Shown: positions 1 to 64,000 of the stretch, piece after piece | Numbering within the stretch: the first letter of the stretch is position 1 | Layout: every line of letters starts with the position of its first letter | Position numbers and translations under genes: made by a program | The notes under the pieces: model-generated | Told to the model about the DNA's origin: nothing | The model's database searches: none | What the model saw: the letters and a program-made list of their open reading frames with translations, nothing else | Source: Armatimonadota bacterium | Lineage (GTDB): Bacteria > Armatimonadota > SYMT01 | Assembly (NCBI GenBank): GCA_041690135.1 | Contig: JAWLHY010000006.1 | Coordinates: 1-64,000 of the forward strand | DNA length: 64,000 bases | Direction: 5' to 3'

Positions 1-341
1 CGCCACTTGGCTGGGGGTCCTCAAACGTCCTCGCCAACCGAAAAGAGCTCCCCCGGACCCCTTGACATCCTCGTCAGGAGCTTAACTTGATGCCGATGGC
101 CTAAACCGCCGTATTCTTACCCGCTGTGCATTGCCCCCATCCGCCGTCTTCTACCCCAGCGATGCTCTATCCAGGGACCACCACAGGACCGAGGCTATCG
201 CTTTCCTTCCCCGGCTTGCAGTGCCACCTTGAGGGTGGCCTGCAACCGAGTGGGCAGGCGTGGCATTGAAGGAAATGGAGATAGGGACATCGAATGCGCT
301 GTTGAAGTTCCGGGTTCGTTGAGATGTTGAAGGAGGAGAAG

Positions 342-584
342 ATGGCAGGTGAGGAGCAGGATGCGACTTCCGGCACGGTGCGGAGCAAGGAGAAGTACAA
401 GAAGGCAGGGGGGGCGTGCGGAAAGGCTCTTGGAACTGTTATCGGTGCCAAGTTAGGTGCGGGTATCCCTATAGCAGGACCCGTGGCAGGGGCTGCGATT
501 GGCGGAAAGATCGGAAAGGCGGCAGGACGTCAGGCGGGGTCGGGCGTGCGCAAGGTCGTGAAGGTCGTGAAGAAGCTCTTCTGA
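342..584 (+). CDS. Small glycine-zipper, lysine-rich protein
   Basis: AGGAGG RBS before ATG 342; GxxxG repeats (GKALGTVIGAKLGAG, AGAAIGGKIG); cationic tail VRKVVKVVKKLF. Confidence 0.7.
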   Translation: MAGEEQDATSGTVRSKEKYKKAGGACGKALGTVIGAKLGAGIPIAGPVAGAAIGGKIGKAAGRQAGSGVRKVVKVVKKLF

Positions 585-608
585 TCGCCCTGACCGGTAG
601 TCCCCGGA

Positions 609-633
609 AAACTGCTCGCCAAGAGAGCAGTTT
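609..633. repeat. Palindromic site copy 1: AAACTGCTC-gccaaga-GAGCAGTTT
   Basis: Perfect 9-bp inverted arms, 7-bp spacer; related copies at 24688, 29344, 35779. Confidence 0.85.
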
Positions 634-655
634 CGCATCATCCGTTGCGCCTGGG

Positions 656-1264
656 TTATGCCGCCCAGGCCAGTTCTCCAGGTCCGGCAGACGCTTGCCG
701 CTCCCGCCACGCCGCGAACAGCCCGGCCTGCATTTCCAACGTCGCCACCAGAATCTCGAAGCTGGTGGGATTCAGGAGCGCGTCATTGAGGATCTCATAA
801 AGGTCGGCCTTCAGCGGAAAGCCCGTACCGTTACTCCGCATCCTCCGGGTCCCCGCCCGATAGAAGGCGGCATTCTCCAAGAACTCGATCTTGGTCGTCC
901 ACCCGCAGACGGTGAGCACGTTTGACCGCCTGTTCAACGAGCAGAAGATATATGCGTCCGTGGGAAAGTGGATCTGCGCGGCCTGCAGATTGTTGACGTA
1001 ATCCGTGCGGACGGGGACGTTCCGGCCCACCGTCTTCACGTCGATGCTCATCCCCTCGAACACGAAGTCCACTCCCCCATCCGACTGGCCGGAGTCGTTG
1101 GGGCGCGGGAGACCGAAGAGGTCCATGACGACCGTCTGCCCGATCAGGCCGGTGACCTGCTCGCTCACACTGCCGTCCGCAAAACCGCGCCTGCCGAACC
1201 GGCCCTCCCCCACGGCGGTGCGGGCGTGTTCGATCACATCCTGGGTTACTGCAACATGAAACAT
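656..1264 (-). CDS. PD-(D/E)XK-like (restriction endonuclease fold) protein
   Basis: 202 aa; motif DGGVDF..SIDVKT. Confidence 0.65.
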   Translation of the reverse strand: MFHVAVTQDVIEHARTAVGEGRFGRRGFADGSVSEQVTGLIGQTVVMDLFGLPRPNDSGQSDGGVDFVFEGMSIDVKTVGRNVPVRTDYVNNLQAAQIHFPTDAYIFCSLNRRSNVLTVCGWTTKIEFLENAAFYRAGTRRMRSNGTGFPLKADLYEILNDALLNPTSFEILVATLEMQAGLFAAWRERQASAGPGELAWAA

Positions 1265-1407
1265 CCAGAGCCCCTCCTCACAACCCCGAACTCTTCTCGC
1301 GTGAAGATTCTAACGGTGGAGTGTTAGGTCGGACCTTCTTATGGTCGGAGAGGGGCAAAGTCCCAGGTGGGAGAGACTTCAGGCTGAAGTCTACGGATGT
1401 GGAGAGC

Positions 1408-2073
1408 CTACCGACGCCCGCGCGGCCGAACCCGGCGAGAGGGCTGGGTGAGATCCTGCTGGCAATAGCGGCAGATCCGGGCTTCCCTCTTGACTGCCTC
1501 GGCGCACCAGGGGCACTTCATCTCGTCCGGCTTAACCCGGTCCGCGAGGGGTGTCACATACGCCAGGAACTTGTTGCTGGAGTGGCTGGCGACACCGGCA
1601 TGGCCGAACTCGAACAGCGTCTGCCGTTCAATTCCGGCGTTGTCCGTCCAGAAGATGGCAAGCGCAAACTCCGTGTGCTGTGTGGTTTTCGGCCGGGCCA
1701 GGGCAAAGGGACCCGCGAACAGTATCCCCAGGGCGCTCAAGCGCTGCAGGAGTTGTGTTGTCTTCGCGAACTCAATCCGCTGTACGGCATCGCGGGGGAT
1801 TTCGCAAAGCCGTTGTTCACCGTCATCAGCGAAGATGAACTCCTGCTCGGTCACGCGGCAGGTAACCTCGCCGAGGTAGCCCGTCGGAGTCGGGAGACCA
1901 AAGAGATGCTTGCCGCAATAGATCTCCTCCAGCACCTGGACGCCTCCCCACTGGCGCTCCCACTCGTCCGCCCGACGACTGGACCGACCCACCATGAAGT
2001 CCGCAATCCGGGCAACTGCTAATGCGCCGAGAACCGTAAGGGCGAGACCCAGGACGCCATGTAGGAATTCCAT
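1408..2073 (-). CDS. Membrane-anchored protein with C-terminal zinc ribbon
   Basis: N-terminal TM helix; CPWC..CRYC. Confidence 0.75.
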   Translation of the reverse strand: MEFLHGVLGLALTVLGALAVARIADFMVGRSSRRADEWERQWGGVQVLEEIYCGKHLFGLPTPTGYLGEVTCRVTEQEFIFADDGEQRLCEIPRDAVQRIEFAKTTQLLQRLSALGILFAGPFALARPKTTQHTEFALAIFWTDNAGIERQTLFEFGHAGVASHSSNKFLAYVTPLADRVKPDEMKCPWCAEAVKREARICRYCQQDLTQPSRRVRPRGRR

Positions 2074-2114
2074 ATAACCTACTCCATCCGACCGACACGA
2101 CCTACCCGGTCACA

Positions 2115-2927
2115 TCAAGCCGCATTACCTGGCCCCTCGTGCTCCGACCATAATTCTTCCCGGCGTGCGTCCTCTGCTATGAAGCGCCGCACGCGCTTGC
2201 CGCGCTCCTCGAACTCCGTCCAGGCCTCCACGCGGTGCTCTCTGTCGCGGTAGGCGAAGCGGTGCTCGGTCATGCGGCACGAACCTTCCGCAAAGCAAAG
2301 CAGGTGCTGGATTGCCTGCTCGCCTTCGCCCTGCCACATCTCCGAGTTCTCAACCACCAGGATTGTGCAACCGCCCCGGCCGAGTAGATTCAGGACCTCG
2401 CGGGTCTCGTGGGAGCCGTAGAGGCCGTCCAGAATCAAGAGCGGCGAAGGCTTTCCAGCATCTCGCTGCGCTGTCGCCCAGGGCTGCCACTCCTCTTCCA
2501 CCTGCGCCAGGCCGCTCCCGAAGGCGTTCAGCACGTACAGATTGTTCAGGCGCTCCAGGGCAGGCGCTGCGAGGATATCCGTGTAACGATCTGCCCCGAG
2601 CTTGACCCGAGTCTGCTCCACCCACTCCGGGAAGGTCCATTCCCCTTCCTGCCGCGCGAACACCCCAGGCGGCCGAAGGCGATACCGCTGGGCCAGTAGC
2701 TCGATAGCGTGGGTCTCCGGCTCCGCATCCCTGCGGTGATTGCGGAGACAGTAAAACACGGGCTGATCGTGCTCCAGGGTCAATGCCAGACCCGTGAGCA
2801 GCGCCGTAGTGGACTTCCCGGCCTCTCCGTGTCCGTAGAGCAGGAATAAGCGGGAGTCGGTGCCGGGATCGAGGAGATGCTCGACCAGCGCGGCGGAGGC
2901 GGCGAGAGTGTTGTTAGTCATCGTCAT
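2115..2927 (-). CDS. RecA/DnaB-like P-loop ATPase
   Basis: Walker A GHGEAGKST; Walker B-like LLILDG. Confidence 0.7.
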   Translation of the reverse strand: MTMTNNTLAASAALVEHLLDPGTDSRLFLLYGHGEAGKSTTALLTGLALTLEHDQPVFYCLRNHRRDAEPETHAIELLAQRYRLRPPGVFARQEGEWTFPEWVEQTRVKLGADRYTDILAAPALERLNNLYVLNAFGSGLAQVEEEWQPWATAQRDAGKPSPLLILDGLYGSHETREVLNLLGRGGCTILVVENSEMWQGEGEQAIQHLLCFAEGSCRMTEHRFAYRDREHRVEAWTEFEERGKRVRRFIAEDARREELWSEHEGPGNAA

Positions 2928-3124
2928 CTCTCTTCTGTTTTGGTGGGCGGGTCTACGTGGTAGTCATCCAGCCGCAACTGGCCGCACACGCTTTGGGCAT
3001 GGGGACCGGACTGCAAAGCAACTGCTCCCTTGCTGGTTGTGGTGGACGGGCGCAATGGGGGCAATGCGTGCCGCGAAACGGCACCGCACTGCAGCACGAG
3101 GGGCGACTTTGGTGGAAGAGCAGG

Positions 3125-3523
3125 CTAACTAGCTGAACGCTTTGGGGTCAATATGTCCAGGATGCTGATAGCCCGGAGGAGGGGTTGAGTCGATTTTGGG
3201 GACCTGCGGCGCTTGCGAGTCTCCTGCATTTCCTTTTGGCGGTCGCGCTGCTGCTTGTACTCGATCAGGTCCTCATAGAAGAACCGGTAGACCGGCCGGG
3301 CTGCGGTGCCCTCCACGATACTCTTGACCTTGCCGTCGCGGGCGTCCCGCCACATCTGGGTGCGGCCGTAGCCGACCAGCTTCGCAGCTTCCTGGATGCC
3401 GAGGACTCTCCCGCGTACGTCCACCCTGTTCGCCGGGTGGGGCTCAAGCAGTTGCTGGGACGGAGGGAGTTCTGCCGGTCGTCGGGTGGGGTCGGGCTCG
3501 TCGCAGGGATCGTGTCGTGCCAT
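3125..3523 (-). CDS. Excisionase-like helix-turn-helix protein
   Basis: LGIQEAAKLVGYGRTQMWRDARDGKV HTH_17-like motif; AGGAG RBS before ATG 3523. Confidence 0.7.
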   Translation of the reverse strand: MARHDPCDEPDPTRRPAELPPSQQLLEPHPANRVDVRGRVLGIQEAAKLVGYGRTQMWRDARDGKVKSIVEGTAARPVYRFFYEDLIEYKQQRDRQKEMQETRKRRRSPKSTQPLLRAISILDILTPKRSAS

Positions 3524-3679
3524 CGGTGGTCCACGTCTCCTCGGAGTGGGCACTCCAGCATCGTGCGTACTATTGTATGAATCCTCTGGAACTATACCGC
3601 CAATGCAATCTCCGGTCAAGCGCCGACTCGTACAACTGTACGCGGATGGGCACTCGGCTGCCAACCAAACTTCCCTTCA

Positions 3680-3982
3680 GTGGAGGCGGCGGCAGTGGCG
3701 ACCCCGGAGCCGGGCAAGATCTTTGGCGAGGTCCTGAAAGAAGTCCGGCGCGAGCGGGGCCTGACTCAGGAGCAACTCGCGGAGCGAAGTGGTTGTCACC
3801 GCGCCCACGTGAGTTGGATCGAACGTCAACGCCGCAGCCCTACGGTGGACATGATCTTCCAACTCGCTCGGGGCCTCGACGTGACCCCAAGCGAGTTGAT
3901 CCTCCGGGTGGAGCGCAAGATCATCAATTCCGACATCCAAGAGCGGTGCGACGGAAACCGCATCACTACCGAACGTCAGTAA
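3680..3982 (+). CDS. XRE-family transcriptional regulator
   Basis: FGEVLKEVRRERGLTQEQLAERSGCHRAHVSWIERQRRSPT; divergent from the xis-like gene. Confidence 0.9.
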   Translation: MEAAAVATPEPGKIFGEVLKEVRRERGLTQEQLAERSGCHRAHVSWIERQRRSPTVDMIFQLARGLDVTPSELILRVERKIINSDIQERCDGNRITTERQ

Positions 3983-4150
3983 GGTGGACGTCAGCCCCAA
4001 CGTCGTTCAGTGCCCGCTTTTCAGCTTACACCGCATCCTGCTTACGCTTAAAGAGCACTCCAACTCCACCGCTCGCGACTTGTCGATGCTGATCAGGAGA
4101 TCAGCACGCGCCACCGCGCCGATGCCTACGACGTCTAACAGGTAACGGCT

Positions 4151-4444
4151 TCAATCTTGGGCCTCGTCAACAGCATCACCGCCTTCGGAGTCGCTGAAGC
4201 GGTGGCCGTGCTGCTCCAGCCAATCCGCGATTTTCCGCAGCATTGTTACTGCTTCGTCCTGATCCGTGCCTGCAAGTATCCTGACGTCGATAGGTCGTTC
4301 GGAGTCGCTAATCTCCGACCAGACGCCCGTTCCGATGCAGTAGCCATCCTCATCTTGAAATGCCTCGTCATCGGGTTCTAGACCATGAGGCCAAGCGGAT
4401 ATGGTCATATACTTCCGGCAGGTCGTCCCCTCTATCTCATCCAT
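4151..4444 (-). CDS. Hypothetical acidic protein
   Basis: GAGGAG RBS before ATG 4444 (MDEIEGTT...). Confidence 0.55.
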   Translation of the reverse strand: MDEIEGTTCRKYMTISAWPHGLEPDDEAFQDEDGYCIGTGVWSEISDSERPIDVRILAGTDQDEAVTMLRKIADWLEQHGHRFSDSEGGDAVDEAQD

Positions 4445-4482
4445 CGAACTCTCCTCAATAATCCGTTCCAAGTTCGCAGGGG

Positions 4483-4880
4483 CTAGACCACTGCGAAGAC
4501 CTTCAGCACCTCGTCGCCGTAGTGGTTGATTACCTTCACGGCCATCTTCCCGCTCTTCGGCGGGTCGAAGGGGCGGCTGCGGGTCGCGTAGGGACCGGAC
4601 CACGCCGCCTCGTCGATCTCCGCCCGGAGCGCCCGCTTCAACTTCTCGTAGGGCTCGTCAGCGCCCGTGAAATAGGCGTGCCGCACGAAGAAGCTCTCCT
4701 CGTTGTAATCCCTGTCCAGAAACCAGCAGGCGATATCGTCGGTGCTGATGGAGCGGATCTCGCCGGTGGTGGGGTCGTAGACGTCCACCCCCGGATCTCC
4801 AGCACCACTTTGCACTCCGTCGTACGTTCCACCGCCACGTCCGGCTCTCCGAAAAGTATGACCAGGTTGCCTGCTCCGGT
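4483..4880 (-). pseudogene. mod: C-terminal remnant of Type III R-M methyltransferase, frameshifted at ~4790
   Basis: GNLVILFGEPD..LEIRG / VDVYDPTTGEIRS..DDIACWFLD..AVKVINHYGDEV; 1-nt deletion in a G run; 5' part missing. Confidence 0.85.
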
Positions 4881-4942
4881 CCAACGACTCAGCATCGTAG
4901 CGGGTCCTGACCAAGCTTCAGAGCATGGATGCCAACGACACG

Positions 4943-5707
4943 TCAGGAAAACCCGCCCTCTACGACCTGCAGTGGCGGCGGAAAGTGGATGCTCAACTGC
5001 ACGTCAGGTGGGGCTTCTGGCCGCATCATTTGGGCTGGTTCGCGGAGCAGGCTCTCCTGGAAAGGCTCCTGGCCGAGGACAATTAACTTCGGGCGACCCT
5101 GGAGAGCAGGCAGAAGCTCGTTCCAATCGAAATGCTGCGCAGCGACCTTCACGTGCTCCCAAACCAGAAGTTCCTTGCGGATAGCGAGGAGAAAGTGCCG
5201 CAAGAAGCCGAATTGCCGCTGCGTCATCTGGGGAGACGTGGTGCTCCGAGAGAGCAGCCAGATCCGCACGGTGTCCCAGGTGGGCCGTTCAGCAAGCTCT
5301 TTCATCAAGCCGGGATAGCCCTGTTCCAGGAGGCGGAGGTAAAGTGCCACGGGGTCATGCTGGTTGAGGTGCCAGAGTTCGATGACTGGTTGCCCCGCAC
5401 AGTCCAATAGCCCCAGGGTATAGAGCGTGTGGAGAAACCGCCCCGCGTTGCTCACCGCGAAGCGGTTCTGGATGAGCCACACAGTTGTGACGCGCGGTGG
5501 GAGCACCACGCCCCGATGCCGGACGGCGTAGAGGAACTCGAAGAAGGTCTGGATGGGGCCTTCCGCTGGGCGGCCGTGCCCCGCTGCCGACTCCGCCGGA
5601 CAGGCGTTGGGCAGCAGAAGGGAACATTGGCCTCGGTGGTCGGCAATTCCAAGCCTGATACCCGGACGAGGCTCCAGGTCGATTTCAACGGAAGGAACAG
5701 CAGCCAA
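4943..5707 (-). CDS. DUF5343-like winged-helix protein
   Basis: PPRVTTVWL..SNAGRFLHTLYTLGLLD..GQP and C-terminal VQLSIHFP; TTG start just after the methylase stop, with AGGAGG. Confidence 0.55.
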   Translation of the reverse strand: MAAVPSVEIDLEPRPGIRLGIADHRGQCSLLLPNACPAESAAGHGRPAEGPIQTFFEFLYAVRHRGVVLPPRVTTVWLIQNRFAVSNAGRFLHTLYTLGLLDCAGQPVIELWHLNQHDPVALYLRLLEQGYPGLMKELAERPTWDTVRIWLLSRSTTSPQMTQRQFGFLRHFLLAIRKELLVWEHVKVAAQHFDWNELLPALQGRPKLIVLGQEPFQESLLREPAQMMRPEAPPDVQLSIHFPPPLQVVEGGFS

Positions 5708-5709
5708 CG

Positions 5710-8700
5710 TCAGCCTCCTGTGCCGGTAAGTCGTCTCTCCTCCGCCGGTTCCACCACCCCCGGAGCCTCGGTCTTGCGTGGCCGGGGAGCTTGGACGCGC
5801 GGTGAGAGCCACCGATTGAACTGGCTCTTCGCTCCATCCTGCCACGCCTTGTAGTAGAAGAGCACCAGGTCCCGAGAACGATACTCCCCGTGTAGTCTAA
5901 CCTCGCTCTGCTGAAGTACGCGAAATGTCTCGCCGGGGAAACCCTTCGTCCGGGGAGCAATGGTCGGGTCTTCAGTGGGATCAAGAATTTCCTTAAGTTC
6001 GTTGTCGGTCAGGCCGCACGGGTCCAGCACATAGCGCGTTTGCTTCCGGCTCAATCCATACTTGTGGAAGAAAAAGGCATCCAGTTGTACGCGGAGATGT
6101 GTACGTTGCTCCTCATCCCACTGGAACGGTGGGCCGTTGTAACCGAGGTCACGCGCGAAGGGCTGTAAGTCCCAGGCAGTATAAACCAGTTGCAGCACCC
6201 GCTCCACGACAAACTCCACTTCGTCATCTGTGTAGGCACCGGCGTCCAGAACAGGAAGTTGCCGCAGGACCGTATACGTCAGGTGGACACCGCCAAGCTT
6301 CTGGCGCACTACATAATCGAAGACCAAACTGTTGAAGTTGGCAAGGATGCAAGCATATTGCCGCGCTCCGCACGAGGCTCCAAGTTGGATAACGGGCACG
6401 GTGTGGCCGATGCCGACACACGGTAAGACGGTAAAGATGGCGGTTCTAATATCCGTGGAGCGTGCGATATCTCGGAAGGCCAGCAACCAGCCTGGTCGGC
6501 GCTGCCAGATGAGTTCCCGTGCGATAGTGAGTAGGTCCTTACCGGACTGGACGACTGCCAGGTCGTCATCCGTAAGAGGGTATTCCTCCTCAATACGTTT
6601 GGCTTTTGGACCGGCAAGGAGCCAGTCCGCAAAGAGTTGCGGCGTCGAGTCCGAACATGATGCCCAGAAGTGCTTCCAGGCATGCTCCGCGCCCTCATCG
6701 TTGCCTCGGTTCATGTGATATCCGGCAAGCCAGAGACACAGCGTCTGCCCGACCGCCTTCTCACTCTTCAACCGGACGGCCTGAATAAGTGAGGCGGGCA
6801 CGAGCGAAGTGCGGAATACAACTTCCTCTTCGGGCACCCAATAGAAGGGTTGGACCAGGTAGTCGGGGTTCTTGTAATCCTCCAAGCGTGTTTGCGGGAG
6901 CGCCACGAAGCCTCGTTCTTCTCCGCGTGATGCATACGACCCGAAGCGGTGGTCGTACTGGTGTATCATCTTGGCTTCGTACAGCGGAACCATGCCGGGT
7001 CCAGGTTGAGTGGAGAAGAGGCCGCTGTCGTTTGCCATGTGGAGCATAGTGTTAAACGTAAGCGCCCAAGCGTTCTCACCAGTTCGCTCATTCCCCAGAA
7101 TCGGCACTTGCTTGTAGATATAGCTAGTTAGGTCGGCGTCAGCGCGAGTGCGGAAGACCGGACAGGTGCGGGTGTTCGGGTTGAGCCGTTCGAGGTCGCC
7201 AGGGGTGAGGACTATCCGTCGAGCAGGGTCATCCTTCTCGTCAATGGTGTACGCCAGCCAGCAGAACTCCATCCGCTCGGCCTTGAGGGCGCAGCCGAGT
7301 ATGGTGAGGCAACCGAAGGTCACGTAGTGCTCGACAGGCTTGGCAAAGAGATGTCGCTCATTCTTGAAGCCAAAGAAGCTCTCCAGGGAGTGGGCACGTA
7401 CCAGGTCGCCAAGGAAAGCTTTCGTGGTATCGTCCGTGGCGATACCGGTGGGAACGATGATGCCCGCACGTCCCCTCGGGTGGAGTAGTTGACGCGCCAG
7501 TTCGGAGAATAGGGCGTACGTATTCACGTCCCCAACTGCCGTGAGGGGGAACCGGCCACTCTTACGGAAGAACTTGCTCTGGGCCTCCGCGTCATGCTTT
7601 GCCGCGTCGAACCGCGCCACCCGCTCCCGCCAAGCAGGGTCTGTGCTCGCGCGGTAGCTCTCAATCCGCCGGGCACGCTCCGCTTTATTGGGAGCACCCG
7701 TCACGTACGGGTCGTCCACCCAATGCTCCTCTTCCTGGAGTTTGATCCGCTCCCAGGGAGGATTACCGAGCACCACGTCAAAGCCCCCGTCTCCGAAGAC
7801 TTCGGGGAACTCAAGGTGCCAGTGAAAGAACCGGTTCCGTACCGCCAGCCCGTTGACCTGACCGGCGAGGCGACCGTCCAACTTTCCGCGCTCCAGGTAG
7901 TCAATGAACCGCTCATGGGTCGGCAGTGCCGGGTCGTCCGCGTCCGTGAGAGATGCGAAGAAAGCGCCAGCCCACAGGTTCGCAGTCGTCCAGTCTCTCC
8001 ACCAACTTGCACCCTCACGCGCGAGGGTGTACTGGCGTGCCTTCTCCTGAACCTGGGAGGTGGACTCTTCCTCAAGCCGCAGGAGCTTGCGGAAGTGGTC
8101 CGGATATGCGCCGAGCCGGTCGAGGACTTGGGCCGAAAGTCCCTCGAACGACTTCTGCCCGGAGCGCCCCTGACGGTTCTGCTTCCTCACCGCAGCGGCC
8201 ACCGCCTTCACGTCGCCTGTAACAGCGCTGAAGGCTTCGTCGGGGATGCCCTCGGACAGAAGATCGGGGTCTAGCAGGCCGATGAGCGAGTTGCCGCACT
8301 TGATGCGGTGGTCCAGGAACCCAAGCGGCTTTCCGCGCCAGTGGCCCTCCAGCCAGAGTGCCACCTTGCACAGGTCCACGGCGAGCGGATTCATGTCCAC
8401 GCCGTAGATGCAGTGGGAAATCACGTCGCGGACTGCAAGACGGAACTGCTCGGGTGTCGGCTCTGCTTCCCCGGTCCGAGCACGCGCCAGTTCACGCCCA
8501 ATTCGACGCGCTGCTGCCAATAGAAAAGCCCCCGAGCCGCAGGCAGGATCGCAAACCTTTAGCGAGAGTAGTGCCCGCTCCCTCTCGGCGGCGGTGGCTG
8601 CGGCTTTCAGCCGCTCCTCCATCACAGGCTCCAGAGCGCTCTTAATTAGCTCCTGGACCAGTTCCGGGCGCGTGTAGTAGGAACCGGTCGTCTTCCGGTC

Positions 8701-10041
8701 GCTGCCGCTCACCAAATCGAAACTTGATTCCCCTGCCAGCGTCATGACGACCGGACGGTAGTCGAGGAGGCTCTCGTAGACACTTCCCAACTCTTCCACG
8801 TCGAGGGCCGCGTAGTTCACCCGGCGTCGGATGCTTCGCTCCTCGTAGAGGGACAGATGCCGCATCGCGGCCACCAACACACCGTTAGACAGGTGGGTGT
8901 CTTCTAGGTCCGGGATGGCGCTTGGTCCGAAGAGGTCGCCATCCAACCCGGATATCCCGAGGGGTGTACCCACCCCGTCCCGCTCGAAGAGCCGGAAGGT
9001 CGAGAGTAGCCCGAGCCAGAGGTCACTGTGTCGCTGTGTGCTGGTGAGCGTCTGCTCCGCCAGGGTCCGCAGTCGCGAGATGCTGTAGTGCCGCTGGTAA
9101 ACGCTCGTGCTGGCGCTCGTCGCCCCGTTCACCACCAGTCCGCGCTCTTCTGCAACCATCAGGAACAGGAGCCGGTACACGAGCCGCAGCAACTGGCGGT
9201 AGTACGCCTCCGCCGCCCGCTCGCCAGACCGCAGCCGGTCGCGGAGGCGTGTGTTGGCGGGATGGGCGAGGAACCCGTTCCCAAAAACCTTCAACGCCGC
9301 TTCTACACCATCGCGGAGCTTTTCGCGCACACGTCCGCCCTGTTCAATGCCTTCCTGGTAGTAGCCTTCTAGCAGGCATTGGGCAGCGTCGTCCGCCCCC
9401 TGGGGAAGGCGGGTCCGATGGAGCAGGCGGTAGAACACGCCGAACTCCGCGAACTTCTCCCCGGCCAGCATCGCCTCCAGGTCGAACTCCACGTAGGAGG
9501 GCCGCGTCATCCGGGAAGTGTCGCGCAGGAGCCGTAGCCGGGAGCCGTTGGTGACGACGCCCCACACGTGGTCGGTGCGGTTGAGGTACTCCTGCACTAG
9601 CGCGTGCGGCGAGAGTCGGGGCCGACCGGACGCGGGCCGCTCGTCCAGCTTCGCGCCGATCCCCACGATATGCACCGGCAGGGCCTCGTCACTCTCCCCG
9701 GCACGATGGGAAACGAAGAACGTCTGCCCCTCGATCAGCGCCGCCGAGCGCATCGTCGTCACCTGGGTGTACCCGAGAGAGCGCAGCAGCGGCACCACCC
9801 ACTGCTCGCGGGTCGGAGTAGTGGCCGGGTCGTGTTCGGACACCCGGCGGAGTGCCCGCTGGAGCGCATCCCAGTACGCACGGGCATCACTCCAGGCGGC
9901 GGCAATTTCATCCGTCAGGCGGCGATTCTTCTCCAGCCCGAAGTCTTCGGGACGCTGCCCCTTGGCTTCACACAGAGCGACCTGCTCCAGCAGTTCGGCG
10001 GGGAGCAGCCCTCCCTCAATCCTGACAGTCGAGAAGTTCAT
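5710..10041 (-). CDS. Type IIG / Eco57I-like N6-adenine methyltransferase (DrmMI-like)
   Basis: 1443 aa; GSYYT, CDPACGSGAFL (motif I), VLGNPPW (motif IV), C-terminal TRD-like region. Confidence 0.93.
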   Translation of the reverse strand: MNFSTVRIEGGLLPAELLEQVALCEAKGQRPEDFGLEKNRRLTDEIAAAWSDARAYWDALQRALRRVSEHDPATTPTREQWVVPLLRSLGYTQVTTMRSAALIEGQTFFVSHRAGESDEALPVHIVGIGAKLDERPASGRPRLSPHALVQEYLNRTDHVWGVVTNGSRLRLLRDTSRMTRPSYVEFDLEAMLAGEKFAEFGVFYRLLHRTRLPQGADDAAQCLLEGYYQEGIEQGGRVREKLRDGVEAALKVFGNGFLAHPANTRLRDRLRSGERAAEAYYRQLLRLVYRLLFLMVAEERGLVVNGATSASTSVYQRHYSISRLRTLAEQTLTSTQRHSDLWLGLLSTFRLFERDGVGTPLGISGLDGDLFGPSAIPDLEDTHLSNGVLVAAMRHLSLYEERSIRRRVNYAALDVEELGSVYESLLDYRPVVMTLAGESSFDLVSGSDRKTTGSYYTRPELVQELIKSALEPVMEERLKAAATAAERERALLSLKVCDPACGSGAFLLAAARRIGRELARARTGEAEPTPEQFRLAVRDVISHCIYGVDMNPLAVDLCKVALWLEGHWRGKPLGFLDHRIKCGNSLIGLLDPDLLSEGIPDEAFSAVTGDVKAVAAAVRKQNRQGRSGQKSFEGLSAQVLDRLGAYPDHFRKLLRLEEESTSQVQEKARQYTLAREGASWWRDWTTANLWAGAFFASLTDADDPALPTHERFIDYLERGKLDGRLAGQVNGLAVRNRFFHWHLEFPEVFGDGGFDVVLGNPPWERIKLQEEEHWVDDPYVTGAPNKAERARRIESYRASTDPAWRERVARFDAAKHDAEAQSKFFRKSGRFPLTAVGDVNTYALFSELARQLLHPRGRAGIIVPTGIATDDTTKAFLGDLVRAHSLESFFGFKNERHLFAKPVEHYVTFGCLTILGCALKAERMEFCWLAYTIDEKDDPARRIVLTPGDLERLNPNTRTCPVFRTRADADLTSYIYKQVPILGNERTGENAWALTFNTMLHMANDSGLFSTQPGPGMVPLYEAKMIHQYDHRFGSYASRGEERGFVALPQTRLEDYKNPDYLVQPFYWVPEEEVVFRTSLVPASLIQAVRLKSEKAVGQTLCLWLAGYHMNRGNDEGAEHAWKHFWASCSDSTPQLFADWLLAGPKAKRIEEEYPLTDDDLAVVQSGKDLLTIARELIWQRRPGWLLAFRDIARSTDIRTAIFTVLPCVGIGHTVPVIQLGASCGARQYACILANFNSLVFDYVVRQKLGGVHLTYTVLRQLPVLDAGAYTDDEVEFVVERVLQLVYTAWDLQPFARDLGYNGPPFQWDEEQRTHLRVQLDAFFFHKYGLSRKQTRYVLDPCGLTDNELKEILDPTEDPTIAPRTKGFPGETFRVLQQSEVRLHGEYRSRDLVLFYYKAWQDGAKSQFNRWLSPRVQAPRPRKTEAPGVVEPAEERRLTGTGG

Positions 10042-10060
10042 TTGCGGGGAGGAAGCGCTA

Positions 10061-10309
10061 CTAGCACGGCAGACCCGGCGGAAGAAGACAAATGCAGCAG
10101 GCTTCTTCGCCCTCGACGCGAAGCTTCACGAGGCACGGCAGCTTCACAACAGTTGCTAGATCGGTAGATTGGTCTACAACCAGCCGAAATGTCACTCGTT
10201 CTTGACCAGCCTCGGCCGCTCTGGCGAGCCGTTGGACGAATTCCACTGCATCTCTTGGTTCTACTGATCCTGCAAGTGCAATATCCACTAACTCTTTGTG
10301 AGTTGCCAA
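10061..10309 (-). CDS. Small hypothetical protein with Cys-rich C-terminus
   Basis: 82 aa; GAGGTG RBS and TTG start; ends EACCICLLPPGLPC; co-oriented inside the operon. Confidence 0.55.
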   Translation of the reverse strand: MATHKELVDIALAGSVEPRDAVEFVQRLARAAEAGQERVTFRLVVDQSTDLATVVKLPCLVKLRVEGEEACCICLLPPGLPC

Positions 10310-10379
10310 ACTTCACCTCTCATTTCGTTTAGAATTAACACGGAATATGAAACGCAGGCTACGAAGAACCTACCTGCCC

Positions 10380-11477
10380 TCATTGTCCTACTAGAACTCC
10401 AAAAGCTTTAATGATCCGGTCAGAAAACAGTCCACAAGCGGCTCCAATGAACAGTGCGCTCCGCCACCCCAAGCGCATGTTGATCCTCTTTCCCAAATCA
10501 GTGAATTCGTATATGTTAAAGAACACAACGGCGAGAATCGCAGCGCCAATACTGGAGAACATGAATGCTGGATTGATCTCGTTCGCTAGTGCAGTATTCA
10601 GGCCAATTTGAGAATTGCGCTGCGGTGAAGCCCCTGACGTAGATGCTGCGGCAGCCATACTCATTTTCAGCACGGAACCCAGGACTGCACCGGCCAGAGC
10701 AACACAATTGAGCACAAAAGGGCTTGGGCTAATTGAAACTACTGTCGAGACGCTTTGGACATGGGTTTCCTCATGGTCAACCAATTGATAGCCCACCTCA
10801 ACATTGATATTGTACTGGCTGGGATCAGCAGGCCTTCGTGGAAATTGGACTACATAGGTTGCCGACCACTCCGAGCCAGCTTCAACACGGCCAACATAGC
10901 TTTGCTCCACCTTCGGGTCGAACTGTTCTTCGAGTCGCTGAAGTCTCGCTATGTGCGTTGCGAACCAACTTCGAAAATGTATCTGGGTGTCTTCCTTTGG
11001 CACATATGTGTCAAGAGCCATTATTGCCTCCGATGCATTCTCGATTGGAACTCGAAGTGATGATAGCCGCGCATGTGCGGCCTTTAAAATTTCCAAATCA
11101 TAATTTTTGAACATCACTGCCGATACGACCCTAAAGTATCCCGGGATACTTGAAATCTCCTTAATTGCCTTCACACGAAATTCATTCATAGCTGCCACGC
11201 GCTTACGGAAGAATTCGTCCGATGAAAGTATCAGATAATCGGAGACCGTGCGTGAGAGAAGATCACACGTAGCGCGATGCTTCGCCTGAACGTCTACCAG
11301 TGACTTGTCGTGTGCTTCAGAGATGATTACGCCATCCGGAACTCTGGGCTGTACATAGATTAGTCTCAACGGGGTGTTACCACTGTTCGCTAGCGTAAAG
11401 CGTAGAGGTAGCTCACTTGATCGGAAGTCAGAACTCTGTTCCGCGAGAGATAGCTTAACTATTGACACTAGACACAC
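10380..11477 (-). CDS. Hypothetical protein with beta-rich/helical N-terminal region and ~3 C-terminal TM helices
   Basis: 365 aa, AT-richer than flanks; hydrophobic segments VALAGAVLGSVL, IGAAILAVVFF, ALFIGAACGLFS. Confidence 0.75.
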   Translation of the reverse strand: MCLVSIVKLSLAEQSSDFRSSELPLRFTLANSGNTPLRLIYVQPRVPDGVIISEAHDKSLVDVQAKHRATCDLLSRTVSDYLILSSDEFFRKRVAAMNEFRVKAIKEISSIPGYFRVVSAVMFKNYDLEILKAAHARLSSLRVPIENASEAIMALDTYVPKEDTQIHFRSWFATHIARLQRLEEQFDPKVEQSYVGRVEAGSEWSATYVVQFPRRPADPSQYNINVEVGYQLVDHEETHVQSVSTVVSISPSPFVLNCVALAGAVLGSVLKMSMAAAASTSGASPQRNSQIGLNTALANEINPAFMFSSIGAAILAVVFFNIYEFTDLGKRINMRLGWRSALFIGAACGLFSDRIIKAFGVLVGQ

Positions 11478-14380
11478 CCTTGTTGATCTTGCGCCACCCC
11501 TTTGGGTACGGGTAGCAGCACGTAAGTACCGAGCACGTCCACCGGCAGGTGCGGTCGGACGGTGAAACCGCGCAGCCGCTCCTCCGTCAGTTTGCGGACC
11601 CGGCGGTGCGCGTCCAGAAGCCGTTGCGCTCGGTCCTGCGCCACTTGCGCAAGTTGCGGCTCCAGAGCAGGCAGCCAGGTCATCGCCTCTCCCAGGAGGC
11701 GCTCGCGCTCTTCAAGGGAAACGTTCTCCGCCGCCGTGGCTTCCTTCAGCAGGAAGAGCGCCTCCGCTGCGGGGAGCATCTCCAGGCTGCCGGGCCGACC
11801 CCGCAGGGCGACCACCACAAGTTCCTCCGCCAGCAGCGGCGCTCCCTTCGGTTTCTCTTCCAGCAAGAACCGGATGCGGAGCAGGAGGAGTGTAGTGCGG
11901 CGCTCCACGGCTGTGGTGCGAATCAACCCGGCCCGAGCGGCTGGCGGCTGCCGCAGCGCCGGGTCGAAGGCTTCGTCCAGCAGGTACGTGGCCAGCCCGG
12001 CGGTCAGCGGGTGGTTCCGTCCCACGTAGACCACCCCTTCCGGCACCGGGGTATCGAACGCTAGGCGCATCTCCTGCTTGCTATCTAGTCGCTCGCGAAC
12101 CGGCAGGGGCAGCCCGGAGGTGTCCAACCGCCAGTACTTGCCGGACCGCTGGAGCGGCGTGCCCAGGCGTTCGCACGCTGCGCGGATGAACGCTTCCACC
12201 GCCTTCGGCTCCCCGAGCACCGCGTCGGTCTCTTCCAATTCCCGCTGTACCTCATCCGGGTGGATGCTACGCTGCGCGTAGCGCGTCCGGTTGAGCCGCT
12301 CCTCCTCTCGCAGGACAGCGCGATCCCATTCTCGGTGGAGGTCGGTCACCAGGGGCAGATCGAGGTCCAGGCTCAACTGACCGGGCATCGAGGGCTTGCT
12401 CCCGCCGCGCAGGAAGAGCGCCTTCAGAACGACTTCCATCACCGTCTCGCTGTTGGCGGGCAGCGGCACCGAAACGCCGAGAGAGCGGTGAATGCGGACG
12501 GCCTTGCGGATGAGCACGTCCAGGACCACACCGTCAATGGCGTTGTCACGCCCGTAGATGAGGACGGTCTTCACGTCCGTCGCCACCTGTCCGAAGCGGT
12601 CCACGCGGCCCTCGCGCTGCTCCAGCCGGTTTGGGTTCCAGGGCAGGTCGTAGTGGATGACGGCACTGAAGGCGTCCTGGAGGTTAATGCCCTCCGAGAG
12701 GCAGTCCGTCGCCACCAGCACCCGGCGTGGGGCCTTCCCAAGTTCATCGACCCTCTGCTTGCGCTCTTCGTCGGAGAGAGCGCCGGTCACGGAGAGCACC
12801 CGCAGGTCCTTCATCCCGCGCTCCATGCGGCGGGAGAGTTCCGCCGCCACGTAGTCGGCGGTGGCGATGTAGCGGCAGTACACAATGGGTTGGTAACCGG
12901 CTTCCAGGAGCCGCTTCACCTCCCCCGCGACTAGCTTCATCTTCTCGTCCGCCTCGCCTCGCAGCCCAGCAGCCCGCTTCGCGAAGTCGCGCAGGCGGCG
13001 GCGCTCGCCTTCCGGCATCGTGGCTTCCCCCTCCACCACCACATGGGTCGGAGCCACATCCTCTGGCGTCTCCAGTTCGGTCGGGTCGTAGACGTAAGGG
13101 ATAAACTGACCCTCGTCCACTTCCTCTGCCTCTTGCAGTAGTGGTTCACTCGAAAGCCGTTGGAGCCGGGCCAGGAGCGCCGCGTTGGCGGCGGCGGGGC
13201 TGGACATGACGCACCGGAGTAGGGCTAGGGCGGTCCAGTAGCGGACCCGCTGCCGCACTCCTCCAAGTGCCTCTGCCGTCTGGACCAATTCTCGGGCGAA
13301 GTCGTACACGTCCTGAAAGAGCTTCCGGTACTCCGGGGAGAGGGTGTACGCCTTCTCATCGTGGTCACGCTCGGGGAATGGCGTCTCCTCCCCGAGCCAG
13401 CATTTCACGTCCACCCGGCGGCGCTGGACAAAGTACCGGGCAAGCTCTTCTCGCTCCTTGTCGCCCATGCCGTCGAGGTCCAGCCGCTCAAACTCCGGCT
13501 TGAGTAACCCCAAGATGGAGAGGAACGACTCCTCAATGCCGCTGTGCGGTGTCGCCGTCAGGAGCAGGAGGTGGCGGTTCTGCTTCTTCGCCAGTTCTGC
13601 CAGGAGGTCGTGGCGCTGCTGCTGCGAGGCGTTCTTACCTCCGGGCCGGGCGCAGGTGTGGACCTCATCCACAATGACCAGGTCCGGGCAGTGGAGCAGG
13701 AACGCGGCGCGGCGGCGGTCGCTCTTTGCGAAGTCCACGCTCACCACCAGGTGCGGGTAGTATTCGAAGACATTCAGGTCCGGGCGGGGGAGACGCCGCT
13801 CCAACTGCGCGATGGTCCCGGAGCGGACGACTTCCGCCTCGATGTGGAACTTCTCCGCAAGCTCCGCCTGCCATTGGTCGCAAAGGTGGGGCGGACAGAT
13901 GACGCAGAGTCGGCACACTTCGCCACGGTCCAGCAGTTCGCGGGCCGTCAACGCCGCCTCAATCGTCTTCCCGATCCCCACGTCATCCGCGATGAGGAGC
14001 CGGACCGTTTCCTGGCGGAGCGCCAACAGCATCGGTACAAGTTGGTACGGACGCGGGCGCACGGAGACGCGGCCCAGGCAGCGGAAAGGACCCGCCCCGC
14101 TACGGAAGCTCAAGCGGGCCGCATCACGCAAGAGCCGGGCAGCGGTGTGGTCGCTGGCGCTGCGCGGGTCGGGCGGCGGGAAGGTCGCAGACTCTACCGG
14201 GTCCAATTTCAGCGGCAGGAACACGCCGGTAATCTCGCTCTCGCTGCCCCCCAGAGGCCGGAGCATCAGCAATTTCGGGTCTTCGGACGGAAGAACCACC
14301 CATTCACGCTCACGACACCGAACGAGCGAGCCGACCTGAATGTTGCTCGCCTCTTCCGAAACATGCACTTCAGAAGCCAC
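11468..14380 (-). CDS. SNF2-family helicase (DrmD-like)
   Basis: LLIADDVGIGKT, VDEVH, LLTATPH, SEGINLQ, LPWNPNRLEQREGRVDRFGQ. Confidence 0.93.
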   Translation of the reverse strand: MASEVHVSEEASNIQVGSLVRCREREWVVLPSEDPKLLMLRPLGGSESEITGVFLPLKLDPVESATFPPPDPRSASDHTAARLLRDAARLSFRSGAGPFRCLGRVSVRPRPYQLVPMLLALRQETVRLLIADDVGIGKTIEAALTARELLDRGEVCRLCVICPPHLCDQWQAELAEKFHIEAEVVRSGTIAQLERRLPRPDLNVFEYYPHLVVSVDFAKSDRRRAAFLLHCPDLVIVDEVHTCARPGGKNASQQQRHDLLAELAKKQNRHLLLLTATPHSGIEESFLSILGLLKPEFERLDLDGMGDKEREELARYFVQRRRVDVKCWLGEETPFPERDHDEKAYTLSPEYRKLFQDVYDFARELVQTAEALGGVRQRVRYWTALALLRCVMSSPAAANAALLARLQRLSSEPLLQEAEEVDEGQFIPYVYDPTELETPEDVAPTHVVVEGEATMPEGERRRLRDFAKRAAGLRGEADEKMKLVAGEVKRLLEAGYQPIVYCRYIATADYVAAELSRRMERGMKDLRVLSVTGALSDEERKQRVDELGKAPRRVLVATDCLSEGINLQDAFSAVIHYDLPWNPNRLEQREGRVDRFGQVATDVKTVLIYGRDNAIDGVVLDVLIRKAVRIHRSLGVSVPLPANSETVMEVVLKALFLRGGSKPSMPGQLSLDLDLPLVTDLHREWDRAVLREEERLNRTRYAQRSIHPDEVQRELEETDAVLGEPKAVEAFIRAACERLGTPLQRSGKYWRLDTSGLPLPVRERLDSKQEMRLAFDTPVPEGVVYVGRNHPLTAGLATYLLDEAFDPALRQPPAARAGLIRTTAVERRTTLLLLRIRFLLEEKPKGAPLLAEELVVVALRGRPGSLEMLPAAEALFLLKEATAAENVSLEERERLLGEAMTWLPALEPQLAQVAQDRAQRLLDAHRRVRKLTEERLRGFTVRPHLPVDVLGTYVLLPVPKGVAQDQQGCV

Positions 14381-15428
14381 CTACAATCCCCACGCCAGAT
14401 TGCGGGAAAGGCAATATGCCGTCCCGCTGATGTATTATCTTACTAGCATGCCACACCGCATTTGCCTCGTTATGTAGGAAGTTGCAACGAAAGCGGGGAA
14501 GTGAGCACAACGTGAACTCCGTTAGCCTATTTATACTGTCGAGCATCAATTCCAAAAATATCTTCAATTCAAGGGAGTCTTTTTTGCCCATTCCCGCTAA
14601 ATCCAGCACACCTGCCACCTGCATCCGCATCGATAACAAACGTTCCCGTATTGAACACCATGATTTAAATGATCCTGCCGGGACCGATATCGGAAGAGGG
14701 TTACTCCCAAACAACAACTCCAGTGACAACAGTGCGTCCATGTATTCGAGCATCTGCTTCAGGTCAAATAAGAGCATGTCTCGGTGACCTTCCACAGTAT
14801 ACTCATCATGAAGTCGCCACCGCTCCAGCCATGCGTTGTGCTTAAAGTCATCATAGAGAGTCATCATTAGATTCATTGCGTATGCTCTTGCAGGCTCTAG
14901 AGCAAACCATTGCAAAGACGCATAGTTCTGACTACGCTCGCATGACAAAGAATTCCTAACGGGAATACGAAGTGTGTTCGTCCGTTGGCCCATCCAATTA
15001 GATTTCCGATTCGCTAGGCATTGATGCACCTCATCGCGTATCGGCAACCAATAAATTTCATTCGATCCCAAATCAGCAACAAATAACAGAAGCGGAAATG
15101 AGCATTTTAGTGCGTATTCGATTGAATGGGTCTCCATTACAAAAGAGATATATTCAGCCCGCACTTCGCAATTTGGAAATACATCGGGGAATTCAGATGC
15201 CAGAGATCCCGTAACCGGATAGGTGGAGCTATGAATGCAGCACTTTTCAGTCGATTTAAGCTGCACCCATATCCGTTTCCCGGTGACAATCTCCCCATCA
15301 ACTATTTCAATTTCAAAATCAACACCATAATCCTTCTCGACTTTTCTCGCTATCCACTCTTTAGGAAGCATTGATCTCAACAGATCGACCGAGGTTTCCT
15401 CCATCACATGTGATCGTGGGCGTTTCAT
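14370..15428 (-). CDS. DUF4365-domain (PD-(D/E)XK-like) protein
   Basis: MKRPRSH..KDYGVDFEIEI..IWVQLKST; AT-rich. Confidence 0.85.
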   Translation of the reverse strand: MKRPRSHVMEETSVDLLRSMLPKEWIARKVEKDYGVDFEIEIVDGEIVTGKRIWVQLKSTEKCCIHSSTYPVTGSLASEFPDVFPNCEVRAEYISFVMETHSIEYALKCSFPLLLFVADLGSNEIYWLPIRDEVHQCLANRKSNWMGQRTNTLRIPVRNSLSCERSQNYASLQWFALEPARAYAMNLMMTLYDDFKHNAWLERWRLHDEYTVEGHRDMLLFDLKQMLEYMDALLSLELLFGSNPLPISVPAGSFKSWCSIRERLLSMRMQVAGVLDLAGMGKKDSLELKIFLELMLDSINRLTEFTLCSLPRFRCNFLHNEANAVWHASKIIHQRDGILPFPQSGVGIVGGF

Positions 15429-15447
15429 AGCAATCGACTCTCTAGTA

Positions 15448-18400
15448 TTAACCGAATACGTCTGGAAACCGAAGGACTTGCCCCTCCAGTTCCTGATCAT
15501 ACCGGATGACCACCACGCGATAACCGAGGTCTTCCAAGTCCCCTCGCACTCTGGTGTCTTCCGCCTCGGCCACCCGTCCATCGTGGACCGAGCCATCACA
15601 GAAGACGCAGGCGCGGCGCTCCCCATAATAGAAGTCGGGACAGCAGTAGTAATCAGCCAGGTTAGCTTGCGCCAGGTCGGGGAGCCGCCGGTTGGTCCGA
15701 TACAGCAGGTCCAGCAGATCGCGCTCCAGTTGGGAGCGCGTGTCGGTCAGACTGCGCAGGTACTGGTAATGCTCCTCGTAGGAGCGCCCGTCGGTGCCCC
15801 GTCGGGTGGTACCACTCGCCAGTCGCAGGAGCACCTCACGCACGGAATGGCGGTTGAGCCGGGGATGGTCCGGCTGGTTCGTGTAGGTCAGAAGACAGCG
15901 GTAGCACGCTCGGGCGCAGTCATCCGCAGCATCCGGGTTCTCCGTCCCTGTCTCGGGATCGAAGTGACAGATCGAGAGCGCCTCCCGCGCCACGCGAGCC
16001 AGCGCGTCCGGTTCCTCCGCCAGCCGCTTCAGCACGCCCGCCCCACCCTCGGCAGCTTCCCAGAAGAGGATGCTTCGATCTTCCACTTCACCGATACGCT
16101 CCGAGGCAAGTTCCGACTCCTCAATCTGGAAGACAGCCTCGATGCCATTGTGGAGCGCGTGCTGGAGGGATGCGAACGCACCTTCGTCCAATGTCATTCC
16201 CGCCGGGGGCCGCACGAGTAGCAGATTCCGGGTGTCACGGACGAAGATGCGGACGCCATTCTGAACCGTCTGGCCTTCAGCGTCGGCGGTGGGATCACCG
16301 TCCTCGACGGTAGGGCGCTTGCCCCAGATGCCCTTGGCCGTATCCAGACGGAAGCCAAGTTCCCGTGTGCGACGCCACCGGTGACAGATGCGCCACAGCG
16401 TCGCGGCGGAGGCGTAGGTCAGTGCCAGCAGGCCGTGACCCTCCGTATCGACTACCGAGGCGCGGGACCGGCGGGTACCAGACTCTCCGGGGGCACAGCG
16501 GAAGTGGGTCGTAACCTCATACCCTTCCCGGCGGCGTTCTTCCTCATCGCACGTGATGCGCTCCCGGCGCTGCGTGGCGACGGTTGTCATCTCGAAGAGC
16601 CGGGTGATGAACTCGCTCTTGTCCCCATCCAGGCGCACGCCGCAGTTCTCGCAGAGGTCCACCTGCGCGGCGTCCCCTTCGTGGAAGTAGCCGCACGCCT
16701 TGCAGAGTTTGGCCCGGATGAAACGGCTCTCCGCCGCACCCGGAGGCAGCAGGCTCCGCGTCACCGCGTACTTCCCGCCCTCGTGGTAGACGATGTTCCG
16801 GGGGCCGAACTCGCTGATGGCTAGGAAGCGTGGGCGGGCCACGAACTCACCTTTGTCAGGGCCGTGGGTTGGGATGAACGCCCGCACCGGAAGGCGCGGA
16901 AAGTTGTAGCCGGGTAAGAAGCCCTCGCTCGCGAAGTAGCGATACGGGTAGAAGTCCGACTCGTCGCTCTTCGTGTTGATACAGCAGAGGAGGTCCTTCT
17001 GGCGGATGGCCTCTCGCTCGCGCTGCCGGGCTAGGTCCACCTCGTCCTGCCGCATCCGTATCTGGTGGGAGCGGTCGATGACGGCGCGGGCCTCCTGCAA
17101 CTGGCGCTCGGCGGTGGTGAATAATTCACGCCAGCGGTCGCAGGCCCTATCGAACCGCTCGTGGGCGCTTTGGAGAGCGTTCCGAAGCCAGTCTTCGGAG
17201 TACCAACCACTGCTCCCGAGATCGGGATGGCAGGACTGAAGCACCCGGTGGCACTCATCCAAGCACTCCTCCAGCCGGGCCTCCGAGAGATGAAGTTGGG
17301 TCGCGAAATCTTCCCGGAGCGGGAACCCGGCCTCGGGATTGCCGGTGTCCAGGAGGTCCATGACAGAACGCCCGAGCGACTTGCCGGTCTTCGCAAGCCA
17401 GACAGAATGGACGTGCGCCCGCACCAGTTCCTCGCTGCCCAGGTCCAGGCGCGGAGGCGCCACGAATCCCGCTACCATCTGCTTCTGGCGCTGGAAGAAG
17501 TACTGGTCGTGTCCGCTCCCCACCGAGCAGTAGGTCGCCACGAAAGCAGGCTGGCCGCTCCGCCCGGCGCGTCCGCTCCGCTGCGCGTAGTTGGCCGGAG
17601 TGGGTGGGACGTTCCGCATGTGGACCACGTTCAGGTCCGAAATGTCGATGCCTAACTCCATCGTGGGGGAGCAATAGAGACAAGCCAACCGCCCCGCCCG
17701 AAACTCCCGCTCCCGCCGCATTCGCGTCTCGTAACTCACCTGCGCGGTATGCTCCCCACCTTCGGTGCCGCGCAGGAGTGAAGCGGTGCTGCGGTAGAAA
17801 TCACGGAAGAACGGGTTTACCCGCCGCTGAATATCGCGGTCCCGCAGGTCCATGCGCCGGGACCGAATAGGGTCCGGCGGTAGCGGAGAGCCGTCTCCCG
17901 GCGTCCAGAGTAGGGCATCGCTGCGAAGCTGAACGCTCTTCCCTTCATCATCGACAGAGATGACGAACCCGGCCTCGCGCAGGACTCGCATGAGCACCGT
18001 CACGAGTGGCACGTAGTCGGCTTCGGAGATGCTGTCGGTGAGGCCCCAGGTGTCCTTCGACCGGAGAAAGCGCCCGAGGGCGCTACGCGGTCCGAGGCTC
18101 GCTTCGTTCTGGCGCGGTGCGTATTCACCAGGGAGCATGAAGCGCGGGCCGGGCCGGAGAGCCTCGCTCTCATCGAACGCCCAAGGTTCCTTCAGCGCCT
18201 CCCGCACCCGGCGACGGAGGCTCTCCTGCGTGCGCGGGTCCAGGCACTCTGCGCTGATGCCGAGCGCACGACGCATGTAGTCCAGGACCGCCTGCACAGC
18301 GTACTGCCGCGTATTGGGCGTCGCCGCCTGGAGTAGCGCGTGCGCTACCCACGGCTCCGGGTCGGCACAGAATTCCTCCAGGCCCTCGTAATCCACCCGC

Positions 18401-20562
18401 AGCAGCCCGCACTGCTCCAGGTTGGGCTGAACGATGCGCCAGCCCCGCCGTAGGTCCTCATAGACCCGGTACTCGATGAGCGCCTGAAACGCTTCCCGAT
18501 TGCGCCTGGGCAGTGCCCCGTACTTCCCGACCTCCTTGGCGTACTGCTCTTGCTCTAGGCCGAGCGCATCCATCACCTTCGCTGCAATGTTGGCATGGTC
18601 GAGTGATCCACTGGTCTGGAGCGCCTGGTAGATGGCAGAGCGGAGAAGTGCCACCTGCACAAAGTCATTGAAGTGGCCCGCCTGAAGGGAGGCATCCTGG
18701 CGGTTATCCGTGAAGCTCATCAGCTTCCGTGCCGTCTCGTCCACCGTCTCTTCCCGCCGCAGGTGGCTCACGGTCGAGATGGACTGAAGCGTGGTAGCCG
18801 TGCTGCGACCCTCGCTGCTCAACCGGGCCAGCTTACCGAAATCGTTCTTGTCACGCTTGGTGTAGACCACGCCGCAATGGAGACACGTCAGGAAGGGGCG
18901 GGGCAGGAACCAGGCGGAAAATGTGCGCTCTTCCGATGCGGAGAGCACATCGCCCTTGACGCTGACGTGGATGCGCCGGGGAATGTACTCTGCGAATTCC
19001 GCCTTCGGGCTGGTGCGCTGGCCGGACTTGCTGAAGTTGAACCAGTTGTCCGGGAGCGCGTCCTGCTCGGCGTCGGTCCAGACCGGGTTCTCCGGGTCGG
19101 CGTCGAGCAGGAGGTAACCATCCCGAACCTCGCCTTCTTCTTCCTCGGGCGTGGGCATTGGCGGGCGCGGAATGACGCGACCCTCGTGCTGGTGCCACTC
19201 CGCCAGGTAGTACTCCTGACCGCACTCGCGGCAGAAGACGAGGGGGAAGAGGAGCTTCTCCCCGTCCGGGGCATAGTGCTGGCCCTGAAGTGTCAGGAGC
19301 CGATCCGGCTCCGTCTCCAGTGTGCCGTAAACCGAACCGCCGCCCGAGATGAACTGGTGGAGCTTGAAGGCGAAGAGCGGCTGTCCTTCGGGGGTGCGGA
19401 CAGACGCGCCATGCTGAAACAGAGCGCGGAGCCGCTTCTCACAAGGGTCAATCCCTTCCCCGGTAGCCTTCGCGAGGGCCTCGGCTCCGGCCCGAAGCGT
19501 GATAGGTGTACGGCGGAGCAAATGGCTGTCTTCTTCTTCCACCCCGAACGTGTCTTCAATCCAGGCCGTGAGCGGGTTGACGATCAGCCTGTCGTAGAAA
19601 GCCTCCGGGAGAGGCGAGCGCACGGCATCACGAAGTTGCGCGGGCGTATGCGTTTCGTTGCGCGGGACGGAGCGCCGGAGCGTCTCCTCAATCACGCGCT
19701 CGGGCTTCACGGTCACCCCGAATACTCGGCTGGCGACACGGGCGACTTCCTTTCGCCGTTCGAACCGGCTGCCCCCGGCGACCATGGTGGCACTCGTGCC
19801 GATGGTCAGGAGGTCCGGGTTCCCGCACCGCTCGCGGAGACGACGCACCAGCATCGCCACGTCCGCGCCCTGCCGCCCCCGGTAGGTATGAAGCTCGTCG
19901 AGAACCAGGAACTCCAGTGCGGCGTGCAGCCGGTCTACGAAGCGGGCTTCTTCGGGGCGGGTGAGCATCAACTCCAGCATTACGAAGTTCGTGAGCAGGA
20001 TGTGCGGCGGATTGCGGCGGACCTCATCCTTTTCTTCGTCACTCTTCTGGCCGGTGTAGCTGCTGAAGCGGATGGGGCAGGTGCCTTCGGGTAGGTTCGC
20101 AGCATACCGCTTGAGTGCTTCTTCCTGGGAGTTGATGAGCGCGTTCATCGGATAGACGATGATGGCGCGAACCCGGCCCTCCTCCGGGTTGTGCTTGAGG
20201 ATGTGGTCGAAGATCGGCAACGTGTAGGTCAGGCTCTTCCCGGAGCCGGTCCCGGTGGTGACCACGTACGGCTCTCGGGCTGCAGCCGCTTCCACCGCCT
20301 CCCGTTGGTGGCGGTAGAGGCGCATCTCCCGGAAGAGGTCGGCGCAGAACGGGTGGAGCAACCCGTCCGAAACCAGGCGGTCTACGGTCGCGTCCGGCTC
20401 GTAGCTCGGGCTTAACTGGACCAGCGCCTCCGGCCAAAGGACACCCTCGTCCAGACGTTCCTTCACAAACCGGGCGATGCCCTCGTCCCGGATGTTCAGG
20501 AAGCTCTCGACGTAATCCGAATAGTCCCGGATGACCTCATCCCGCAGCGTGAAGGCGTTCAT
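15448..20562 (-). CDS. Large DEAD/DEAH helicase with Zn-binding motifs, DUF1998 and C-terminal DUF559/Vsr-like nuclease domain
   Basis: 1704 aa; TGTGSGKS, LDELHTY, TMELGIDI, QRSGRAGR, EAAEGGAG..CARACYRCL, PDFYY..VFCDGSVHD. Confidence 0.93.
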   Translation of the reverse strand: MNAFTLRDEVIRDYSDYVESFLNIRDEGIARFVKERLDEGVLWPEALVQLSPSYEPDATVDRLVSDGLLHPFCADLFREMRLYRHQREAVEAAAAREPYVVTTGTGSGKSLTYTLPIFDHILKHNPEEGRVRAIIVYPMNALINSQEEALKRYAANLPEGTCPIRFSSYTGQKSDEEKDEVRRNPPHILLTNFVMLELMLTRPEEARFVDRLHAALEFLVLDELHTYRGRQGADVAMLVRRLRERCGNPDLLTIGTSATMVAGGSRFERRKEVARVASRVFGVTVKPERVIEETLRRSVPRNETHTPAQLRDAVRSPLPEAFYDRLIVNPLTAWIEDTFGVEEEDSHLLRRTPITLRAGAEALAKATGEGIDPCEKRLRALFQHGASVRTPEGQPLFAFKLHQFISGGGSVYGTLETEPDRLLTLQGQHYAPDGEKLLFPLVFCRECGQEYYLAEWHQHEGRVIPRPPMPTPEEEEGEVRDGYLLLDADPENPVWTDAEQDALPDNWFNFSKSGQRTSPKAEFAEYIPRRIHVSVKGDVLSASEERTFSAWFLPRPFLTCLHCGVVYTKRDKNDFGKLARLSSEGRSTATTLQSISTVSHLRREETVDETARKLMSFTDNRQDASLQAGHFNDFVQVALLRSAIYQALQTSGSLDHANIAAKVMDALGLEQEQYAKEVGKYGALPRRNREAFQALIEYRVYEDLRRGWRIVQPNLEQCGLLRVDYEGLEEFCADPEPWVAHALLQAATPNTRQYAVQAVLDYMRRALGISAECLDPRTQESLRRRVREALKEPWAFDESEALRPGPRFMLPGEYAPRQNEASLGPRSALGRFLRSKDTWGLTDSISEADYVPLVTVLMRVLREAGFVISVDDEGKSVQLRSDALLWTPGDGSPLPPDPIRSRRMDLRDRDIQRRVNPFFRDFYRSTASLLRGTEGGEHTAQVSYETRMRREREFRAGRLACLYCSPTMELGIDISDLNVVHMRNVPPTPANYAQRSGRAGRSGQPAFVATYCSVGSGHDQYFFQRQKQMVAGFVAPPRLDLGSEELVRAHVHSVWLAKTGKSLGRSVMDLLDTGNPEAGFPLREDFATQLHLSEARLEECLDECHRVLQSCHPDLGSSGWYSEDWLRNALQSAHERFDRACDRWRELFTTAERQLQEARAVIDRSHQIRMRQDEVDLARQREREAIRQKDLLCCINTKSDESDFYPYRYFASEGFLPGYNFPRLPVRAFIPTHGPDKGEFVARPRFLAISEFGPRNIVYHEGGKYAVTRSLLPPGAAESRFIRAKLCKACGYFHEGDAAQVDLCENCGVRLDGDKSEFITRLFEMTTVATQRRERITCDEEERRREGYEVTTHFRCAPGESGTRRSRASVVDTEGHGLLALTYASAATLWRICHRWRRTRELGFRLDTAKGIWGKRPTVEDGDPTADAEGQTVQNGVRIFVRDTRNLLLVRPPAGMTLDEGAFASLQHALHNGIEAVFQIEESELASERIGEVEDRSILFWEAAEGGAGVLKRLAEEPDALARVAREALSICHFDPETGTENPDAADDCARACYRCLLTYTNQPDHPRLNRHSVREVLLRLASGTTRRGTDGRSYEEHYQYLRSLTDTRSQLERDLLDLLYRTNRRLPDLAQANLADYYCCPDFYYGERRACVFCDGSVHDGRVAEAEDTRVRGDLEDLGYRVVVIRYDQELEGQVLRFPDVFG

Positions 20563-20696
20563 CGCGTATCTGCATTCCAGGTTCGTACGGGCAGGCCACT
20601 CCGGGAAATACGGGAGGGTCGTAGCTCCTCACTGTACCACAACTGCTCGTCGGCACTGGACCTCACCACGATAGTCACACCTTCCGCCGTTCGCAG

Positions 20697-20837
20697 CGGG
20701 ATGGGGACGAGGTAACTGCTGGAGCGGCGCTTCGGCACGATCTCGCTGGTGATGCCTTCCTCCCCGAAACGGAAGTGGCGGGACGGCTCCACGAACGGGG
20801 AGTTCAGGATGGGGTTTTCGATAACGACCGACGGCAT
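20697..20837 (-). pseudogene. res: N-terminal remnant of Type III restriction subunit
   Basis: MPSVVIENPILNSPFVEPSRHFRF..RRSSSYLVPIP, then homology is lost. Confidence 0.8.
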
Positions 20838-21161
20838 AGGCAGAGGATGCAAGGAGCGGCTTCATTGTCGTACGAGCCGAAGAAAGGTTGGCCGCTCACC
20901 GGCCTATTTCCTTGCTCCCGACCGCCTTCTTTAGGAAAAGCTCCCAACTCCAGCGGCACCCGCGGGAGGGCGAGCGGTTTGTTTCCGGGTCACAGGAGCA
21001 CTCTCCGCCTGGATTACTGTAGGCCACCACCGTCTAGCTGGGGTGAGCCTGACACTCATTGACACTGCGCTTCAGCATCCATTCCCTGTCCTAGTCGTTA
21101 GAGGACTCGTCGCCTGGCACCCTGCCGGGCGGGCAAGGCTCCTCACGCCAAGGAGGGAGAC

Positions 21162-22184
21162 ATGGGATCGCAGGTGCTTCCCGGCCCGAGTATTTCCTTC
21201 ACCAGGTACAAGACGTACGACGAGTGCCCCCGCCGCTGGCTTTATCAGTACAGGAGCAGCCTCCTGCCCGGAGCCCCCGTGTGGCCGGTCGAGCAGCAGC
21301 GGAAACTGGCCCCCTGGCAAACCTTTGCGGGGAAGGTGGTGGACGCAGCCATCGGGGAGATCCTTCACCGTTACAAACGGGAAGGGAAGTGGCCCGAGGA
21401 TGCCCGCAAGATCGCGCAAGACTTGGGATCGCGCGGTTGGGCGTTCTCGAAGGAATGGGTCCAGAAGGTGAAGCAGCACGCGAGTTGGCCCAAGAGCGAA
21501 CACGGCTTCCAGCCTTTGGACCGACACTACTACCACGAGCCGTTCACGGAGGACGAACGCCAGGCGATCCGCGAGCGGGTCGTGCGGTGCGCCGAAAACT
21601 TCATCCAGTCGGGCATCCCCGGCTTCATTTCCGGCTTCGACCCGGAGTGCTGGCGAGGACCTCGCCTGCCCAGCGAGCCGATCCCGCAGTTCGATCTCGA
21701 CGGGGTGACCGTGTGGGCTGCTCCCGACTTCGCTCTCGTGACGCCCGAGATCACCTACCTGATCGACTGGAAGACCGGTGCGCTTCACGGCACGAGTTAC
21801 CACTCTGCGATGACCCAACTTCACTGGTATGCGCTGTTCGCCACCCGCGCCTTGGGGGTCGCGCCCGAATCCATCCGCTTGATGCCGGTGTGGCTGTACC
21901 CCGAGGTGGAGGTCGAAGAAATGCCGGTCCGGGTTCAAGACCTGGAGGACCTGCAGGAGCAAATTCTGGACCGCTACCGTTTGCTCTGCGATCTCCTGCC
22001 CGGAGTGGAGAGGCTCGCGGCGGACCTCGAAGATTGGCCGCACACCTCCAGGGCCAGCCTGTGCAAGGGATGCGTGTTCCGGCAGTCGTGCGGCGGGGCC
22101 ACCCGCACCGCACTACAGGGGTCCGCCGAGCCCGATGAGGAGGATGAAGAGGTTCTGGCGGCCGAAGCGGCAGGGTCCGGCTAA
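21162..22184 (+). CDS. PD-(D/E)XK nuclease, AddB/Cas4-like with Fe-S cysteines
   Basis: ISFTRYKTYDECPRRW, APDF..IDWKTG, QLHWYA, CKGCVFRQSC. Confidence 0.85.
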   Translation: MGSQVLPGPSISFTRYKTYDECPRRWLYQYRSSLLPGAPVWPVEQQRKLAPWQTFAGKVVDAAIGEILHRYKREGKWPEDARKIAQDLGSRGWAFSKEWVQKVKQHASWPKSEHGFQPLDRHYYHEPFTEDERQAIRERVVRCAENFIQSGIPGFISGFDPECWRGPRLPSEPIPQFDLDGVTVWAAPDFALVTPEITYLIDWKTGALHGTSYHSAMTQLHWYALFATRALGVAPESIRLMPVWLYPEVEVEEMPVRVQDLEDLQEQILDRYRLLCDLLPGVERLAADLEDWPHTSRASLCKGCVFRQSCGGATRTALQGSAEPDEEDEEVLAAEAAGSG

Positions 22185-22231
22185 TTCGCGGATCTTCCGT
22201 TCGCCAAGGCAACTGTACAAATACTCCCAAG

Positions 22232-23866
22232 TTAAATATTGTCCCGATAATTGACACCCAATGCCCGCCAGGCTAGCCGATGAATGTTTACCCGAGCCTC
22301 TTCGGTAAGTTCAGCAGTTGATACATTTCTCCACCCATCATAGCACCATTGAATGCTCTCTTGCGGCCGAAGCTTAAGCCCAATCAGCCCAACCTTATAT
22401 AGCACTTGAAGCAGCAACCGTTTGAAAGACTGTGGTCCACATCGACCCTCCGCCACTGGGCGTGCAGAGTCGATTAGTGGATCGCCCTCTATCAACTCGT
22501 ACTCGGCCACTGTATCGAGACAGAGTGTGCTCCACTCGTCATCACTGATGTCGGATACGGAGAAGATTGCCGGTCTGCGCTCCAGAATTCGAACAAATCC
22601 CTTTAGCGATGGGTAATCAGCATACCATTCATCATAAAGAGCATTTAGTCGGTCGCGTGAATACTCTCCTTCTGCTCGTTGTATATCCTTCGGCGCAAAG
22701 GTAGGCACATCGTTTACTTGCCGAATGCACGCGTTGAAGAACTGTATTATGTCCCTGGGGCGCATTAATGTGCGATCAATCATATAGTCGATGGTATCTT
22801 GCTTGCCAATCTTCGGAGGAAGCACGTCCGAAGATACAACTGCCTGATTCGTGTATCTTTGCTCTACAAGGTGATTTATCCTGCGATTAAGAACCGTCTG
22901 TAGTTGTTTGCGTGTCCAGCCCACCCACAAGTTGAGCGAATCGTATTTTTCACGCTGGAAGCCAGGATCTCGCGTAGTCTCATATACTCTCTCTAGTAGA
23001 TCAACTCGCAGCGCGATTATGACCTTGGCATGGCGCATAGCATAAAAGTCTCGCGCCGTATCGATCAGGGCTCGGATGAGCCGAAGTCGCCATTGATCAT
23101 CAACCCAGTTCTCATCTAGGCGGTCTATGACGAGATAGTAGGGTTTCTGATGGTCCGAAATCAGCTCGTCCAGAGTGTGAATGATGTTCATTAGGGCACT
23201 TATCTGCACATTGTTTATGACATGTTGCGCCTTATGAACGATGTCTTGCCTTTCTTCCATGGTTAGCTTTACACCAGATTCTACCCCGGAGGTCACATTT
23301 CCATACTTCGCGCCCAACTTGGCTTTGAGATCCTGCTCGACCTTTTCAGTATACTCTTTGACGCGGTTCTCTGTATCCTCCCAAAACGAAGGCCCATATT
23401 TTTCTAACCATTCAATATTCTCTCTGTGCTTCTTGTCCTGAAAGAAGCGGCGGTACACCTGGTCTAAAAAACTAGACTTTTTCTCCTGGCTCTTAACGTC
23501 GAAGTGAGCACGGATGAGTTCAGCAGCGAACACATGACGCCACAGGAGTTTGAAAAATGGATCAGGGTTTATATTCAGCTCTGCTAGGAATCGCAGTATT
23601 GTCGAATTGGTTATATGTGGAAGTGCAAGAGACTCTGGAGCGACCGGGATCACGCGGCGCCCGTCTGAAGCCAATTGCTTGAGTAGTGCAGTCTTACCGC
23701 TACCGGTGCGACCCAGAACAATCCTTCGCGGATCGGCACAATCGGAGATCCGAGTGATATCTCCAGTGTCTACAAAACAGGCACGAAGGAAAAGATCGTC
23801 CGCTTCTGCGTCAGGTGCGCCAATGGTATCGCTGCTTCGGAATCGGAACTTGGAAGGTAATGCCAT
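22232..23866 (-). CDS. P-loop ATPase (Sll1717-like)
   Basis: 544 aa, AT-richer; IGAPDAEAD, GRTGSGKT, IDRLDENW, RTLMRPRDII. Confidence 0.8.
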   Translation of the reverse strand: MALPSKFRFRSSDTIGAPDAEADDLFLRACFVDTGDITRISDCADPRRIVLGRTGSGKTALLKQLASDGRRVIPVAPESLALPHITNSTILRFLAELNINPDPFFKLLWRHVFAAELIRAHFDVKSQEKKSSFLDQVYRRFFQDKKHRENIEWLEKYGPSFWEDTENRVKEYTEKVEQDLKAKLGAKYGNVTSGVESGVKLTMEERQDIVHKAQHVINNVQISALMNIIHTLDELISDHQKPYYLVIDRLDENWVDDQWRLRLIRALIDTARDFYAMRHAKVIIALRVDLLERVYETTRDPGFQREKYDSLNLWVGWTRKQLQTVLNRRINHLVEQRYTNQAVVSSDVLPPKIGKQDTIDYMIDRTLMRPRDIIQFFNACIRQVNDVPTFAPKDIQRAEGEYSRDRLNALYDEWYADYPSLKGFVRILERRPAIFSVSDISDDEWSTLCLDTVAEYELIEGDPLIDSARPVAEGRCGPQSFKRLLLQVLYKVGLIGLKLRPQESIQWCYDGWRNVSTAELTEEARVNIHRLAWRALGVNYRDNI

Positions 23867-24687
23867 CTCTAGCCTTTCTACGTTCGATCAGATTCTAGTA
23901 AGTGGTTCACGCTGCCAAACGTTACCCGGTTACCAACACGTTCGCTATGCCGCATCCCTAACGATCAATCGCCTATACAGCTATATTCCATTCAGTTGAC
24001 GAGGTGGTGGGGTGACCCTGGAAGAGTAGATCCTGAACCATGACGCATAATCAACTTATTCTTTGAAGACACGTTTAGGTGTCTCGTAGGGCTGAACCGA
24101 GATTGGGGATTGACCTTGGCGCTGTTTGAAACTCACTCCGGCGTTATGCAAGTCCTCGAAGGGCATCGGACACTCAACCGAGCGTTGCGTGGAGACGAGT
24201 GGCAGATGCCCCACGTCCAGTTCATTCCCCACAGGGTCGCCGCACTTCGCCGCAAATCTAGGCCGGGGTGGACCCACGACAACCACAGGCGCTTACCTAT
24301 TGGGTACAGAAGCAACGTTCCCCTGTCATCATTGGGAACCTCTCGCGTCTTTTCCTGCAAGGGTGGTAAAGTTTCGCCAGCAGTACTCCATACGGGAAAC
24401 TTGCCTGTCTGTCTTGCAACAGCGGGTGGCCAGCAGGTCAAAACATGCGAAACAAATGCGAAGCCAGATTGATAGACTTACGCCTGAACCTGCAATCTGT
24501 GCATAATGTGAACGTATCCTACAGCACCTCCCGGCGGCTCCCATCCAGCCGGATAATGATGAGTGAGTACGCGACGCACTTGAGCCCGCCACGATAGGGG
24601 TCGGCAGAATCGGGTGGCGGCTGCGAACAGGAGTTCCTCTGGAAAACGTAGACAGAGAGGCAGCAGACTGCACTTGATGCAGGGTCA

Positions 24688-24712
24688 AAACTGCTCACTT
24701 TCCGAGCACTTC
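24688..24712. repeat. Palindromic site copy 2: AAACTGCTC-actttcc-GAGCACTTC
   Basis: Matches the motif at 609, 29344, 35779. Confidence 0.8.
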
Positions 24713-24809
24713 TAGCAACAGGGGTTGCTCGTTGTGTCTCGGCCCGGCGGTTCAGCCCGGATCAAATAGGAAGTTCATTGCGGACGGACCCAAATGCTGC
24801 GGGTGAATG

Positions 24810-25145
24810 CGAGGCAACTCGTTGGTGAGTGTCGCAGTAGACCTGCCCCCGAACCGGTCTTTGGGCTCGACACAGTAGGCGCGGACCGTTTCGGACGAGT
24901 TCTTCCCGCACGTCGCCCTCCGGGCGGAGTCGCCTGCCGGAGCGACCGAGGTCACCGGTGCCGCCAGGAGCGCAGGAGATGCCCCAGAAGCCGCTGTAGG
25001 GGCCAGGAACGCTGTGGAATCCGTTCTCCCTTCATGGGTAGGAGGGCGGCCAACAGGCGGTTGCGGTCCCAGAGCTTGACCCCATTCGATTCCGCCAGCG
25101 TTGCCGCCTGCCGGGCGAACCGGCTGTTAGTCGCGACGACGCCAG
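24810..25145 (-). pseudogene. Mrr-like restriction endonuclease C-terminal remnant with Zn-finger, copy A
   Basis: VVATNSRFARQAATLAESNGVKLWDRNRL and TCGKNSSETVRAYC..RFGG in different frames. Confidence 0.7.
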
Positions 25146-25277
25146 CAGCAGCCCCAGGGGGATGCCGCCGAGAAACCCTTCGACCCGCCCATGCCTGCTG
25201 ACTTCCGTGTTCAAGATCAAGCTCCACTCTGGGAGGAGGCCAGGCCGGGAGAAAGCGCACCGGCGGGGTAGTCGAAA

Positions 25278-25995
25278 TCACAGCGCCCGCAGGGCACCCT
25301 CGATCCGGCGCACTGCTTCGGGCGGCAGGTTGTTCCGCGAGACGTAGACGGCCTGGGGGTTCTTGAGGCGGTAGCATTCCGCCTGCGCCAATTCCGGCAG
25401 GGACTCTCGCCAGGGGGTCTCCGCCCGCATCACGATCACGGGGCAGCCGGACCGGATCTTGGCGGCGGCGAGGGCCGAGGAATACCGCTGCGACGGGATC
25501 AGGTTGGGCAGGGCCGAGTATCTGCGAGAGGCGTACGGGAACAGTTCCGATGCAGAAGAAAGCCCGCCCGACCCGCTCCTTATCATAAAGGTCCACCCAG
25601 TCCCGCAGACGCTGGCTCCACCACCGCGAACCGCCGTTCAACAGGTAGCGCGGGTGGAGGGGATAGAAGGGGCAATCGGCCGGGACCTCGTGGCGAAGAT
25701 TCCCGACACACAGGTCCATCACTGGCTTCCGGGCATGGAAGACCGGCCCTTCTTCGTTGTAGCCGGGGTTGAGGTTGAGCAGGAGGATCGGCGCGTCCGG
25801 GTGGCCCAGATACGGCTCCGGGAAGACGTCGAAGTGGAGTTCGCACTCCCGCGCCTTCTCGGGCGGATACCGAGCCGCCAGCCGGGCGTTATGCGCCTGC
25901 ACCCACGGCAGATCCTCGGGCGTGCAGTACGGTTGTCGCCCCGCTTCGATGGTAAACCACGGGTTGGGCAGCGGAAGGGTGTCGAGAATGCTCAT
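25278..25995 (-). pseudogene. UDG-superfamily, Brig1-like DNA glycosylase with a +1 frameshift at ~25547
   Basis: PEPYLG..ILLLNLNPG..WWSQRL..FFCI then ELFPYAS..PSQRY; removing one G joins the two frames. Confidence 0.7.
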
Positions 25996-26045
25996 GGTCA
26001 GGATCGGAGAGTAGGTGAACGGGGAGGTCAGCGGCGCGACGCGGG

Positions 26046-26504
26046 CTATAGCTGGGACCGCCAGGCCCGGTGCCGCCAGACGCTCTCCTGGTGCCGCTCA
26101 ATCAGGTCCTGGTATTCCCAGCGGGCAACGTCCTTGTCGAAACCGGGCGGCTTGTCGAGCCACCGCTCCAGGCCAGGCGCGGTCTCCCGTCCCGCCTGCT
26201 TGTCGCTCTCCGCCAGCGCTACGAAGTAGCCGGAAGAGGGCATCCCGTAGCGGTTGCGGGGCCGATCATATAGCTCTGACTGACCCTCTCCGGCTTTCAC
26301 CACCACGGAGGTGATCGGTGGGAACCCGCGGCGCTCGCAGGCACGGAATACCCAGCCGAGCACCTGACCGATGTGCCCGCCCCCAGGGCCAAACGCCACC
26401 CCGGTCGCGCTATTGAGTTCCTGGTAGGTTGCCACGGTCTGCCGGGGAATGACCTCGGCAACGAGATAGGCGTAGATCCTCCGACCTTCCTCTGGCACAC
26501 TCAC
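26046..26504 (-). CDS. ATL/MGMT-like HTH protein
   Basis: TYQEL..G..IGQVLG..C..GFPPITSVVV..GMPSSGYF; GGAGG RBS before GTG. Confidence 0.6.
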   Translation of the reverse strand: MSVPEEGRRIYAYLVAEVIPRQTVATYQELNSATGVAFGPGGGHIGQVLGWVFRACERRGFPPITSVVVKAGEGQSELYDRPRNRYGMPSSGYFVALAESDKQAGRETAPGLERWLDKPPGFDKDVARWEYQDLIERHQESVWRHRAWRSQL

Positions 26505-27173
26505 CGGCGCAGCCTCCCTCCGCAACCCCACACGCCCGGACGGGCCACGCTGGCAGGCCATCTTTCGGGCGGGCGCGTCTTTGTCCCGTAGAGATTATTG
26601 CACGGACAACTGCCTTTTTCATCCTCGGCTGATCGGTAACCGGGGAATGCCGAGTCCCACTCCGTCCTCGGTCAGTGTTCGCGTGGGGTGCTGCCGCTGC
26701 CGTTGCGCACTCTGGGCTCTGGGCAACGCCTTGAGGAGCGGCTCATGGTCGTCGCCGCGTACCAGCAGCCCAGGTAGGGTGGCCTCTGTCATGACTGGCG
26801 CGGACTGCTCCGTGACACGCGAGAACACCTCCCCCAGAAGCTCAATTGTCCCGTTCTGCCCCTTCCCCGTGGGGCACCCCCCTATTTTCCCCTACATGAG
26901 CCCGAAGCTCGACGCTGGATGGGGGGATAGTTGTTTGTCCGCTCTAGAGGGTACTTTTCAGAAATGCGGTCCCCCGCACCGAATATGCGCTTGACAACGA
27001 GTAAGGGTTCGCTTTGCTCTGTACCGACGGCGAACCCCGGAACCGTGGCGGGAGATGGACCGATCCAACTTCCCGCTGTCCCCACTAGAGTCGCATTCGG
27101 TCCGCAGGGCTTCCTGCCAGGCGTGCCTCCACCAGATCTGCCTCCGCCAAGGGCGAGGTGCCCGCCGCCGCGT

Positions 27174-28340
27174 TCAGCAGAGCTTCTGGATCGCGCTTAC
27201 GAACGCCGTTCCCTGGAGCCGCTCGATTTCATATCTTGGCGGCGTCAGCGACGCCAATCCTCCGAGGGCTTGATCAGTCGCAGGATCAGTTACGACCGGC
27301 TTCACGAAGTCCGTGCCGAGAACCGCCTGGAGCCGCTCCCCGTCATTGTAGAAGTACTCCTGTAGGAGCGGAATCACGCGGCTGTACCACGAGAACTGAA
27401 GGTCCTCTTCCGTCTTCAGCCCTAGCAAATAGCTATGACCAATCTGGTGATCGCGGTCCAGTAGCGCTGGGATGCGTCGGTTCAGCCCGGTAAGCAGCGC
27501 ATCCAGCGCTACCCCGGCAACGGTCTGCCCGTTAAGAACCTGCGGGTCCGGCATCATCTCCATGAACGTGAAGCGTCGCCGCAGGGCCAAATCCAGGAGT
27601 GCGATGGACCGGTCGGCGGTGTTCATGGTGCCGAGGAGGTAGAGGTTCTCGGGCACCGAAAAGGAATCGCCGGAGTAGGGCAGCCGGACGGTGACGGTGT
27701 TCTCCTTCCCGTCTCGTTTGTCGTCCTCAATGAGAGTGATGAGTTCGCCGAAGACTTTAGAGATGTTGGCGCGGTTGATCTCGTCGATCACCAGAAGGTA
27801 CCGGTTGGACGGGTCCTTTGCGGCTCGGCTACAGAGGCTCTTGAACACCCCGTCCCGGACCCGGTAGGCGACCTGACCTTCGGACGGTTCGGGCCTCAAC
27901 CCTTCTACGAACTCCTCGTAGGCGAAGCTCTGATGGAACGTCACGAACTCGATGTAGTTGTGGCGGGCGACCCGGAAGGAGGGGATACCGGTTGTGTCGT
28001 TCCGCTCCTGCTTCAGGATGCTGATCAACTCCTGCGCTTCTTCGGGGGTAAGGGCGAAGAGCGTGCCCCGAGCATTGCATCGGATCGGTTCCGCATTCTT
28101 CAAGACAAGGTTCTGGGTCAACTTGGTCCAGTGGACGGGGTTCTTTAGCATCTGGCCCACCGGCTCAATAGTAATCCGCTCCCTGCCCGTCGCGTCGGTG
28201 TGCAGCGCCCGCTTCACGCGAGCAATGGCGACGATTTGGGATTGGGGTCGCGCTTGGTAGCCGAAGATGATATCGCCGGGGGCCACGAGGCTGAAGTTCC
28301 GCTGGATCTGACCTTTCTCGAAGGACTCTTCATGTGAGCC
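27174..28340 (-). pseudogene. mcrB: 5'-truncated McrB-like AAA+ GTPase with EVE-like domain
   Basis: [38 protein letters not shown]; no Walker A; upstream in-frame stop; no mcrC downstream. Confidence 0.85.
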
Positions 28341-28687
28341 GTTCTAACTCTGGGGCAGTCACGAACATGTTCGGAGCGGCTCGTGGCTGTCGCCGAGTAT
28401 GGGTAGCTCATGAAACAGGGGGCGTGTACCGGGGCAGCGGGAGCGGTCCTTGTGGCGGGGGTAAGCCAGAACGCCCTGCCATACAAGAATTCTTCTCGAC
28501 GCTATCCCGGTGGATCACTCCACATTCTCGCACCGAGGGACCGAAAATTCGCCGCCAAGCGGGAGCTCGAAGTAGCAATGGTGATTTGAGCTTCGGTTAC
28601 TTCGCAACTTGTGTTGCATACAACAGCTAAAGAGGAACGCACCGCAATCGGCACGTCCCATTTGTTACAGCGGGATCCAACCCTGCG

Positions 28688-29008
28688 CTATTGGCTGCCT
28701 TTAAAGCCTCCCATCCGTGACCGTTGACGCTCTAGTCGGGCTTTCCGCCCCGAGAGCCAATGCTTCTCGTCATGTTCAACACCAATACTCTCCAGGAATG
28801 CAGAGATCTGTGACCACGTGAATTCCCAACGGTTTCCGCGTCGCAGCCCTTGGAGCTTTCCCTCCTCAATCCAATCGAGGACCTTACGCCGTGAAACGCC
28901 TAGCTGATCCATTACGTCTAGCACGGAATAGTAACACATCGGCTCGCAGAATATCACACCCTCCTTCTCCAACCACTTCATTAGGTCCTGATCATCAACT
29001 TCAGCCAT
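28688..29008 (-). CDS. Excisionase-like HTH DNA-binding protein
   Basis: YSVLDVMDQLGVSRRKVLDWIEEGKLQGLRRGNRWEF; GAGGAGG RBS. Confidence 0.85.
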   Translation of the reverse strand: MAEVDDQDLMKWLEKEGVIFCEPMCYYSVLDVMDQLGVSRRKVLDWIEEGKLQGLRRGNRWEFTWSQISAFLESIGVEHDEKHWLSGRKARLERQRSRMGGFKGSQ

Positions 29009-29343
29009 ACATACCTCCTCATTCTACATTCACATCCGTAGGAGCAGACTACTCGTGTCTACAACTCACGACTGCAATGCAGGCGGTTTTCCTGCCATTG
29101 CCGGACCTTTAATACCCAAGACTTCAGAATATAACCTCATACATCAATTTACCGTATGTTGTATTCATCTGTTGCATGGGAGATGTTAGGTGTCCCCAAG
29201 TCAAATTCGCAACTCTGCATCTGCTCCAGCAAAGAGCTTTGTTATCCTGGTCAGCCATCTCATCCATTGCTATATGTAAGTAGTGCAGCACCCACCAACT
29301 GTGCTCTACTTTCGTTGCCAATGAGCTACTTCGAGTTATCTCA

Positions 29344-29368
29344 AAACTGCTCGCTTTCCGAACACTTT
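29344..29368. repeat. Palindromic site copy 3: AAACTGCTC-gctttcc-GAACACTTT
   Basis: Matches the motif at 609, 24688, 35779. Confidence 0.8.
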
Positions 29369-29695
29369 CAGTCTGACTCTGGAGAACTGCTTCCGCGTGT
29401 CGGAAATGCTTCGGGATAATACGCCGTAACCCGCACCGAATTTGATCGTCCTGCAGGCCATTTCGTGCGTAGGCTGTCCCCACAGGCGTCTGCACGCGCA
29501 TACCGGCCGGAAAGATGCAAGGGTGCCGAACCACTCTCGATGTGGGTGAGTGGAGGCCCGACTCCCCCGACTACCAGCAGGGGAGGATACACCTCGACCC
29601 CTTCGGCTCACAGGGTGATTTGCAAAAATGAGGGGAAGGCGCACAGAGCTACTGGCACCTCCCCCTCCCAGAATCCGCCACCGTGGTGGTTTTCT

Positions 29696-30940
29696 TCAAA
29701 ACTCCAGGGTATCCCCGCTTTCCAGCAGGGCTTCCCGGTCCCGTCGCGCTCGCTCGCGCACGTCCCGCTCCCAGGTCTCCTTCTGCGCCCGCTGTTCTTC
29801 GCGGGTGCCGTAGAGGGCTTCTTCCTTCTTCTTCAGTTCCAGGTGCCCCCAGGTGAGCAGCTTCCGGTGCGGGTTCGCGAGCCGGGCGAAGTTCCTCTCC
29901 ACCGGGTTCGGCCAGTCATACGGGTAGTCGAGTCGCATCGCCCGCAGGAATGCCTCCCGGATCGTCGCCGCCAGGTGATCGGCCGCCAGGAGACGGCAGA
30001 ACGCCTGATACCAGAGCGTCTCCTTCGCGCCGTACTCCGGGTCGTGGGTCGGCTCGTCGCCGGGCTCGACGACCGGGTGCCCTTCGCTCTTCCGCCGCGC
30101 CCGGTACCAAGTGCGCCACTCCTTCAGCAGGCCCACCGCGTCCGCGAGCCGGGGATCGGTGCTGTAGTTAGGCGGGGTGTACTTTTGGTGTCGCCGGGAA
30201 GGGAGTCCATCAGGGGCAACTGGGGCAGTATGGATGGAAGTGACTTTTCCTCCCGAAGGGAACCCCGAGGGGGCGTACTGTTCGATGTTCTTTGCTGTAC
30301 TCTTTGTACAAGGATGGGGCAAATCGCCCTTTTCACCAGGTGCATTCTGCCCTGATCTTGATTGGGGCAATCTGCACCTATCGTTACTACCGAGTCCATC
30401 GGAATTGCCCGGCCAAGCGGCAATAACGCGCGTCAACTCCGGGTAGTCAATCCGATAGTACTTGGTGTGGTCTCCGCGCCCCCGCCGCTTCTTGTCCGAG
30501 ATCAACAGCGGACCACGGGGATATCCTCCTTCTCCTTTTCCGACTGCCCGTTCCAGCTTACGGATCGCCCTCTTGATCGTGTCGCGGCTGTAAAACGGGA
30601 ACTGGTCTTGCCACTGGTCGTAGGTGTGGTACGTCCAGCGCTCGCCGCCATGCATGGTGTTCGACCGCTGCAACCAGTAGTGTACCTGCTGCAGGATCAT
30701 CGCCTCCGTTAAACCGACCTGGCAAGCGAGCACAACAGGTACTACTCGGATGGTCCCCTCGGGGTTAGCATCCTGCAGTACGAGGGACCTATCGGCGGTA
30801 GAGATAACGCGTGGCACGTTAACATCCAAACGGTCTGCTTCGGCACTTCCGCTCTGATCTCCGGAGCCACATCTGACGGGCATTGACAGGTTTTCCGGCG
30901 GCGGGGGCAGTGTGCATGCAGCACCATGATCTACAGTCAT
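29696..30940 (-). CDS. Phage/ICE-type replication initiator (HTH)
   Basis: LACQVGLTEAMILQQVHYWL..WTYHTYDQWQDQFPFYSRDTIKRAIRKLE; AAGGAG RBS. Confidence 0.8.
   Translation of the reverse strand: MTVDHGAACTLPPPPENLSMPVRCGSGDQSGSAEADRLDVNVPRVISTADRSLVLQDANPEGTIRVVPVVLACQVGLTEAMILQQVHYWLQRSNTMHGGERWTYHTYDQWQDQFPFYSRDTIKRAIRKLERAVGKGEGGYPRGPLLISDKKRRGRGDHTKYYRIDYPELTRVIAAWPGNSDGLGSNDRCRLPQSRSGQNAPGEKGDLPHPCTKSTAKNIEQYAPSGFPSGGKVTSIHTAPVAPDGLPSRRHQKYTPPNYSTDPRLADAVGLLKEWRTWYRARRKSEGHPVVEPGDEPTHDPEYGAKETLWYQAFCRLLAADHLAATIREAFLRAMRLDYPYDWPNPVERNFARLANPHRKLLTWGHLELKKKEEALYGTREEQRAQKETWERDVRERARRDREALLESGDTLEF
30316..30378. repeat. Three imperfect 15-bp iteron-like repeats inside the rep gene (putative origin)
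   Basis: ggggcaaatcgccct (30316), ggtgcattctgccct (30339), ggggcaatctgcacc (30364). Confidence 0.65.
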
Positions 30941-31816
30941 TTCAACAACTCTCCTTCACAGTACACTTTGTGGTCTATCTGCATTGACGGTCCAACAGCC
31001 TGCTACGTGCGGTCCGATTCCAATCGGGGTGCAGTTCCCGGCGGAAGTAGGGGGGAACTCGGCAATCACCCCTGGACTTTCTTGCTATTCACACCCGAGC
31101 ATTGAAGTCCGTGGGAGATCCTCTAATCTATTCGAGGATGTGTCCCGCGCAGGAAGGTAGGCGTGAGCAGGGAATACTCCGCCTTCACGGAAGGGGGTGG
31201 TGTAATAAATTCGAGGATGGCCCGTAGCTGGTAGCACCTTTGACCACAACCCGACAGTGGATGGAAATCTCTTACTCCACGCAGGACAAGGGCGGGGAAA
31301 GGCCCAGCACCTCGGCTAGGCGAACGTAAGGCCAGGGATCACCCATCGGTTCAAAGTAGTTCGGGTCCAGGTCAGGACAGGTGTGGTCCCGAGGGATCAG
31401 GAAGTCCGGCTTGTGCAGCGCCCCGTGCGCGGCGGGATCGTAGCCCACCGGCCATAGGTCCTGGCTGTCGAACCACGCCCCTCCAGGACTGCACCGGAGA
31501 GATCTACCCCTCCCCGCTGGTCAGCCCTGCGTAGTTTTGTCCGGTCCTACTTCAGGTGCTCCGGCGAGCAGCCCACCAGCCGAGTTCCATTCAACGTGTC
31601 CCTCGACCACCGCCACTGTCGCGGGCGATGATCCCGCTGAATGTGATCAGCGGTCACGCCCTCCTCGTAAAGGTAAGCCTCCGGCACTCGCCGTTAGAAT
31701 CGTACGGCAGGCATCCTGGCCTGCTCCCTGTTGACCATCTCGTCCAGTCGGGGTCACCGTCCCTGCTACCCGTCAATAAGGACGGCGAGCCTGGACCGGA
31801 CGGTAGAGGAGCTACG

Positions 31817-32278
31817 ATGCTTGAACGACACGTGCAGCCATGGGCGCTTTACTTCATGCAAACCCTTACGAATGAGGAGTTAGCCACCGCGAGCGTCATG
31901 CACCAGCTTGGACGCCCGGACTTGGCCCCGAACTACGATCCCACGGACGGCAGGATGGTGGTAGCACTGATAGGGGGATGCCCCTTCGTCGAAGGACATG
32001 CCAACGATGACCGGGGGGACGCGGCGGAGCTTCCGAGCTACATCCTCGACTTCTTCGGCGGGGAACTGGACGAGTTCGGGACCTTGAGACTTCCGGAGAA
32101 GTATGTGCAGTTCGCGGACCTCAAGTTATTGCCCAACGTAGAGTGGCGCTTCTGCGAGCTTGACCATCCTGTAACGTGGGGGGTCTTCTACTTCGAACTG
32201 CCCGACGGGGTTGCCCCGACCGCCAAAGGTGCGGTGGAGCCCCTGGACGACGTAGAAGAGGGTATCTGCGACTTCTAG
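31817..32278 (+). CDS. Hypothetical protein
   Basis: GAGGAG RBS before ATG 31817; 153 aa. Confidence 0.6.
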   Translation: MLERHVQPWALYFMQTLTNEELATASVMHQLGRPDLAPNYDPTDGRMVVALIGGCPFVEGHANDDRGDAAELPSYILDFFGGELDEFGTLRLPEKYVQFADLKLLPNVEWRFCELDHPVTWGVFYFELPDGVAPTAKGAVEPLDDVEEGICDF

Positions 32279-32694
32279 GAAACTCCCACTCGATCCGCTG
32301 CGGCCTGGCAATGCGGCTCACGAAGATGGCTTGCCGCCCATCAAGCTCGGCACCTAAAGGATCTCGAAGCCACTTTTGGAGAACGACGATGTGAGCCACG
32401 CCGGACGGAAGCGATGTGGGGTGTGTGTCACGGAGACGAACACGGTAGGAGTGTCACGCATGGCGTCCGTACACCAGTAGGGGCAAACGACCCAGGCCGG
32501 ACTCGCGAACCACAATGGGCAGGTCGTGGCCCGTCCCACGGGACTGCCCGGCGCGGACCACGTAGCCCGCGTACGTCCTCCACTGCACGTGCTGCGGCCA
32601 CACGTATGGCGCAACCGGCTCGGACTTTCACCAGCACAAGTGCCCGCACTGTCAGGCCGTCGCCACGGCTTGCCGTGCTGATTTCCGGGACGGG

Positions 32695-33315
32695 TTGAGG
32701 AACTGGAGGGTGAGAGATTACCTGAACAACGCCGAGGACCGGCTGCACCGCTACTTCGGTGCGGGCGGATGGGAACTGTACGACGGCCTGCCCGTCGCGC
32801 AGAACTCGACCCTGACTGTCGCGGACCTACTCGCGTCGGTTGCCCTCAACTCCGGCCTCGATACGCGACGGCAGGTCTGGGAGGTGTGGATCGCCCGACA
32901 GCCCATTGAACGGGTACTGGACAGGATTCCGTTGGAGGCTTCCCTGAAAGACGCAGACGTTCCGTGGGACGACCTGCGGGATCTGATGGACGTCTGCTGT
33001 GCGACTCGCAATTTGCTGTGGCCGGTGGCAACGAAGATCCTTCACAAGAAACGCCCGGCTCTTATTCCTGTATACGACCGGCACATGTGGACCTTCTACA
33101 AGCCCCAGGTGCCCCGCCAGCGGAGCTGGAGCGATTGGGACGGCCGCTGGTGGGTCGCGTGCCTGAAGGTCTTCCGCGAGCACCTGCTGGAGCACCGCTC
33201 GGAGATCCACGGCCTCTGCGAATTGTTGGCCCGCAACGGATGGCATGTCACACCGGTACGGGTGCTGGAAGTGCTGATCTGGATGGCACACGAGCCGACT
33301 GGCGAGTACCGGTGA
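32695..33315 (+). CDS. DUF6308-like (HhH glycosylase-like fold) protein
   Basis: TVADLLASVALNS..VATKILHKKRPALIPVYD..TPVRVLEVLIW. Confidence 0.7.
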   Translation: MRNWRVRDYLNNAEDRLHRYFGAGGWELYDGLPVAQNSTLTVADLLASVALNSGLDTRRQVWEVWIARQPIERVLDRIPLEASLKDADVPWDDLRDLMDVCCATRNLLWPVATKILHKKRPALIPVYDRHMWTFYKPQVPRQRSWSDWDGRWWVACLKVFREHLLEHRSEIHGLCELLARNGWHVTPVRVLEVLIWMAHEPTGEYR

Positions 33316-33438
33316 CAGCCGAAGAGGGGTGACGATGGCGACCAATAATGTTCCAGGTAGACGAACCGGCAACATCTGCTCCGTTCAGGGTCGAGACGGC
33401 GATTACTATCTCCTGAAGAAGGGCAAAAAAACAGCCGC

Positions 33439-34101
33439 GTGGCAAATATCGGGGAGGATGGGGAGCCGAGCGAGTGGGCGGATCTTGTTCCTACTACCGA
33501 CGTGCATGCAATCCGTAGCGCTTCCGGCACACAAGAGGTTGCCTGCCCACCTAATGGCCGTCAGGGAGTCGAGACGGGACGGTTGGGGAACTGGTTAACC
33601 GCACTAGTCCGGGAGAGGGGTTCCGACCTCTGTGTCTACTACGACCATGGCGACAAGAGCACAGGTGACCGCATCTGCGAACCCAAGGGCTTCATCGGAA
33701 CGAGTGTGACCAACGCGAACCGCATCAAGGGGATCGACCTGCTGGTCGCCACCTCCGGCGGGGTTGCACGTGTGCTCGTGGAGATCGAGGAGCGCCCAGT
33801 TTCTCCGTCGAAAGTCATAGGCGACGCGTGGGCCATTCTCATGTCTACTGGGTTCGCGGTTCTTGATGGGCGGCACCAGCGATACGTCCGGCCCGATGCG
33901 CACACCGTTCTGATCGTAGCCGGAGTGGTGCCCGACGGAGGGGATCGGCTGGAGAAGATCAAGCTCATCGAGGACAGAATCCAGCAAGGGACTGGCTATC
34001 CATTCTGCGTCCTAGCTGGAAACGTAGAACTCATCTTCGAGAGCCAGCTTCCGACCACGCTGGCTCGTGTTCAGGATCGTCTACGCGAACTCACCGGTTA
34101 A
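33439..34101 (+). CDS. Hypothetical protein, possible PD-(D/E)XK fold; may start at 33335 via a frameshift in an A7 run
   Basis: GIDLLV..VLVEIEE. Confidence 0.55.
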   Translation: MANIGEDGEPSEWADLVPTTDVHAIRSASGTQEVACPPNGRQGVETGRLGNWLTALVRERGSDLCVYYDHGDKSTGDRICEPKGFIGTSVTNANRIKGIDLLVATSGGVARVLVEIEERPVSPSKVIGDAWAILMSTGFAVLDGRHQRYVRPDAHTVLIVAGVVPDGGDRLEKIKLIEDRIQQGTGYPFCVLAGNVELIFESQLPTTLARVQDRLRELTG

Positions 34102-34334
34102 CCGCTCTGAACCGCAGTGAAATAGCTCCTTTCGATAGCAGTGGACCTGCGGCTCCGAACGCTCTCCAACCCACTATTCGCGGCTATCGTAACTTCGTCC
34201 CGTCGGCGGGCGAAGCCTGCAGGTGCGCCTCGGCTAGATCCTACGCCGCCAAGTCCGGGATGCCGCCCCACAGTGGTGATATGCGCCATACGGAGACACA
34301 CAGCACCACCACGGGGCGGGGGTCGCCGTACGGA

Positions 34335-34850
34335 TCAGCGCAGATTCATCCGGTCGCCGGGTGAGGCCCGCCGATGTGCCGCTTCCGCGTCGGTCTGGGT
34401 GATGAGCACGTACCGGCGCAGGATCTCCAGGCTCTCGTGCCCCATCAGGACCTGCAACTCGTAGACGTTCCCTCCGGCCCGCAAGAACTCAATGGCGAAG
34501 GTGTGGCGGAACGTGTGAGGTGAGCAGCGCACGCCCTGGACTCCGGCCACCTGTCCGAGCTTGCGGATCACCTGTGTGAATCCCGAACGGGTCATGGCCT
34601 CCCCGGAACGAGTGCCACCTTCCGCCAGGAAGAGCGGCTCCTCGGGCTTTGCGCCCCGGCGCTGGACCTCCAGGTATCGTCGGACCGCCCGCCGCGCATC
34701 CCGACCCAGATAGACCCGACGCCGCTTCCCACCCTTGCCGGTGACCGTGATCTCTCCGGTGCCACTCTCCACGTCCGCAATCCGCAAGGAGCCCACCTCG
34801 CTGATGCGGAGACCGCTGTCCAGGAACATCCTGACCACGGCACAATTGCC
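34335..34850 (-). pseudogene. 5'-truncated tyrosine recombinase (catalytic domain only)
   Basis: LDSGLR..HTFRH..LMGH..RRY; 2 aa differences over 162 aa from the 47511-48548 integrase. Confidence 0.9.
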
Positions 34851-35203
34851 CCCAATCATTGGCAGAAGCAACCGACACCTTCCAGTGCATGAGTCACTCC
34901 ACCGAACTCCACTCACGCACAGCACCCGCTGGGAATGCGCCATCCGAAGCAAGTTTCACACAGAGGAGAAGCAGTCCCACCTACATAATTAGGTAAACGG
35001 TAGGTTGGCTGATGACACAGCGGGTTAGCAGGGAACTCCGGCAATTGGATAGACGCTTTTCCTCGTGCCTGAAAGTCCATCCCAAGCGCCCTCACCGAGC
35101 CCAGCGTCGGAAAGGCGGTTTCAGCTCTGCAGCAGCGGAGGCACGCGCCATCGGGAGTGACGCACTGACAGCCCCCCGGACAACAGGAGGTAAGGGATAG
35201 GCG

Positions 35204-35647
35204 ATGCATAGCAATTACGTTTTCACTGACGAAGACCAAATCTACCCCGTTTACTGCCCACAATGTCGGTGCCACATTCCCAAGGCAGTCTCGCTGGCCC
35301 AAAGATCTTGCGATGATTGTTTGCAGAGACAGCAGCAGGCACAACAGATACAGGCCGCAGCGCAGGCACAGGCACAGATTGTCCACCAGCAGGCGCTTCA
35401 ACAGACCCATCAGCAGGTCTACAATGTTGACACGGGCGTCGGACCTTGCCCTGTATGCCACAGTAGAAATGTACATCAGTTCACGCAGGGGAATGGGGGT
35501 GGACTGATGGCCTCCTGCATGCTCGGGGGCGTCCTCGGAATGCTCTGCTGCTGGCCTGCACTACTAATCCTTCCGCTCCTTCCCGCCCTTGGCAGAAGTT
35601 CCACGCATCGGCATTGCAATAGCTGTGGGCATCGCTGGCAGGTTTAG
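35204..35647 (+). CDS. Zn-ribbon, Gln-rich linker and LITAF-like membrane Zn-ribbon protein
   Basis: CPQC..CDDC, Q-rich linker, CPVC-hydrophobic-CCWP..HCNSC; AGGAGG upstream. Confidence 0.75.
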   Translation: MHSNYVFTDEDQIYPVYCPQCRCHIPKAVSLAQRSCDDCLQRQQQAQQIQAAAQAQAQIVHQQALQQTHQQVYNVDTGVGPCPVCHSRNVHQFTQGNGGGLMASCMLGGVLGMLCCWPALLILPLLPALGRSSTHRHCNSCGHRWQV

Positions 35648-35778
35648 AGGTGAACCCCGATCCCCTTTGTTGCCAGAAGGATGACCAATCGACTAACCAG
35701 CGAGGTAGTTGTAGGCAAGGGGTCGCTCGCTGTGCTTCGCCGAAACCTCGCATCCAGGACTGAAGCTCGGGTTGAGCA

Positions 35779-35803
35779 AAACTGCTCGCTTTCCGAGCAG
35801 TTT
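35779..35803. repeat. Palindromic site copy 4: AAACTGCTC-gctttcc-GAGCAGTTT
   Basis: Perfect 9-bp arms; best match to the consensus. Confidence 0.85.
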
Positions 35804-36122
35804 CAAATGCTGCGCAATTCAGCGCTCTGTTCGGGGTGAGTGCTCTCGGCACCAATGTGGCTACGAATGGGGCTGGGCCGACGCCTGGCTTCGGGCATAT
35901 GCACTTGTAGAGGGCGGGCTGTACCCGAAGTACCCGGTTCCCCGACCAGCATGCCGCCTTGTGGCAGTCGGAAGCGGGTTTCTTCTGCTCACAGGTTTGC
36001 TCTCGGACCTGTGAGCAGTGGGTAAGCCGTGACGGGACCTAAAAGTAACAGAATACTCTTTCCAGGCACGAATGGGAGCCTCATTGGGAGCGGCCGTGCG
36101 TGAACGGCATGCTCATCCACGC

Positions 36123-36173
36123 ACTCAAAAACCGGTTCCGAAAGGAGTGCGGGTTCGACGCCCGCCTTCGGCA
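36123..36173 (+). other. 3' half of tRNA-Leu(CAA), att-like remnant
   Basis: Loop CTCAAAA, ACCGG, variable arm TCCGAAAGGA, T arm GCGGG-TTCGACG-CCCGC, acceptor strand CTTCGGC-A; no D arm or 5' strand upstream. Confidence 0.85.
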
Positions 36174-36228
36174 TCTCCGACAGGGCTCACCGCGATGACG
36201 CGAAGTCTCGCAGAGGGCCGCAAAGAAG

Positions 36229-36280
36229 AATGAAGAGGGGCTCCCCGGTGATGCGGGGGGGCCCTTCATTTTTTGCTTTT
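36229..36280 (+). terminator. Intrinsic terminator
   Basis: aatgaag..ggctcccc / ggggggcccttcatt hairpin followed by a T tract. Confidence 0.7.
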
Positions 36281-36404
36281 GGCGTCAGGATTTCACGCCG
36301 ATTGAGGGGAGCGAACTGCACACTATGCGAACAGTTTCCGGAATGTTCTTGCGGCGCGGAGTTGCGGGACTAGTTTTCGTAAGCAGCACCGGTCGCGGCA
36401 GGAT

Positions 36405-36740
36405 GACGCGGGGCGGACCGCTGGTAATCGTAACAGTAGACCTGCCCTCCGAACCGTTGTGGGCGCTGGGCACAGTAGGCGCGGACCTTCTCGGACAGGT
36501 TCTTCCTGCACGTCGCACACCGGGCGGAGTCGTATGTCGGAGCGACCCAAGCCACCGGTGCCGCCAGGAAGCGCAGGAGATGGCCCAGAAGCCGCTGTAG
36601 GGGCCAGGAGCGCCGTCGAGTCTACCCCCTACGAATAGAGAGGGCGACCACCAGACGGTTCCTGTCCCAGAGCGTGACCCCATTCGCCTCCGCCAGCGTT
36701 GCCGCCTTCCGGGTGAACAGGATTACTGCATGGGCAACCG
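36405..36740 (-). pseudogene. Mrr-like endonuclease C-terminal remnant, copy B
   Basis: FTRKAATLAEANGVTLWDRNRL and CATCRKNLSEKVRAYC..RFGGQVYCYDYQR; homologous to 24810-25145. Confidence 0.7.
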
Positions 36741-37402
36741 CCTTCTCCATCCTCGATTGGTCGGCAACCGGGGAATGGTCCCTGCGTTCTGTCCAATGGC
36801 GGTGCTCGCCTCCGGTTCCGCTGCTGCCGTTGCGCACTCCCGGATCGGCGTTACTACCTGGGAAGCGCCTCATGTTCATCGGCGTGTACGGACAGTGCCT
36901 GGGATGAGCCCGGTATCAAAGGCGGCAGGGATAGCCTCGCGTGTGGTGAGGGCGATACGTCCATGCCATGCGCAAAGCCCTGGGTGATACAGAGGTGACA
37001 GGCACCCCCTAATTTCTGTGTATGGAAGGCAAGCGAGCCGTTGACTGCACCGATACAGGTAAGTAGCCGCTATCAGGAATTTTTCGAGAATCAGGTCTCC
37101 CGCACCGGACATGCACCTGGGCAACGAGTAAGGGTCGCTTTGCTCTATGCCAGCGCCGAATTTCGGAACCGAGAAGGGTCGGGGATGCTGCACCGGCTCT
37201 TGGGTGCGGTGTGCCGGAACCGAAGATCCTGTTTGAGGTTCCAATAATGGGGTGGGCGTGCGCCCGAAGTTCCCTTACGCCTTGCAAACGCGGACTACGG
37301 CGCGGCTGATTGGAAGGCTGGGCACAGGTTATGGACGCTGCCCCAGCGGCCTGTTAAGATCAGACACCCTCCACCCCTTGTAGGCAGTTGCGCAAATCAC
37401 GT

Positions 37403-40400
37403 ATGTCGGATGAGGATCTGGACCCCGTAATGACTTGTGACCGTGCGAGCGTCCTCCTGGTCGATGATCGTCCCGAGAACCTCCTGACGCTGGAGGCCGC
37501 GCTCTCCGACCTGGATGTAGACCTGGTTCGCGCCACTTCCGGTCCCGAGGCGCTGAAGCAGGTCCTGGACCGGCAATTTGCGGTGGTCCTGCTCGACGTG
37601 CAAATGCCCGAGATGGACGGCTTCGAGACGGCGCGACTCATCCGGCAGCGGGAGCGGAGCCGCGACACCCCTATCATCTTCCTGACCGCCGACGAGCGTG
37701 CCCCCACCCAGGTGTTTGACGTCTACGCGGCGGGAGCCGTGGACTTTCTCGTCAAGCCCGTGGTACCGCAAATCCTCAAGGCCAAGGTCTCCACCTTCGT
37801 AGCACTCCACCGGCAGGCGCTGGCCCTCCAGGCTGAAGTGCGGCAGCGCGTACAGGCCGAGCAGGCGCTTCGTGCGGCCGCTCAACAGCGGGAACAAGCC
37901 GAGGCGGAGGTCCGACGCCTGAACCAGGAACTGGAAGCCCGGGTCACCCGCCGCACAGCGGAACTCCAGCGGGTGCGGGACCGCCTGCATTTCCTGGCGG
38001 AAGCCAGCGCCCTCCTCGGGTCCTCTCTGGACTACGAAGTGACCCTCCAGAACGTGGCCCGGTTGGCGGTATCCTGCTGCGCAGATTTCTGCGTAATCGA
38101 CGTGCTCGAACACGACGGACTCCTTCGCCGGGTGGCAGTGGCCCACGCAGACCCCGTACAGGAGGAGCAGTTCGGGCCACTGCTGCGGCAGCACACCCCC
38201 AACCGTGATCGGGGCATGATTGCAGAAGCGCTGCGGGAAGGCCGGTCCTTCCTGGTGCCGGAAGTGACGGAAGCCTGGATGGAGGCCGTAGCGACCAGTG
38301 AAGCCCACCGGGGACTCATGCAGGACCTCGGGGTTCGCTCGGTGATGTTGGTCCCCCTCCAGGCTCGTGGCCGCACCCTGGGCCTGCTCGTCTTCGGATC
38401 TACCGAAGAGGGGCACCGCTATGGCACAGAAGATCTGGCCGTCGCGGAGGCCCTGGCCCACCGGGCGGGCTTGGCGCTCGACAATGCCCGGCTGTACCAG
38501 GAGGCGCGGACCAGTGGGGAACGGCTGCTCCGCTTGACGGAAGCCTCGGCCACGCTCCTGCCGGGCGGGGAGGGGCGATCAATCGTGTCCGCCGTGCTCG
38601 ACCTGGCACAGCGTCTGATCCCGGCCGATGCCTTGGCCCTCTGGAGGCAAGAAGAGCCGCACGGCTGGACGATGGTGGCGCAGGCCAACCTTTCGGCAGG
38701 CTGCCCGGCCGCACTTTCACCCAGCGCAGATCGGCTGTCTGCGGAAGCGGTTTGCATCGAAGATGTGGAAGCCTGGTCCGGCCCGGAAGAGCGGCGCGAA
38801 GCCTACCGCGCTGAAGGTATCCGCTCCCTGCTCCATACTCCGCTCCGCCTGCACGGGGAACTTACCGGCACCCTCACTTTTTACTACCGGAGACCGTACC
38901 CCTTCGAGGAAGGGGAGGTGCGCGTGGCGACCGCCCTCGCCAACCTGGCGGCTTCCGCGATTACTACCGGCGAACTGTACACCGAACAGCGCCGGATGCG
39001 GAACGCGGCGGAGGCCGCGCAGGAGCAACTGCGGTTTCTGGCGGAAGCCAGCACGGTGCTCGCCTCTTCTCTCGACTACCGGACCACTCTGGAGCACGTA
39101 GCCCAACTCGCGGTGCAAAGCCTGGCCGACTGGTGCACCGTGCACCTCGTGGAAGAGGACGGGAATGTGCGGCAGGTCGCCCTAGCCCACGTGGACCCCG
39201 AGAAGGTGAAGTGGGGCCGAGCGCTCGGAGAGCTTTACCCTTACGATCCCGACCAGCCCCGAGGGGTGGCGCACGTATTGCGATCCGGGCAGACCGAAAT
39301 CTACCCGGAGATCACCGACGACTTGCTAGTGCAGACGGCACGAGACCCGGAGCACCTGGAACTACTGCGGAAGGTCGGCTTTACCTCCTGTGTGATCGCG
39401 CCCCTCCGAATCAGGGATCAGGTGCTGGGAGCCATCAGCTTCATCGCTTCCGAATCCGGCAAGCGCTACGATGCCGCCGGAGTGGCGCTCGCGGAAGACC
39501 TGGCGCGGCGGGCGGCCACGGCCATTGACCATGCCCGCCTCTTCCGCCAGGCGGAGGAGGCACTCCGCCAGCGCGAGGAGACGCTGGCACTCTTGGACAC
39601 CCTGTTCGCTTCGGCTCCGGTGGCCCTGGCCTTCCTCGACACAGACCTCCGCTATGTGCGGGTCAATGAAGCCCTCGCGGGCATGCATGGGAAGCGCCCG
39701 GAGGAGATCGTGGGCCGCACCCTTCACGAGATGGTGCCCACCATGGCTGCGATGTTGGAGCCCCTCTACCGGCGCGTCATGGAAAGCGGAGCGCCGCTGC
39801 TGAACCTGGAGGTGAGCGGAGAAACCTCCGCCGCGCCCGGCGAGCAATGCCACTGGCTGGTGAACTATTACCCCGTGCGCAATCCGCAGGGGCAGGTGCT
39901 CGGCGTAGGGGCTGCGGCGGTGGAAATGACGGACCGCATCCGGGTGAGGCAAGCCCTGCAAGCCAGTGAGGCGCGGCTGGGCGGCATCATCGGCTCGGCG
40001 ATGGACGCCATCATTACCGTGGACGCAAGGCATCGGATTACGCTCTTCAACGCGGCGGCGGAGCGAATGTTCCGGTGTTCGGCCGCCTCTGCCCTGGGGG
40101 AGCCGGTGGAACGGTTCATTCCCGAGCGGTTCCGCCGGATGCACGCCGGACACGTGATGGCATTCGAGGAAAAGGGGGAGACGAGCCGCTCCCTCCGGTC
40201 GCTGGGCACGCTCACGGCACTCCGGGCGGATGGCGAGGAGTTCCCTATCGAGGCCGCCATTTCGCAGGTGGAAGTCGGTGGGGAGCGGTTCTTCACGGTT
40301 ATTCTGCGGGACGTGACGGACCGCCTGGCGTTGGAAGCGGAGCTTCGCGAGCGCGTGAAGGACCTCGCGCTGGCCGCACAGCGCAAGGATGAGTTCCTGG

Positions 40401-41482
40401 CCATGCTCGCGCACGAACTGCGGAACCCGCTGGGAGCCATCAGCAACGCCCTGCATGTGATCCAACAGCCCCACGCTCCGGAGGCGGCCCGCCAACGCGC
40501 CCTCCAGGTGTTCCAACGGCAGATCGGGCACCAGAGCCGCATGGTGGACGACCTGCTGGACGTGTCACGGCTCACGCGGGGCCTGGTGGAGATTAGGTCG
40601 GAGCGACTGGATCTGGTCTCCCTCGTCCGGGACACGGCCGAGGACTATCGGGAGAGCCTGGACCGGGAAGGACTCGGCTTCTCCCTGGACCTGCCGGTAC
40701 GGACGCTGTGGGTCGAAGGTGACCCGACCCGTCTCTCCCAGGTGCTGGGCAATCTGATGAGTAACGCCATGAAATTCACCCAGACGGGCGGGCACGTGGC
40801 CGTCTCGGTGGAGGAGGACCGAGAAGCGGATCGGGTAACCGTGCGGGTGCGAGACACCGGAGAGGGGCTTACGGCCGACTTCCTGCCCTACGCTTTCGCT
40901 GCGTTCGCCCAGGCCGACCGCAGTCTTGCCCGCAGCCGGGGGGGGTTGGGGTTGGGCCTGGCTATCGTGAAGGGCCTGATTGAACTCCACGGAGGTGAGG
41001 TTGGCGTTTCCAGCGCGGGGCCTGGCTGCGGGGCGGAGTTCTGGTTTTCCCTGCCGCTGGTGAGCCGGGGTATCGACCTTCCCCCCGCCCGCCTCACAGC
41101 CTCACCCGGAGGCGGGCTCCGCATTCTGGTCGTGGAGGACAATCGGGATGCGGCGGAAACTCTCCGGGACCTGCTGGAGATGTATGGGTATGCAGTGGAG
41201 ATCGCGCTTACAGGGCACGCCGGTCTGCAACTTGCCCGAGAGTGGCAGCCGGACGTGGTGCTGTGCGATATCGGTCTCCCCGGAATGGACGGGCATGAGG
41301 TCGCCAGAAGCCTGCGGCAGGCCGGAAACCCACCGCTCCGGCGGCTCATCGCCGTGACCGGTTACGGGGGCGCGGAAGACCAGGTGCGTTCACGCGAGGC
41401 CGGGTTCGACCACCACCTGGTCAAGCCGCTGAACCCCGAAGAGTTGAAGCAGGTGCTCGATAACGTTGCCGTGGATGGCTGA
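37403..41482 (+). CDS. Hybrid sensor histidine kinase REC-GAFx3-PASx2-HisKA-HATPase-REC
   Basis: VLLVDD..LLDVQMPEMDG; three GAF repeats; LAHELRNPL, NAMKF, GLGLGL; C-terminal REC. Confidence 0.93.
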   Translation: MSDEDLDPVMTCDRASVLLVDDRPENLLTLEAALSDLDVDLVRATSGPEALKQVLDRQFAVVLLDVQMPEMDGFETARLIRQRERSRDTPIIFLTADERAPTQVFDVYAAGAVDFLVKPVVPQILKAKVSTFVALHRQALALQAEVRQRVQAEQALRAAAQQREQAEAEVRRLNQELEARVTRRTAELQRVRDRLHFLAEASALLGSSLDYEVTLQNVARLAVSCCADFCVIDVLEHDGLLRRVAVAHADPVQEEQFGPLLRQHTPNRDRGMIAEALREGRSFLVPEVTEAWMEAVATSEAHRGLMQDLGVRSVMLVPLQARGRTLGLLVFGSTEEGHRYGTEDLAVAEALAHRAGLALDNARLYQEARTSGERLLRLTEASATLLPGGEGRSIVSAVLDLAQRLIPADALALWRQEEPHGWTMVAQANLSAGCPAALSPSADRLSAEAVCIEDVEAWSGPEERREAYRAEGIRSLLHTPLRLHGELTGTLTFYYRRPYPFEEGEVRVATALANLAASAITTGELYTEQRRMRNAAEAAQEQLRFLAEASTVLASSLDYRTTLEHVAQLAVQSLADWCTVHLVEEDGNVRQVALAHVDPEKVKWGRALGELYPYDPDQPRGVAHVLRSGQTEIYPEITDDLLVQTARDPEHLELLRKVGFTSCVIAPLRIRDQVLGAISFIASESGKRYDAAGVALAEDLARRAATAIDHARLFRQAEEALRQREETLALLDTLFASAPVALAFLDTDLRYVRVNEALAGMHGKRPEEIVGRTLHEMVPTMAAMLEPLYRRVMESGAPLLNLEVSGETSAAPGEQCHWLVNYYPVRNPQGQVLGVGAAAVEMTDRIRVRQALQASEARLGGIIGSAMDAIITVDARHRITLFNAAAERMFRCSAASALGEPVERFIPERFRRMHAGHVMAFEEKGETSRSLRSLGTLTALRADGEEFPIEAAISQVEVGGERFFTVILRDVTDRLALEAELRERVKDLALAAQRKDEFLAMLAHELRNPLGAISNALHVIQQPHAPEAARQRALQVFQRQIGHQSRMVDDLLDVSRLTRGLVEIRSERLDLVSLVRDTAEDYRESLDREGLGFSLDLPVRTLWVEGDPTRLSQVLGNLMSNAMKFTQTGGHVAVSVEEDREADRVTVRVRDTGEGLTADFLPYAFAAFAQADRSLARSRGGLGLGLAIVKGLIELHGGEVGVSSAGPGCGAEFWFSLPLVSRGIDLPPARLTASPGGGLRILVVEDNRDAAETLRDLLEMYGYAVEIALTGHAGLQLAREWQPDVVLCDIGLPGMDGHEVARSLRQAGNPPLRRLIAVTGYGGAEDQVRSREAGFDHHLVKPLNPEELKQVLDNVAVDG

Positions 41483-41765
41483 TGCGCTGGTAGCCTCACC
41501 TCACGTTGGCCGCGTGGCACTTCGGCATCCTCACGAATGCCCCCTGTGGCTTTGGGCAAGGCCATCCCGACTACTATAAAGGTCACTCGCACTGCGGAAT
41601 GAGGACCGGAGCTTCTCGCCCCTTACGCCTCCGGTTGCAAGACCCGAGAGTACGCCCTTGCCAGCGCGTCTCTTCTCGTAAAGCCTGGTGGCTACGTTTA
41701 TGCGGTGGGTGGGCCTGGGAACTAACGAGCGAGCTAGGCTGGGCTGGGGAACCGGCACGATGGGA

Positions 41766-42065
41766 ATGAAACACGAACTTCAGACCGAGAGTGCGGCTGG
41801 TGCGGATGCATTCGATCCAGAGTATGCTTCGGCCGCGATTCCCGACGCCGAGCGACATTTCCTACTGCTGACCCTCGCCGACGCTCGGCAGCGGGCCGAG
41901 GAAGGCCAGACCTTCTGGGGCTATGCGCTGCTCATTCGGGGCCTGATCCGCGCCGAGAAGGCGCTGCTCGAAGAGCATGTGTGGGCCGGTGAATTGATGC
42001 GGTACTGGCGCAGTGCCATCAGAGACTACTGTGCCCGGCACGACACTGGCGAGGCGGAAGAATAG
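41766..42065 (+). CDS. Small helical protein, paralog 1 of a local family
   Basis: Shares A-x6-[GD]-x4-G[YA]xxLxx[GA]LxR[AC] with 45835, 46138, 46584. Confidence 0.75.
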   Translation: MKHELQTESAAGADAFDPEYASAAIPDAERHFLLLTLADARQRAEEGQTFWGYALLIRGLIRAEKALLEEHVWAGELMRYWRSAIRDYCARHDTGEAEE

Positions 42066-42099
42066 GCACCGCAACCGGTGGTGAGGCCACCGCGCACGG

Positions 42100-45015
42100 C
42101 TAGTCTTCCGTCCCACCCCCGAGCAATCGCTTCAATTCCTGGGGGTTGATCGGCTTGACCAGATGGTGGTCCACCCCGGCTTCCCGCGAGCGCAGGCGAT
42201 CCTCGTCCTGTCCGTATCCGGTGAGCGCCACCACCATTGCCCCCACTGCCTCTGGAGTCTGCCGCAGTCGCCGCGCTACCTCATAGCCGTCCATTCCCGG
42301 CAGACCGATATCCAGCAGCACCACCTCCGGCCGAAACTCGGGTACGACGACAAGCGCGGTCGGACCATCGTGGACGCAGCGGGCGGTATGGCCCCACAAT
42401 TCAAGCAAGTCCACCAGGGTCTGCGCCGCGTCCGCGTCGTCTTCGATCACGAGAACCCGCTTACCTGCTCCCGTCCTATCCCCGTTGGACTCAACCGCTC
42501 CCGGCGTAACAGTAGGCTCTTCCGTGCAGGCGGGCAAGGATACGATGAACTCACTGCCGTGTCCCGGACCTGCGCTGGTGGCGGAAACCGAGCCGCCATG
42601 CAACTCTACCAGGCCCTTGACCAGGGCCAGCCCCAGCCCCAGACCGCCCTCGGAGCGATCCAGCGTGTGGTCGGCTTGAATAAACACTTCAAAGAGGCGA
42701 GGGAGGATTACCGGGTCGATCCCGATACCGGTATCCCGGACCCGGATCTGAACCTGTCCCTCCAGCCGCTCTAGCGCCAAGATTATCTGTCCGCCGGGTT
42801 CCGTGTATTTGGCCGCGTTGTGCAGCAGGTTTCCCAGCACCTGTTCCAGGCGGGTGGCATCCGCCTCGACCCAGATGGTTCCGGAGGGCAAGACCGCCGA
42901 GAGCTGGTGTCGGCGAGCCTCCACCTGCGGGCGGCTGGTTTCGACCACGTGGGAGACGAGCGCCACAAGATCGAGCGGGGTCTTCTGCAAGTGGATCTTG
43001 CCCCGCGTGATCCGCGATACATCGAGGAGATCGTCCACCAGACGCGCCAGGTGTTGCACCTGCCGCTCCATGATCTCCTGGTTCCTTCGCTGTGCTGGAT
43101 CAGTGACCTTTTGCAGGCGCATTAACTCCAGAGCATAGCGGAGGGAAGCCAGCGGATTGCGTAACTCGTGCGCGAGCATGGCCAGGAACTGATCTTTGGC
43201 CTGATCCGCTTCCGCAAGCTGTGCCGCTCGCTGGCGCAACTCCCCTTCGAGTTGCTTTTGCTCCGTGATATCGCGGACGATCCCGGTAAAGAAGCGGCGG
43301 CCTCCCAACTGAAACTCGCTGACCGCCAGGTCCATCGGGAATGTGGAGCCGGTTTTTCGGCGGCCCACCACTTCCCTGCCAAGTCCCATGACTCGTGCCT
43401 GCCCGGAGTGCAGGTAGTTCATGAGGTACGCGTCGTGCTGGCTATGGTACGGCTCCGGCATCAATATCTTGACGTTGCGACCCACCACCTCCTCGGCCCG
43501 GAAGCCGAAGATCCGTTCCGCCGCCGGGTTGAAGGTCTCCACGATGCCATGCGCGTCGATGGTGACGATGGCGTCGAGCACGTGGTCTACGACCGACCGC
43601 ATCCGCGCTTCACTATCGCGCAGGGCCTGCTCGGCTTCGTAGCGCTGGGTAATGTCGCGGATAATTACCGTGAAGAATCGCTGCCCACCCGCGACCACCT
43701 GCGAGATCGTCGCTTCGATGGGGAACTCCTCGCCATCCGCCCGGACTGCGGTCAGGGTGCCGAGCGTGCGCATGGAGCGGCTGGTGTCCCCGGTTTCCCC
43801 AAAGCCCCGCACGTATCCGTCGTGAGCCGCCCGGAAGCGTTCGGGAATAAACCGGTCGAGCGGTTGCCCGATGGCAGCAGACGCGGGACAGCGGAACATT
43901 TGCTCCGCAGCGGCATTGAAGACCCGTATCCGCTGATCTTCCCCGATGCTGATGATGGCGTCCATCGCCGACCCGATGATTCCGGCGAGCCGCGCTTCGC
44001 CTTCCCGTAGCGCCGCTTCCGTCCGCTTCCGTTCGGCGAGTTCTTCTTGCATAGCCTGGTACAGCCGGGTGTACTCGTCGCCCAGGGCAATCCGGTCCGC
44101 AACCACCTGGAGGAGCCCCTCGTCGTCCGGGGTGAAGGGTCGGGGCGAAAAGCTCCCGACGTGCAGAAACCCGGTTATCTTCCCTTGGACGACCAGCGGG
44201 ACCCCGAACTGCGACCGTACGTCCTTTTCTTGCAGCAACGGCTTGAGGATTTCCGAGTAGTCAAAGTTCCGGGTGCAGTCGGGGTGCCGGGCCGAGGCCA
44301 GGTAGTCCGCAAAACGCTTGTCGAGGGGGAAACGCTCCCCGCCTTCAACCTCGCCTTGCAGTCCGGTGGCGGCCCGCACTACCAGCGCCTCGCCTTCCAC
44401 GAGAAGGACCATGGCCAGATCCGCCAGGAGGAGGCTGCGAACGCGGTACAGTAGCTCGGGCAGTAGCTGGTCCAGGGAAAGATACGAGAGGGTCGCTTCG
44501 CTGACGCTCCGCAGCCGCTGTAGTCGCGCTGAAGCGTTCTCGGCTTGCACCTGCGCTGCTTCGGCGACCAGGAGGTGACGCGCATCAGCCTCCGCTCTCC
44601 GGCGCTCGGTGAAATCGCGGGTGATCTTGGCAAATCCGACGAACGTTCCCGCCTCGTAAAGCGCGGTAACAACCACGTTGGCCCAAAAGCGGGACCCGTC
44701 CTTGCGGACCCGCCAGCCTTCTTCCTCGTACCGCCCTGCGCGGCGGGCGATCTCCAGGACCTGCCCGGGGTGGTGGCGCTGCACATCCTCGGGGAGATAG
44801 AACCGGGAGAAGTGCTCGCCGATGATCTCCTCCGCCGCGTAACCTTTGAGTCGTTCCGCCCCGGCATTCCAACTGACGACGCGTCCCACGGGGTCGAGCA
44901 GGAAGATGGCGTAGTCTTGCACGCTCTGGACCAGAAGGCGCAGCGGATCTACACTGACGGGCGAATGGCCCAAGCCATCCCCGCCCCCGCTCGCCTGCTC
45001 CGGTTCTGTTGTCAT
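42100..45015 (-). CDS. Hybrid sensor histidine kinase PAS-GAF-PAS-PAS(FixL-like)-HisKA-HATPase-REC
   Basis: WNAGAE..GWRVRKDGSRFWA; LMPEPYHSQHDAYL; LAHELRNPL; C-terminal REC. Confidence 0.93.
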   Translation of the reverse strand: MTTEPEQASGGGDGLGHSPVSVDPLRLLVQSVQDYAIFLLDPVGRVVSWNAGAERLKGYAAEEIIGEHFSRFYLPEDVQRHHPGQVLEIARRAGRYEEEGWRVRKDGSRFWANVVVTALYEAGTFVGFAKITRDFTERRRAEADARHLLVAEAAQVQAENASARLQRLRSVSEATLSYLSLDQLLPELLYRVRSLLLADLAMVLLVEGEALVVRAATGLQGEVEGGERFPLDKRFADYLASARHPDCTRNFDYSEILKPLLQEKDVRSQFGVPLVVQGKITGFLHVGSFSPRPFTPDDEGLLQVVADRIALGDEYTRLYQAMQEELAERKRTEAALREGEARLAGIIGSAMDAIISIGEDQRIRVFNAAAEQMFRCPASAAIGQPLDRFIPERFRAAHDGYVRGFGETGDTSRSMRTLGTLTAVRADGEEFPIEATISQVVAGGQRFFTVIIRDITQRYEAEQALRDSEARMRSVVDHVLDAIVTIDAHGIVETFNPAAERIFGFRAEEVVGRNVKILMPEPYHSQHDAYLMNYLHSGQARVMGLGREVVGRRKTGSTFPMDLAVSEFQLGGRRFFTGIVRDITEQKQLEGELRQRAAQLAEADQAKDQFLAMLAHELRNPLASLRYALELMRLQKVTDPAQRRNQEIMERQVQHLARLVDDLLDVSRITRGKIHLQKTPLDLVALVSHVVETSRPQVEARRHQLSAVLPSGTIWVEADATRLEQVLGNLLHNAAKYTEPGGQIILALERLEGQVQIRVRDTGIGIDPVILPRLFEVFIQADHTLDRSEGGLGLGLALVKGLVELHGGSVSATSAGPGHGSEFIVSLPACTEEPTVTPGAVESNGDRTGAGKRVLVIEDDADAAQTLVDLLELWGHTARCVHDGPTALVVVPEFRPEVVLLDIGLPGMDGYEVARRLRQTPEAVGAMVVALTGYGQDEDRLRSREAGVDHHLVKPINPQELKRLLGGGTED

Positions 45016-45834
45016 AGAGTTCTTCCCACCTGCTGGTACGCCGCAGCAGTTTTGAGAGCCTGCTGTCGATGCTGGGGGGAGCCATTCTAACGCCCTTGGG
45101 GTGGTTGGACGTGAGTCAGGGGACCCGATACGGCACAGCGGTTGTGCCCTTGACGCCCGTCACCTCCGGGTTGGATACCGGATATCGGGGTGGCCAGCCG
45201 TTGGCGGCAGCGCGAGGAGTTTGCCGTCCGCAGCTACAGCAAAGCGCATGGGTAACATTCTGCAGGGAACTGGGAAATGCCTGCATCACGGTCAATTTGG
45301 TGATACGGACCCGCCCTGGGCTCACTGCAAATGTTGGCGGTTATGGGGAGCGGCTCCAGGGGGAAGGGTGCAACGCGGTGCAACTCGGTTACTTGTATAG
45401 CGGAATCGACCGGGCACATAGGTGACAGGCAAGCAAAGTCAAGGCCCTCATGGCGCAATGCCGAGGACACAGAACCCTGGATGGTTCGTGCTCGTTTTCC
45501 CACCCTGGATACTGGCGGTGCAGGAAGGCGTCTAGCGCCTGCATTTGCGGACCCCAGAAACGCGCAACGAACTCCAGAGAGGACCACGCCCCTGGAGTTC
45601 GTTGGAGGTGACTTAAGCGTCTCGGGCTACCGAAACTTCCCCGTGCTTCGGCAGCCCGAGCACCACCGCTACCTCTACCTGCCCGTGGCGGCGATCCGAC
45701 AAACTCCATTTTGGTTGGGCACCGTGACTTGGGCCGGATCGAGCGGGGTTATCACGCCAGGAACCGGAATAGGTTTACTCGGTAGCCCGGACTAACCTAT
45801 CGTAGTTGGCCAACTTGTATCCTGGAAGCACAGG

Positions 45835-46113
45835 GTGCCTGGCCATGTTTACCCCTTTCCCTATTTGCTCGTCAGCGAGGTGACCGCCGAGGTGATGGAG
45901 ATCTTCAACACCGCCCATGTGTTGGTCAGGCAGGGCAGTTGCGCAGCGGGTTACCGCCATCTGCATGAGGCTCTCGCACGGTGTGCTGCGGGCCTTGAGA
46001 CCGAACCACCGCCCGATGCGGAGTGCTTCCGGTATTCCGCCTACTGCACAGCACTGGCACGCTGCTGCGCTCGTTATCTTCCCGAGGGGCCGCCCACTGA
46101 AGACCGGAAGTGA
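45835..46113 (+). CDS. Small helical protein, paralog 2
   Basis: AHVLVRQGSCAAGYRHLHEALARC. Confidence 0.65.
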   Translation: MPGHVYPFPYLLVSEVTAEVMEIFNTAHVLVRQGSCAAGYRHLHEALARCAAGLETEPPPDAECFRYSAYCTALARCCARYLPEGPPTEDRK

Positions 46114-46137
46114 TGAGATCGCGCCGAGAGGTAGATA

Positions 46138-46359
46138 GTGGTTTCCCAAACGGAGATGCTTGAGTTCATCCTGGTCTATTCCGAGGCTGAAGCCCAGGCC
46201 AAGCGGGACAACCGAGCTTGCGGCTATCTGCTGTTGTGGGAGGGGCTGCGCCGAGCGGAGACGTCATGGGTCATGCACCGTGAGGCGCTGGTGGATTTGT
46301 GGCAGCGGGGCATCCAACGGTTTCAGAGTCGGTACCCCACCGAGGGGCACCCGAAGTGA
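46138..46359 (+). CDS. Small helical protein, paralog 3
   Basis: AEAQAKRDNRACGYLLLWEGLRRA; GAGGT RBS. Confidence 0.7.
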   Translation: MVSQTEMLEFILVYSEAEAQAKRDNRACGYLLLWEGLRRAETSWVMHREALVDLWQRGIQRFQSRYPTEGHPK

Positions 46360-46583
46360 GCCGCCGGAAACCTGCGTAGCGCCGTAGCGCGACCACGCCC
46401 CAGATGCACGCGGTCTCATCCGGGGCGTGGTCGAGGCGAGCCCTCGCAGTCGTAGAACGGAGCGCCTATGCAGGCAGAGCGAGCATCGCCTTGCACTCCC
46501 TCCCTGCCCGTTACAGCGGCCCCTCAAACGTATCTTATTCTCCTGCGCCTACCTCCGAGAGCCAGGCGGCCGGTGCCGACGCG

Positions 46584-46850
46584 TTAGGCACCCGTGGTAG
46601 GCACCCCGCAACGGGCACGGATGGCCGGTTGGTCGGCCAGGCGGCCGTACTCGGCCAGGGCCAACGTGTAGGCGCGACAGAGGTCGGTTGCCCACTCCTC
46701 GCCAGCCGCCGCACACCGACTGGCTCGTGCCAAACCGGCCAATAGACAGCGAGCGCCCGCTTCCGTATCCCCCCAACCGTGGAGGCGGCAGGCTTCGATT
46801 ACCGCTCGGCAGAGCAGCCGGTATTCGGTTAGGGGTAGCGCCGTGTCCAT
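46584..46850 (-). CDS. Small helical protein, paralog 4
   Basis: ACRLHGWGDTEAGARCLLAGLARA..WATDLCRAY. Confidence 0.7.
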   Translation of the reverse strand: MDTALPLTEYRLLCRAVIEACRLHGWGDTEAGARCLLAGLARASRCAAAGEEWATDLCRAYTLALAEYGRLADQPAIRARCGVPTTGA

Positions 46851-47510
46851 CAGCGGGGTCTTACCTGCGCGGATGGATTCTTAAGCAGGCGATCCGCCCA
46901 GCCCGCTACTGGGTTGGCGTGGATCTCATTCCGCACCGGGAAAGCCCCGACACGGCGGAGTAGAAGAAATAGGACCGCCGCGAACCTGGGAGCGAGGGTG
47001 CCAACATCGAGCGCTCCCGCGACTCGGAGAGCCGCCCCGGAATGACGTGGGGTTCCGGGGCGGCGAGGCTGTGGTTTAGAAGGACACTCGGGGTTAGGAG
47101 GGACCGTTATAGGGGACGGACCTCTGTCCCATAAGGTGCCCTGGTGTGGGAGTGCTTCAAACCACTTCTTGCTTGCGCCGCACTGTTGTCGTCGTTGGGT
47201 GACGGCTGCTTTGGGAGGCGCTCCGCGCTGCCGGGTTGGGCGCTGCCTGAAGGATTTCCTCAACGGGTGGAGACGGGTAGGTGCTCCTACCCGTCGCGGT
47301 TACTGCGGGCCAAAAGGGCAATGCGACGAACGCCAAGGAAGTGAAAGTTCCGCCCTTCCCATCAAGGGAATATCAAGGCCGGACCGGCTTCCCGAGGCGA
47401 GGGTCTTGGGAAAAGAACAGCCAAGACGCCGCTCCCGCCGCTGCCTGTACACCGAGGCCAGGTATCGTCCCCCGCATAATGCCGGTGAACGGCACTACCT
47501 CCCGTAGACG

Positions 47511-48548
47511 TCAGCGCAAGTTCATCCGGTCGCCGGGTGAGGCCCGCCGATGTGCCGCTTCCGCGTCGGCCTGGGTGATGAGCACGTACCGGCGCAGGAT
47601 CTCCAGGCTCTCGTGCCCCATCAGGACCTGCAACTCGTAAACGTTCCCTCCGGCCCGCAAGAACTCAATCGCGAAGGTGTGGCGGAACGTGTGGGGCGAG
47701 CAGCGCACGCCCTGGACCCCGGCCACCTGTCCGAGCCTGCGGATCACCTGTGTGAATCCCGAACGGGTCATGGCCTCCCCGGAACGAGTGCCACCTTCCG
47801 CCAGGAAGAGCGGCTCCTCGGGCTTTGCGCCCCGGCGCTGGACCTCCAGGTATCGCCGGACCGCCCGCCGCGCATCCCGGCCCAGATAGACCCGACGCCG
47901 CTTACCGCCCTTTCCGGTGACCGTGATCTCTCCGGTGCCACTCTCCACGTCCGCAATCCGCAAGGAGCCCACCTCGCTGATGCGGAGACCGCTGTCCAGG
48001 AGCACCCACAGCAAGGCCCGATTGCGTTCCGGCTGCTGGCTGCGCCGGGCGGCATCCAGGAGTGCCTGTATCTGCTCCGGGGTGAACGGCTGGATCTGAT
48101 CCTTCGGGGTCCGGGGCGGCTTGAGGTTCTGGAGTGGGGAGGCCGGAAGTAGCTCCTCACGGACGCAGAATTCCCCGAAGGCGTGCAGGTTGCGGTAGTC
48201 GTGGAGAAGCGTGTAGGGACGCGCAGGCCGCTTGGCGGTGGGCTTGCCGCAGCCGAACCGTCCTTCCGGGTGAGGCTCCCGCAGGTAGGCCAGGAATCGG
48301 CGGATGCGGTCTTTTGTGAGGGTGTGCAGGCTGGCGGGGACCTGTTCCTCGTGCTCTAGCCACCAAGCCACGCGGCGTAGCCCTTCGCGGCGATCCTGAA
48401 GGGTGCGCTCGGTCCAGCCCTGCGCCCGACCGTCGGCCAACCACAGCTCCACGGCCCGCATGAGGGCCAGGGATGATTCGGAGCGAGGGGAGGAGGTGGG
48501 GGGAGACTGGTGCTCTTTACTCCCCCGAGACTGGTGCTCTATTCTCAC
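47511..48548 (-). CDS. Tyrosine recombinase/integrase (Xer-like size, no obvious arm-binding domain)
   Basis: 345 aa; catalytic R (GLR), K (GKG), HxxR (HTFRH), H (LMGH), Y; AGGAG RBS. Confidence 0.95.
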   Translation of the reverse strand: MRIEHQSRGSKEHQSPPTSSPRSESSLALMRAVELWLADGRAQGWTERTLQDRREGLRRVAWWLEHEEQVPASLHTLTKDRIRRFLAYLREPHPEGRFGCGKPTAKRPARPYTLLHDYRNLHAFGEFCVREELLPASPLQNLKPPRTPKDQIQPFTPEQIQALLDAARRSQQPERNRALLWVLLDSGLRISEVGSLRIADVESGTGEITVTGKGGKRRRVYLGRDARRAVRRYLEVQRRGAKPEEPLFLAEGGTRSGEAMTRSGFTQVIRRLGQVAGVQGVRCSPHTFRHTFAIEFLRAGGNVYELQVLMGHESLEILRRYVLITQADAEAAHRRASPGDRMNLR

Positions 48549-48606
48549 GTTTGCGTCTCCTGAACGAAGGGTCCAGCAAGACGCGTAACCGGAGACTGGT
48601 GCTCTA
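48503..48606 (-). repeat. Three direct repeats of AGAGCACCAGTCT, identical to part of the adjacent tRNA-Arg
   Basis: Plus-strand gagactggtgctct at 48503, 48527, 48592; tRNA has agactggtgctct at 48684. Confidence 0.92.
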
Positions 48607-48643
48607 CTTACGCACGAAATGAGCGAGTGGGAAGGAAGGGAAA

Positions 48644-48717
48644 CGCTCGCGGAGGGATTCGAACCCCCGACACCCAGTTCCGAAGACTGGTGCTCTAATC
48701 CACTGAGCTACGCGAGC
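48644..48717 (-). tRNA. tRNA-Arg, anticodon TCG; CCA not encoded
   Basis: GCTCGCG/CGCGAGC acceptor, GCTC-AGTGGATTA-GAGC D arm, CCAGT-CTTCGGA-ACTGG, GGGGG-TTCGAAT-CCCTC. Confidence 0.95.
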
Positions 48718-48844
48718 CTATGAAGGGTCCCAGCGACAACCCGCTTCCCATCTCTGATGGAGTAGTGGAAGACAGGCGGAACCGCCGGGAGCCCGATTAT
48801 AGCAGGTCCGGGATCGCAGCGGAAGACCGTTGAATCGCCGCACT

Positions 48845-49390
48845 TCAGCTTTGCCAGATCCACGCGCCGATCAGCTGTCCGGAGCCATCGATGGCGATGT
48901 CCAGGTAATCGCCGTCCAGCCGCATGCCGCTCCAGTCTCCCAGGTAGTACCGGAGGATCTCTCGCGTCCTCTCGTAACCGCGACCTTCGACCAGCGGCCG
49001 TCCCCGGTACTGCTCCCGGCCATCGGGCGGTCCGAGCAGTCGGACGACCGCCTCCCGCTTCATCCCCTTCTTCAGGTGGCGGCGGACCAGACTTCCCGCC
49101 ATCCGCCCGCGGAGGCTGTCCCGATCTGTCCTGGCCTCCAGCCACCGCTGCTGCTGGAAGGGCGCGCGGTGGAATGGGCTCAGCCGGAGTTGGAGCCACC
49201 CGGCGCCGACCGCACCGAGGGCAAAAACTCCGACGATGATCGCTCCGACCAGCAGGCTCGATCGTTCCGGGAGTGCGCGACGCTTGACGGCACCGAAGAT
49301 CCACGTACCGCCAAATCCGAGTATGGAGATCCCCAGCCCGGCGAGCATCAACAGATACAGAAGCGCCGCAAGCAACTGATCCGGGGTCAT
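48845..49390 (-). CDS. Membrane protein with BamE/SmpA-like C-terminal domain
   Basis: Two TM helices; LKKGMKREAVVRLLGPPD..LRYYLG. Confidence 0.7.
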   Translation of the reverse strand: MTPDQLLAALLYLLMLAGLGISILGFGGTWIFGAVKRRALPERSSLLVGAIIVGVFALGAVGAGWLQLRLSPFHRAPFQQQRWLEARTDRDSLRGRMAGSLVRRHLKKGMKREAVVRLLGPPDGREQYRGRPLVEGRGYERTREILRYYLGDWSGMRLDGDYLDIAIDGSGQLIGAWIWQS

Positions 49391-49641
49391 GGGCGTCCGT
49401 CATCTCCGGTCAACGCAGTCTTCAAATACCACAGGTTTGGGAGGGAACGGGGCAGATTTAGCCAGTCTTGGGACACGCCAACCCCGTAGGGGTTTCACCT
49501 TGCAGTAGCCACAGATGCCTCAAACCTCACGTTTCACGTTTCACACAACACGCCCCTATCCGAGGCCCCCGCTGTGCCCATTGCTTTCGTACAGGACGAG
49601 CCGCACACAATGCGCAACTCGCAATGCTCCGTCACCTGCCA

Positions 49642-49664
49642 TATACCACGTGACGAGGTATACT
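49642..49664 (+). promoter_or_regulatory. Palindromic PadR-type operator overlapping a TATACT -10 box
   Basis: TATACC-N9-GGTATA; TATACT ends 6 nt before ATG 49671. Confidence 0.6.
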
Positions 49665-49670
49665 TCCTGT

Positions 49671-50084
49671 ATGGAAGCACAGCGCGAACTTCTGCGAGGC
49701 AGCACACCCACCCTGGTCCTGGCGGTCCTGCGGGACGGTCCCCTTCATGGCTATGGGATCGCCCGCGAGATCGAGCGGCGGAGTGGACAGTCGCTGCAAT
49801 GCCGGGAAGGGACCCTCTACCCCGTGCTCCGAGCCCTGGAAGAGGAAGGGCTGATCGCGGGGGAGTGGCAACTGGCCGGGGAGCGACAGCGGAAGGTCTA
49901 TTCGCTCACTCCGGAAGGGCACGGCGCGTTGGAGCAGCGAGCACGCACCTGGGGAGAGTTCGTGGAGGCCGTGCAGCGCGTGTTGGCCGGAACAGGAGAT
50001 GAAAACGATGCCGCAGCACCTGGAACCCCAAGAGAACGGACTGACAACCCGTCCTTCCCTCTCCGACCCGAACCGGCCGGCTGA
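49671..50084 (+). CDS. PadR-family transcriptional regulator
   Basis: LLRGSTPTLVLAVL..HGYGIAREI..EGTLYPVLRALE..RKVYSLT. Confidence 0.92.
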   Translation: MEAQRELLRGSTPTLVLAVLRDGPLHGYGIAREIERRSGQSLQCREGTLYPVLRALEEEGLIAGEWQLAGERQRKVYSLTPEGHGALEQRARTWGEFVEAVQRVLAGTGDENDAAAPGTPRERTDNPSFPLRPEPAG

Positions 50085-50751
50085 AGTCCCGCGCGAGGAA
50101 CCGGCTTTCACGGTTTACCTGGACGTGCTCTGCGCTCCATTGGAGAAGCTCGCACCCGGGGAATGGACCCGCGACCTGCGCGCGGAGATACTCTCCCACC
50201 TGGAGGCCCTGGCGGAAGCCTACGAGGAGCTGGGGGAGACGCGGGACGCCGCCATCCTTCAGGCGTGCCGCCAGCTCGGCGATCCCCACCAGCAGGGGAC
50301 CGCCTGGGCGGAGCGCTGGCAGCGGAAGCAGCCAGAACCGCACCGGCAAACTCTGCGGCTCGCCTTCTCCGGCTTCGGGCGCGCGCTCCTGCTCTCGGGG
50401 CTGCTCCTCTGGCTGTCGATGGCCAATAACCTGCACCACCCCGGCTGGATCCTCTCTCCGGGCGACCTGATGCGGATCGTGGGCGTGCTCGTGCTGCCCG
50501 TAATTGCGGGAGCCTGGCTGGGCCGCGTCTCCCGCGGCCGGCGCGTGATTGCCGCGGCCACGGCGATCAGCTCCCTCTCCCTGCTGACCGGTATTCTGGC
50601 GAACGTCTTTCCGGGCGACGATCCCCACGGCTTCCGCCTCTTCCTCTGGATGATGCAGGTGCTCTACTGGCTTCCCATCGGTGTCGCGGCGACGGGCTTC
50701 TCCGGGTGGTTTCACACCCGCTTAACCCAGAAGCGGCTGCTGGCTAAATAG
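49999..50751 (+). CDS. PadR-associated membrane protein (permease-prefix/HAAS-like N-terminus)
   Basis: LRAEILSHLE..DAAILQACRQLGDP followed by four TM helices. Confidence 0.8.
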   Translation: MKTMPQHLEPQENGLTTRPSLSDPNRPAEVPREEPAFTVYLDVLCAPLEKLAPGEWTRDLRAEILSHLEALAEAYEELGETRDAAILQACRQLGDPHQQGTAWAERWQRKQPEPHRQTLRLAFSGFGRALLLSGLLLWLSMANNLHHPGWILSPGDLMRIVGVLVLPVIAGAWLGRVSRGRRVIAAATAISSLSLLTGILANVFPGDDPHGFRLFLWMMQVLYWLPIGVAATGFSGWFHTRLTQKRLLAK

Positions 50752-50823
50752 AGCCTTAGAGAAAGCCGTAACCGGAAGCAAGCACTGCGTGTCCCACTCC
50801 GCAGTTGGTTCCAGGAGGGCTCC

Positions 50824-52272
50824 ATGTCACGCCGCTCGGGTCTCCCGCACGCACACCAGCACGCCTTCGGCTCGTTCAATCCCCTCACGGAGGATGGGCT
50901 CGTCTTCCGCACCCGCCGCAACATGCTCAAGGCGGGGCTGGCGGGAATGGCGGGCCTTACCGTTCCCGACCTCCTCCGCACCCGGGCCGCGGCAGCCCAG
51001 GCCGGCCGGTCCATGGGCGGCAACAAGAGCGTTATTCTCCTGTGGATGACCGGCGGGCCGAGCCACATCGATACCTGGGACCCCAAGCCGGATCGCCCGG
51101 TGGAGAACCGCGGACCCTTCGGCACGATCGACACCCGCCTGCCCGGGGTCCGCATCTGCGAGCATCTGCCGAAGATGGCGGGGATGCTCGACCGGTTCAC
51201 GCTGATCCGCTCCCTGGACTGCAGCACCAGCAACCACGAGCCGAACATCGTTTTTCAAACCGGCAACCTGGCCGCGGCGCCGCGGGTCAACCCAAACGGG
51301 CGCAAGTTTCCGGCCATCGCCTCGATCTGCTCCAAAGTGCGGGGCGCGAACGTGCCCGGAATGCCTCCCTACGTCGCCTTCCGGCGTTCGGATTCGCACC
51401 TGGCTTTCGGCGGCTATCTGGGCAAGCAATACGACCCCTTCATCGGGAACGATGCCGCGGTCCTGCCGGTTTACGACCTGGTGGGGAACGACACGGGCAA
51501 GGTTGCCGGTGGGAGCCTCCTGCAGTTCCCCTCCGGACTCTCCGCCCAGCGGGTGCAGCGGCGCCACTCGCTCCGGAAGGACGTTGACCGCCTTCGGCAG
51601 GCAATCGACCAGGATGCGGCCATGGAGAACCTGGACGCCATCGAGCAGCGGGCGGTAGACCTGGTGCTGGGAGGGCGTGCGCGGGATGCCTTCGATCTCA
51701 CTCGCGAGCCGCAAAAGGTCCGCGACCGCTACGGAAAGCACCTCTGGTGCCAGCAGGCCCTCCTGGCGCGTCGCCTGGTAGAGTCCGGCGTGAGTTACGT
51801 GACGATCGACCTGAGCTACCACACCGCATCGGGAACCTGGGACAACCACGGGGACGACATTCCGCCCTATGGCGGCATTACCTCCGGCCTCAAGCCGCTG
51901 CTGCCGTTGTTCGACCACCTGGTCACCACGCTGGTCGAGGACCTGGCGGAGCGCGGTCTCCTCGACGACACCCTCGTCCTCTGTATGGGCGAGTTCGGGC
52001 GCACCCCGACCATGACCAAGGCCGACGGCCGAAACCACTGGACCGCCATCGGGGCCATGGCCATGGCCGGAGGCGGGCTGCGTCACGGTCAGGTGATCGG
52101 CGCTTCCGAGGCGGATGGCGGGCACATCGCGGAACGGCCGGTGACCGCCGGCGACCTGGCGGCCACCATCTACCGGCATATGGAAGTCCCGCTCACCGCC
52201 ACCTACGACGACCACACCGGTCGCCCCCTCCCCATCGTCGAGCACGGCGAACCGATCCGCGAGCTGTTCTAA
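50824..52272 (+). CDS. DUF1501 domain protein
   Basis: TRRNML; GGPSHIDTWDPKP; LLARRLVESGV; GEFGRTP. Confidence 0.92.
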   Translation: MSRRSGLPHAHQHAFGSFNPLTEDGLVFRTRRNMLKAGLAGMAGLTVPDLLRTRAAAAQAGRSMGGNKSVILLWMTGGPSHIDTWDPKPDRPVENRGPFGTIDTRLPGVRICEHLPKMAGMLDRFTLIRSLDCSTSNHEPNIVFQTGNLAAAPRVNPNGRKFPAIASICSKVRGANVPGMPPYVAFRRSDSHLAFGGYLGKQYDPFIGNDAAVLPVYDLVGNDTGKVAGGSLLQFPSGLSAQRVQRRHSLRKDVDRLRQAIDQDAAMENLDAIEQRAVDLVLGGRARDAFDLTREPQKVRDRYGKHLWCQQALLARRLVESGVSYVTIDLSYHTASGTWDNHGDDIPPYGGITSGLKPLLPLFDHLVTTLVEDLAERGLLDDTLVLCMGEFGRTPTMTKADGRNHWTAIGAMAMAGGGLRHGQVIGASEADGGHIAERPVTAGDLAATIYRHMEVPLTATYDDHTGRPLPIVEHGEPIRELF

Positions 52273-52655
52273 AGGGTGGGGGGAAGTATCTGAACAGGTA
52301 TTGACCGCTCGGCACGATCCTGTTTCTTCACCCAGGTCGGCGAGCCTCGCCGGAGTGGCGGCGCCGGGTACCCACCGGGTACCCACGCAGTGGGTGGGGT
52401 GTCGGCCCCCCTCTGGGAAACCGTACCTGCTCAGTTACTCGCCCCAGCCCCTGAGCTGGCTCCAATCCGGTCACCACGCTGGGCCCATTCCCGTAACGGC
52501 TGCACTCCCTACCGATCACACCCCGGTAGCGGGTATCCTGAACGGGATTGGGCGCGACGGGCAGGAATTGTCGGAAAACCCCAACGCGAGAATCATTGCT
52601 TGCGACCGTCCATGACTCGTGTATTCTGGAGTCCGGCGATGGAGGCGTAGGGAGA

Positions 52656-54008
52656 ATGCTCGTGCGAAAAGTGGTCAGCAGTGGCAGGTCGGGGGCGAGT
52701 CGGGCGAAGCGGCTGGGGGCGTGGGTCCTCGCGGGGCTACTGGTACCGGCCATCACCGTGGCCGTCGCGCTCCCGTTCGACGACATCGACGATGAGCCAA
52801 TTCGCTACAGTTCCAGCCGACCCGATAATGCCGTTTCCCGCTTGCAGGGGCAAATGGATCGAGGAGAGGTGAAGCTCAAGCGCGATCCCGTCGCCGGCTA
52901 CCTGCCCGCCGTACTGAAGGCGCTGAATGTCCCCGTCTCTTCGCAGACCCTGGTCTGGTCCAAGACCAGCCTCCAGCGCGACTGGATCTCCCCCCGCAAC
53001 CCCCGGGCCCTCTACTTCAACGACGAGGTCTACGTCGGATGGGTGAACGGTGGGCGCGTGCTGGAAATCTCGGCGGTCGATCCGCAATTGGGGGCTGTGT
53101 TCTACGCCGTCAACCAGGATGCCGCTACGCCGGCAAAGTTCGTCCGCCAGACCCATGAGTGCCTGCAGTGCCACGGCTCCACCCTCTCGGCCGGCGTGCC
53201 CGGACACATCATGCGCTCCGTCTTCGCGGATGCCACGGGGCAGCCGATCCTCAACGCCGGCACCTTCCTGACCACTGACCAGAGCCCGTTGGAAGAACGT
53301 TGGGGCGGCTGGTATGTCACGGGGACGCACGGGGCGCAGCGGCACATGGGCAACCTGATCACCCACAGCGCCACCCAGGCCGCCAACGCCAACCTGGCAG
53401 CGGGAGCCAACGTCACCAGTCTCGCGAAGCGCTTCGACACTTCCGCCTACCTCACCGGGCACAGCGACATCGTGGCGCTGATGGTGATGGAACACCAGGC
53501 CCACCTCCACAACCTGATCACCCGCGCTCACCACGAGACGCGACGTGCCCTCCACTTCGAGCAACTCCTGAACCGCGACCTGGGCCGGCCGGCCACGTTC
53601 CGCTCCGATAGCACCACCAGCCGGATCAAGAGTGTGTGCGAGCCGCTGGTGAGGGCCCTGCTGTTCGTGAAGGAAGCCCCCCTCACGTTCCAGATCGAGG
53701 GAACGTCCGGGTTCCGGACGGAATTCGAGAAGGGGGGCCCGCGCGACAAGCAGGGCCGCTCACTCCGGCAACTGGACCTCCGACAACGCCTGCAGCGCTA
53801 TCCCTGCAGCTTCCTGATCCATTCGGACGCCTTCGACGCGCTAGCCCCGGAAGCAAAGCAGTACGTCTACCGGCGCCTGTGGGAGATCCTCGACGGGCGT
53901 GATACCTCGCCGGACTTCTCTCACCTGAGCACTGCAGATCGCAGTGCCGTCCGCGAGATCCTGCTGGAGACGAAGACGGACTTCATTAACTTCCGCCTGT
54001 CGCGCTAA
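52656..54008 (+). CDS. Secreted c-type heme (CxxCH) protein, planctomycete-like
   Basis: Signal/TM segment; SQTLVWSKTSLQ, PRALYFND, ECLQCH, RWGGWYVTG. Confidence 0.8.
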   Translation: MLVRKVVSSGRSGASRAKRLGAWVLAGLLVPAITVAVALPFDDIDDEPIRYSSSRPDNAVSRLQGQMDRGEVKLKRDPVAGYLPAVLKALNVPVSSQTLVWSKTSLQRDWISPRNPRALYFNDEVYVGWVNGGRVLEISAVDPQLGAVFYAVNQDAATPAKFVRQTHECLQCHGSTLSAGVPGHIMRSVFADATGQPILNAGTFLTTDQSPLEERWGGWYVTGTHGAQRHMGNLITHSATQAANANLAAGANVTSLAKRFDTSAYLTGHSDIVALMVMEHQAHLHNLITRAHHETRRALHFEQLLNRDLGRPATFRSDSTTSRIKSVCEPLVRALLFVKEAPLTFQIEGTSGFRTEFEKGGPRDKQGRSLRQLDLRQRLQRYPCSFLIHSDAFDALAPEAKQYVYRRLWEILDGRDTSPDFSHLSTADRSAVREILLETKTDFINFRLSR

Positions 54009-54340
54009 ATGCCGTGCAGGATTCGCAGAGCCGGGGTAGAATTCCTCAACCAAGCCCCAACAAATGCTGTTCCTGTAGGCCGGACGCTCCGGATCACGGG
54101 ACGGCCTTTCGGGAACGGAGCGACGGCGAGGCGAGCTCCGCGCGCGGTCCTTGAGCCGTTTCTCATGGGGTGCGAATCAAGTCACCCAACGTGACGCCAG
54201 CCCCGGCGGCATCTCCGGAGTATCTCCGAAGATGCAGGTTCCGGGTCCACGCAATAGGGGAACGAGCGACCGGCCATCCTGGGCCGGCGCATATCCGTTT
54301 GCCGCTTCCTGAACCGCCCTTCAGGGCAGGAGGAAACCGT

Positions 54341-55075
54341 ATGCGTCGACGTGGGTTCACCTTGATCGAGCTGCTTGTTGTTATTGCTATCATCGCTATT
54401 CTGGCAGCGATTCTCTTCCCGGTGTTCGCGCGAGCACGCGAAACCGCTCGGGCTGCCAGTTGCAAGAGCAACCTCAAACAAATTGCGATGGCCGTCATGA
54501 TGTACACGCAGGATTACGATGAGTGTTTCCCGGCCCGCACCAGCACCAGTGGTAGCGCGGGCGCCCCCGGAGATGTCCGCCCGGACGTCCTGGGACGCGC
54601 CAACGTTGATATGCCGGCCATCTTCAGCAACTGGCCGGTCTTCTTCGCGCCGTACATCAAGAACGGGCCGGTGTTCCTCTGCCCCAGCGGCGTGAAGCCG
54701 GCTGCCACCTTGCCCAATCCGGCAACGCCGGGCCAGGCAGCGATCATCCGCAACTACGCCTACAACTTCGACCTCCTGGCTCCCAGCCCGCTGATTGCAG
54801 TTAGTCTGGCCCAACTGCAACAGCCCGCGGGAACCATCCTGGCACTGGATGCACGCAACAGCTTCTGTATTTCCTCGACCAATAACATGGCCAATCTCCA
54901 GGGCAATCCCTGCCTGGGCCTACAGCATGCCACGAACGAACGGGCGGACCGGCACAACGACACGGCGAATGTCGCGTTCTGCGACGGTCACGTCAAGGCA
55001 GTCAAGCGGAACTTCCTGACCACGGTTAATCAGACTTCGGACCGTCTCCCCTGGGGGTTCACGATCGCGCCATGA
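54341..55075 (+). CDS. Prepilin-type N-terminal cleavage / DUF1559 / H-X9-DG protein
   Basis: [32 protein letters not shown]; [16 protein letters not shown]; AGGAGG RBS. Confidence 0.93.
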
Positions 55076-55163
55076 CGGGCCGCGGCGGATGGGCCGAAGG
55101 GCTGCGTGAAAGGTCAACGTGCAGCTAACCAGGCCGATTCACGGATAACGACTGGAGGATACG

Positions 55164-55400
55164 GTGGACACACAATCCCTACCGAAATGGCTGGCATTTA
55201 CCATCATCGGCGCCGTGGCGGTCCTGCTCTTCGGGGCGGCCTTCTTCATCGGGGGCAGCCGCGAGGCCAAGCCCCTTTCGGCGGCCGAGATCGTCGAAAC
55301 TCAGCAGGCGGAGAAGCCGGGGGAAGCACCCTCCGGCGACGCTGCCGACGCACAAAACGCCGCCGCGGAACCGGCGGCCGCGGTCCCAGGGGATCCGTGA
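55164..55400 (+). CDS. Small single-TM protein
   Basis: GGAGG RBS; N-terminal TM; typical partner of prepilin-like genes. Confidence 0.7.
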   Translation: MDTQSLPKWLAFTIIGAVAVLLFGAAFFIGGSREAKPLSAAEIVETQQAEKPGEAPSGDAADAQNAAAEPAAAVPGDP

Positions 55401-55807
55401 GTCCAGGCGGTCTCACACCGCTAGTCCCCACCCTGGATCCCGGACAGAAGCAGAGGGGGAGGCCGCAGGTACGGACCTGCACGCCTCCCCCGCCTCGCCT
55501 TCCGGCACGTGAGTTGGTGGGTCACCCGGCGCCCGGGTTGGTCTTGTCCGCGCCTACTCTGTTTCAGGCCAGGACTGGCGCCCGGCTAGCGGTAGAGGTC
55601 CTGTCTTTGCACCAGGAGATGTAGGACAGGCTCTCCAATGTCTGCCTGGTCTTGAGTTCGTACCTGTCTTGCCGTGTCGGGCGCCGCTCACCCCGAATAC
55701 GCGAGTCCGCAAGGCAAGACCTACCAGCAGCAGCCACCGTTAGCCCGCGCCGATCAGCATGGAATCGGCAGTGGGCTGGGCTCGGAGCTCACAGCAGCTA
55801 CGGTTTT

Positions 55808-56164
55808 GCTAAGTGGTGCATCCGGCAAGTGGAGGTCAGTTTTCCATAGGTGGCATCGCAGTCACCACGCAAGCTACCGGGCCAATGACGTGCCCTCGGT
55901 GGCCCGGACAGTAGGGAATGTGACGCCGTTCCATTCCGCCGTCGGGGACGCTGATCCCGTTGCGCCAAACCGAACCGGACCGGCGCCGGTGCTGCCACGC
56001 ATTGGCAGAACGGGTTCAGCCCCAGGACGGCGGAACGCTGCGGCGAGACGTTCCCTACCGGTGCCGCTGTCAATGGCTCGCCCGGACGGGACCCGACCCG
56101 CTCCGCCGGACGTGTTCCGGCGCCAGGAAAATCTTACTGGCACTTACCGGATGCACCACTTAGC
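55808..56164. repeat. 357-bp segment bounded by 24-bp inverted repeats (1 mismatch)
   Basis: gctaagtggtgcatccggcaagtg (55808) / cacttaccggatgcaccacttagc (56141). Confidence 0.85.
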
Positions 56165-56380
56165 GCCCATCTCGTTCAGGGAAGGGCAACCAGAGCCGAT
56201 GCCCCTACAGAACCGACTGCCATACGCCTTCCCACCTTGCCCCGCGCCCCTCCCCCTCCCCTCTTCCCCCTCGCACCTCTCACCTCTCACTTCGCCCCGC
56301 TCCTCGACCCACGGTATACTTGTAGGGTCAGCAACTCAAACCCACCCGATCGCCCATGGCCGGGTTAAGGAAAACTCCCG

Positions 56381-57895
56381 ATGACTCGTAAGCAGATTCT
56401 CCTCGCCGCGGCAGCCCTGGGGCTCTGCGGGGCCGGGCTGCGCGCCGGTTCCGCGGGTCCGGCTCTTGTGGATGCTCCGTCGCCCCGCCGAGAGTTCCGC
56501 GGCGTCTGGGTGGCCACCGTCGATAACATCGACTGGCCGTCCAAGCGCGGGCTCCCGGTAGACCAGCAGAAGCAAGAACTGATCACGATCCTGGATCGAG
56601 CCGCCGAACTCCGGCTCAACGCCATCGTGCTGCAGGTGCGGCCGGCGTGCGACGCGCTCTACCGATCCGACCTGGAACCCTGGTCCGAGTACCTCACCGG
56701 GAAGATGGGGCAACCACCCGTCCCGTTCTACGACCCGCTGGAGTTCGCCGTGGCGGAAGCGCACGCGCGCGGCCTGGAACTGCATGCGTGGATCAATCCC
56801 TACCGGGCACACCATCCTTCCGCTAAATCCGAGATTTCCGATAACCACCTGAGCAAGAAACGTCCCGAACTGGTACGGCAGTATGGGAAGCATCTCTGGC
56901 TCGATCCGGGCGATCCCCAGGTGCAAAAACATTCGCTGGATGTCGTTCGCGACCTCGTGGCGCGCTACGACCTCGACGGCATCCATATGGACGACTACTT
57001 CTATCCGTACAAGGAAAAGGATGCCGTCGGCACGACGATCCCCTTCCCGGATGACCCGAGCTGGCAGAAGTATGTGGACGCAGGCGGTACGCTCAGCCGG
57101 GACGACTGGCGCCGGGAGAATGTGAACTCGTTCGTTAAGCGCATGCACGACGTGGTCAAGGCGGAGAAGAAGTGGGTAAAAGTGGGCATCAGCCCGTTCG
57201 GCATCTGGCGGCCGGGTCACCCGCCGCAGATCCAGGGCTTCGACCAGTACTCCGAGTTGTATGCCGATGCCCGCAAATGGCTTGTGGAGGGATGGGTCGA
57301 CTACTGGACCCCGCAGCTTTACTGGCCCATAGCCCAGAAGGCCCAAAGTTATCCGGTATTGCTGAAGTGGTGGGTCGAGCAGAACCCCCACGGTCGCCAC
57401 GTCTGGCCCGGCAATTATACGGGGCGCGTGGGTGACGGCTCCGCGCGCGCCTTCCCAGTGGAAGAGGTCAGCAATCAGATCCAGGCTACCCGGGACCAGG
57501 CCGGCGCCACGGGCAACGTCCACTTCAGCATGAAGGTGTTCATGCAGAACCGGCAGGGCTTGAACGATACCCTTCGGAGCGGGGTGTACGCCGAGCCGGC
57601 CCTGGTTCCGGCTTCACCGTGGCTGGATGGAAAAGCCCCGGACGCGCCGAAACTGCGCCGGAAGAAGACGGCAACCGGCGATACGGAAGTGGTGTGGTCG
57701 AACGGTGGCCGCGAAAAGGCGTGGCTCTGGGTTGCGCGGTTCAAGTCCGGGCAGGCGTGGACCACCCAGGTGTTTCCGGCGGCTACTACCTCGCGCGCGC
57801 TGGCTTCCCTCCCGGCGGGCACAGAAGCCGTGGCCCTTTCCGCCGTGGACCGCTGCGGCAATGAGAGCCCCCTGGCGACTTTGAGCCTGAAGTAG
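56381..57895 (+). CDS. Glycosyl hydrolase-like 10 (YddW/DigH family) secreted protein
   Basis: REFRGVWVATVDNIDWPS, QVRP..DALY, HAWINPYRA, DGIHMDDYFYPY. Confidence 0.92.
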   Translation: MTRKQILLAAAALGLCGAGLRAGSAGPALVDAPSPRREFRGVWVATVDNIDWPSKRGLPVDQQKQELITILDRAAELRLNAIVLQVRPACDALYRSDLEPWSEYLTGKMGQPPVPFYDPLEFAVAEAHARGLELHAWINPYRAHHPSAKSEISDNHLSKKRPELVRQYGKHLWLDPGDPQVQKHSLDVVRDLVARYDLDGIHMDDYFYPYKEKDAVGTTIPFPDDPSWQKYVDAGGTLSRDDWRRENVNSFVKRMHDVVKAEKKWVKVGISPFGIWRPGHPPQIQGFDQYSELYADARKWLVEGWVDYWTPQLYWPIAQKAQSYPVLLKWWVEQNPHGRHVWPGNYTGRVGDGSARAFPVEEVSNQIQATRDQAGATGNVHFSMKVFMQNRQGLNDTLRSGVYAEPALVPASPWLDGKAPDAPKLRRKKTATGDTEVVWSNGGREKAWLWVARFKSGQAWTTQVFPAATTSRALASLPAGTEAVALSAVDRCGNESPLATLSLK

Positions 57896-58252
57896 CCGCG
57901 AGAGCAAATCGTGGATCCGAAATAGCGGTCGGGCTGCCTGAGGCAGTCCGACCGCTATCAATTGGACAATTGCCACCCGCGCTCTGAAGGTCGTGCCGCA
58001 CGGTGCCGCGGCACGACCGGCTCCCGGTGAACGGGATGAGTTCTGTCGTTGCACCGGTAGATGTAGTTTACGCCCCGCGGGGGTGGCGGGATCTCCGTCC
58101 CCGCCGGGCTTGTGGGCTTGCACTCGTCTGCCGGGTGCGACTCCATCCCCGCCTGGCTCTGGGCTCGCACCCGTCCTGCCGTGTGAACTTCCGCTCACCT
58201 CGGCGTACGCGAACCGACACCCCTCTTGGCTCTTCCGGACGCCGCAGTGACT

Positions 58253-58642
58253 TCAGGCCCCTGCCTGGTAATAGCGTCCGACCGTCTCCAGAAGTTGGCT
58301 GATATCGATCGGCTTGTGGAGGTGACCCGCCACCCGCAGGGTGGCCGCGGCCGCATCCACGTTGGCATCTCCCGAGATGACCACAACGGGAATTCCCGAA
58401 AGTGTTGGGTCGCGCTGCTGTTGCGCGCGGAACTCCCATCCGCTCATCACGGGCATCATCAGGTCCAGCAGGATGAGACGGGGCGTGAGACCGGCCTGCA
58501 GGTACTCCAGGGCCTGCCGTCCGTTGAAGGCACCAACAACCTGGTAACCTTCATCGAACAGAATCTCTCCCAGAGTCTCCTGGATGGCATCATCGTCTTC
58601 GACGATCAGAATGACATTCCGCCCTTGCTGCGCCGAAACCAT
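58253..58642 (-). CDS. Single-domain response regulator
   Basis: ILIVEDD..ILLDLMMPVMSG..KPID. Confidence 0.9.
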   Translation of the reverse strand: MVSAQQGRNVILIVEDDDAIQETLGEILFDEGYQVVGAFNGRQALEYLQAGLTPRLILLDLMMPVMSGWEFRAQQQRDPTLSGIPVVVISGDANVDAAAATLRVAGHLHKPIDISQLLETVGRYYQAGA

Positions 58643-58742
58643 ACTTCTCCCAGGCCCCCTTCCGATGCGGAAGGACCGCCGCAATCCAATTTATTATCGG
58701 CTTTCGGCTCGCAGAAGAAAACACCCACCTCTCGCCTGCTGG

Positions 58743-61196
58743 TTACTCCGCCGGCGGCAGGATGATCGTGAAGGTAGCCCCCTCCCCCACTTCGGATTCC
58801 AATTCGATCGCTCCGCCAAGGGCGTGAACCATCTCCCGGACCAGGGCGAGCCCCAGGCCCACTCCGGGGGTATGCTTCTGGTGGACCGGTTCCAGGTGGG
58901 CGAACGGCTCAAAGATGAGGGCTTGCGCCTCGCGGGGGATCCCCGGACCGGTGTCCCGGACCCGGATTCGATGCAACTGGTCCTCACAAGACAGGACAAC
59001 CTCCACGAACCCGCGGTCGGTGAACTTGATCGCATTGCCGAGGAGGTTGACCAGGATCAGGCGGATCAGGCGGATATCGCTGTTGAGGGGCGGCAGGTGG
59101 GGATCGGGAACATAGCGAATATCGATCCCGCGGCGGGAAGCCTGCGGCTCCAACTCCGACACCACCTCGGCGGCCACCGCGTTGAGATCGGTCGGCTCGA
59201 TCCGCAGGTTCAAGCGACCACTTTCGATACGGGCGTACTCCAGCAGCGACTCGATCAGGTCGAGAAGGCGCCGGGCCGAGCCGCCGATCTTTCCCACGAT
59301 GTCGCGCTGTTTGGGCGTAAGAGTCTGCTCCTGGTCGCGCTCCAGGCGCTGCAATTGCAACTGCAACACCGTTAACGGGGTTCGCAGTTCGTGCGACACC
59401 AGCCGGAGGAAGTTGCTCTTGACCTGGCTGGATTTCTCGGCGTAATCCAGCGCCACCCGCATCGAGTCGAGCGTGGCCTGAAGTTCCTGCTTGCGGGAGG
59501 TGACCTCACCCGCCAGAGCTTCCAGGTCGTGGACCTGGCTGGAGAGTTCGCGCTGCAGCAGGTCACGAGCCCGCTTCGCGACGATGAGGTTGTCGACCCG
59601 GGCGCGCAGTTCTTCGGCCGCGAAGGGCTTCATCACATAATCCTGCGCGCCCTCCCGCAGCATCCGCACGCGCAGTTCATCGTCCGCCTTGGCCGTGAGG
59701 AGCACGATCGGTACCTGCTCCAGGTGAGGATTGGCGCGGACCGCCGCCACCAGTTGGTCGCCGCTCATGCCCGGCATCATGACATCGCTCAGGATCAGGT
59801 CTGGCTTGATCTTGCGCGCCGCCTCGAGACCTTCTAACCCATCAAACGCGGTGCTTACCGTATAAGTATCCCCCAGCGTGTCGGCCACGAAGCGGTTCAT
59901 GTCGGGGTTGTCTTCCACCACCAGGACCGTCGCCCGGCCGTTGCGCTCGTAGACCGTCGCGCCTTCCACCTGCCACCGGAGTTCCGCCAGGGCCTGCCGG
60001 GCTGCCTCTCCACCGGCCCCGGGAGAAGACGCCGGACGGACGGCAGCACCGGCCGGCGCGGTGAGGGGAAGACTGATGGTGAATTGTGCCCCGCCCTCCG
60101 GCGCGTCCCCTACGGATATGGAACCTCCATGGAGTTTCACGAAGTCCTGGGTGATGGCGAGCCCCAGACCAGTCCCTCCGTGCTTGCGGGTGGCCCCGCC
60201 GTCCACCTGCCGGAACCGCTCGAAGATCGCCTGCCGGTGCTCCGGAGGCACTCCGGGCCCGCTGTCGGCGACCTGCAGCCGTGCTTGGCCGGTGTCCAAC
60301 TCCAGCCGACACCGGATGGTACCCCCAGAGGGAGTGAATTTGAACGCGTTCGAGAGCAGGTTCAGAACCATCCGCTCCGTCTTCTCGGCATCGACCTGGG
60401 CCATCAGGGTCTCGGGCGCCTCCACCCGATAGTCGAGCCCGCGCTCGGCCGCCAGCACGTCGAAGTGGGCGGCGGCGAGGCGTACCAGGGCCGCCATGTC
60501 GGTTTCCGCGTAGTCCAGGTCCATGCGGCCCGCTTCCATCCGCGACACGTCAAGCAAGTCATTGACATGTTTCAACAGCGTACGCGCGTTGCGATCCACA
60601 ACCTCCAGGTCGCGCCGCTGCGCCGGAGTGAGATCGCCCGTTCCGAGGAGGCGCTCGGTGGGCCCCAGGATCAACGCCAGCGGGGTGCGTAATTCGTGGC
60701 TTACGTTGGCAAAGAACGCGGTCTTGAGTTCGTCGAACTCCTGAAGGCGAGCGTGCACTTCCGTGAGCTCCGTGTGTGCCTTCTCCAGTTCCCGCTTGTG
60801 CTGCTCCGACTCCCGGGCCGAACGGATCATTCCCAGAATAACGGGTATGAGCGGCGGAAGCGCGAGCGCCGTGATGACCGACGCAAAGGCGGTGATCGCC
60901 TTAACGACCCCGGAAAGCCAGTAGGTGGCCCTCCAGAGCGTCCAAATCTCCATAAAGTGGGTGGCGCCGCACGCCACGATGAAGAGGCCGAACGCCAGGA
61001 ACATCGAGTGGAAAGGGATGTCCTGGCGACCCCGGTACACCAGATAGACGAGCGCCGCCGAGATCCCTACGTAGGAGAGACCGATCAGGCCGTCCGACAC
61101 CACATGCAGCCAGATCAGCCCCGCCACTCCCAGGAAGCAGTGGACATGGGGCATGAACGGATCGGACGAGAACAGGACCCCCAAAAAATCGAGCAT
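58743..61196 (-). CDS. Hybrid kinase with ETR1-like TM sensor: HisKA-HATPase-REC-HisKA-HATPase
   Basis: SDGLIGLSY..FIVACGATH; two SHELRTPL H-boxes; central REC. Confidence 0.9.
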   Translation of the reverse strand: MLDFLGVLFSSDPFMPHVHCFLGVAGLIWLHVVSDGLIGLSYVGISAALVYLVYRGRQDIPFHSMFLAFGLFIVACGATHFMEIWTLWRATYWLSGVVKAITAFASVITALALPPLIPVILGMIRSARESEQHKRELEKAHTELTEVHARLQEFDELKTAFFANVSHELRTPLALILGPTERLLGTGDLTPAQRRDLEVVDRNARTLLKHVNDLLDVSRMEAGRMDLDYAETDMAALVRLAAAHFDVLAAERGLDYRVEAPETLMAQVDAEKTERMVLNLLSNAFKFTPSGGTIRCRLELDTGQARLQVADSGPGVPPEHRQAIFERFRQVDGGATRKHGGTGLGLAITQDFVKLHGGSISVGDAPEGGAQFTISLPLTAPAGAAVRPASSPGAGGEAARQALAELRWQVEGATVYERNGRATVLVVEDNPDMNRFVADTLGDTYTVSTAFDGLEGLEAARKIKPDLILSDVMMPGMSGDQLVAAVRANPHLEQVPIVLLTAKADDELRVRMLREGAQDYVMKPFAAEELRARVDNLIVAKRARDLLQRELSSQVHDLEALAGEVTSRKQELQATLDSMRVALDYAEKSSQVKSNFLRLVSHELRTPLTVLQLQLQRLERDQEQTLTPKQRDIVGKIGGSARRLLDLIESLLEYARIESGRLNLRIEPTDLNAVAAEVVSELEPQASRRGIDIRYVPDPHLPPLNSDIRLIRLILVNLLGNAIKFTDRGFVEVVLSCEDQLHRIRVRDTGPGIPREAQALIFEPFAHLEPVHQKHTPGVGLGLALVREMVHALGGAIELESEVGEGATFTIILPPAE

Positions 61197-61212
61197 AGCG
61201 CTTATCCCTCGT

Positions 61213-61629
61213 TCAGGCGCCGCCGCTCCGGGGGCGCGTGTCGCCCTCTTCCGGTTTCGCGGGCCGGAAGGTCCGGATGTAGTCGATCACCGCGGAAACC
61301 TCATCCGGGGCGAGGCGTTCTTTCCAGCCCGGCATCGCCTTTCGACCCTCTTCGATCACCCGGCGCAGCTCGTCCCGGGGAGTTTCTGCCGCATCAGTGA
61401 GATGGCTGGCGGGCGTCCCCCGAGCGCCGTCCGGTCCGTGACACCCCACGCAATAGACTGCATAGACTCGCGCCCCGGCCGGGCGGCCTTCCGGCGTACG
61501 GGTAGTAGGCGGCCGGCAACCCGTGCCCAACATCAGCAGAACTGCCCCGTAGCCCCAGAGGTGCCGCCAGGAAAATAGTCGCGTAGAAACCGGCAAACGC
61601 AGGGGCGACCAGGTAACCATCTCATCCAT
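61213..61629 (-). CDS. Class I cytochrome c, possible lipoprotein
   Basis: YAVYCVGCHG..GRKAMPGW; LGTGC lipobox-like; start uncertain. Confidence 0.85.
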   Translation of the reverse strand: MDEMVTWSPLRLPVSTRLFSWRHLWGYGAVLLMLGTGCRPPTTRTPEGRPAGARVYAVYCVGCHGPDGARGTPASHLTDAAETPRDELRRVIEEGRKAMPGWKERLAPDEVSAVIDYIRTFRPAKPEEGDTRPRSGGA

Positions 61630-61743
61630 TGCGGAATACGGGAACCAGGAAGGAATTCGTTACTCCACCTACACCGCCTGCCCACCAGGAATCCGTGGGC
61701 GCCGATGCCCAGAATATACCGCACATTTTGCGGTGCCGGGAGC

Positions 61744-62148
61744 TTATGGGCGAAAGCCGTAGGGCCAACGCGTCTCTGCGTTGTGCCGCACACCGGTAAG
61801 GTTCGCGCCCAGGAGAATTGCTCCGGCCAGGTTGGCCCCGGAAAGGTCGGCGCCGGAGAGATCCGTGTTCCACAGAATTGCGCCGGAAAGATCGGCCCCG
61901 GAAAGGTCGGCGCCGGAGAGATCCGCGCCCTCCAGGTTAGCTCCCTGCAGGTTTACTCCGGGGCACGCGAACCCCGCCATCTGCGCGCCCCGCAGGGTAG
62001 CACCCGCCAGGTCGGCATCCGCGAGAGAAGCGCCTTCGATCCGCAGCAGTACCACCTCATGCGCCTTCCGGTGCCGGATCTCAATGATCCGGGCCGTCAG
62101 TGGCAGGAGAACGCCCGCGATTAGCAGTTCTTCAATCAATCGTTGCAT
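61744..62148 (-). CDS. Pentapeptide repeat protein
   Basis: Tandem A(D/N)LxG repeats, TRWPYGF end. Confidence 0.9.
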   Translation of the reverse strand: MQRLIEELLIAGVLLPLTARIIEIRHRKAHEVVLLRIEGASLADADLAGATLRGAQMAGFACPGVNLQGANLEGADLSGADLSGADLSGAILWNTDLSGADLSGANLAGAILLGANLTGVRHNAETRWPYGFRP

Positions 62149-62204
62149 CCGAGGGGGTATCTACCCGGTGCGACCGGGCGTTGCAAGGAAGCGAAGCTCG
62201 AAAC

Positions 62205-62657
62205 CTAGCCACAGTGCCGGCGAACCACCTCCAGGAGCAGGCTCACCTCGATCGGCTTGGCCAGAAACTCGGCGACGTTCAACAAGGCTGCCTGCTGACG
62301 CACGTCCCCGGTTCCCGAAATGATGACGACGGGGATCGCCGCGAGCGCTGGGTCGCGCAGTTGCTGACTGCGGAACTCCCAACCGCTCATCACGGGCATC
62401 ATCAAGTCCAGCAGGATAAGGCAGGGGGCGGAGTGGGCCTTCAGATGGGATATGGCTTGCTCGCCGTTGGCCACGGAAGTGATGTTATAGCCCTCGTAAC
62501 GAAGAATGTCCTCCAGTGTCTCCCGCAAGTCGGAGTTGTCTTCGATGAGGAGGATATGGCCCGTGGACCGCTGCCTTCCCCGTGAATGCGACGGGTCCTT
62601 TTCACCCGAAAACCCCCGGTCGGGGCGATCATTGGTACTGAACAGCAGTGGATACAT
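62205..62657 (-). CDS. Single-domain response regulator, paralog of 58253
   Basis: ILLIEDN..ILLDLMMPVMSGWEFR..KPIE; start uncertain. Confidence 0.88.
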   Translation of the reverse strand: MYPLLFSTNDRPDRGFSGEKDPSHSRGRQRSTGHILLIEDNSDLRETLEDILRYEGYNITSVANGEQAISHLKAHSAPCLILLDLMMPVMSGWEFRSQQLRDPALAAIPVVIISGTGDVRQQAALLNVAEFLAKPIEVSLLLEVVRRHCG

Positions 62658-63102
62658 AGCGAGTTAGCGACGGACGGGGGACTCGTCGGTCCATTCACCA
62701 ACGGTGGAGTCGTTTCCTGCCGGGTCGGCCTACTTGCAGAACAGCCCACAAAAGCCGCACGCGCGAATTCTATCGCAACCAGCCTTGCTGTCGGAAGACC
62801 TCGTCCAAAGATGACGACCGGCCGGTGTTCGAGGCTCGCACCCGTCGCGCCGTGCGAGACCCCGTTCACCCCGGCAAAGGGGAACCCACGAGACAAACAA
62901 TTGAATAGGAGGTATTCCGAGGCTTCCGTCAGTTTTCGCGGCTTCGGGTGCGGGTTGGCGAGATGTGTAACAGGAGCCCGGCGTGGAAATTGGTGACCCG
63001 TCATGCTGTTTGACGGAGTCCCCCTGTGAGGCGGGCCTTCGCGACTTCGCCACCCTCTCCCGTCGGGACCAACTACGTTCCCGCCTCTGAGCCCGAGGGG
63101 TG

Positions 63103-63148
63103 CTTGGAAGTAACTGATACCCCATCTTGGAAGTAACGGATACCCCAT
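63103..63148. repeat. 23-bp tandem direct repeat x2
   Basis: cttggaagtaac(t/g)gataccccat twice. Confidence 0.85.
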
Positions 63149-63451
63149 ATGGAGTACCTTACCTGCTCCAGCTTGCTCTGCTTGATCGGCTGCAGCGCAT
63201 GCGTCGGGTACCCCGAAGGGCTATCGGGTTGCACTGCGGCGCTCCCGGTCCGGGTCCGGTGTTGGCGCTCCGGGTGATCTGGAGCGACTACGAAAACTTG
63301 AACCGCCTGGGGTCGTGGCTTGGCGGGTCACGAGAGGCCCGCGGTGGTGGCGCGAAAAATCTCCGCCCGTCCAGAAGGAACTTTGCCGCCCTTGGCTAAA
63401 TGGGTAATGATCGTTGCGTAACCAATCACAATTATCCTATGGAGGAACTAA

Positions 63452-64000
63452 ATGCTGTGCGTCCGTAAGGGCACTCGGCGGGGGTTTACCCTGATCGAAT
63501 TGCTCGTAGTCATTGCGATCATCGCCATCCTGGCCGCCATCCTCTTCCCCGTATTTGCTCAGGCGCGAGAATCGGCCCGGAAGACTTCCTGTCAGAACAA
63601 CCTGAAGCAGTGGGCGACGGCCTGGTCGATGTACGTCCAGGATTACGATGAAACCACGGTCCCAATCCGGACCGGGGGCATCGGCACTTCCGCTTTCCTG
63701 TGGAACGTCATTCTCCAACCCTACATCAAGAACACCGGCGTCCAGACGTGTCCCAGCAACAGCAACCGGGGGATCGGTTACACCTACAACTTCGCCCTGG
63801 GTGGTCCCAACGGGCGGGCGATGGCTGAAGTGAAACTCCCCGCGCAGACGGTCGCCTTCGCGGACGCGGTGGGCTCCACGGACCCGCGTCAATCGCCGAT
63901 CTTCCTCATCCCGAGCGGAACGGGTGGCCCACGCACCCACCTCGGGCGCTGGCTCAGCAATGTCACCGCGGTTCCGCCGGCGGGACATACGGACAATCGG
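63452..64000 (+). CDS. Prepilin-type N-terminal cleavage / DUF1559 protein, runs off the window
   Basis: GGAGG RBS; [53 protein letters not shown]. Confidence 0.92.

Follow-up and report, generated by a model that had tools for sequence, protein, structure and literature searches.

The attP site used by lambda Int carries arm-type sites P1 and P2 on one side and P′1 to P′3 on the other. These sites are unlike the core sites and are recognized by a separate N-terminal arm-binding domain of lambda Int. The Brujita integrase, said to be the best-studied simple phage integrase, is found on a mobile element and has core-binding and catalytic domains only; Lunt and Hatfull (2016) reportedly described it as arm-less and directionless. 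In the current classification (PMC8138268), tyrosine recombinases of mobile elements turned mobile by acquiring an arm-binding domain. According to PMC2847244, the IRS of Tn4430, which the tyrosine recombinase TnpI binds, consists of a core of two inverted motifs and of two adjacent accessory motifs in direct repeat, DR1 and DR2, having 9 bp in common with the core motifs. The accessory motifs set alignment and direction, and are still functional with the core inverted relative to them. Two supplementary directly repeated sites, also called DR1 and DR2, lie beside the core of attI1, where they were proposed to act with IntI1 as a topological filter (PMC8946536). Finally, PMC2951348 describes, for KplE1 IntS, an int gene abutting a tRNA gene, an int promoter overlapping attL and negative autoregulation.

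The window analysed here is a whole stretch of 64,000 nucleotides from an Armatimonadota bacterium, in which an integrase gene adjoins a tRNA-Arg gene. The sequence-only reading had reported that a segment of this tRNA recurs three times downstream in the same sense, with two of the copies in frame in the integrase. Both observations were confirmed, the copies being exact 13-mers on the minus strand. The features of the locus are listed below.

48644–48717, minus strand: tRNA-Arg(TCG), putative integration target (ARAGORN; Rfam tRNA, 68.5 bits).
About 48690–48674, minus strand: presumed core site, the tRNA-Arg anticodon stem-loop.
48684–48696, minus strand: putative core left half-site, template of the repeats (tRNA nt 22–34).
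48608–48619, minus strand: 12-mer TTTCGTGCGTAA, directly upstream of P′1.
48593–48605, minus strand: putative arm site P′1, a 13/13 copy of the core half-site, last base at +89 from the anticodon centre.
48553–48584, minus strand: hairpin with the Shine-Dalgarno (SD) sequence AGGAG (48561–48557) in its 3′ strand (−17.8 kcal/mol, z −2.67).
48546–48548, minus strand: int start codon GTG, with AGGAG 8 nt upstream and P′2 beginning 8 nt on.
48528–48540, minus strand: putative arm site P′2, exact (13/13), codons 3–7 of int, at +154 from the anticodon centre.
48504–48516, minus strand: putative arm site P′3, exact (13/13), codons 11–15 of int, at +178 and 24 nt past P′2.
47511–48548, minus strand: int, Xer-like simple tyrosine integrase of 345 aa (Pfam, NCBIfam, AlphaFold2, Foldseek, alignment).

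Nucleotides 22–34 of the tRNA-Arg (canonical positions 21–33, the last base being U33) read AGAGCACCAGTCT. This segment is made up of the 3′ strand of the D-stem, nt 26, the 5′ strand of the anticodon stem and the first two loop bases. Four exact minus-strand copies are found within 193 nt, at 48696–48684 (in the tRNA), 48605–48593, 48540–48528 and 48516–48504. The whole 9,098,857-base genome contains five exact copies, the fifth lying within a tRNA-Arg fragment on contig C23, and a reversed-pattern control gave 0 exact matches genome-wide. Positions 1–48500 of the window hold no further copy and no displaced tRNA-Arg fragment; the sole extra similar match in the window, at 21772, has 2 mismatches. 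P′1, which begins 57 nt ahead of the int start codon, belongs to a leader copy, TAGAGCACCAGTCTCCGG, which is identical to the tRNA at 17/18 positions, as had been noticed. The CCG seen there in place of the TCG anticodon is no distinctive feature of that copy, since a C follows the common ...GTCT in 3/3 downstream copies. The open reading frame from the GTG at 48548 reads MRIEHQSRGSKEHQS and includes the two other copies. The 12-mer TTTCGTGCGTAA occurs three times in the genome, each time adjoining a tRNA-Arg att site.

We consider it likely that the three downstream copies are accessory arm sites of the neighbouring integrase, whose role would be in intasome assembly and probably also in autoregulation. 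Alternatively, the repeats at this place might be due to chance, or be scars left by successive rounds of integration and excision. The tRNA-Arg is indeed a hot spot: C23 carries a second element with tRNA-Arg fragments, and the window contains another, truncated copy of the integrase. However, scars would be expected to copy the 3′ part of the tRNA and not nt 22–34. Also against these readings are the clustering of 4/5 exact genomic copies at a single locus and the empty reversed-pattern control. Moreover, the copies keep a 64–65 / 24-nt spacing and a constant register with the start codon at tRNAs that are unrelated to one another, and on this ground the proposal of integration scars was rejected. 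Scars or chance are hardly credible, and the probe counts and site positions in the integrase family, given below, contradict them.

The same genome encodes a paralogue, a 50% identical integrase beside tRNA-Ser(CGA). This locus carries GGAGCCTGTCT, the equivalent segment of tRNA-Ser, three times with 64 and 24 nt spacing, and the start codon precedes copy 2. The paralogous element has its integrase adjoining the intact tRNA and a displaced tRNA fragment at its far end, where two other-arm copies are found too.

The integrase protein was then characterized. Pfam PF00589 (Phage_integrase) matched residues 155–322 with 119.4 bits (cut-off 27.1), and the Pfam search returned this catalytic domain alone, with no N-terminal domain. 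In the AlphaFold2 model (mean pLDDT 89), residues 1–27, which are partly encoded by P′2 and P′3, show no secondary structure (pLDDT 41–45) and are predicted to be disordered; helices begin at residue 29. A core-binding domain (about 29–130) and a catalytic domain (about 157–341) follow. The modelled N-domain is all-helical, and the beta-sheet arm-binding fold is absent from it. The best Foldseek matches were XerA, Tn1549 Int without its arm-binding domain, IntI, XerH and Brujita Int (5vfz); lambda Int structures were also among the fold matches. Residues R189, K213, H286, R289, H312 and Y321, which we take to be the catalytic R-K-H-R-H-Y set of tyrosine recombinases, are invariant in a 29-sequence alignment. 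NCBIfam scores stayed under the equivalog cut-offs for XerC (155.1 bits versus 335.15) and XerD (149.4 versus 329.6); the protein is Xer-like and is not a housekeeping XerC or XerD. According to its predicted structure, the integrase is of the simple class in the classification of PMC8138268 (core-binding and catalytic domains only), with no arm-binding domain. It is not a heterobivalent enzyme of lambda type, as the arm copies match the core half-site at 13/13 positions and an arm-binding domain is lacking.

These properties can be set against the systems described above. The window locus appears to be of the TnpI/IRS and attI1 type, in which directly repeated extra sites near the core have the sequence of a core half-site. 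The tolerance of TnpI to core inversion parallels the two tRNA orientations found in the integrase family. TnpI resolves cointegrates within a transposon and has accessory motifs on one side only, whereas the present family comprises integrases at tRNA genes with two arms (2 + 3) and with sites that track many tRNA targets. IntI1 is a simple tyrosine recombinase like the window integrase, and IntI is among the top fold matches. IntI1 differs by its folded single-stranded attC partner and by having no tRNA target, and co-variation of site and target is not reported for it. As in lambda attP, two arm sites would lie on one side and three on the other, next to int, with an intasome as the presumed purpose. 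In contrast to lambda Int, the window integrase has neither a separate arm-binding domain nor arm sites unlike its core sites. The domain content and the location on a mobile element are those of Brujita; unlike Brujita, the family keeps an elaborate and conserved set of arm-like sites. As described for KplE1, int adjoins a tRNA. The putative arm sites overlap the 5′ region of the window int, but no promoter was found there, and two of these sites are within the reading frame. In the literature titles and abstracts searched, mostly without subscription journals and older attP work (HP1, P4, pSAM2, L5), tRNA-matching core-like arm sites were not described in simple integrases.

The sequence-only reading had held that a comparison of homologues' repeats with their adjoining tRNAs would be decisive. 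At least 157 homologous integrase loci were examined, in scans of up to 80 loci each. A full tRNA lies within 500 nt upstream in 82 of them, which represent 24 tRNA species; several of the 82 are near-duplicates, so that the loci are not independent. Each locus was searched with its own anticodon-stem half-sites. With 13-nt probes (at least 11/13 matches), 59 sites were detected in 40/82 loci and 17/24 tRNA species, all 59 on the integrase strand, and 42/82 loci had no site. With probes taken from other tRNAs, the mean was 3.4 sites and the maximum 10 (200 permutations). With 10-nt probes (at least 9/10 matches), 54/82 loci yielded 76 sites in the integrase sense and 2 in antisense, as compared to 3.9 sites in the control; 28/82 loci had no site even then. 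The repeats do match the adjoining tRNA across tRNA species. Three exceptions were noted: in L011 the arm repeats TAGAGCAACTACC mismatch an adjoining Arg(CCT)-like tRNA, in L044 they are closer to another tRNA-Gln allele than to the local tRNA-Gln, and in L081 they fit poorly. Family members occur in metagenome-assembled genomes labelled Armatimonadota, Chloroflexota, Elusimicrobiota and others, besides the present genome. Co-variation with the tRNA, which had been suggested to mark a separate target-specifying element, was thus confirmed, yet we read it as the probable consequence of a single protein surface that contacts core and arms alike.

The repeats might instead bind another protein, for instance a recombination directionality factor or a protein of the host. 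Further conserved arm elements do exist, namely TTTCGTGCGTAA at tRNA-Arg att sites and GCACGAAA, which precedes arm site 1 in relatives. However, the repeats reproduce exactly the core sequence that the integrase has to recognize, and over 17 tRNA species they vary together with it. If a separate protein were involved, its specificity would need to co-evolve with every change of target, and no candidate gene was found. This makes binding by another protein unlikely.

The positions of the copies relative to the core were also conserved. Across tRNAs, and in both tRNA orientations, the integrase-side sites end at +87 to +89, +150 to +154 and +176 to +178 from the anticodon centre. The spacing between copies is 64–65 and 24 nt (65 and 24 in the window). 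One copy invariably precedes the int start codon, which stands 8–9 nt ahead of the second site; in 15/30 loci a site begins 8–11 nt past the first base of this codon. On the other arm, upstream of the core, pairs of copies 23–24 nt apart were observed on C23 (−103, −80), at L052 (−101, −78), at L075 (−113, −90) and at the tRNA-Ser element's far end; such pairs belong to far ends of related elements and to attP-like loci.

These positions also bear on the idea that selection acts on the N-terminal peptide repeat (EHQS...EHQS), the DNA repeats being its by-product. No stop codon interrupts the frame within the repeats, and peptide repeats spaced by 8 residues are seen in many homologues. However, the peptide varies with the tRNA target (RATPS, RASTP, RPTAS, EHQS, SLS), as expected if DNA sites dictate those codons. 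Besides, the peptide region is predicted to be disordered, the upstream copy is outside the coding sequence, and some homologues have spacings of 23 or 25 nt, which are not multiples of three. Selection on the peptide is, in our view, highly improbable.

The copies could also act at the RNA level, by mimicking or competing with the 5′ strand of the anticodon stem in a read-through transcript, thereby coupling int translation to tRNA transcription or processing. The tRNA and int are in the same sense in 70/82 loci, where co-transcription is possible. Furthermore, the second hairpin, claimed to bury the AGGAG, proved to be real and conserved. Indeed, only 3/200 shuffles fold as well, and SD-sequestering hairpins have equivalents in relatives. 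The SD sequence is paired in 62/99 cases versus 47 expected from a control shuffling the upstream part alone; because this excess is modest, we base the hairpin on the z-scores of the folding energy. This part of the proposed RNA switch stands, but an involvement of the repeats is improbable. In the 12/82 loci with an inverted tRNA, which cannot be co-transcribed, the repeats stay on the int strand at unchanged distances, and the far-end copies fall outside any int mRNA. The fold of the 144-nt leader is no more stable than those of shuffled sequences (z −1.02), copy 1 lies in no stable hairpin, and an Rfam search matched the tRNA alone and no other RNA family. Overall, an RNA role of the copies is very unlikely. 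The inverted repeat GCGTAA/TTACGC does flank copy 1 (48613–48608 / 48588–48583), as had been described, but is unpaired in the minimum-energy fold. An RNA hairpin formed by it around copy 1 was discarded (segment z +0.16 versus shuffles).

Among the possibilities raised initially, that of extra core half-sites, for autoregulation or in place of arm sites, is favoured by the co-variation, the strand, the fixed distances and the lack of an arm-binding domain. We infer that cleavage by the integrase most likely takes place in the tRNA-Arg anticodon loop, with a protomer to either side of the anticodon stem. The three copies would form the integrase-proximal P′ arm of the attachment site. The full layout would comprise three sites on the integrase side (+89, +154 and +178) and two on the other arm, near −80 and −103. 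Because there is no separate arm-binding domain, the arm sites would repeat the core half-site, and the integrase surfaces that contact the core would recognize them too. Additional protomers on the arms may help to assemble and orient the recombination complex, as DR1 and DR2 do for TnpI.

The ribosome-binding site and the start codon stand between sites 1 and 2, and the first 15 codons contain sites 2 and 3. Because of this overlap, occupancy of sites 1–3 by the integrase would probably shut off int in the integrated state, and the SD-sequestering hairpin would be a second brake on int translation. A scan of 48380–48800 returned 0 sigma-70-like promoters and 0 intrinsic terminators; the absence of a match to such a promoter between the tRNA and int counts against the autoregulation step.

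On a broader scale, we lean slightly towards the view that a widespread family of simple Xer-like integrases has reached lambda-like 2 + 3 arms without an arm-binding domain, by re-using copies of the core half-site. One surface would read all seven sites, which would all change together when the tRNA target is switched (at least 17 species), and the first int codons would be dictated by the sites. If so, conserved multi-site arms without an arm-binding domain would represent a third solution, and directionality and regulation could be built from core-type contacts alone. Each member would display its preferred half-site three to five times by its gene, so that target specificity could be read from sequence alone, which would be useful for mapping islands in metagenomes. 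Matched variants of protein and site over many tRNAs would constitute a large natural paired set, and a recognition code might be derived from it to guide the retargeting of tyrosine integrases. For annotation, the arm sites would explain the odd repeat-bearing N-termini of these integrases.

Public sequencing runs were searched with sampled words of 48300–48900, and none contained more than 0.12 of them. The far end of the window element is absent from its own contig. Contig C23, which carries a second element, contains a 58-nt tRNA-Arg fragment with matching P-arm architecture. This site architecture, together with compatible 99-nt overlaps of the contig ends, suggests that the window element links to C23.

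The tRNA-Arg/integrase junction is arranged as follows.

48717..48644, minus strand: tRNA-Arg(TCG), the only tRNA gene of the window (Rfam, 68.5 bits)
48605-48593, minus strand: exact copy of AGAGCACCAGTCT (site 1)
48548..47511, minus strand: integrase gene (int, 345 codons), downstream of tRNA-Arg and in the same direction
48540-48528, minus strand: exact copy of AGAGCACCAGTCT (site 2)
48516-48504, minus strand: exact copy of AGAGCACCAGTCT (site 3)

The 13-mer AGAGCACCAGTCT corresponds to nt 22-34 of tRNA-Arg, with U33 as its last base. It spans the last D-loop base, the 3′ strand of the D-stem, nt 26, the 5′ strand of the anticodon stem and the two first loop bases. The sequence-only reading had described three downstream repeats of this tRNA segment, one in the leader matching the tRNA at 17/18 bases and two in the integrase frame. 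The search recovered all of these, the frame running from the GTG at 48548 (MRI-EHQS-RGSK-EHQS) with an AGGAG 8 nt 5′ of it. In the 9.1-Mb genome, AGAGCACCAGTCT occurs five times, four of them at this locus and one on contig C23, within a tRNA-Arg fragment. A control search with the reversed pattern had no match in the whole genome.

A second integrase gene (C1:560883-561815, product 50% identical) adjoins tRNA-Ser(CGA), which is inverted relative to it. Between the two, GGAGCCTGTCT, the tRNA-Ser counterpart of AGAGCACCAGTCT, is present three times on the integrase strand. The copies are spaced by 64 + 24 nt as compared to 65 + 24 nt in the window, and the start of the paralogue (AGGAG-ATG) is directly 5′ of copy 2. 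About 49 kb beyond is a pseudo-tRNA that shares its first 43 nt exactly with tRNA-Ser, and ahead of it lie two further copies at a spacing of 24 nt. Therefore, the two arms of the tRNA-Ser element carry two and three sites. In this element (C1:560592-610026), it is the 5′ part of the tRNA that is duplicated (nt 1-43), not the usual 3′ part, and the inverted tRNA/int arrangement is found in 12 of the 82 family loci scored.

More than 400 integrase homologues were found in the database at E <= 1e-20. In an alignment of 29 sequences, many members carry 8-residue-spaced peptide repeats directly after the initiator Met, which vary by member (RATPS.., RASTP.., RAAS.., RPTAS.., RPST.., RPTT..). Using tblastn, 157 loci were placed (79 from genomes, 76 from metagenomes, the window and the paralogue). 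Of these, 132 extend 300 nt or more beyond the conserved domain on its upstream side; the other 25 were dropped because their upstream sequence was too short. A full tRNA ending at most 500 nt upstream was present in 82, which were scored; the 50 without one were left unscored. The scored loci represent 24 tRNA species by anticodon, and 70 tRNAs are co-oriented with int. Each locus was probed with the left half-site of its own tRNA and with the right half-site in reverse complement, the half-sites being the two sides of the anticodon stem-loop, the presumed core site. Probes of other tRNA species, in 200 permutations, served as control.

Sites matching the adjacent tRNA in the 82 scored loci
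13-nt probe, at least 11/13: 59 sites in 40/82 loci, 59/59 on the int strand; control mean 3.4 sites, maximum 10
13-nt probe, at least 12/13: 23 sites in 16/82 loci, 23/23 on the int strand; control mean 0.4 sites
10-nt inner probe, at least 9/10: 76 sense and 2 antisense sites in 54/82 loci; control mean 3.9 sites, 2.9 loci

The proposal that the repeats co-vary with the adjacent tRNA was thus upheld across the family. Matches to the 13-nt probe at 11/13 or better cover 17 of the 24 tRNA species, a safer figure than the locus count because some loci are near-duplicates and not independent. An earlier run, restricted to the 54 genome-derived loci, had found sites in 24 of them (38 sites in total; control mean 2.4). 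No site was detected in 28 of the 82 loci even with the lenient 10-nt probe (at least 9/10). Three exceptions were seen: the repeats of L011 mismatch its adjacent Arg(CCT)-like tRNA, those of L044 fit another tRNA-Gln allele better than the local one, and those of L081 fit poorly.

Measured from the anticodon middle to the last base of the site, positions are +87..89, +150..154 and +176..178 across Arg, Ser, Gly, Val, Thr and Ala tRNAs and in both orientations (89/154/178 in the window, 89/154/178/202 in the homologous locus L012, 88/152 in the paralogue). De novo repeat finding, blind to the tRNA, again gave spacings of 64-65 + 24 nt in many loci. The copies repeat either the int-distal half-site directly or the proximal one in inverted form, and on the int strand they always read from the outer part through the stem to the loop start. 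In 30 loci with sites and an SD-backed start, 20 sites are upstream of the start and 27 within the ORF. Counted from the first base of the start codon, a site starts at exactly 9 nt in 12 of these loci and at 8-11 nt in 15 (8 in the window). In the closest clade, site 1 is 53-57 nt 5′ of the int start. In a tRNA-Gln group (L041-L055, L065, L070, L087, L130), a long conserved hairpin, ACCACAACATCT...AGATGTTGTGGT, occupies the site 1 position; here, three sites lie downstream of the start codon instead. Integration scars, as once suggested for the repeats, and chance repetition are excluded by the conserved geometry and the genome-wide rarity.

Where a locus lacks a full tRNA, a fragment of the tRNA 3′ part commonly lies immediately upstream of int. 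Such attP-like loci are L017, L028, L041, L052, L055, L070 and L075. In L028, identity to the tRNA starts in the anticodon loop, a boundary that would fit a crossover there. Upstream of attP-like fragments, two more half-site copies, 23 nt apart, were found.

L052: -101 and -78
L075: -113 and -90
tRNA-Arg fragment on C23 (nt 17-74, exact): -103 and -80

The 12-mer TTTCGTGCGTAA has three copies in the genome, each beside a tRNA-Arg att site: window 48608-48619, before site 1, and C23:38143-38154 and C23:38237-38248, an inverted pair around the tRNA-Arg fragment. Relatives show a related motif, GCACGAAA, enriched right before site 1, with 10 copies in 68.8 kb of leader sequence vs 4 in 263 kb elsewhere; the motif may be an accessory-factor site. 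Contig ends share 99-nt overlaps (C23 end with C1 end, C6 start with C19 start), which allow C23(+), repeat, C6(+), the required orientation. Because of the other-arm copies, the TTTCGTGCGTAA copies and these compatible overlaps, the far junction of the window's island is probably C23:38161-38330, and the island would then exceed 51 kb. A second element of about 15.4 kb (C23:22786-38218) is bounded by two same-strand tRNA-Arg fragments, one exact (nt 17-74, at 38161-38218) and the other diverged (~22786-22835), so that tRNA-Arg(TCG) seems to hold a tandem array. Its integrase (28% identical, 37189-38022) converges on the tRNA-Arg fragment.

The copies had also been proposed to act at the RNA level, as a switch. 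The inverted repeat GCGTAA/TTACGC does flank copy 1, but its pairing was not borne out in the RNA fold (z +0.16). An RNA role is disfavoured: the leader is without significant structure, the copies hold their orientation where the tRNA is inverted, and they are present at far ends too, outside the int mRNA. A second predicted hairpin (48584-48553), with the SD in its 3′ strand, was confirmed in silico at -17.8 kcal/mol, 3 of 200 shuffles folding equally well. Dinucleotide-shuffle z values for the SD hairpin are -2.67 in the window, -4.77 in L012, -4.06 in L075, -3.64 in L091 and -1.49 in the paralogue. Folding of the 48 nt that precede the SD-backed start, in 99 loci, gave a mean z of -1.84 vs mononucleotide shuffles, with 45% below -2. 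The 3′ strand of the stem is the SD sequence, and stem sequences vary among loci. With a stricter control, shuffling the upstream part alone, the SD is paired in 62/99 loci against 47/99 expected, so that this statistic is modest on its own. T-runs follow the hairpin in L013, L028 and L138, and some SD hairpins may also terminate tRNA read-through.

In the integrase, Pfam detected the catalytic domain and no other. NCBIfam showed similarity to XerC and XerD over the full length, with scores far under their cut-offs. An AlphaFold2 model built on the 29-sequence alignment (mean pLDDT 89.3) has an all-helical domain (29-130), a catalytic domain (157-341) and disordered residues 1-27 (pLDDT 41-45). 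Best Foldseek matches were XerA, Tn1549 Int 82-397 (the portion without the arm-binding domain), IntI, XerH, Brujita Int, XerD, Cre and lambda Int 75-356. Together, these results indicate an integrase without an arm-binding domain. Its sole N-terminal extension is, in the model, the variable disordered peptide encoded by the DNA sites. Selection for this peptide itself is disfavoured, since the peptide differs with the target and is disordered.

We infer integrase binding, complex assembly, repression and the exact crossover position. Judged from the sites, it is most economical to assume one set of integrase surfaces: those reading both anticodon-stem half-sites would also read five accessory copies on two arms. 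Binding of the sites by another protein appears improbable. Integrase protomers on the accessory copies would build and orient the recombination complex, as DR1/DR2 do for TnpI of Tn4430. In that system, these motifs have 9 bp in common with the core motifs and set alignment and strand-exchange order, whether the core is inverted or not (PMC2847244). Comparable DR1 and DR2 sites are described for attI1 (PMC8946536). The RBS and start codon are enclosed between sites 1 and 2, and codons 3-15 contain sites 2 and 3; for this reason, integrase occupancy probably represses int in the integrated state. No promoter for int was located. Such repression would agree with the autoregulation of tRNA-associated int genes that is described for KplE1 (PMC2951348). 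There is precedent both for accessory sites copying the core motif and for att arms that overlap their own int gene. Titles and abstracts, mostly outside subscription journals and excluding older attP studies, yielded no simple tRNA integrase family with conserved 2 + 3 core-like arm sites that track the target tRNA, two of them in the gene's first codons.

The island side of tRNA-Arg is window 1-48500; PadR and DUF1501 genes lie on the other side. Besides Mrr-like and AAA_5 proteins, the defence-type genes of the island side include a block at 5710-22184 encoding a 1443-aa Eco57I/N6 methylase, a 970-aa SNF2-family helicase, a 1704-aa DEAD helicase with an MrfA Zn-binding domain and a PD-(D/E)XK nuclease, a combination reminiscent of DISARM-type systems. 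The island also holds two hybrid histidine kinases and a truncated second integrase copy (34335-34952, minus strand). This copy is 95% identical to residues 147-316 of the intact integrase (96% DNA identity over 300 nt) and lacks the N-terminal half, arm sites and tRNA fragment; its presence suggests that two tandem sibling elements have fused to form the island. Several co-linear duplicated segments (71-91% identity, 10.1-11.6 kb apart) link 24846-27052 and 36446-37178. A 15-nt periodic array at 61793-62032, seven overlapping 60-nt copies in a minus-strand ORF, looks like pentapeptide-type repeats. Finally, the GC content falls to 0.49-0.53 at 22000-24000, against ~0.64 elsewhere. This stretch contains an ORF of 544 aa that weakly matches AAA_16, and it probably entered the island more recently.
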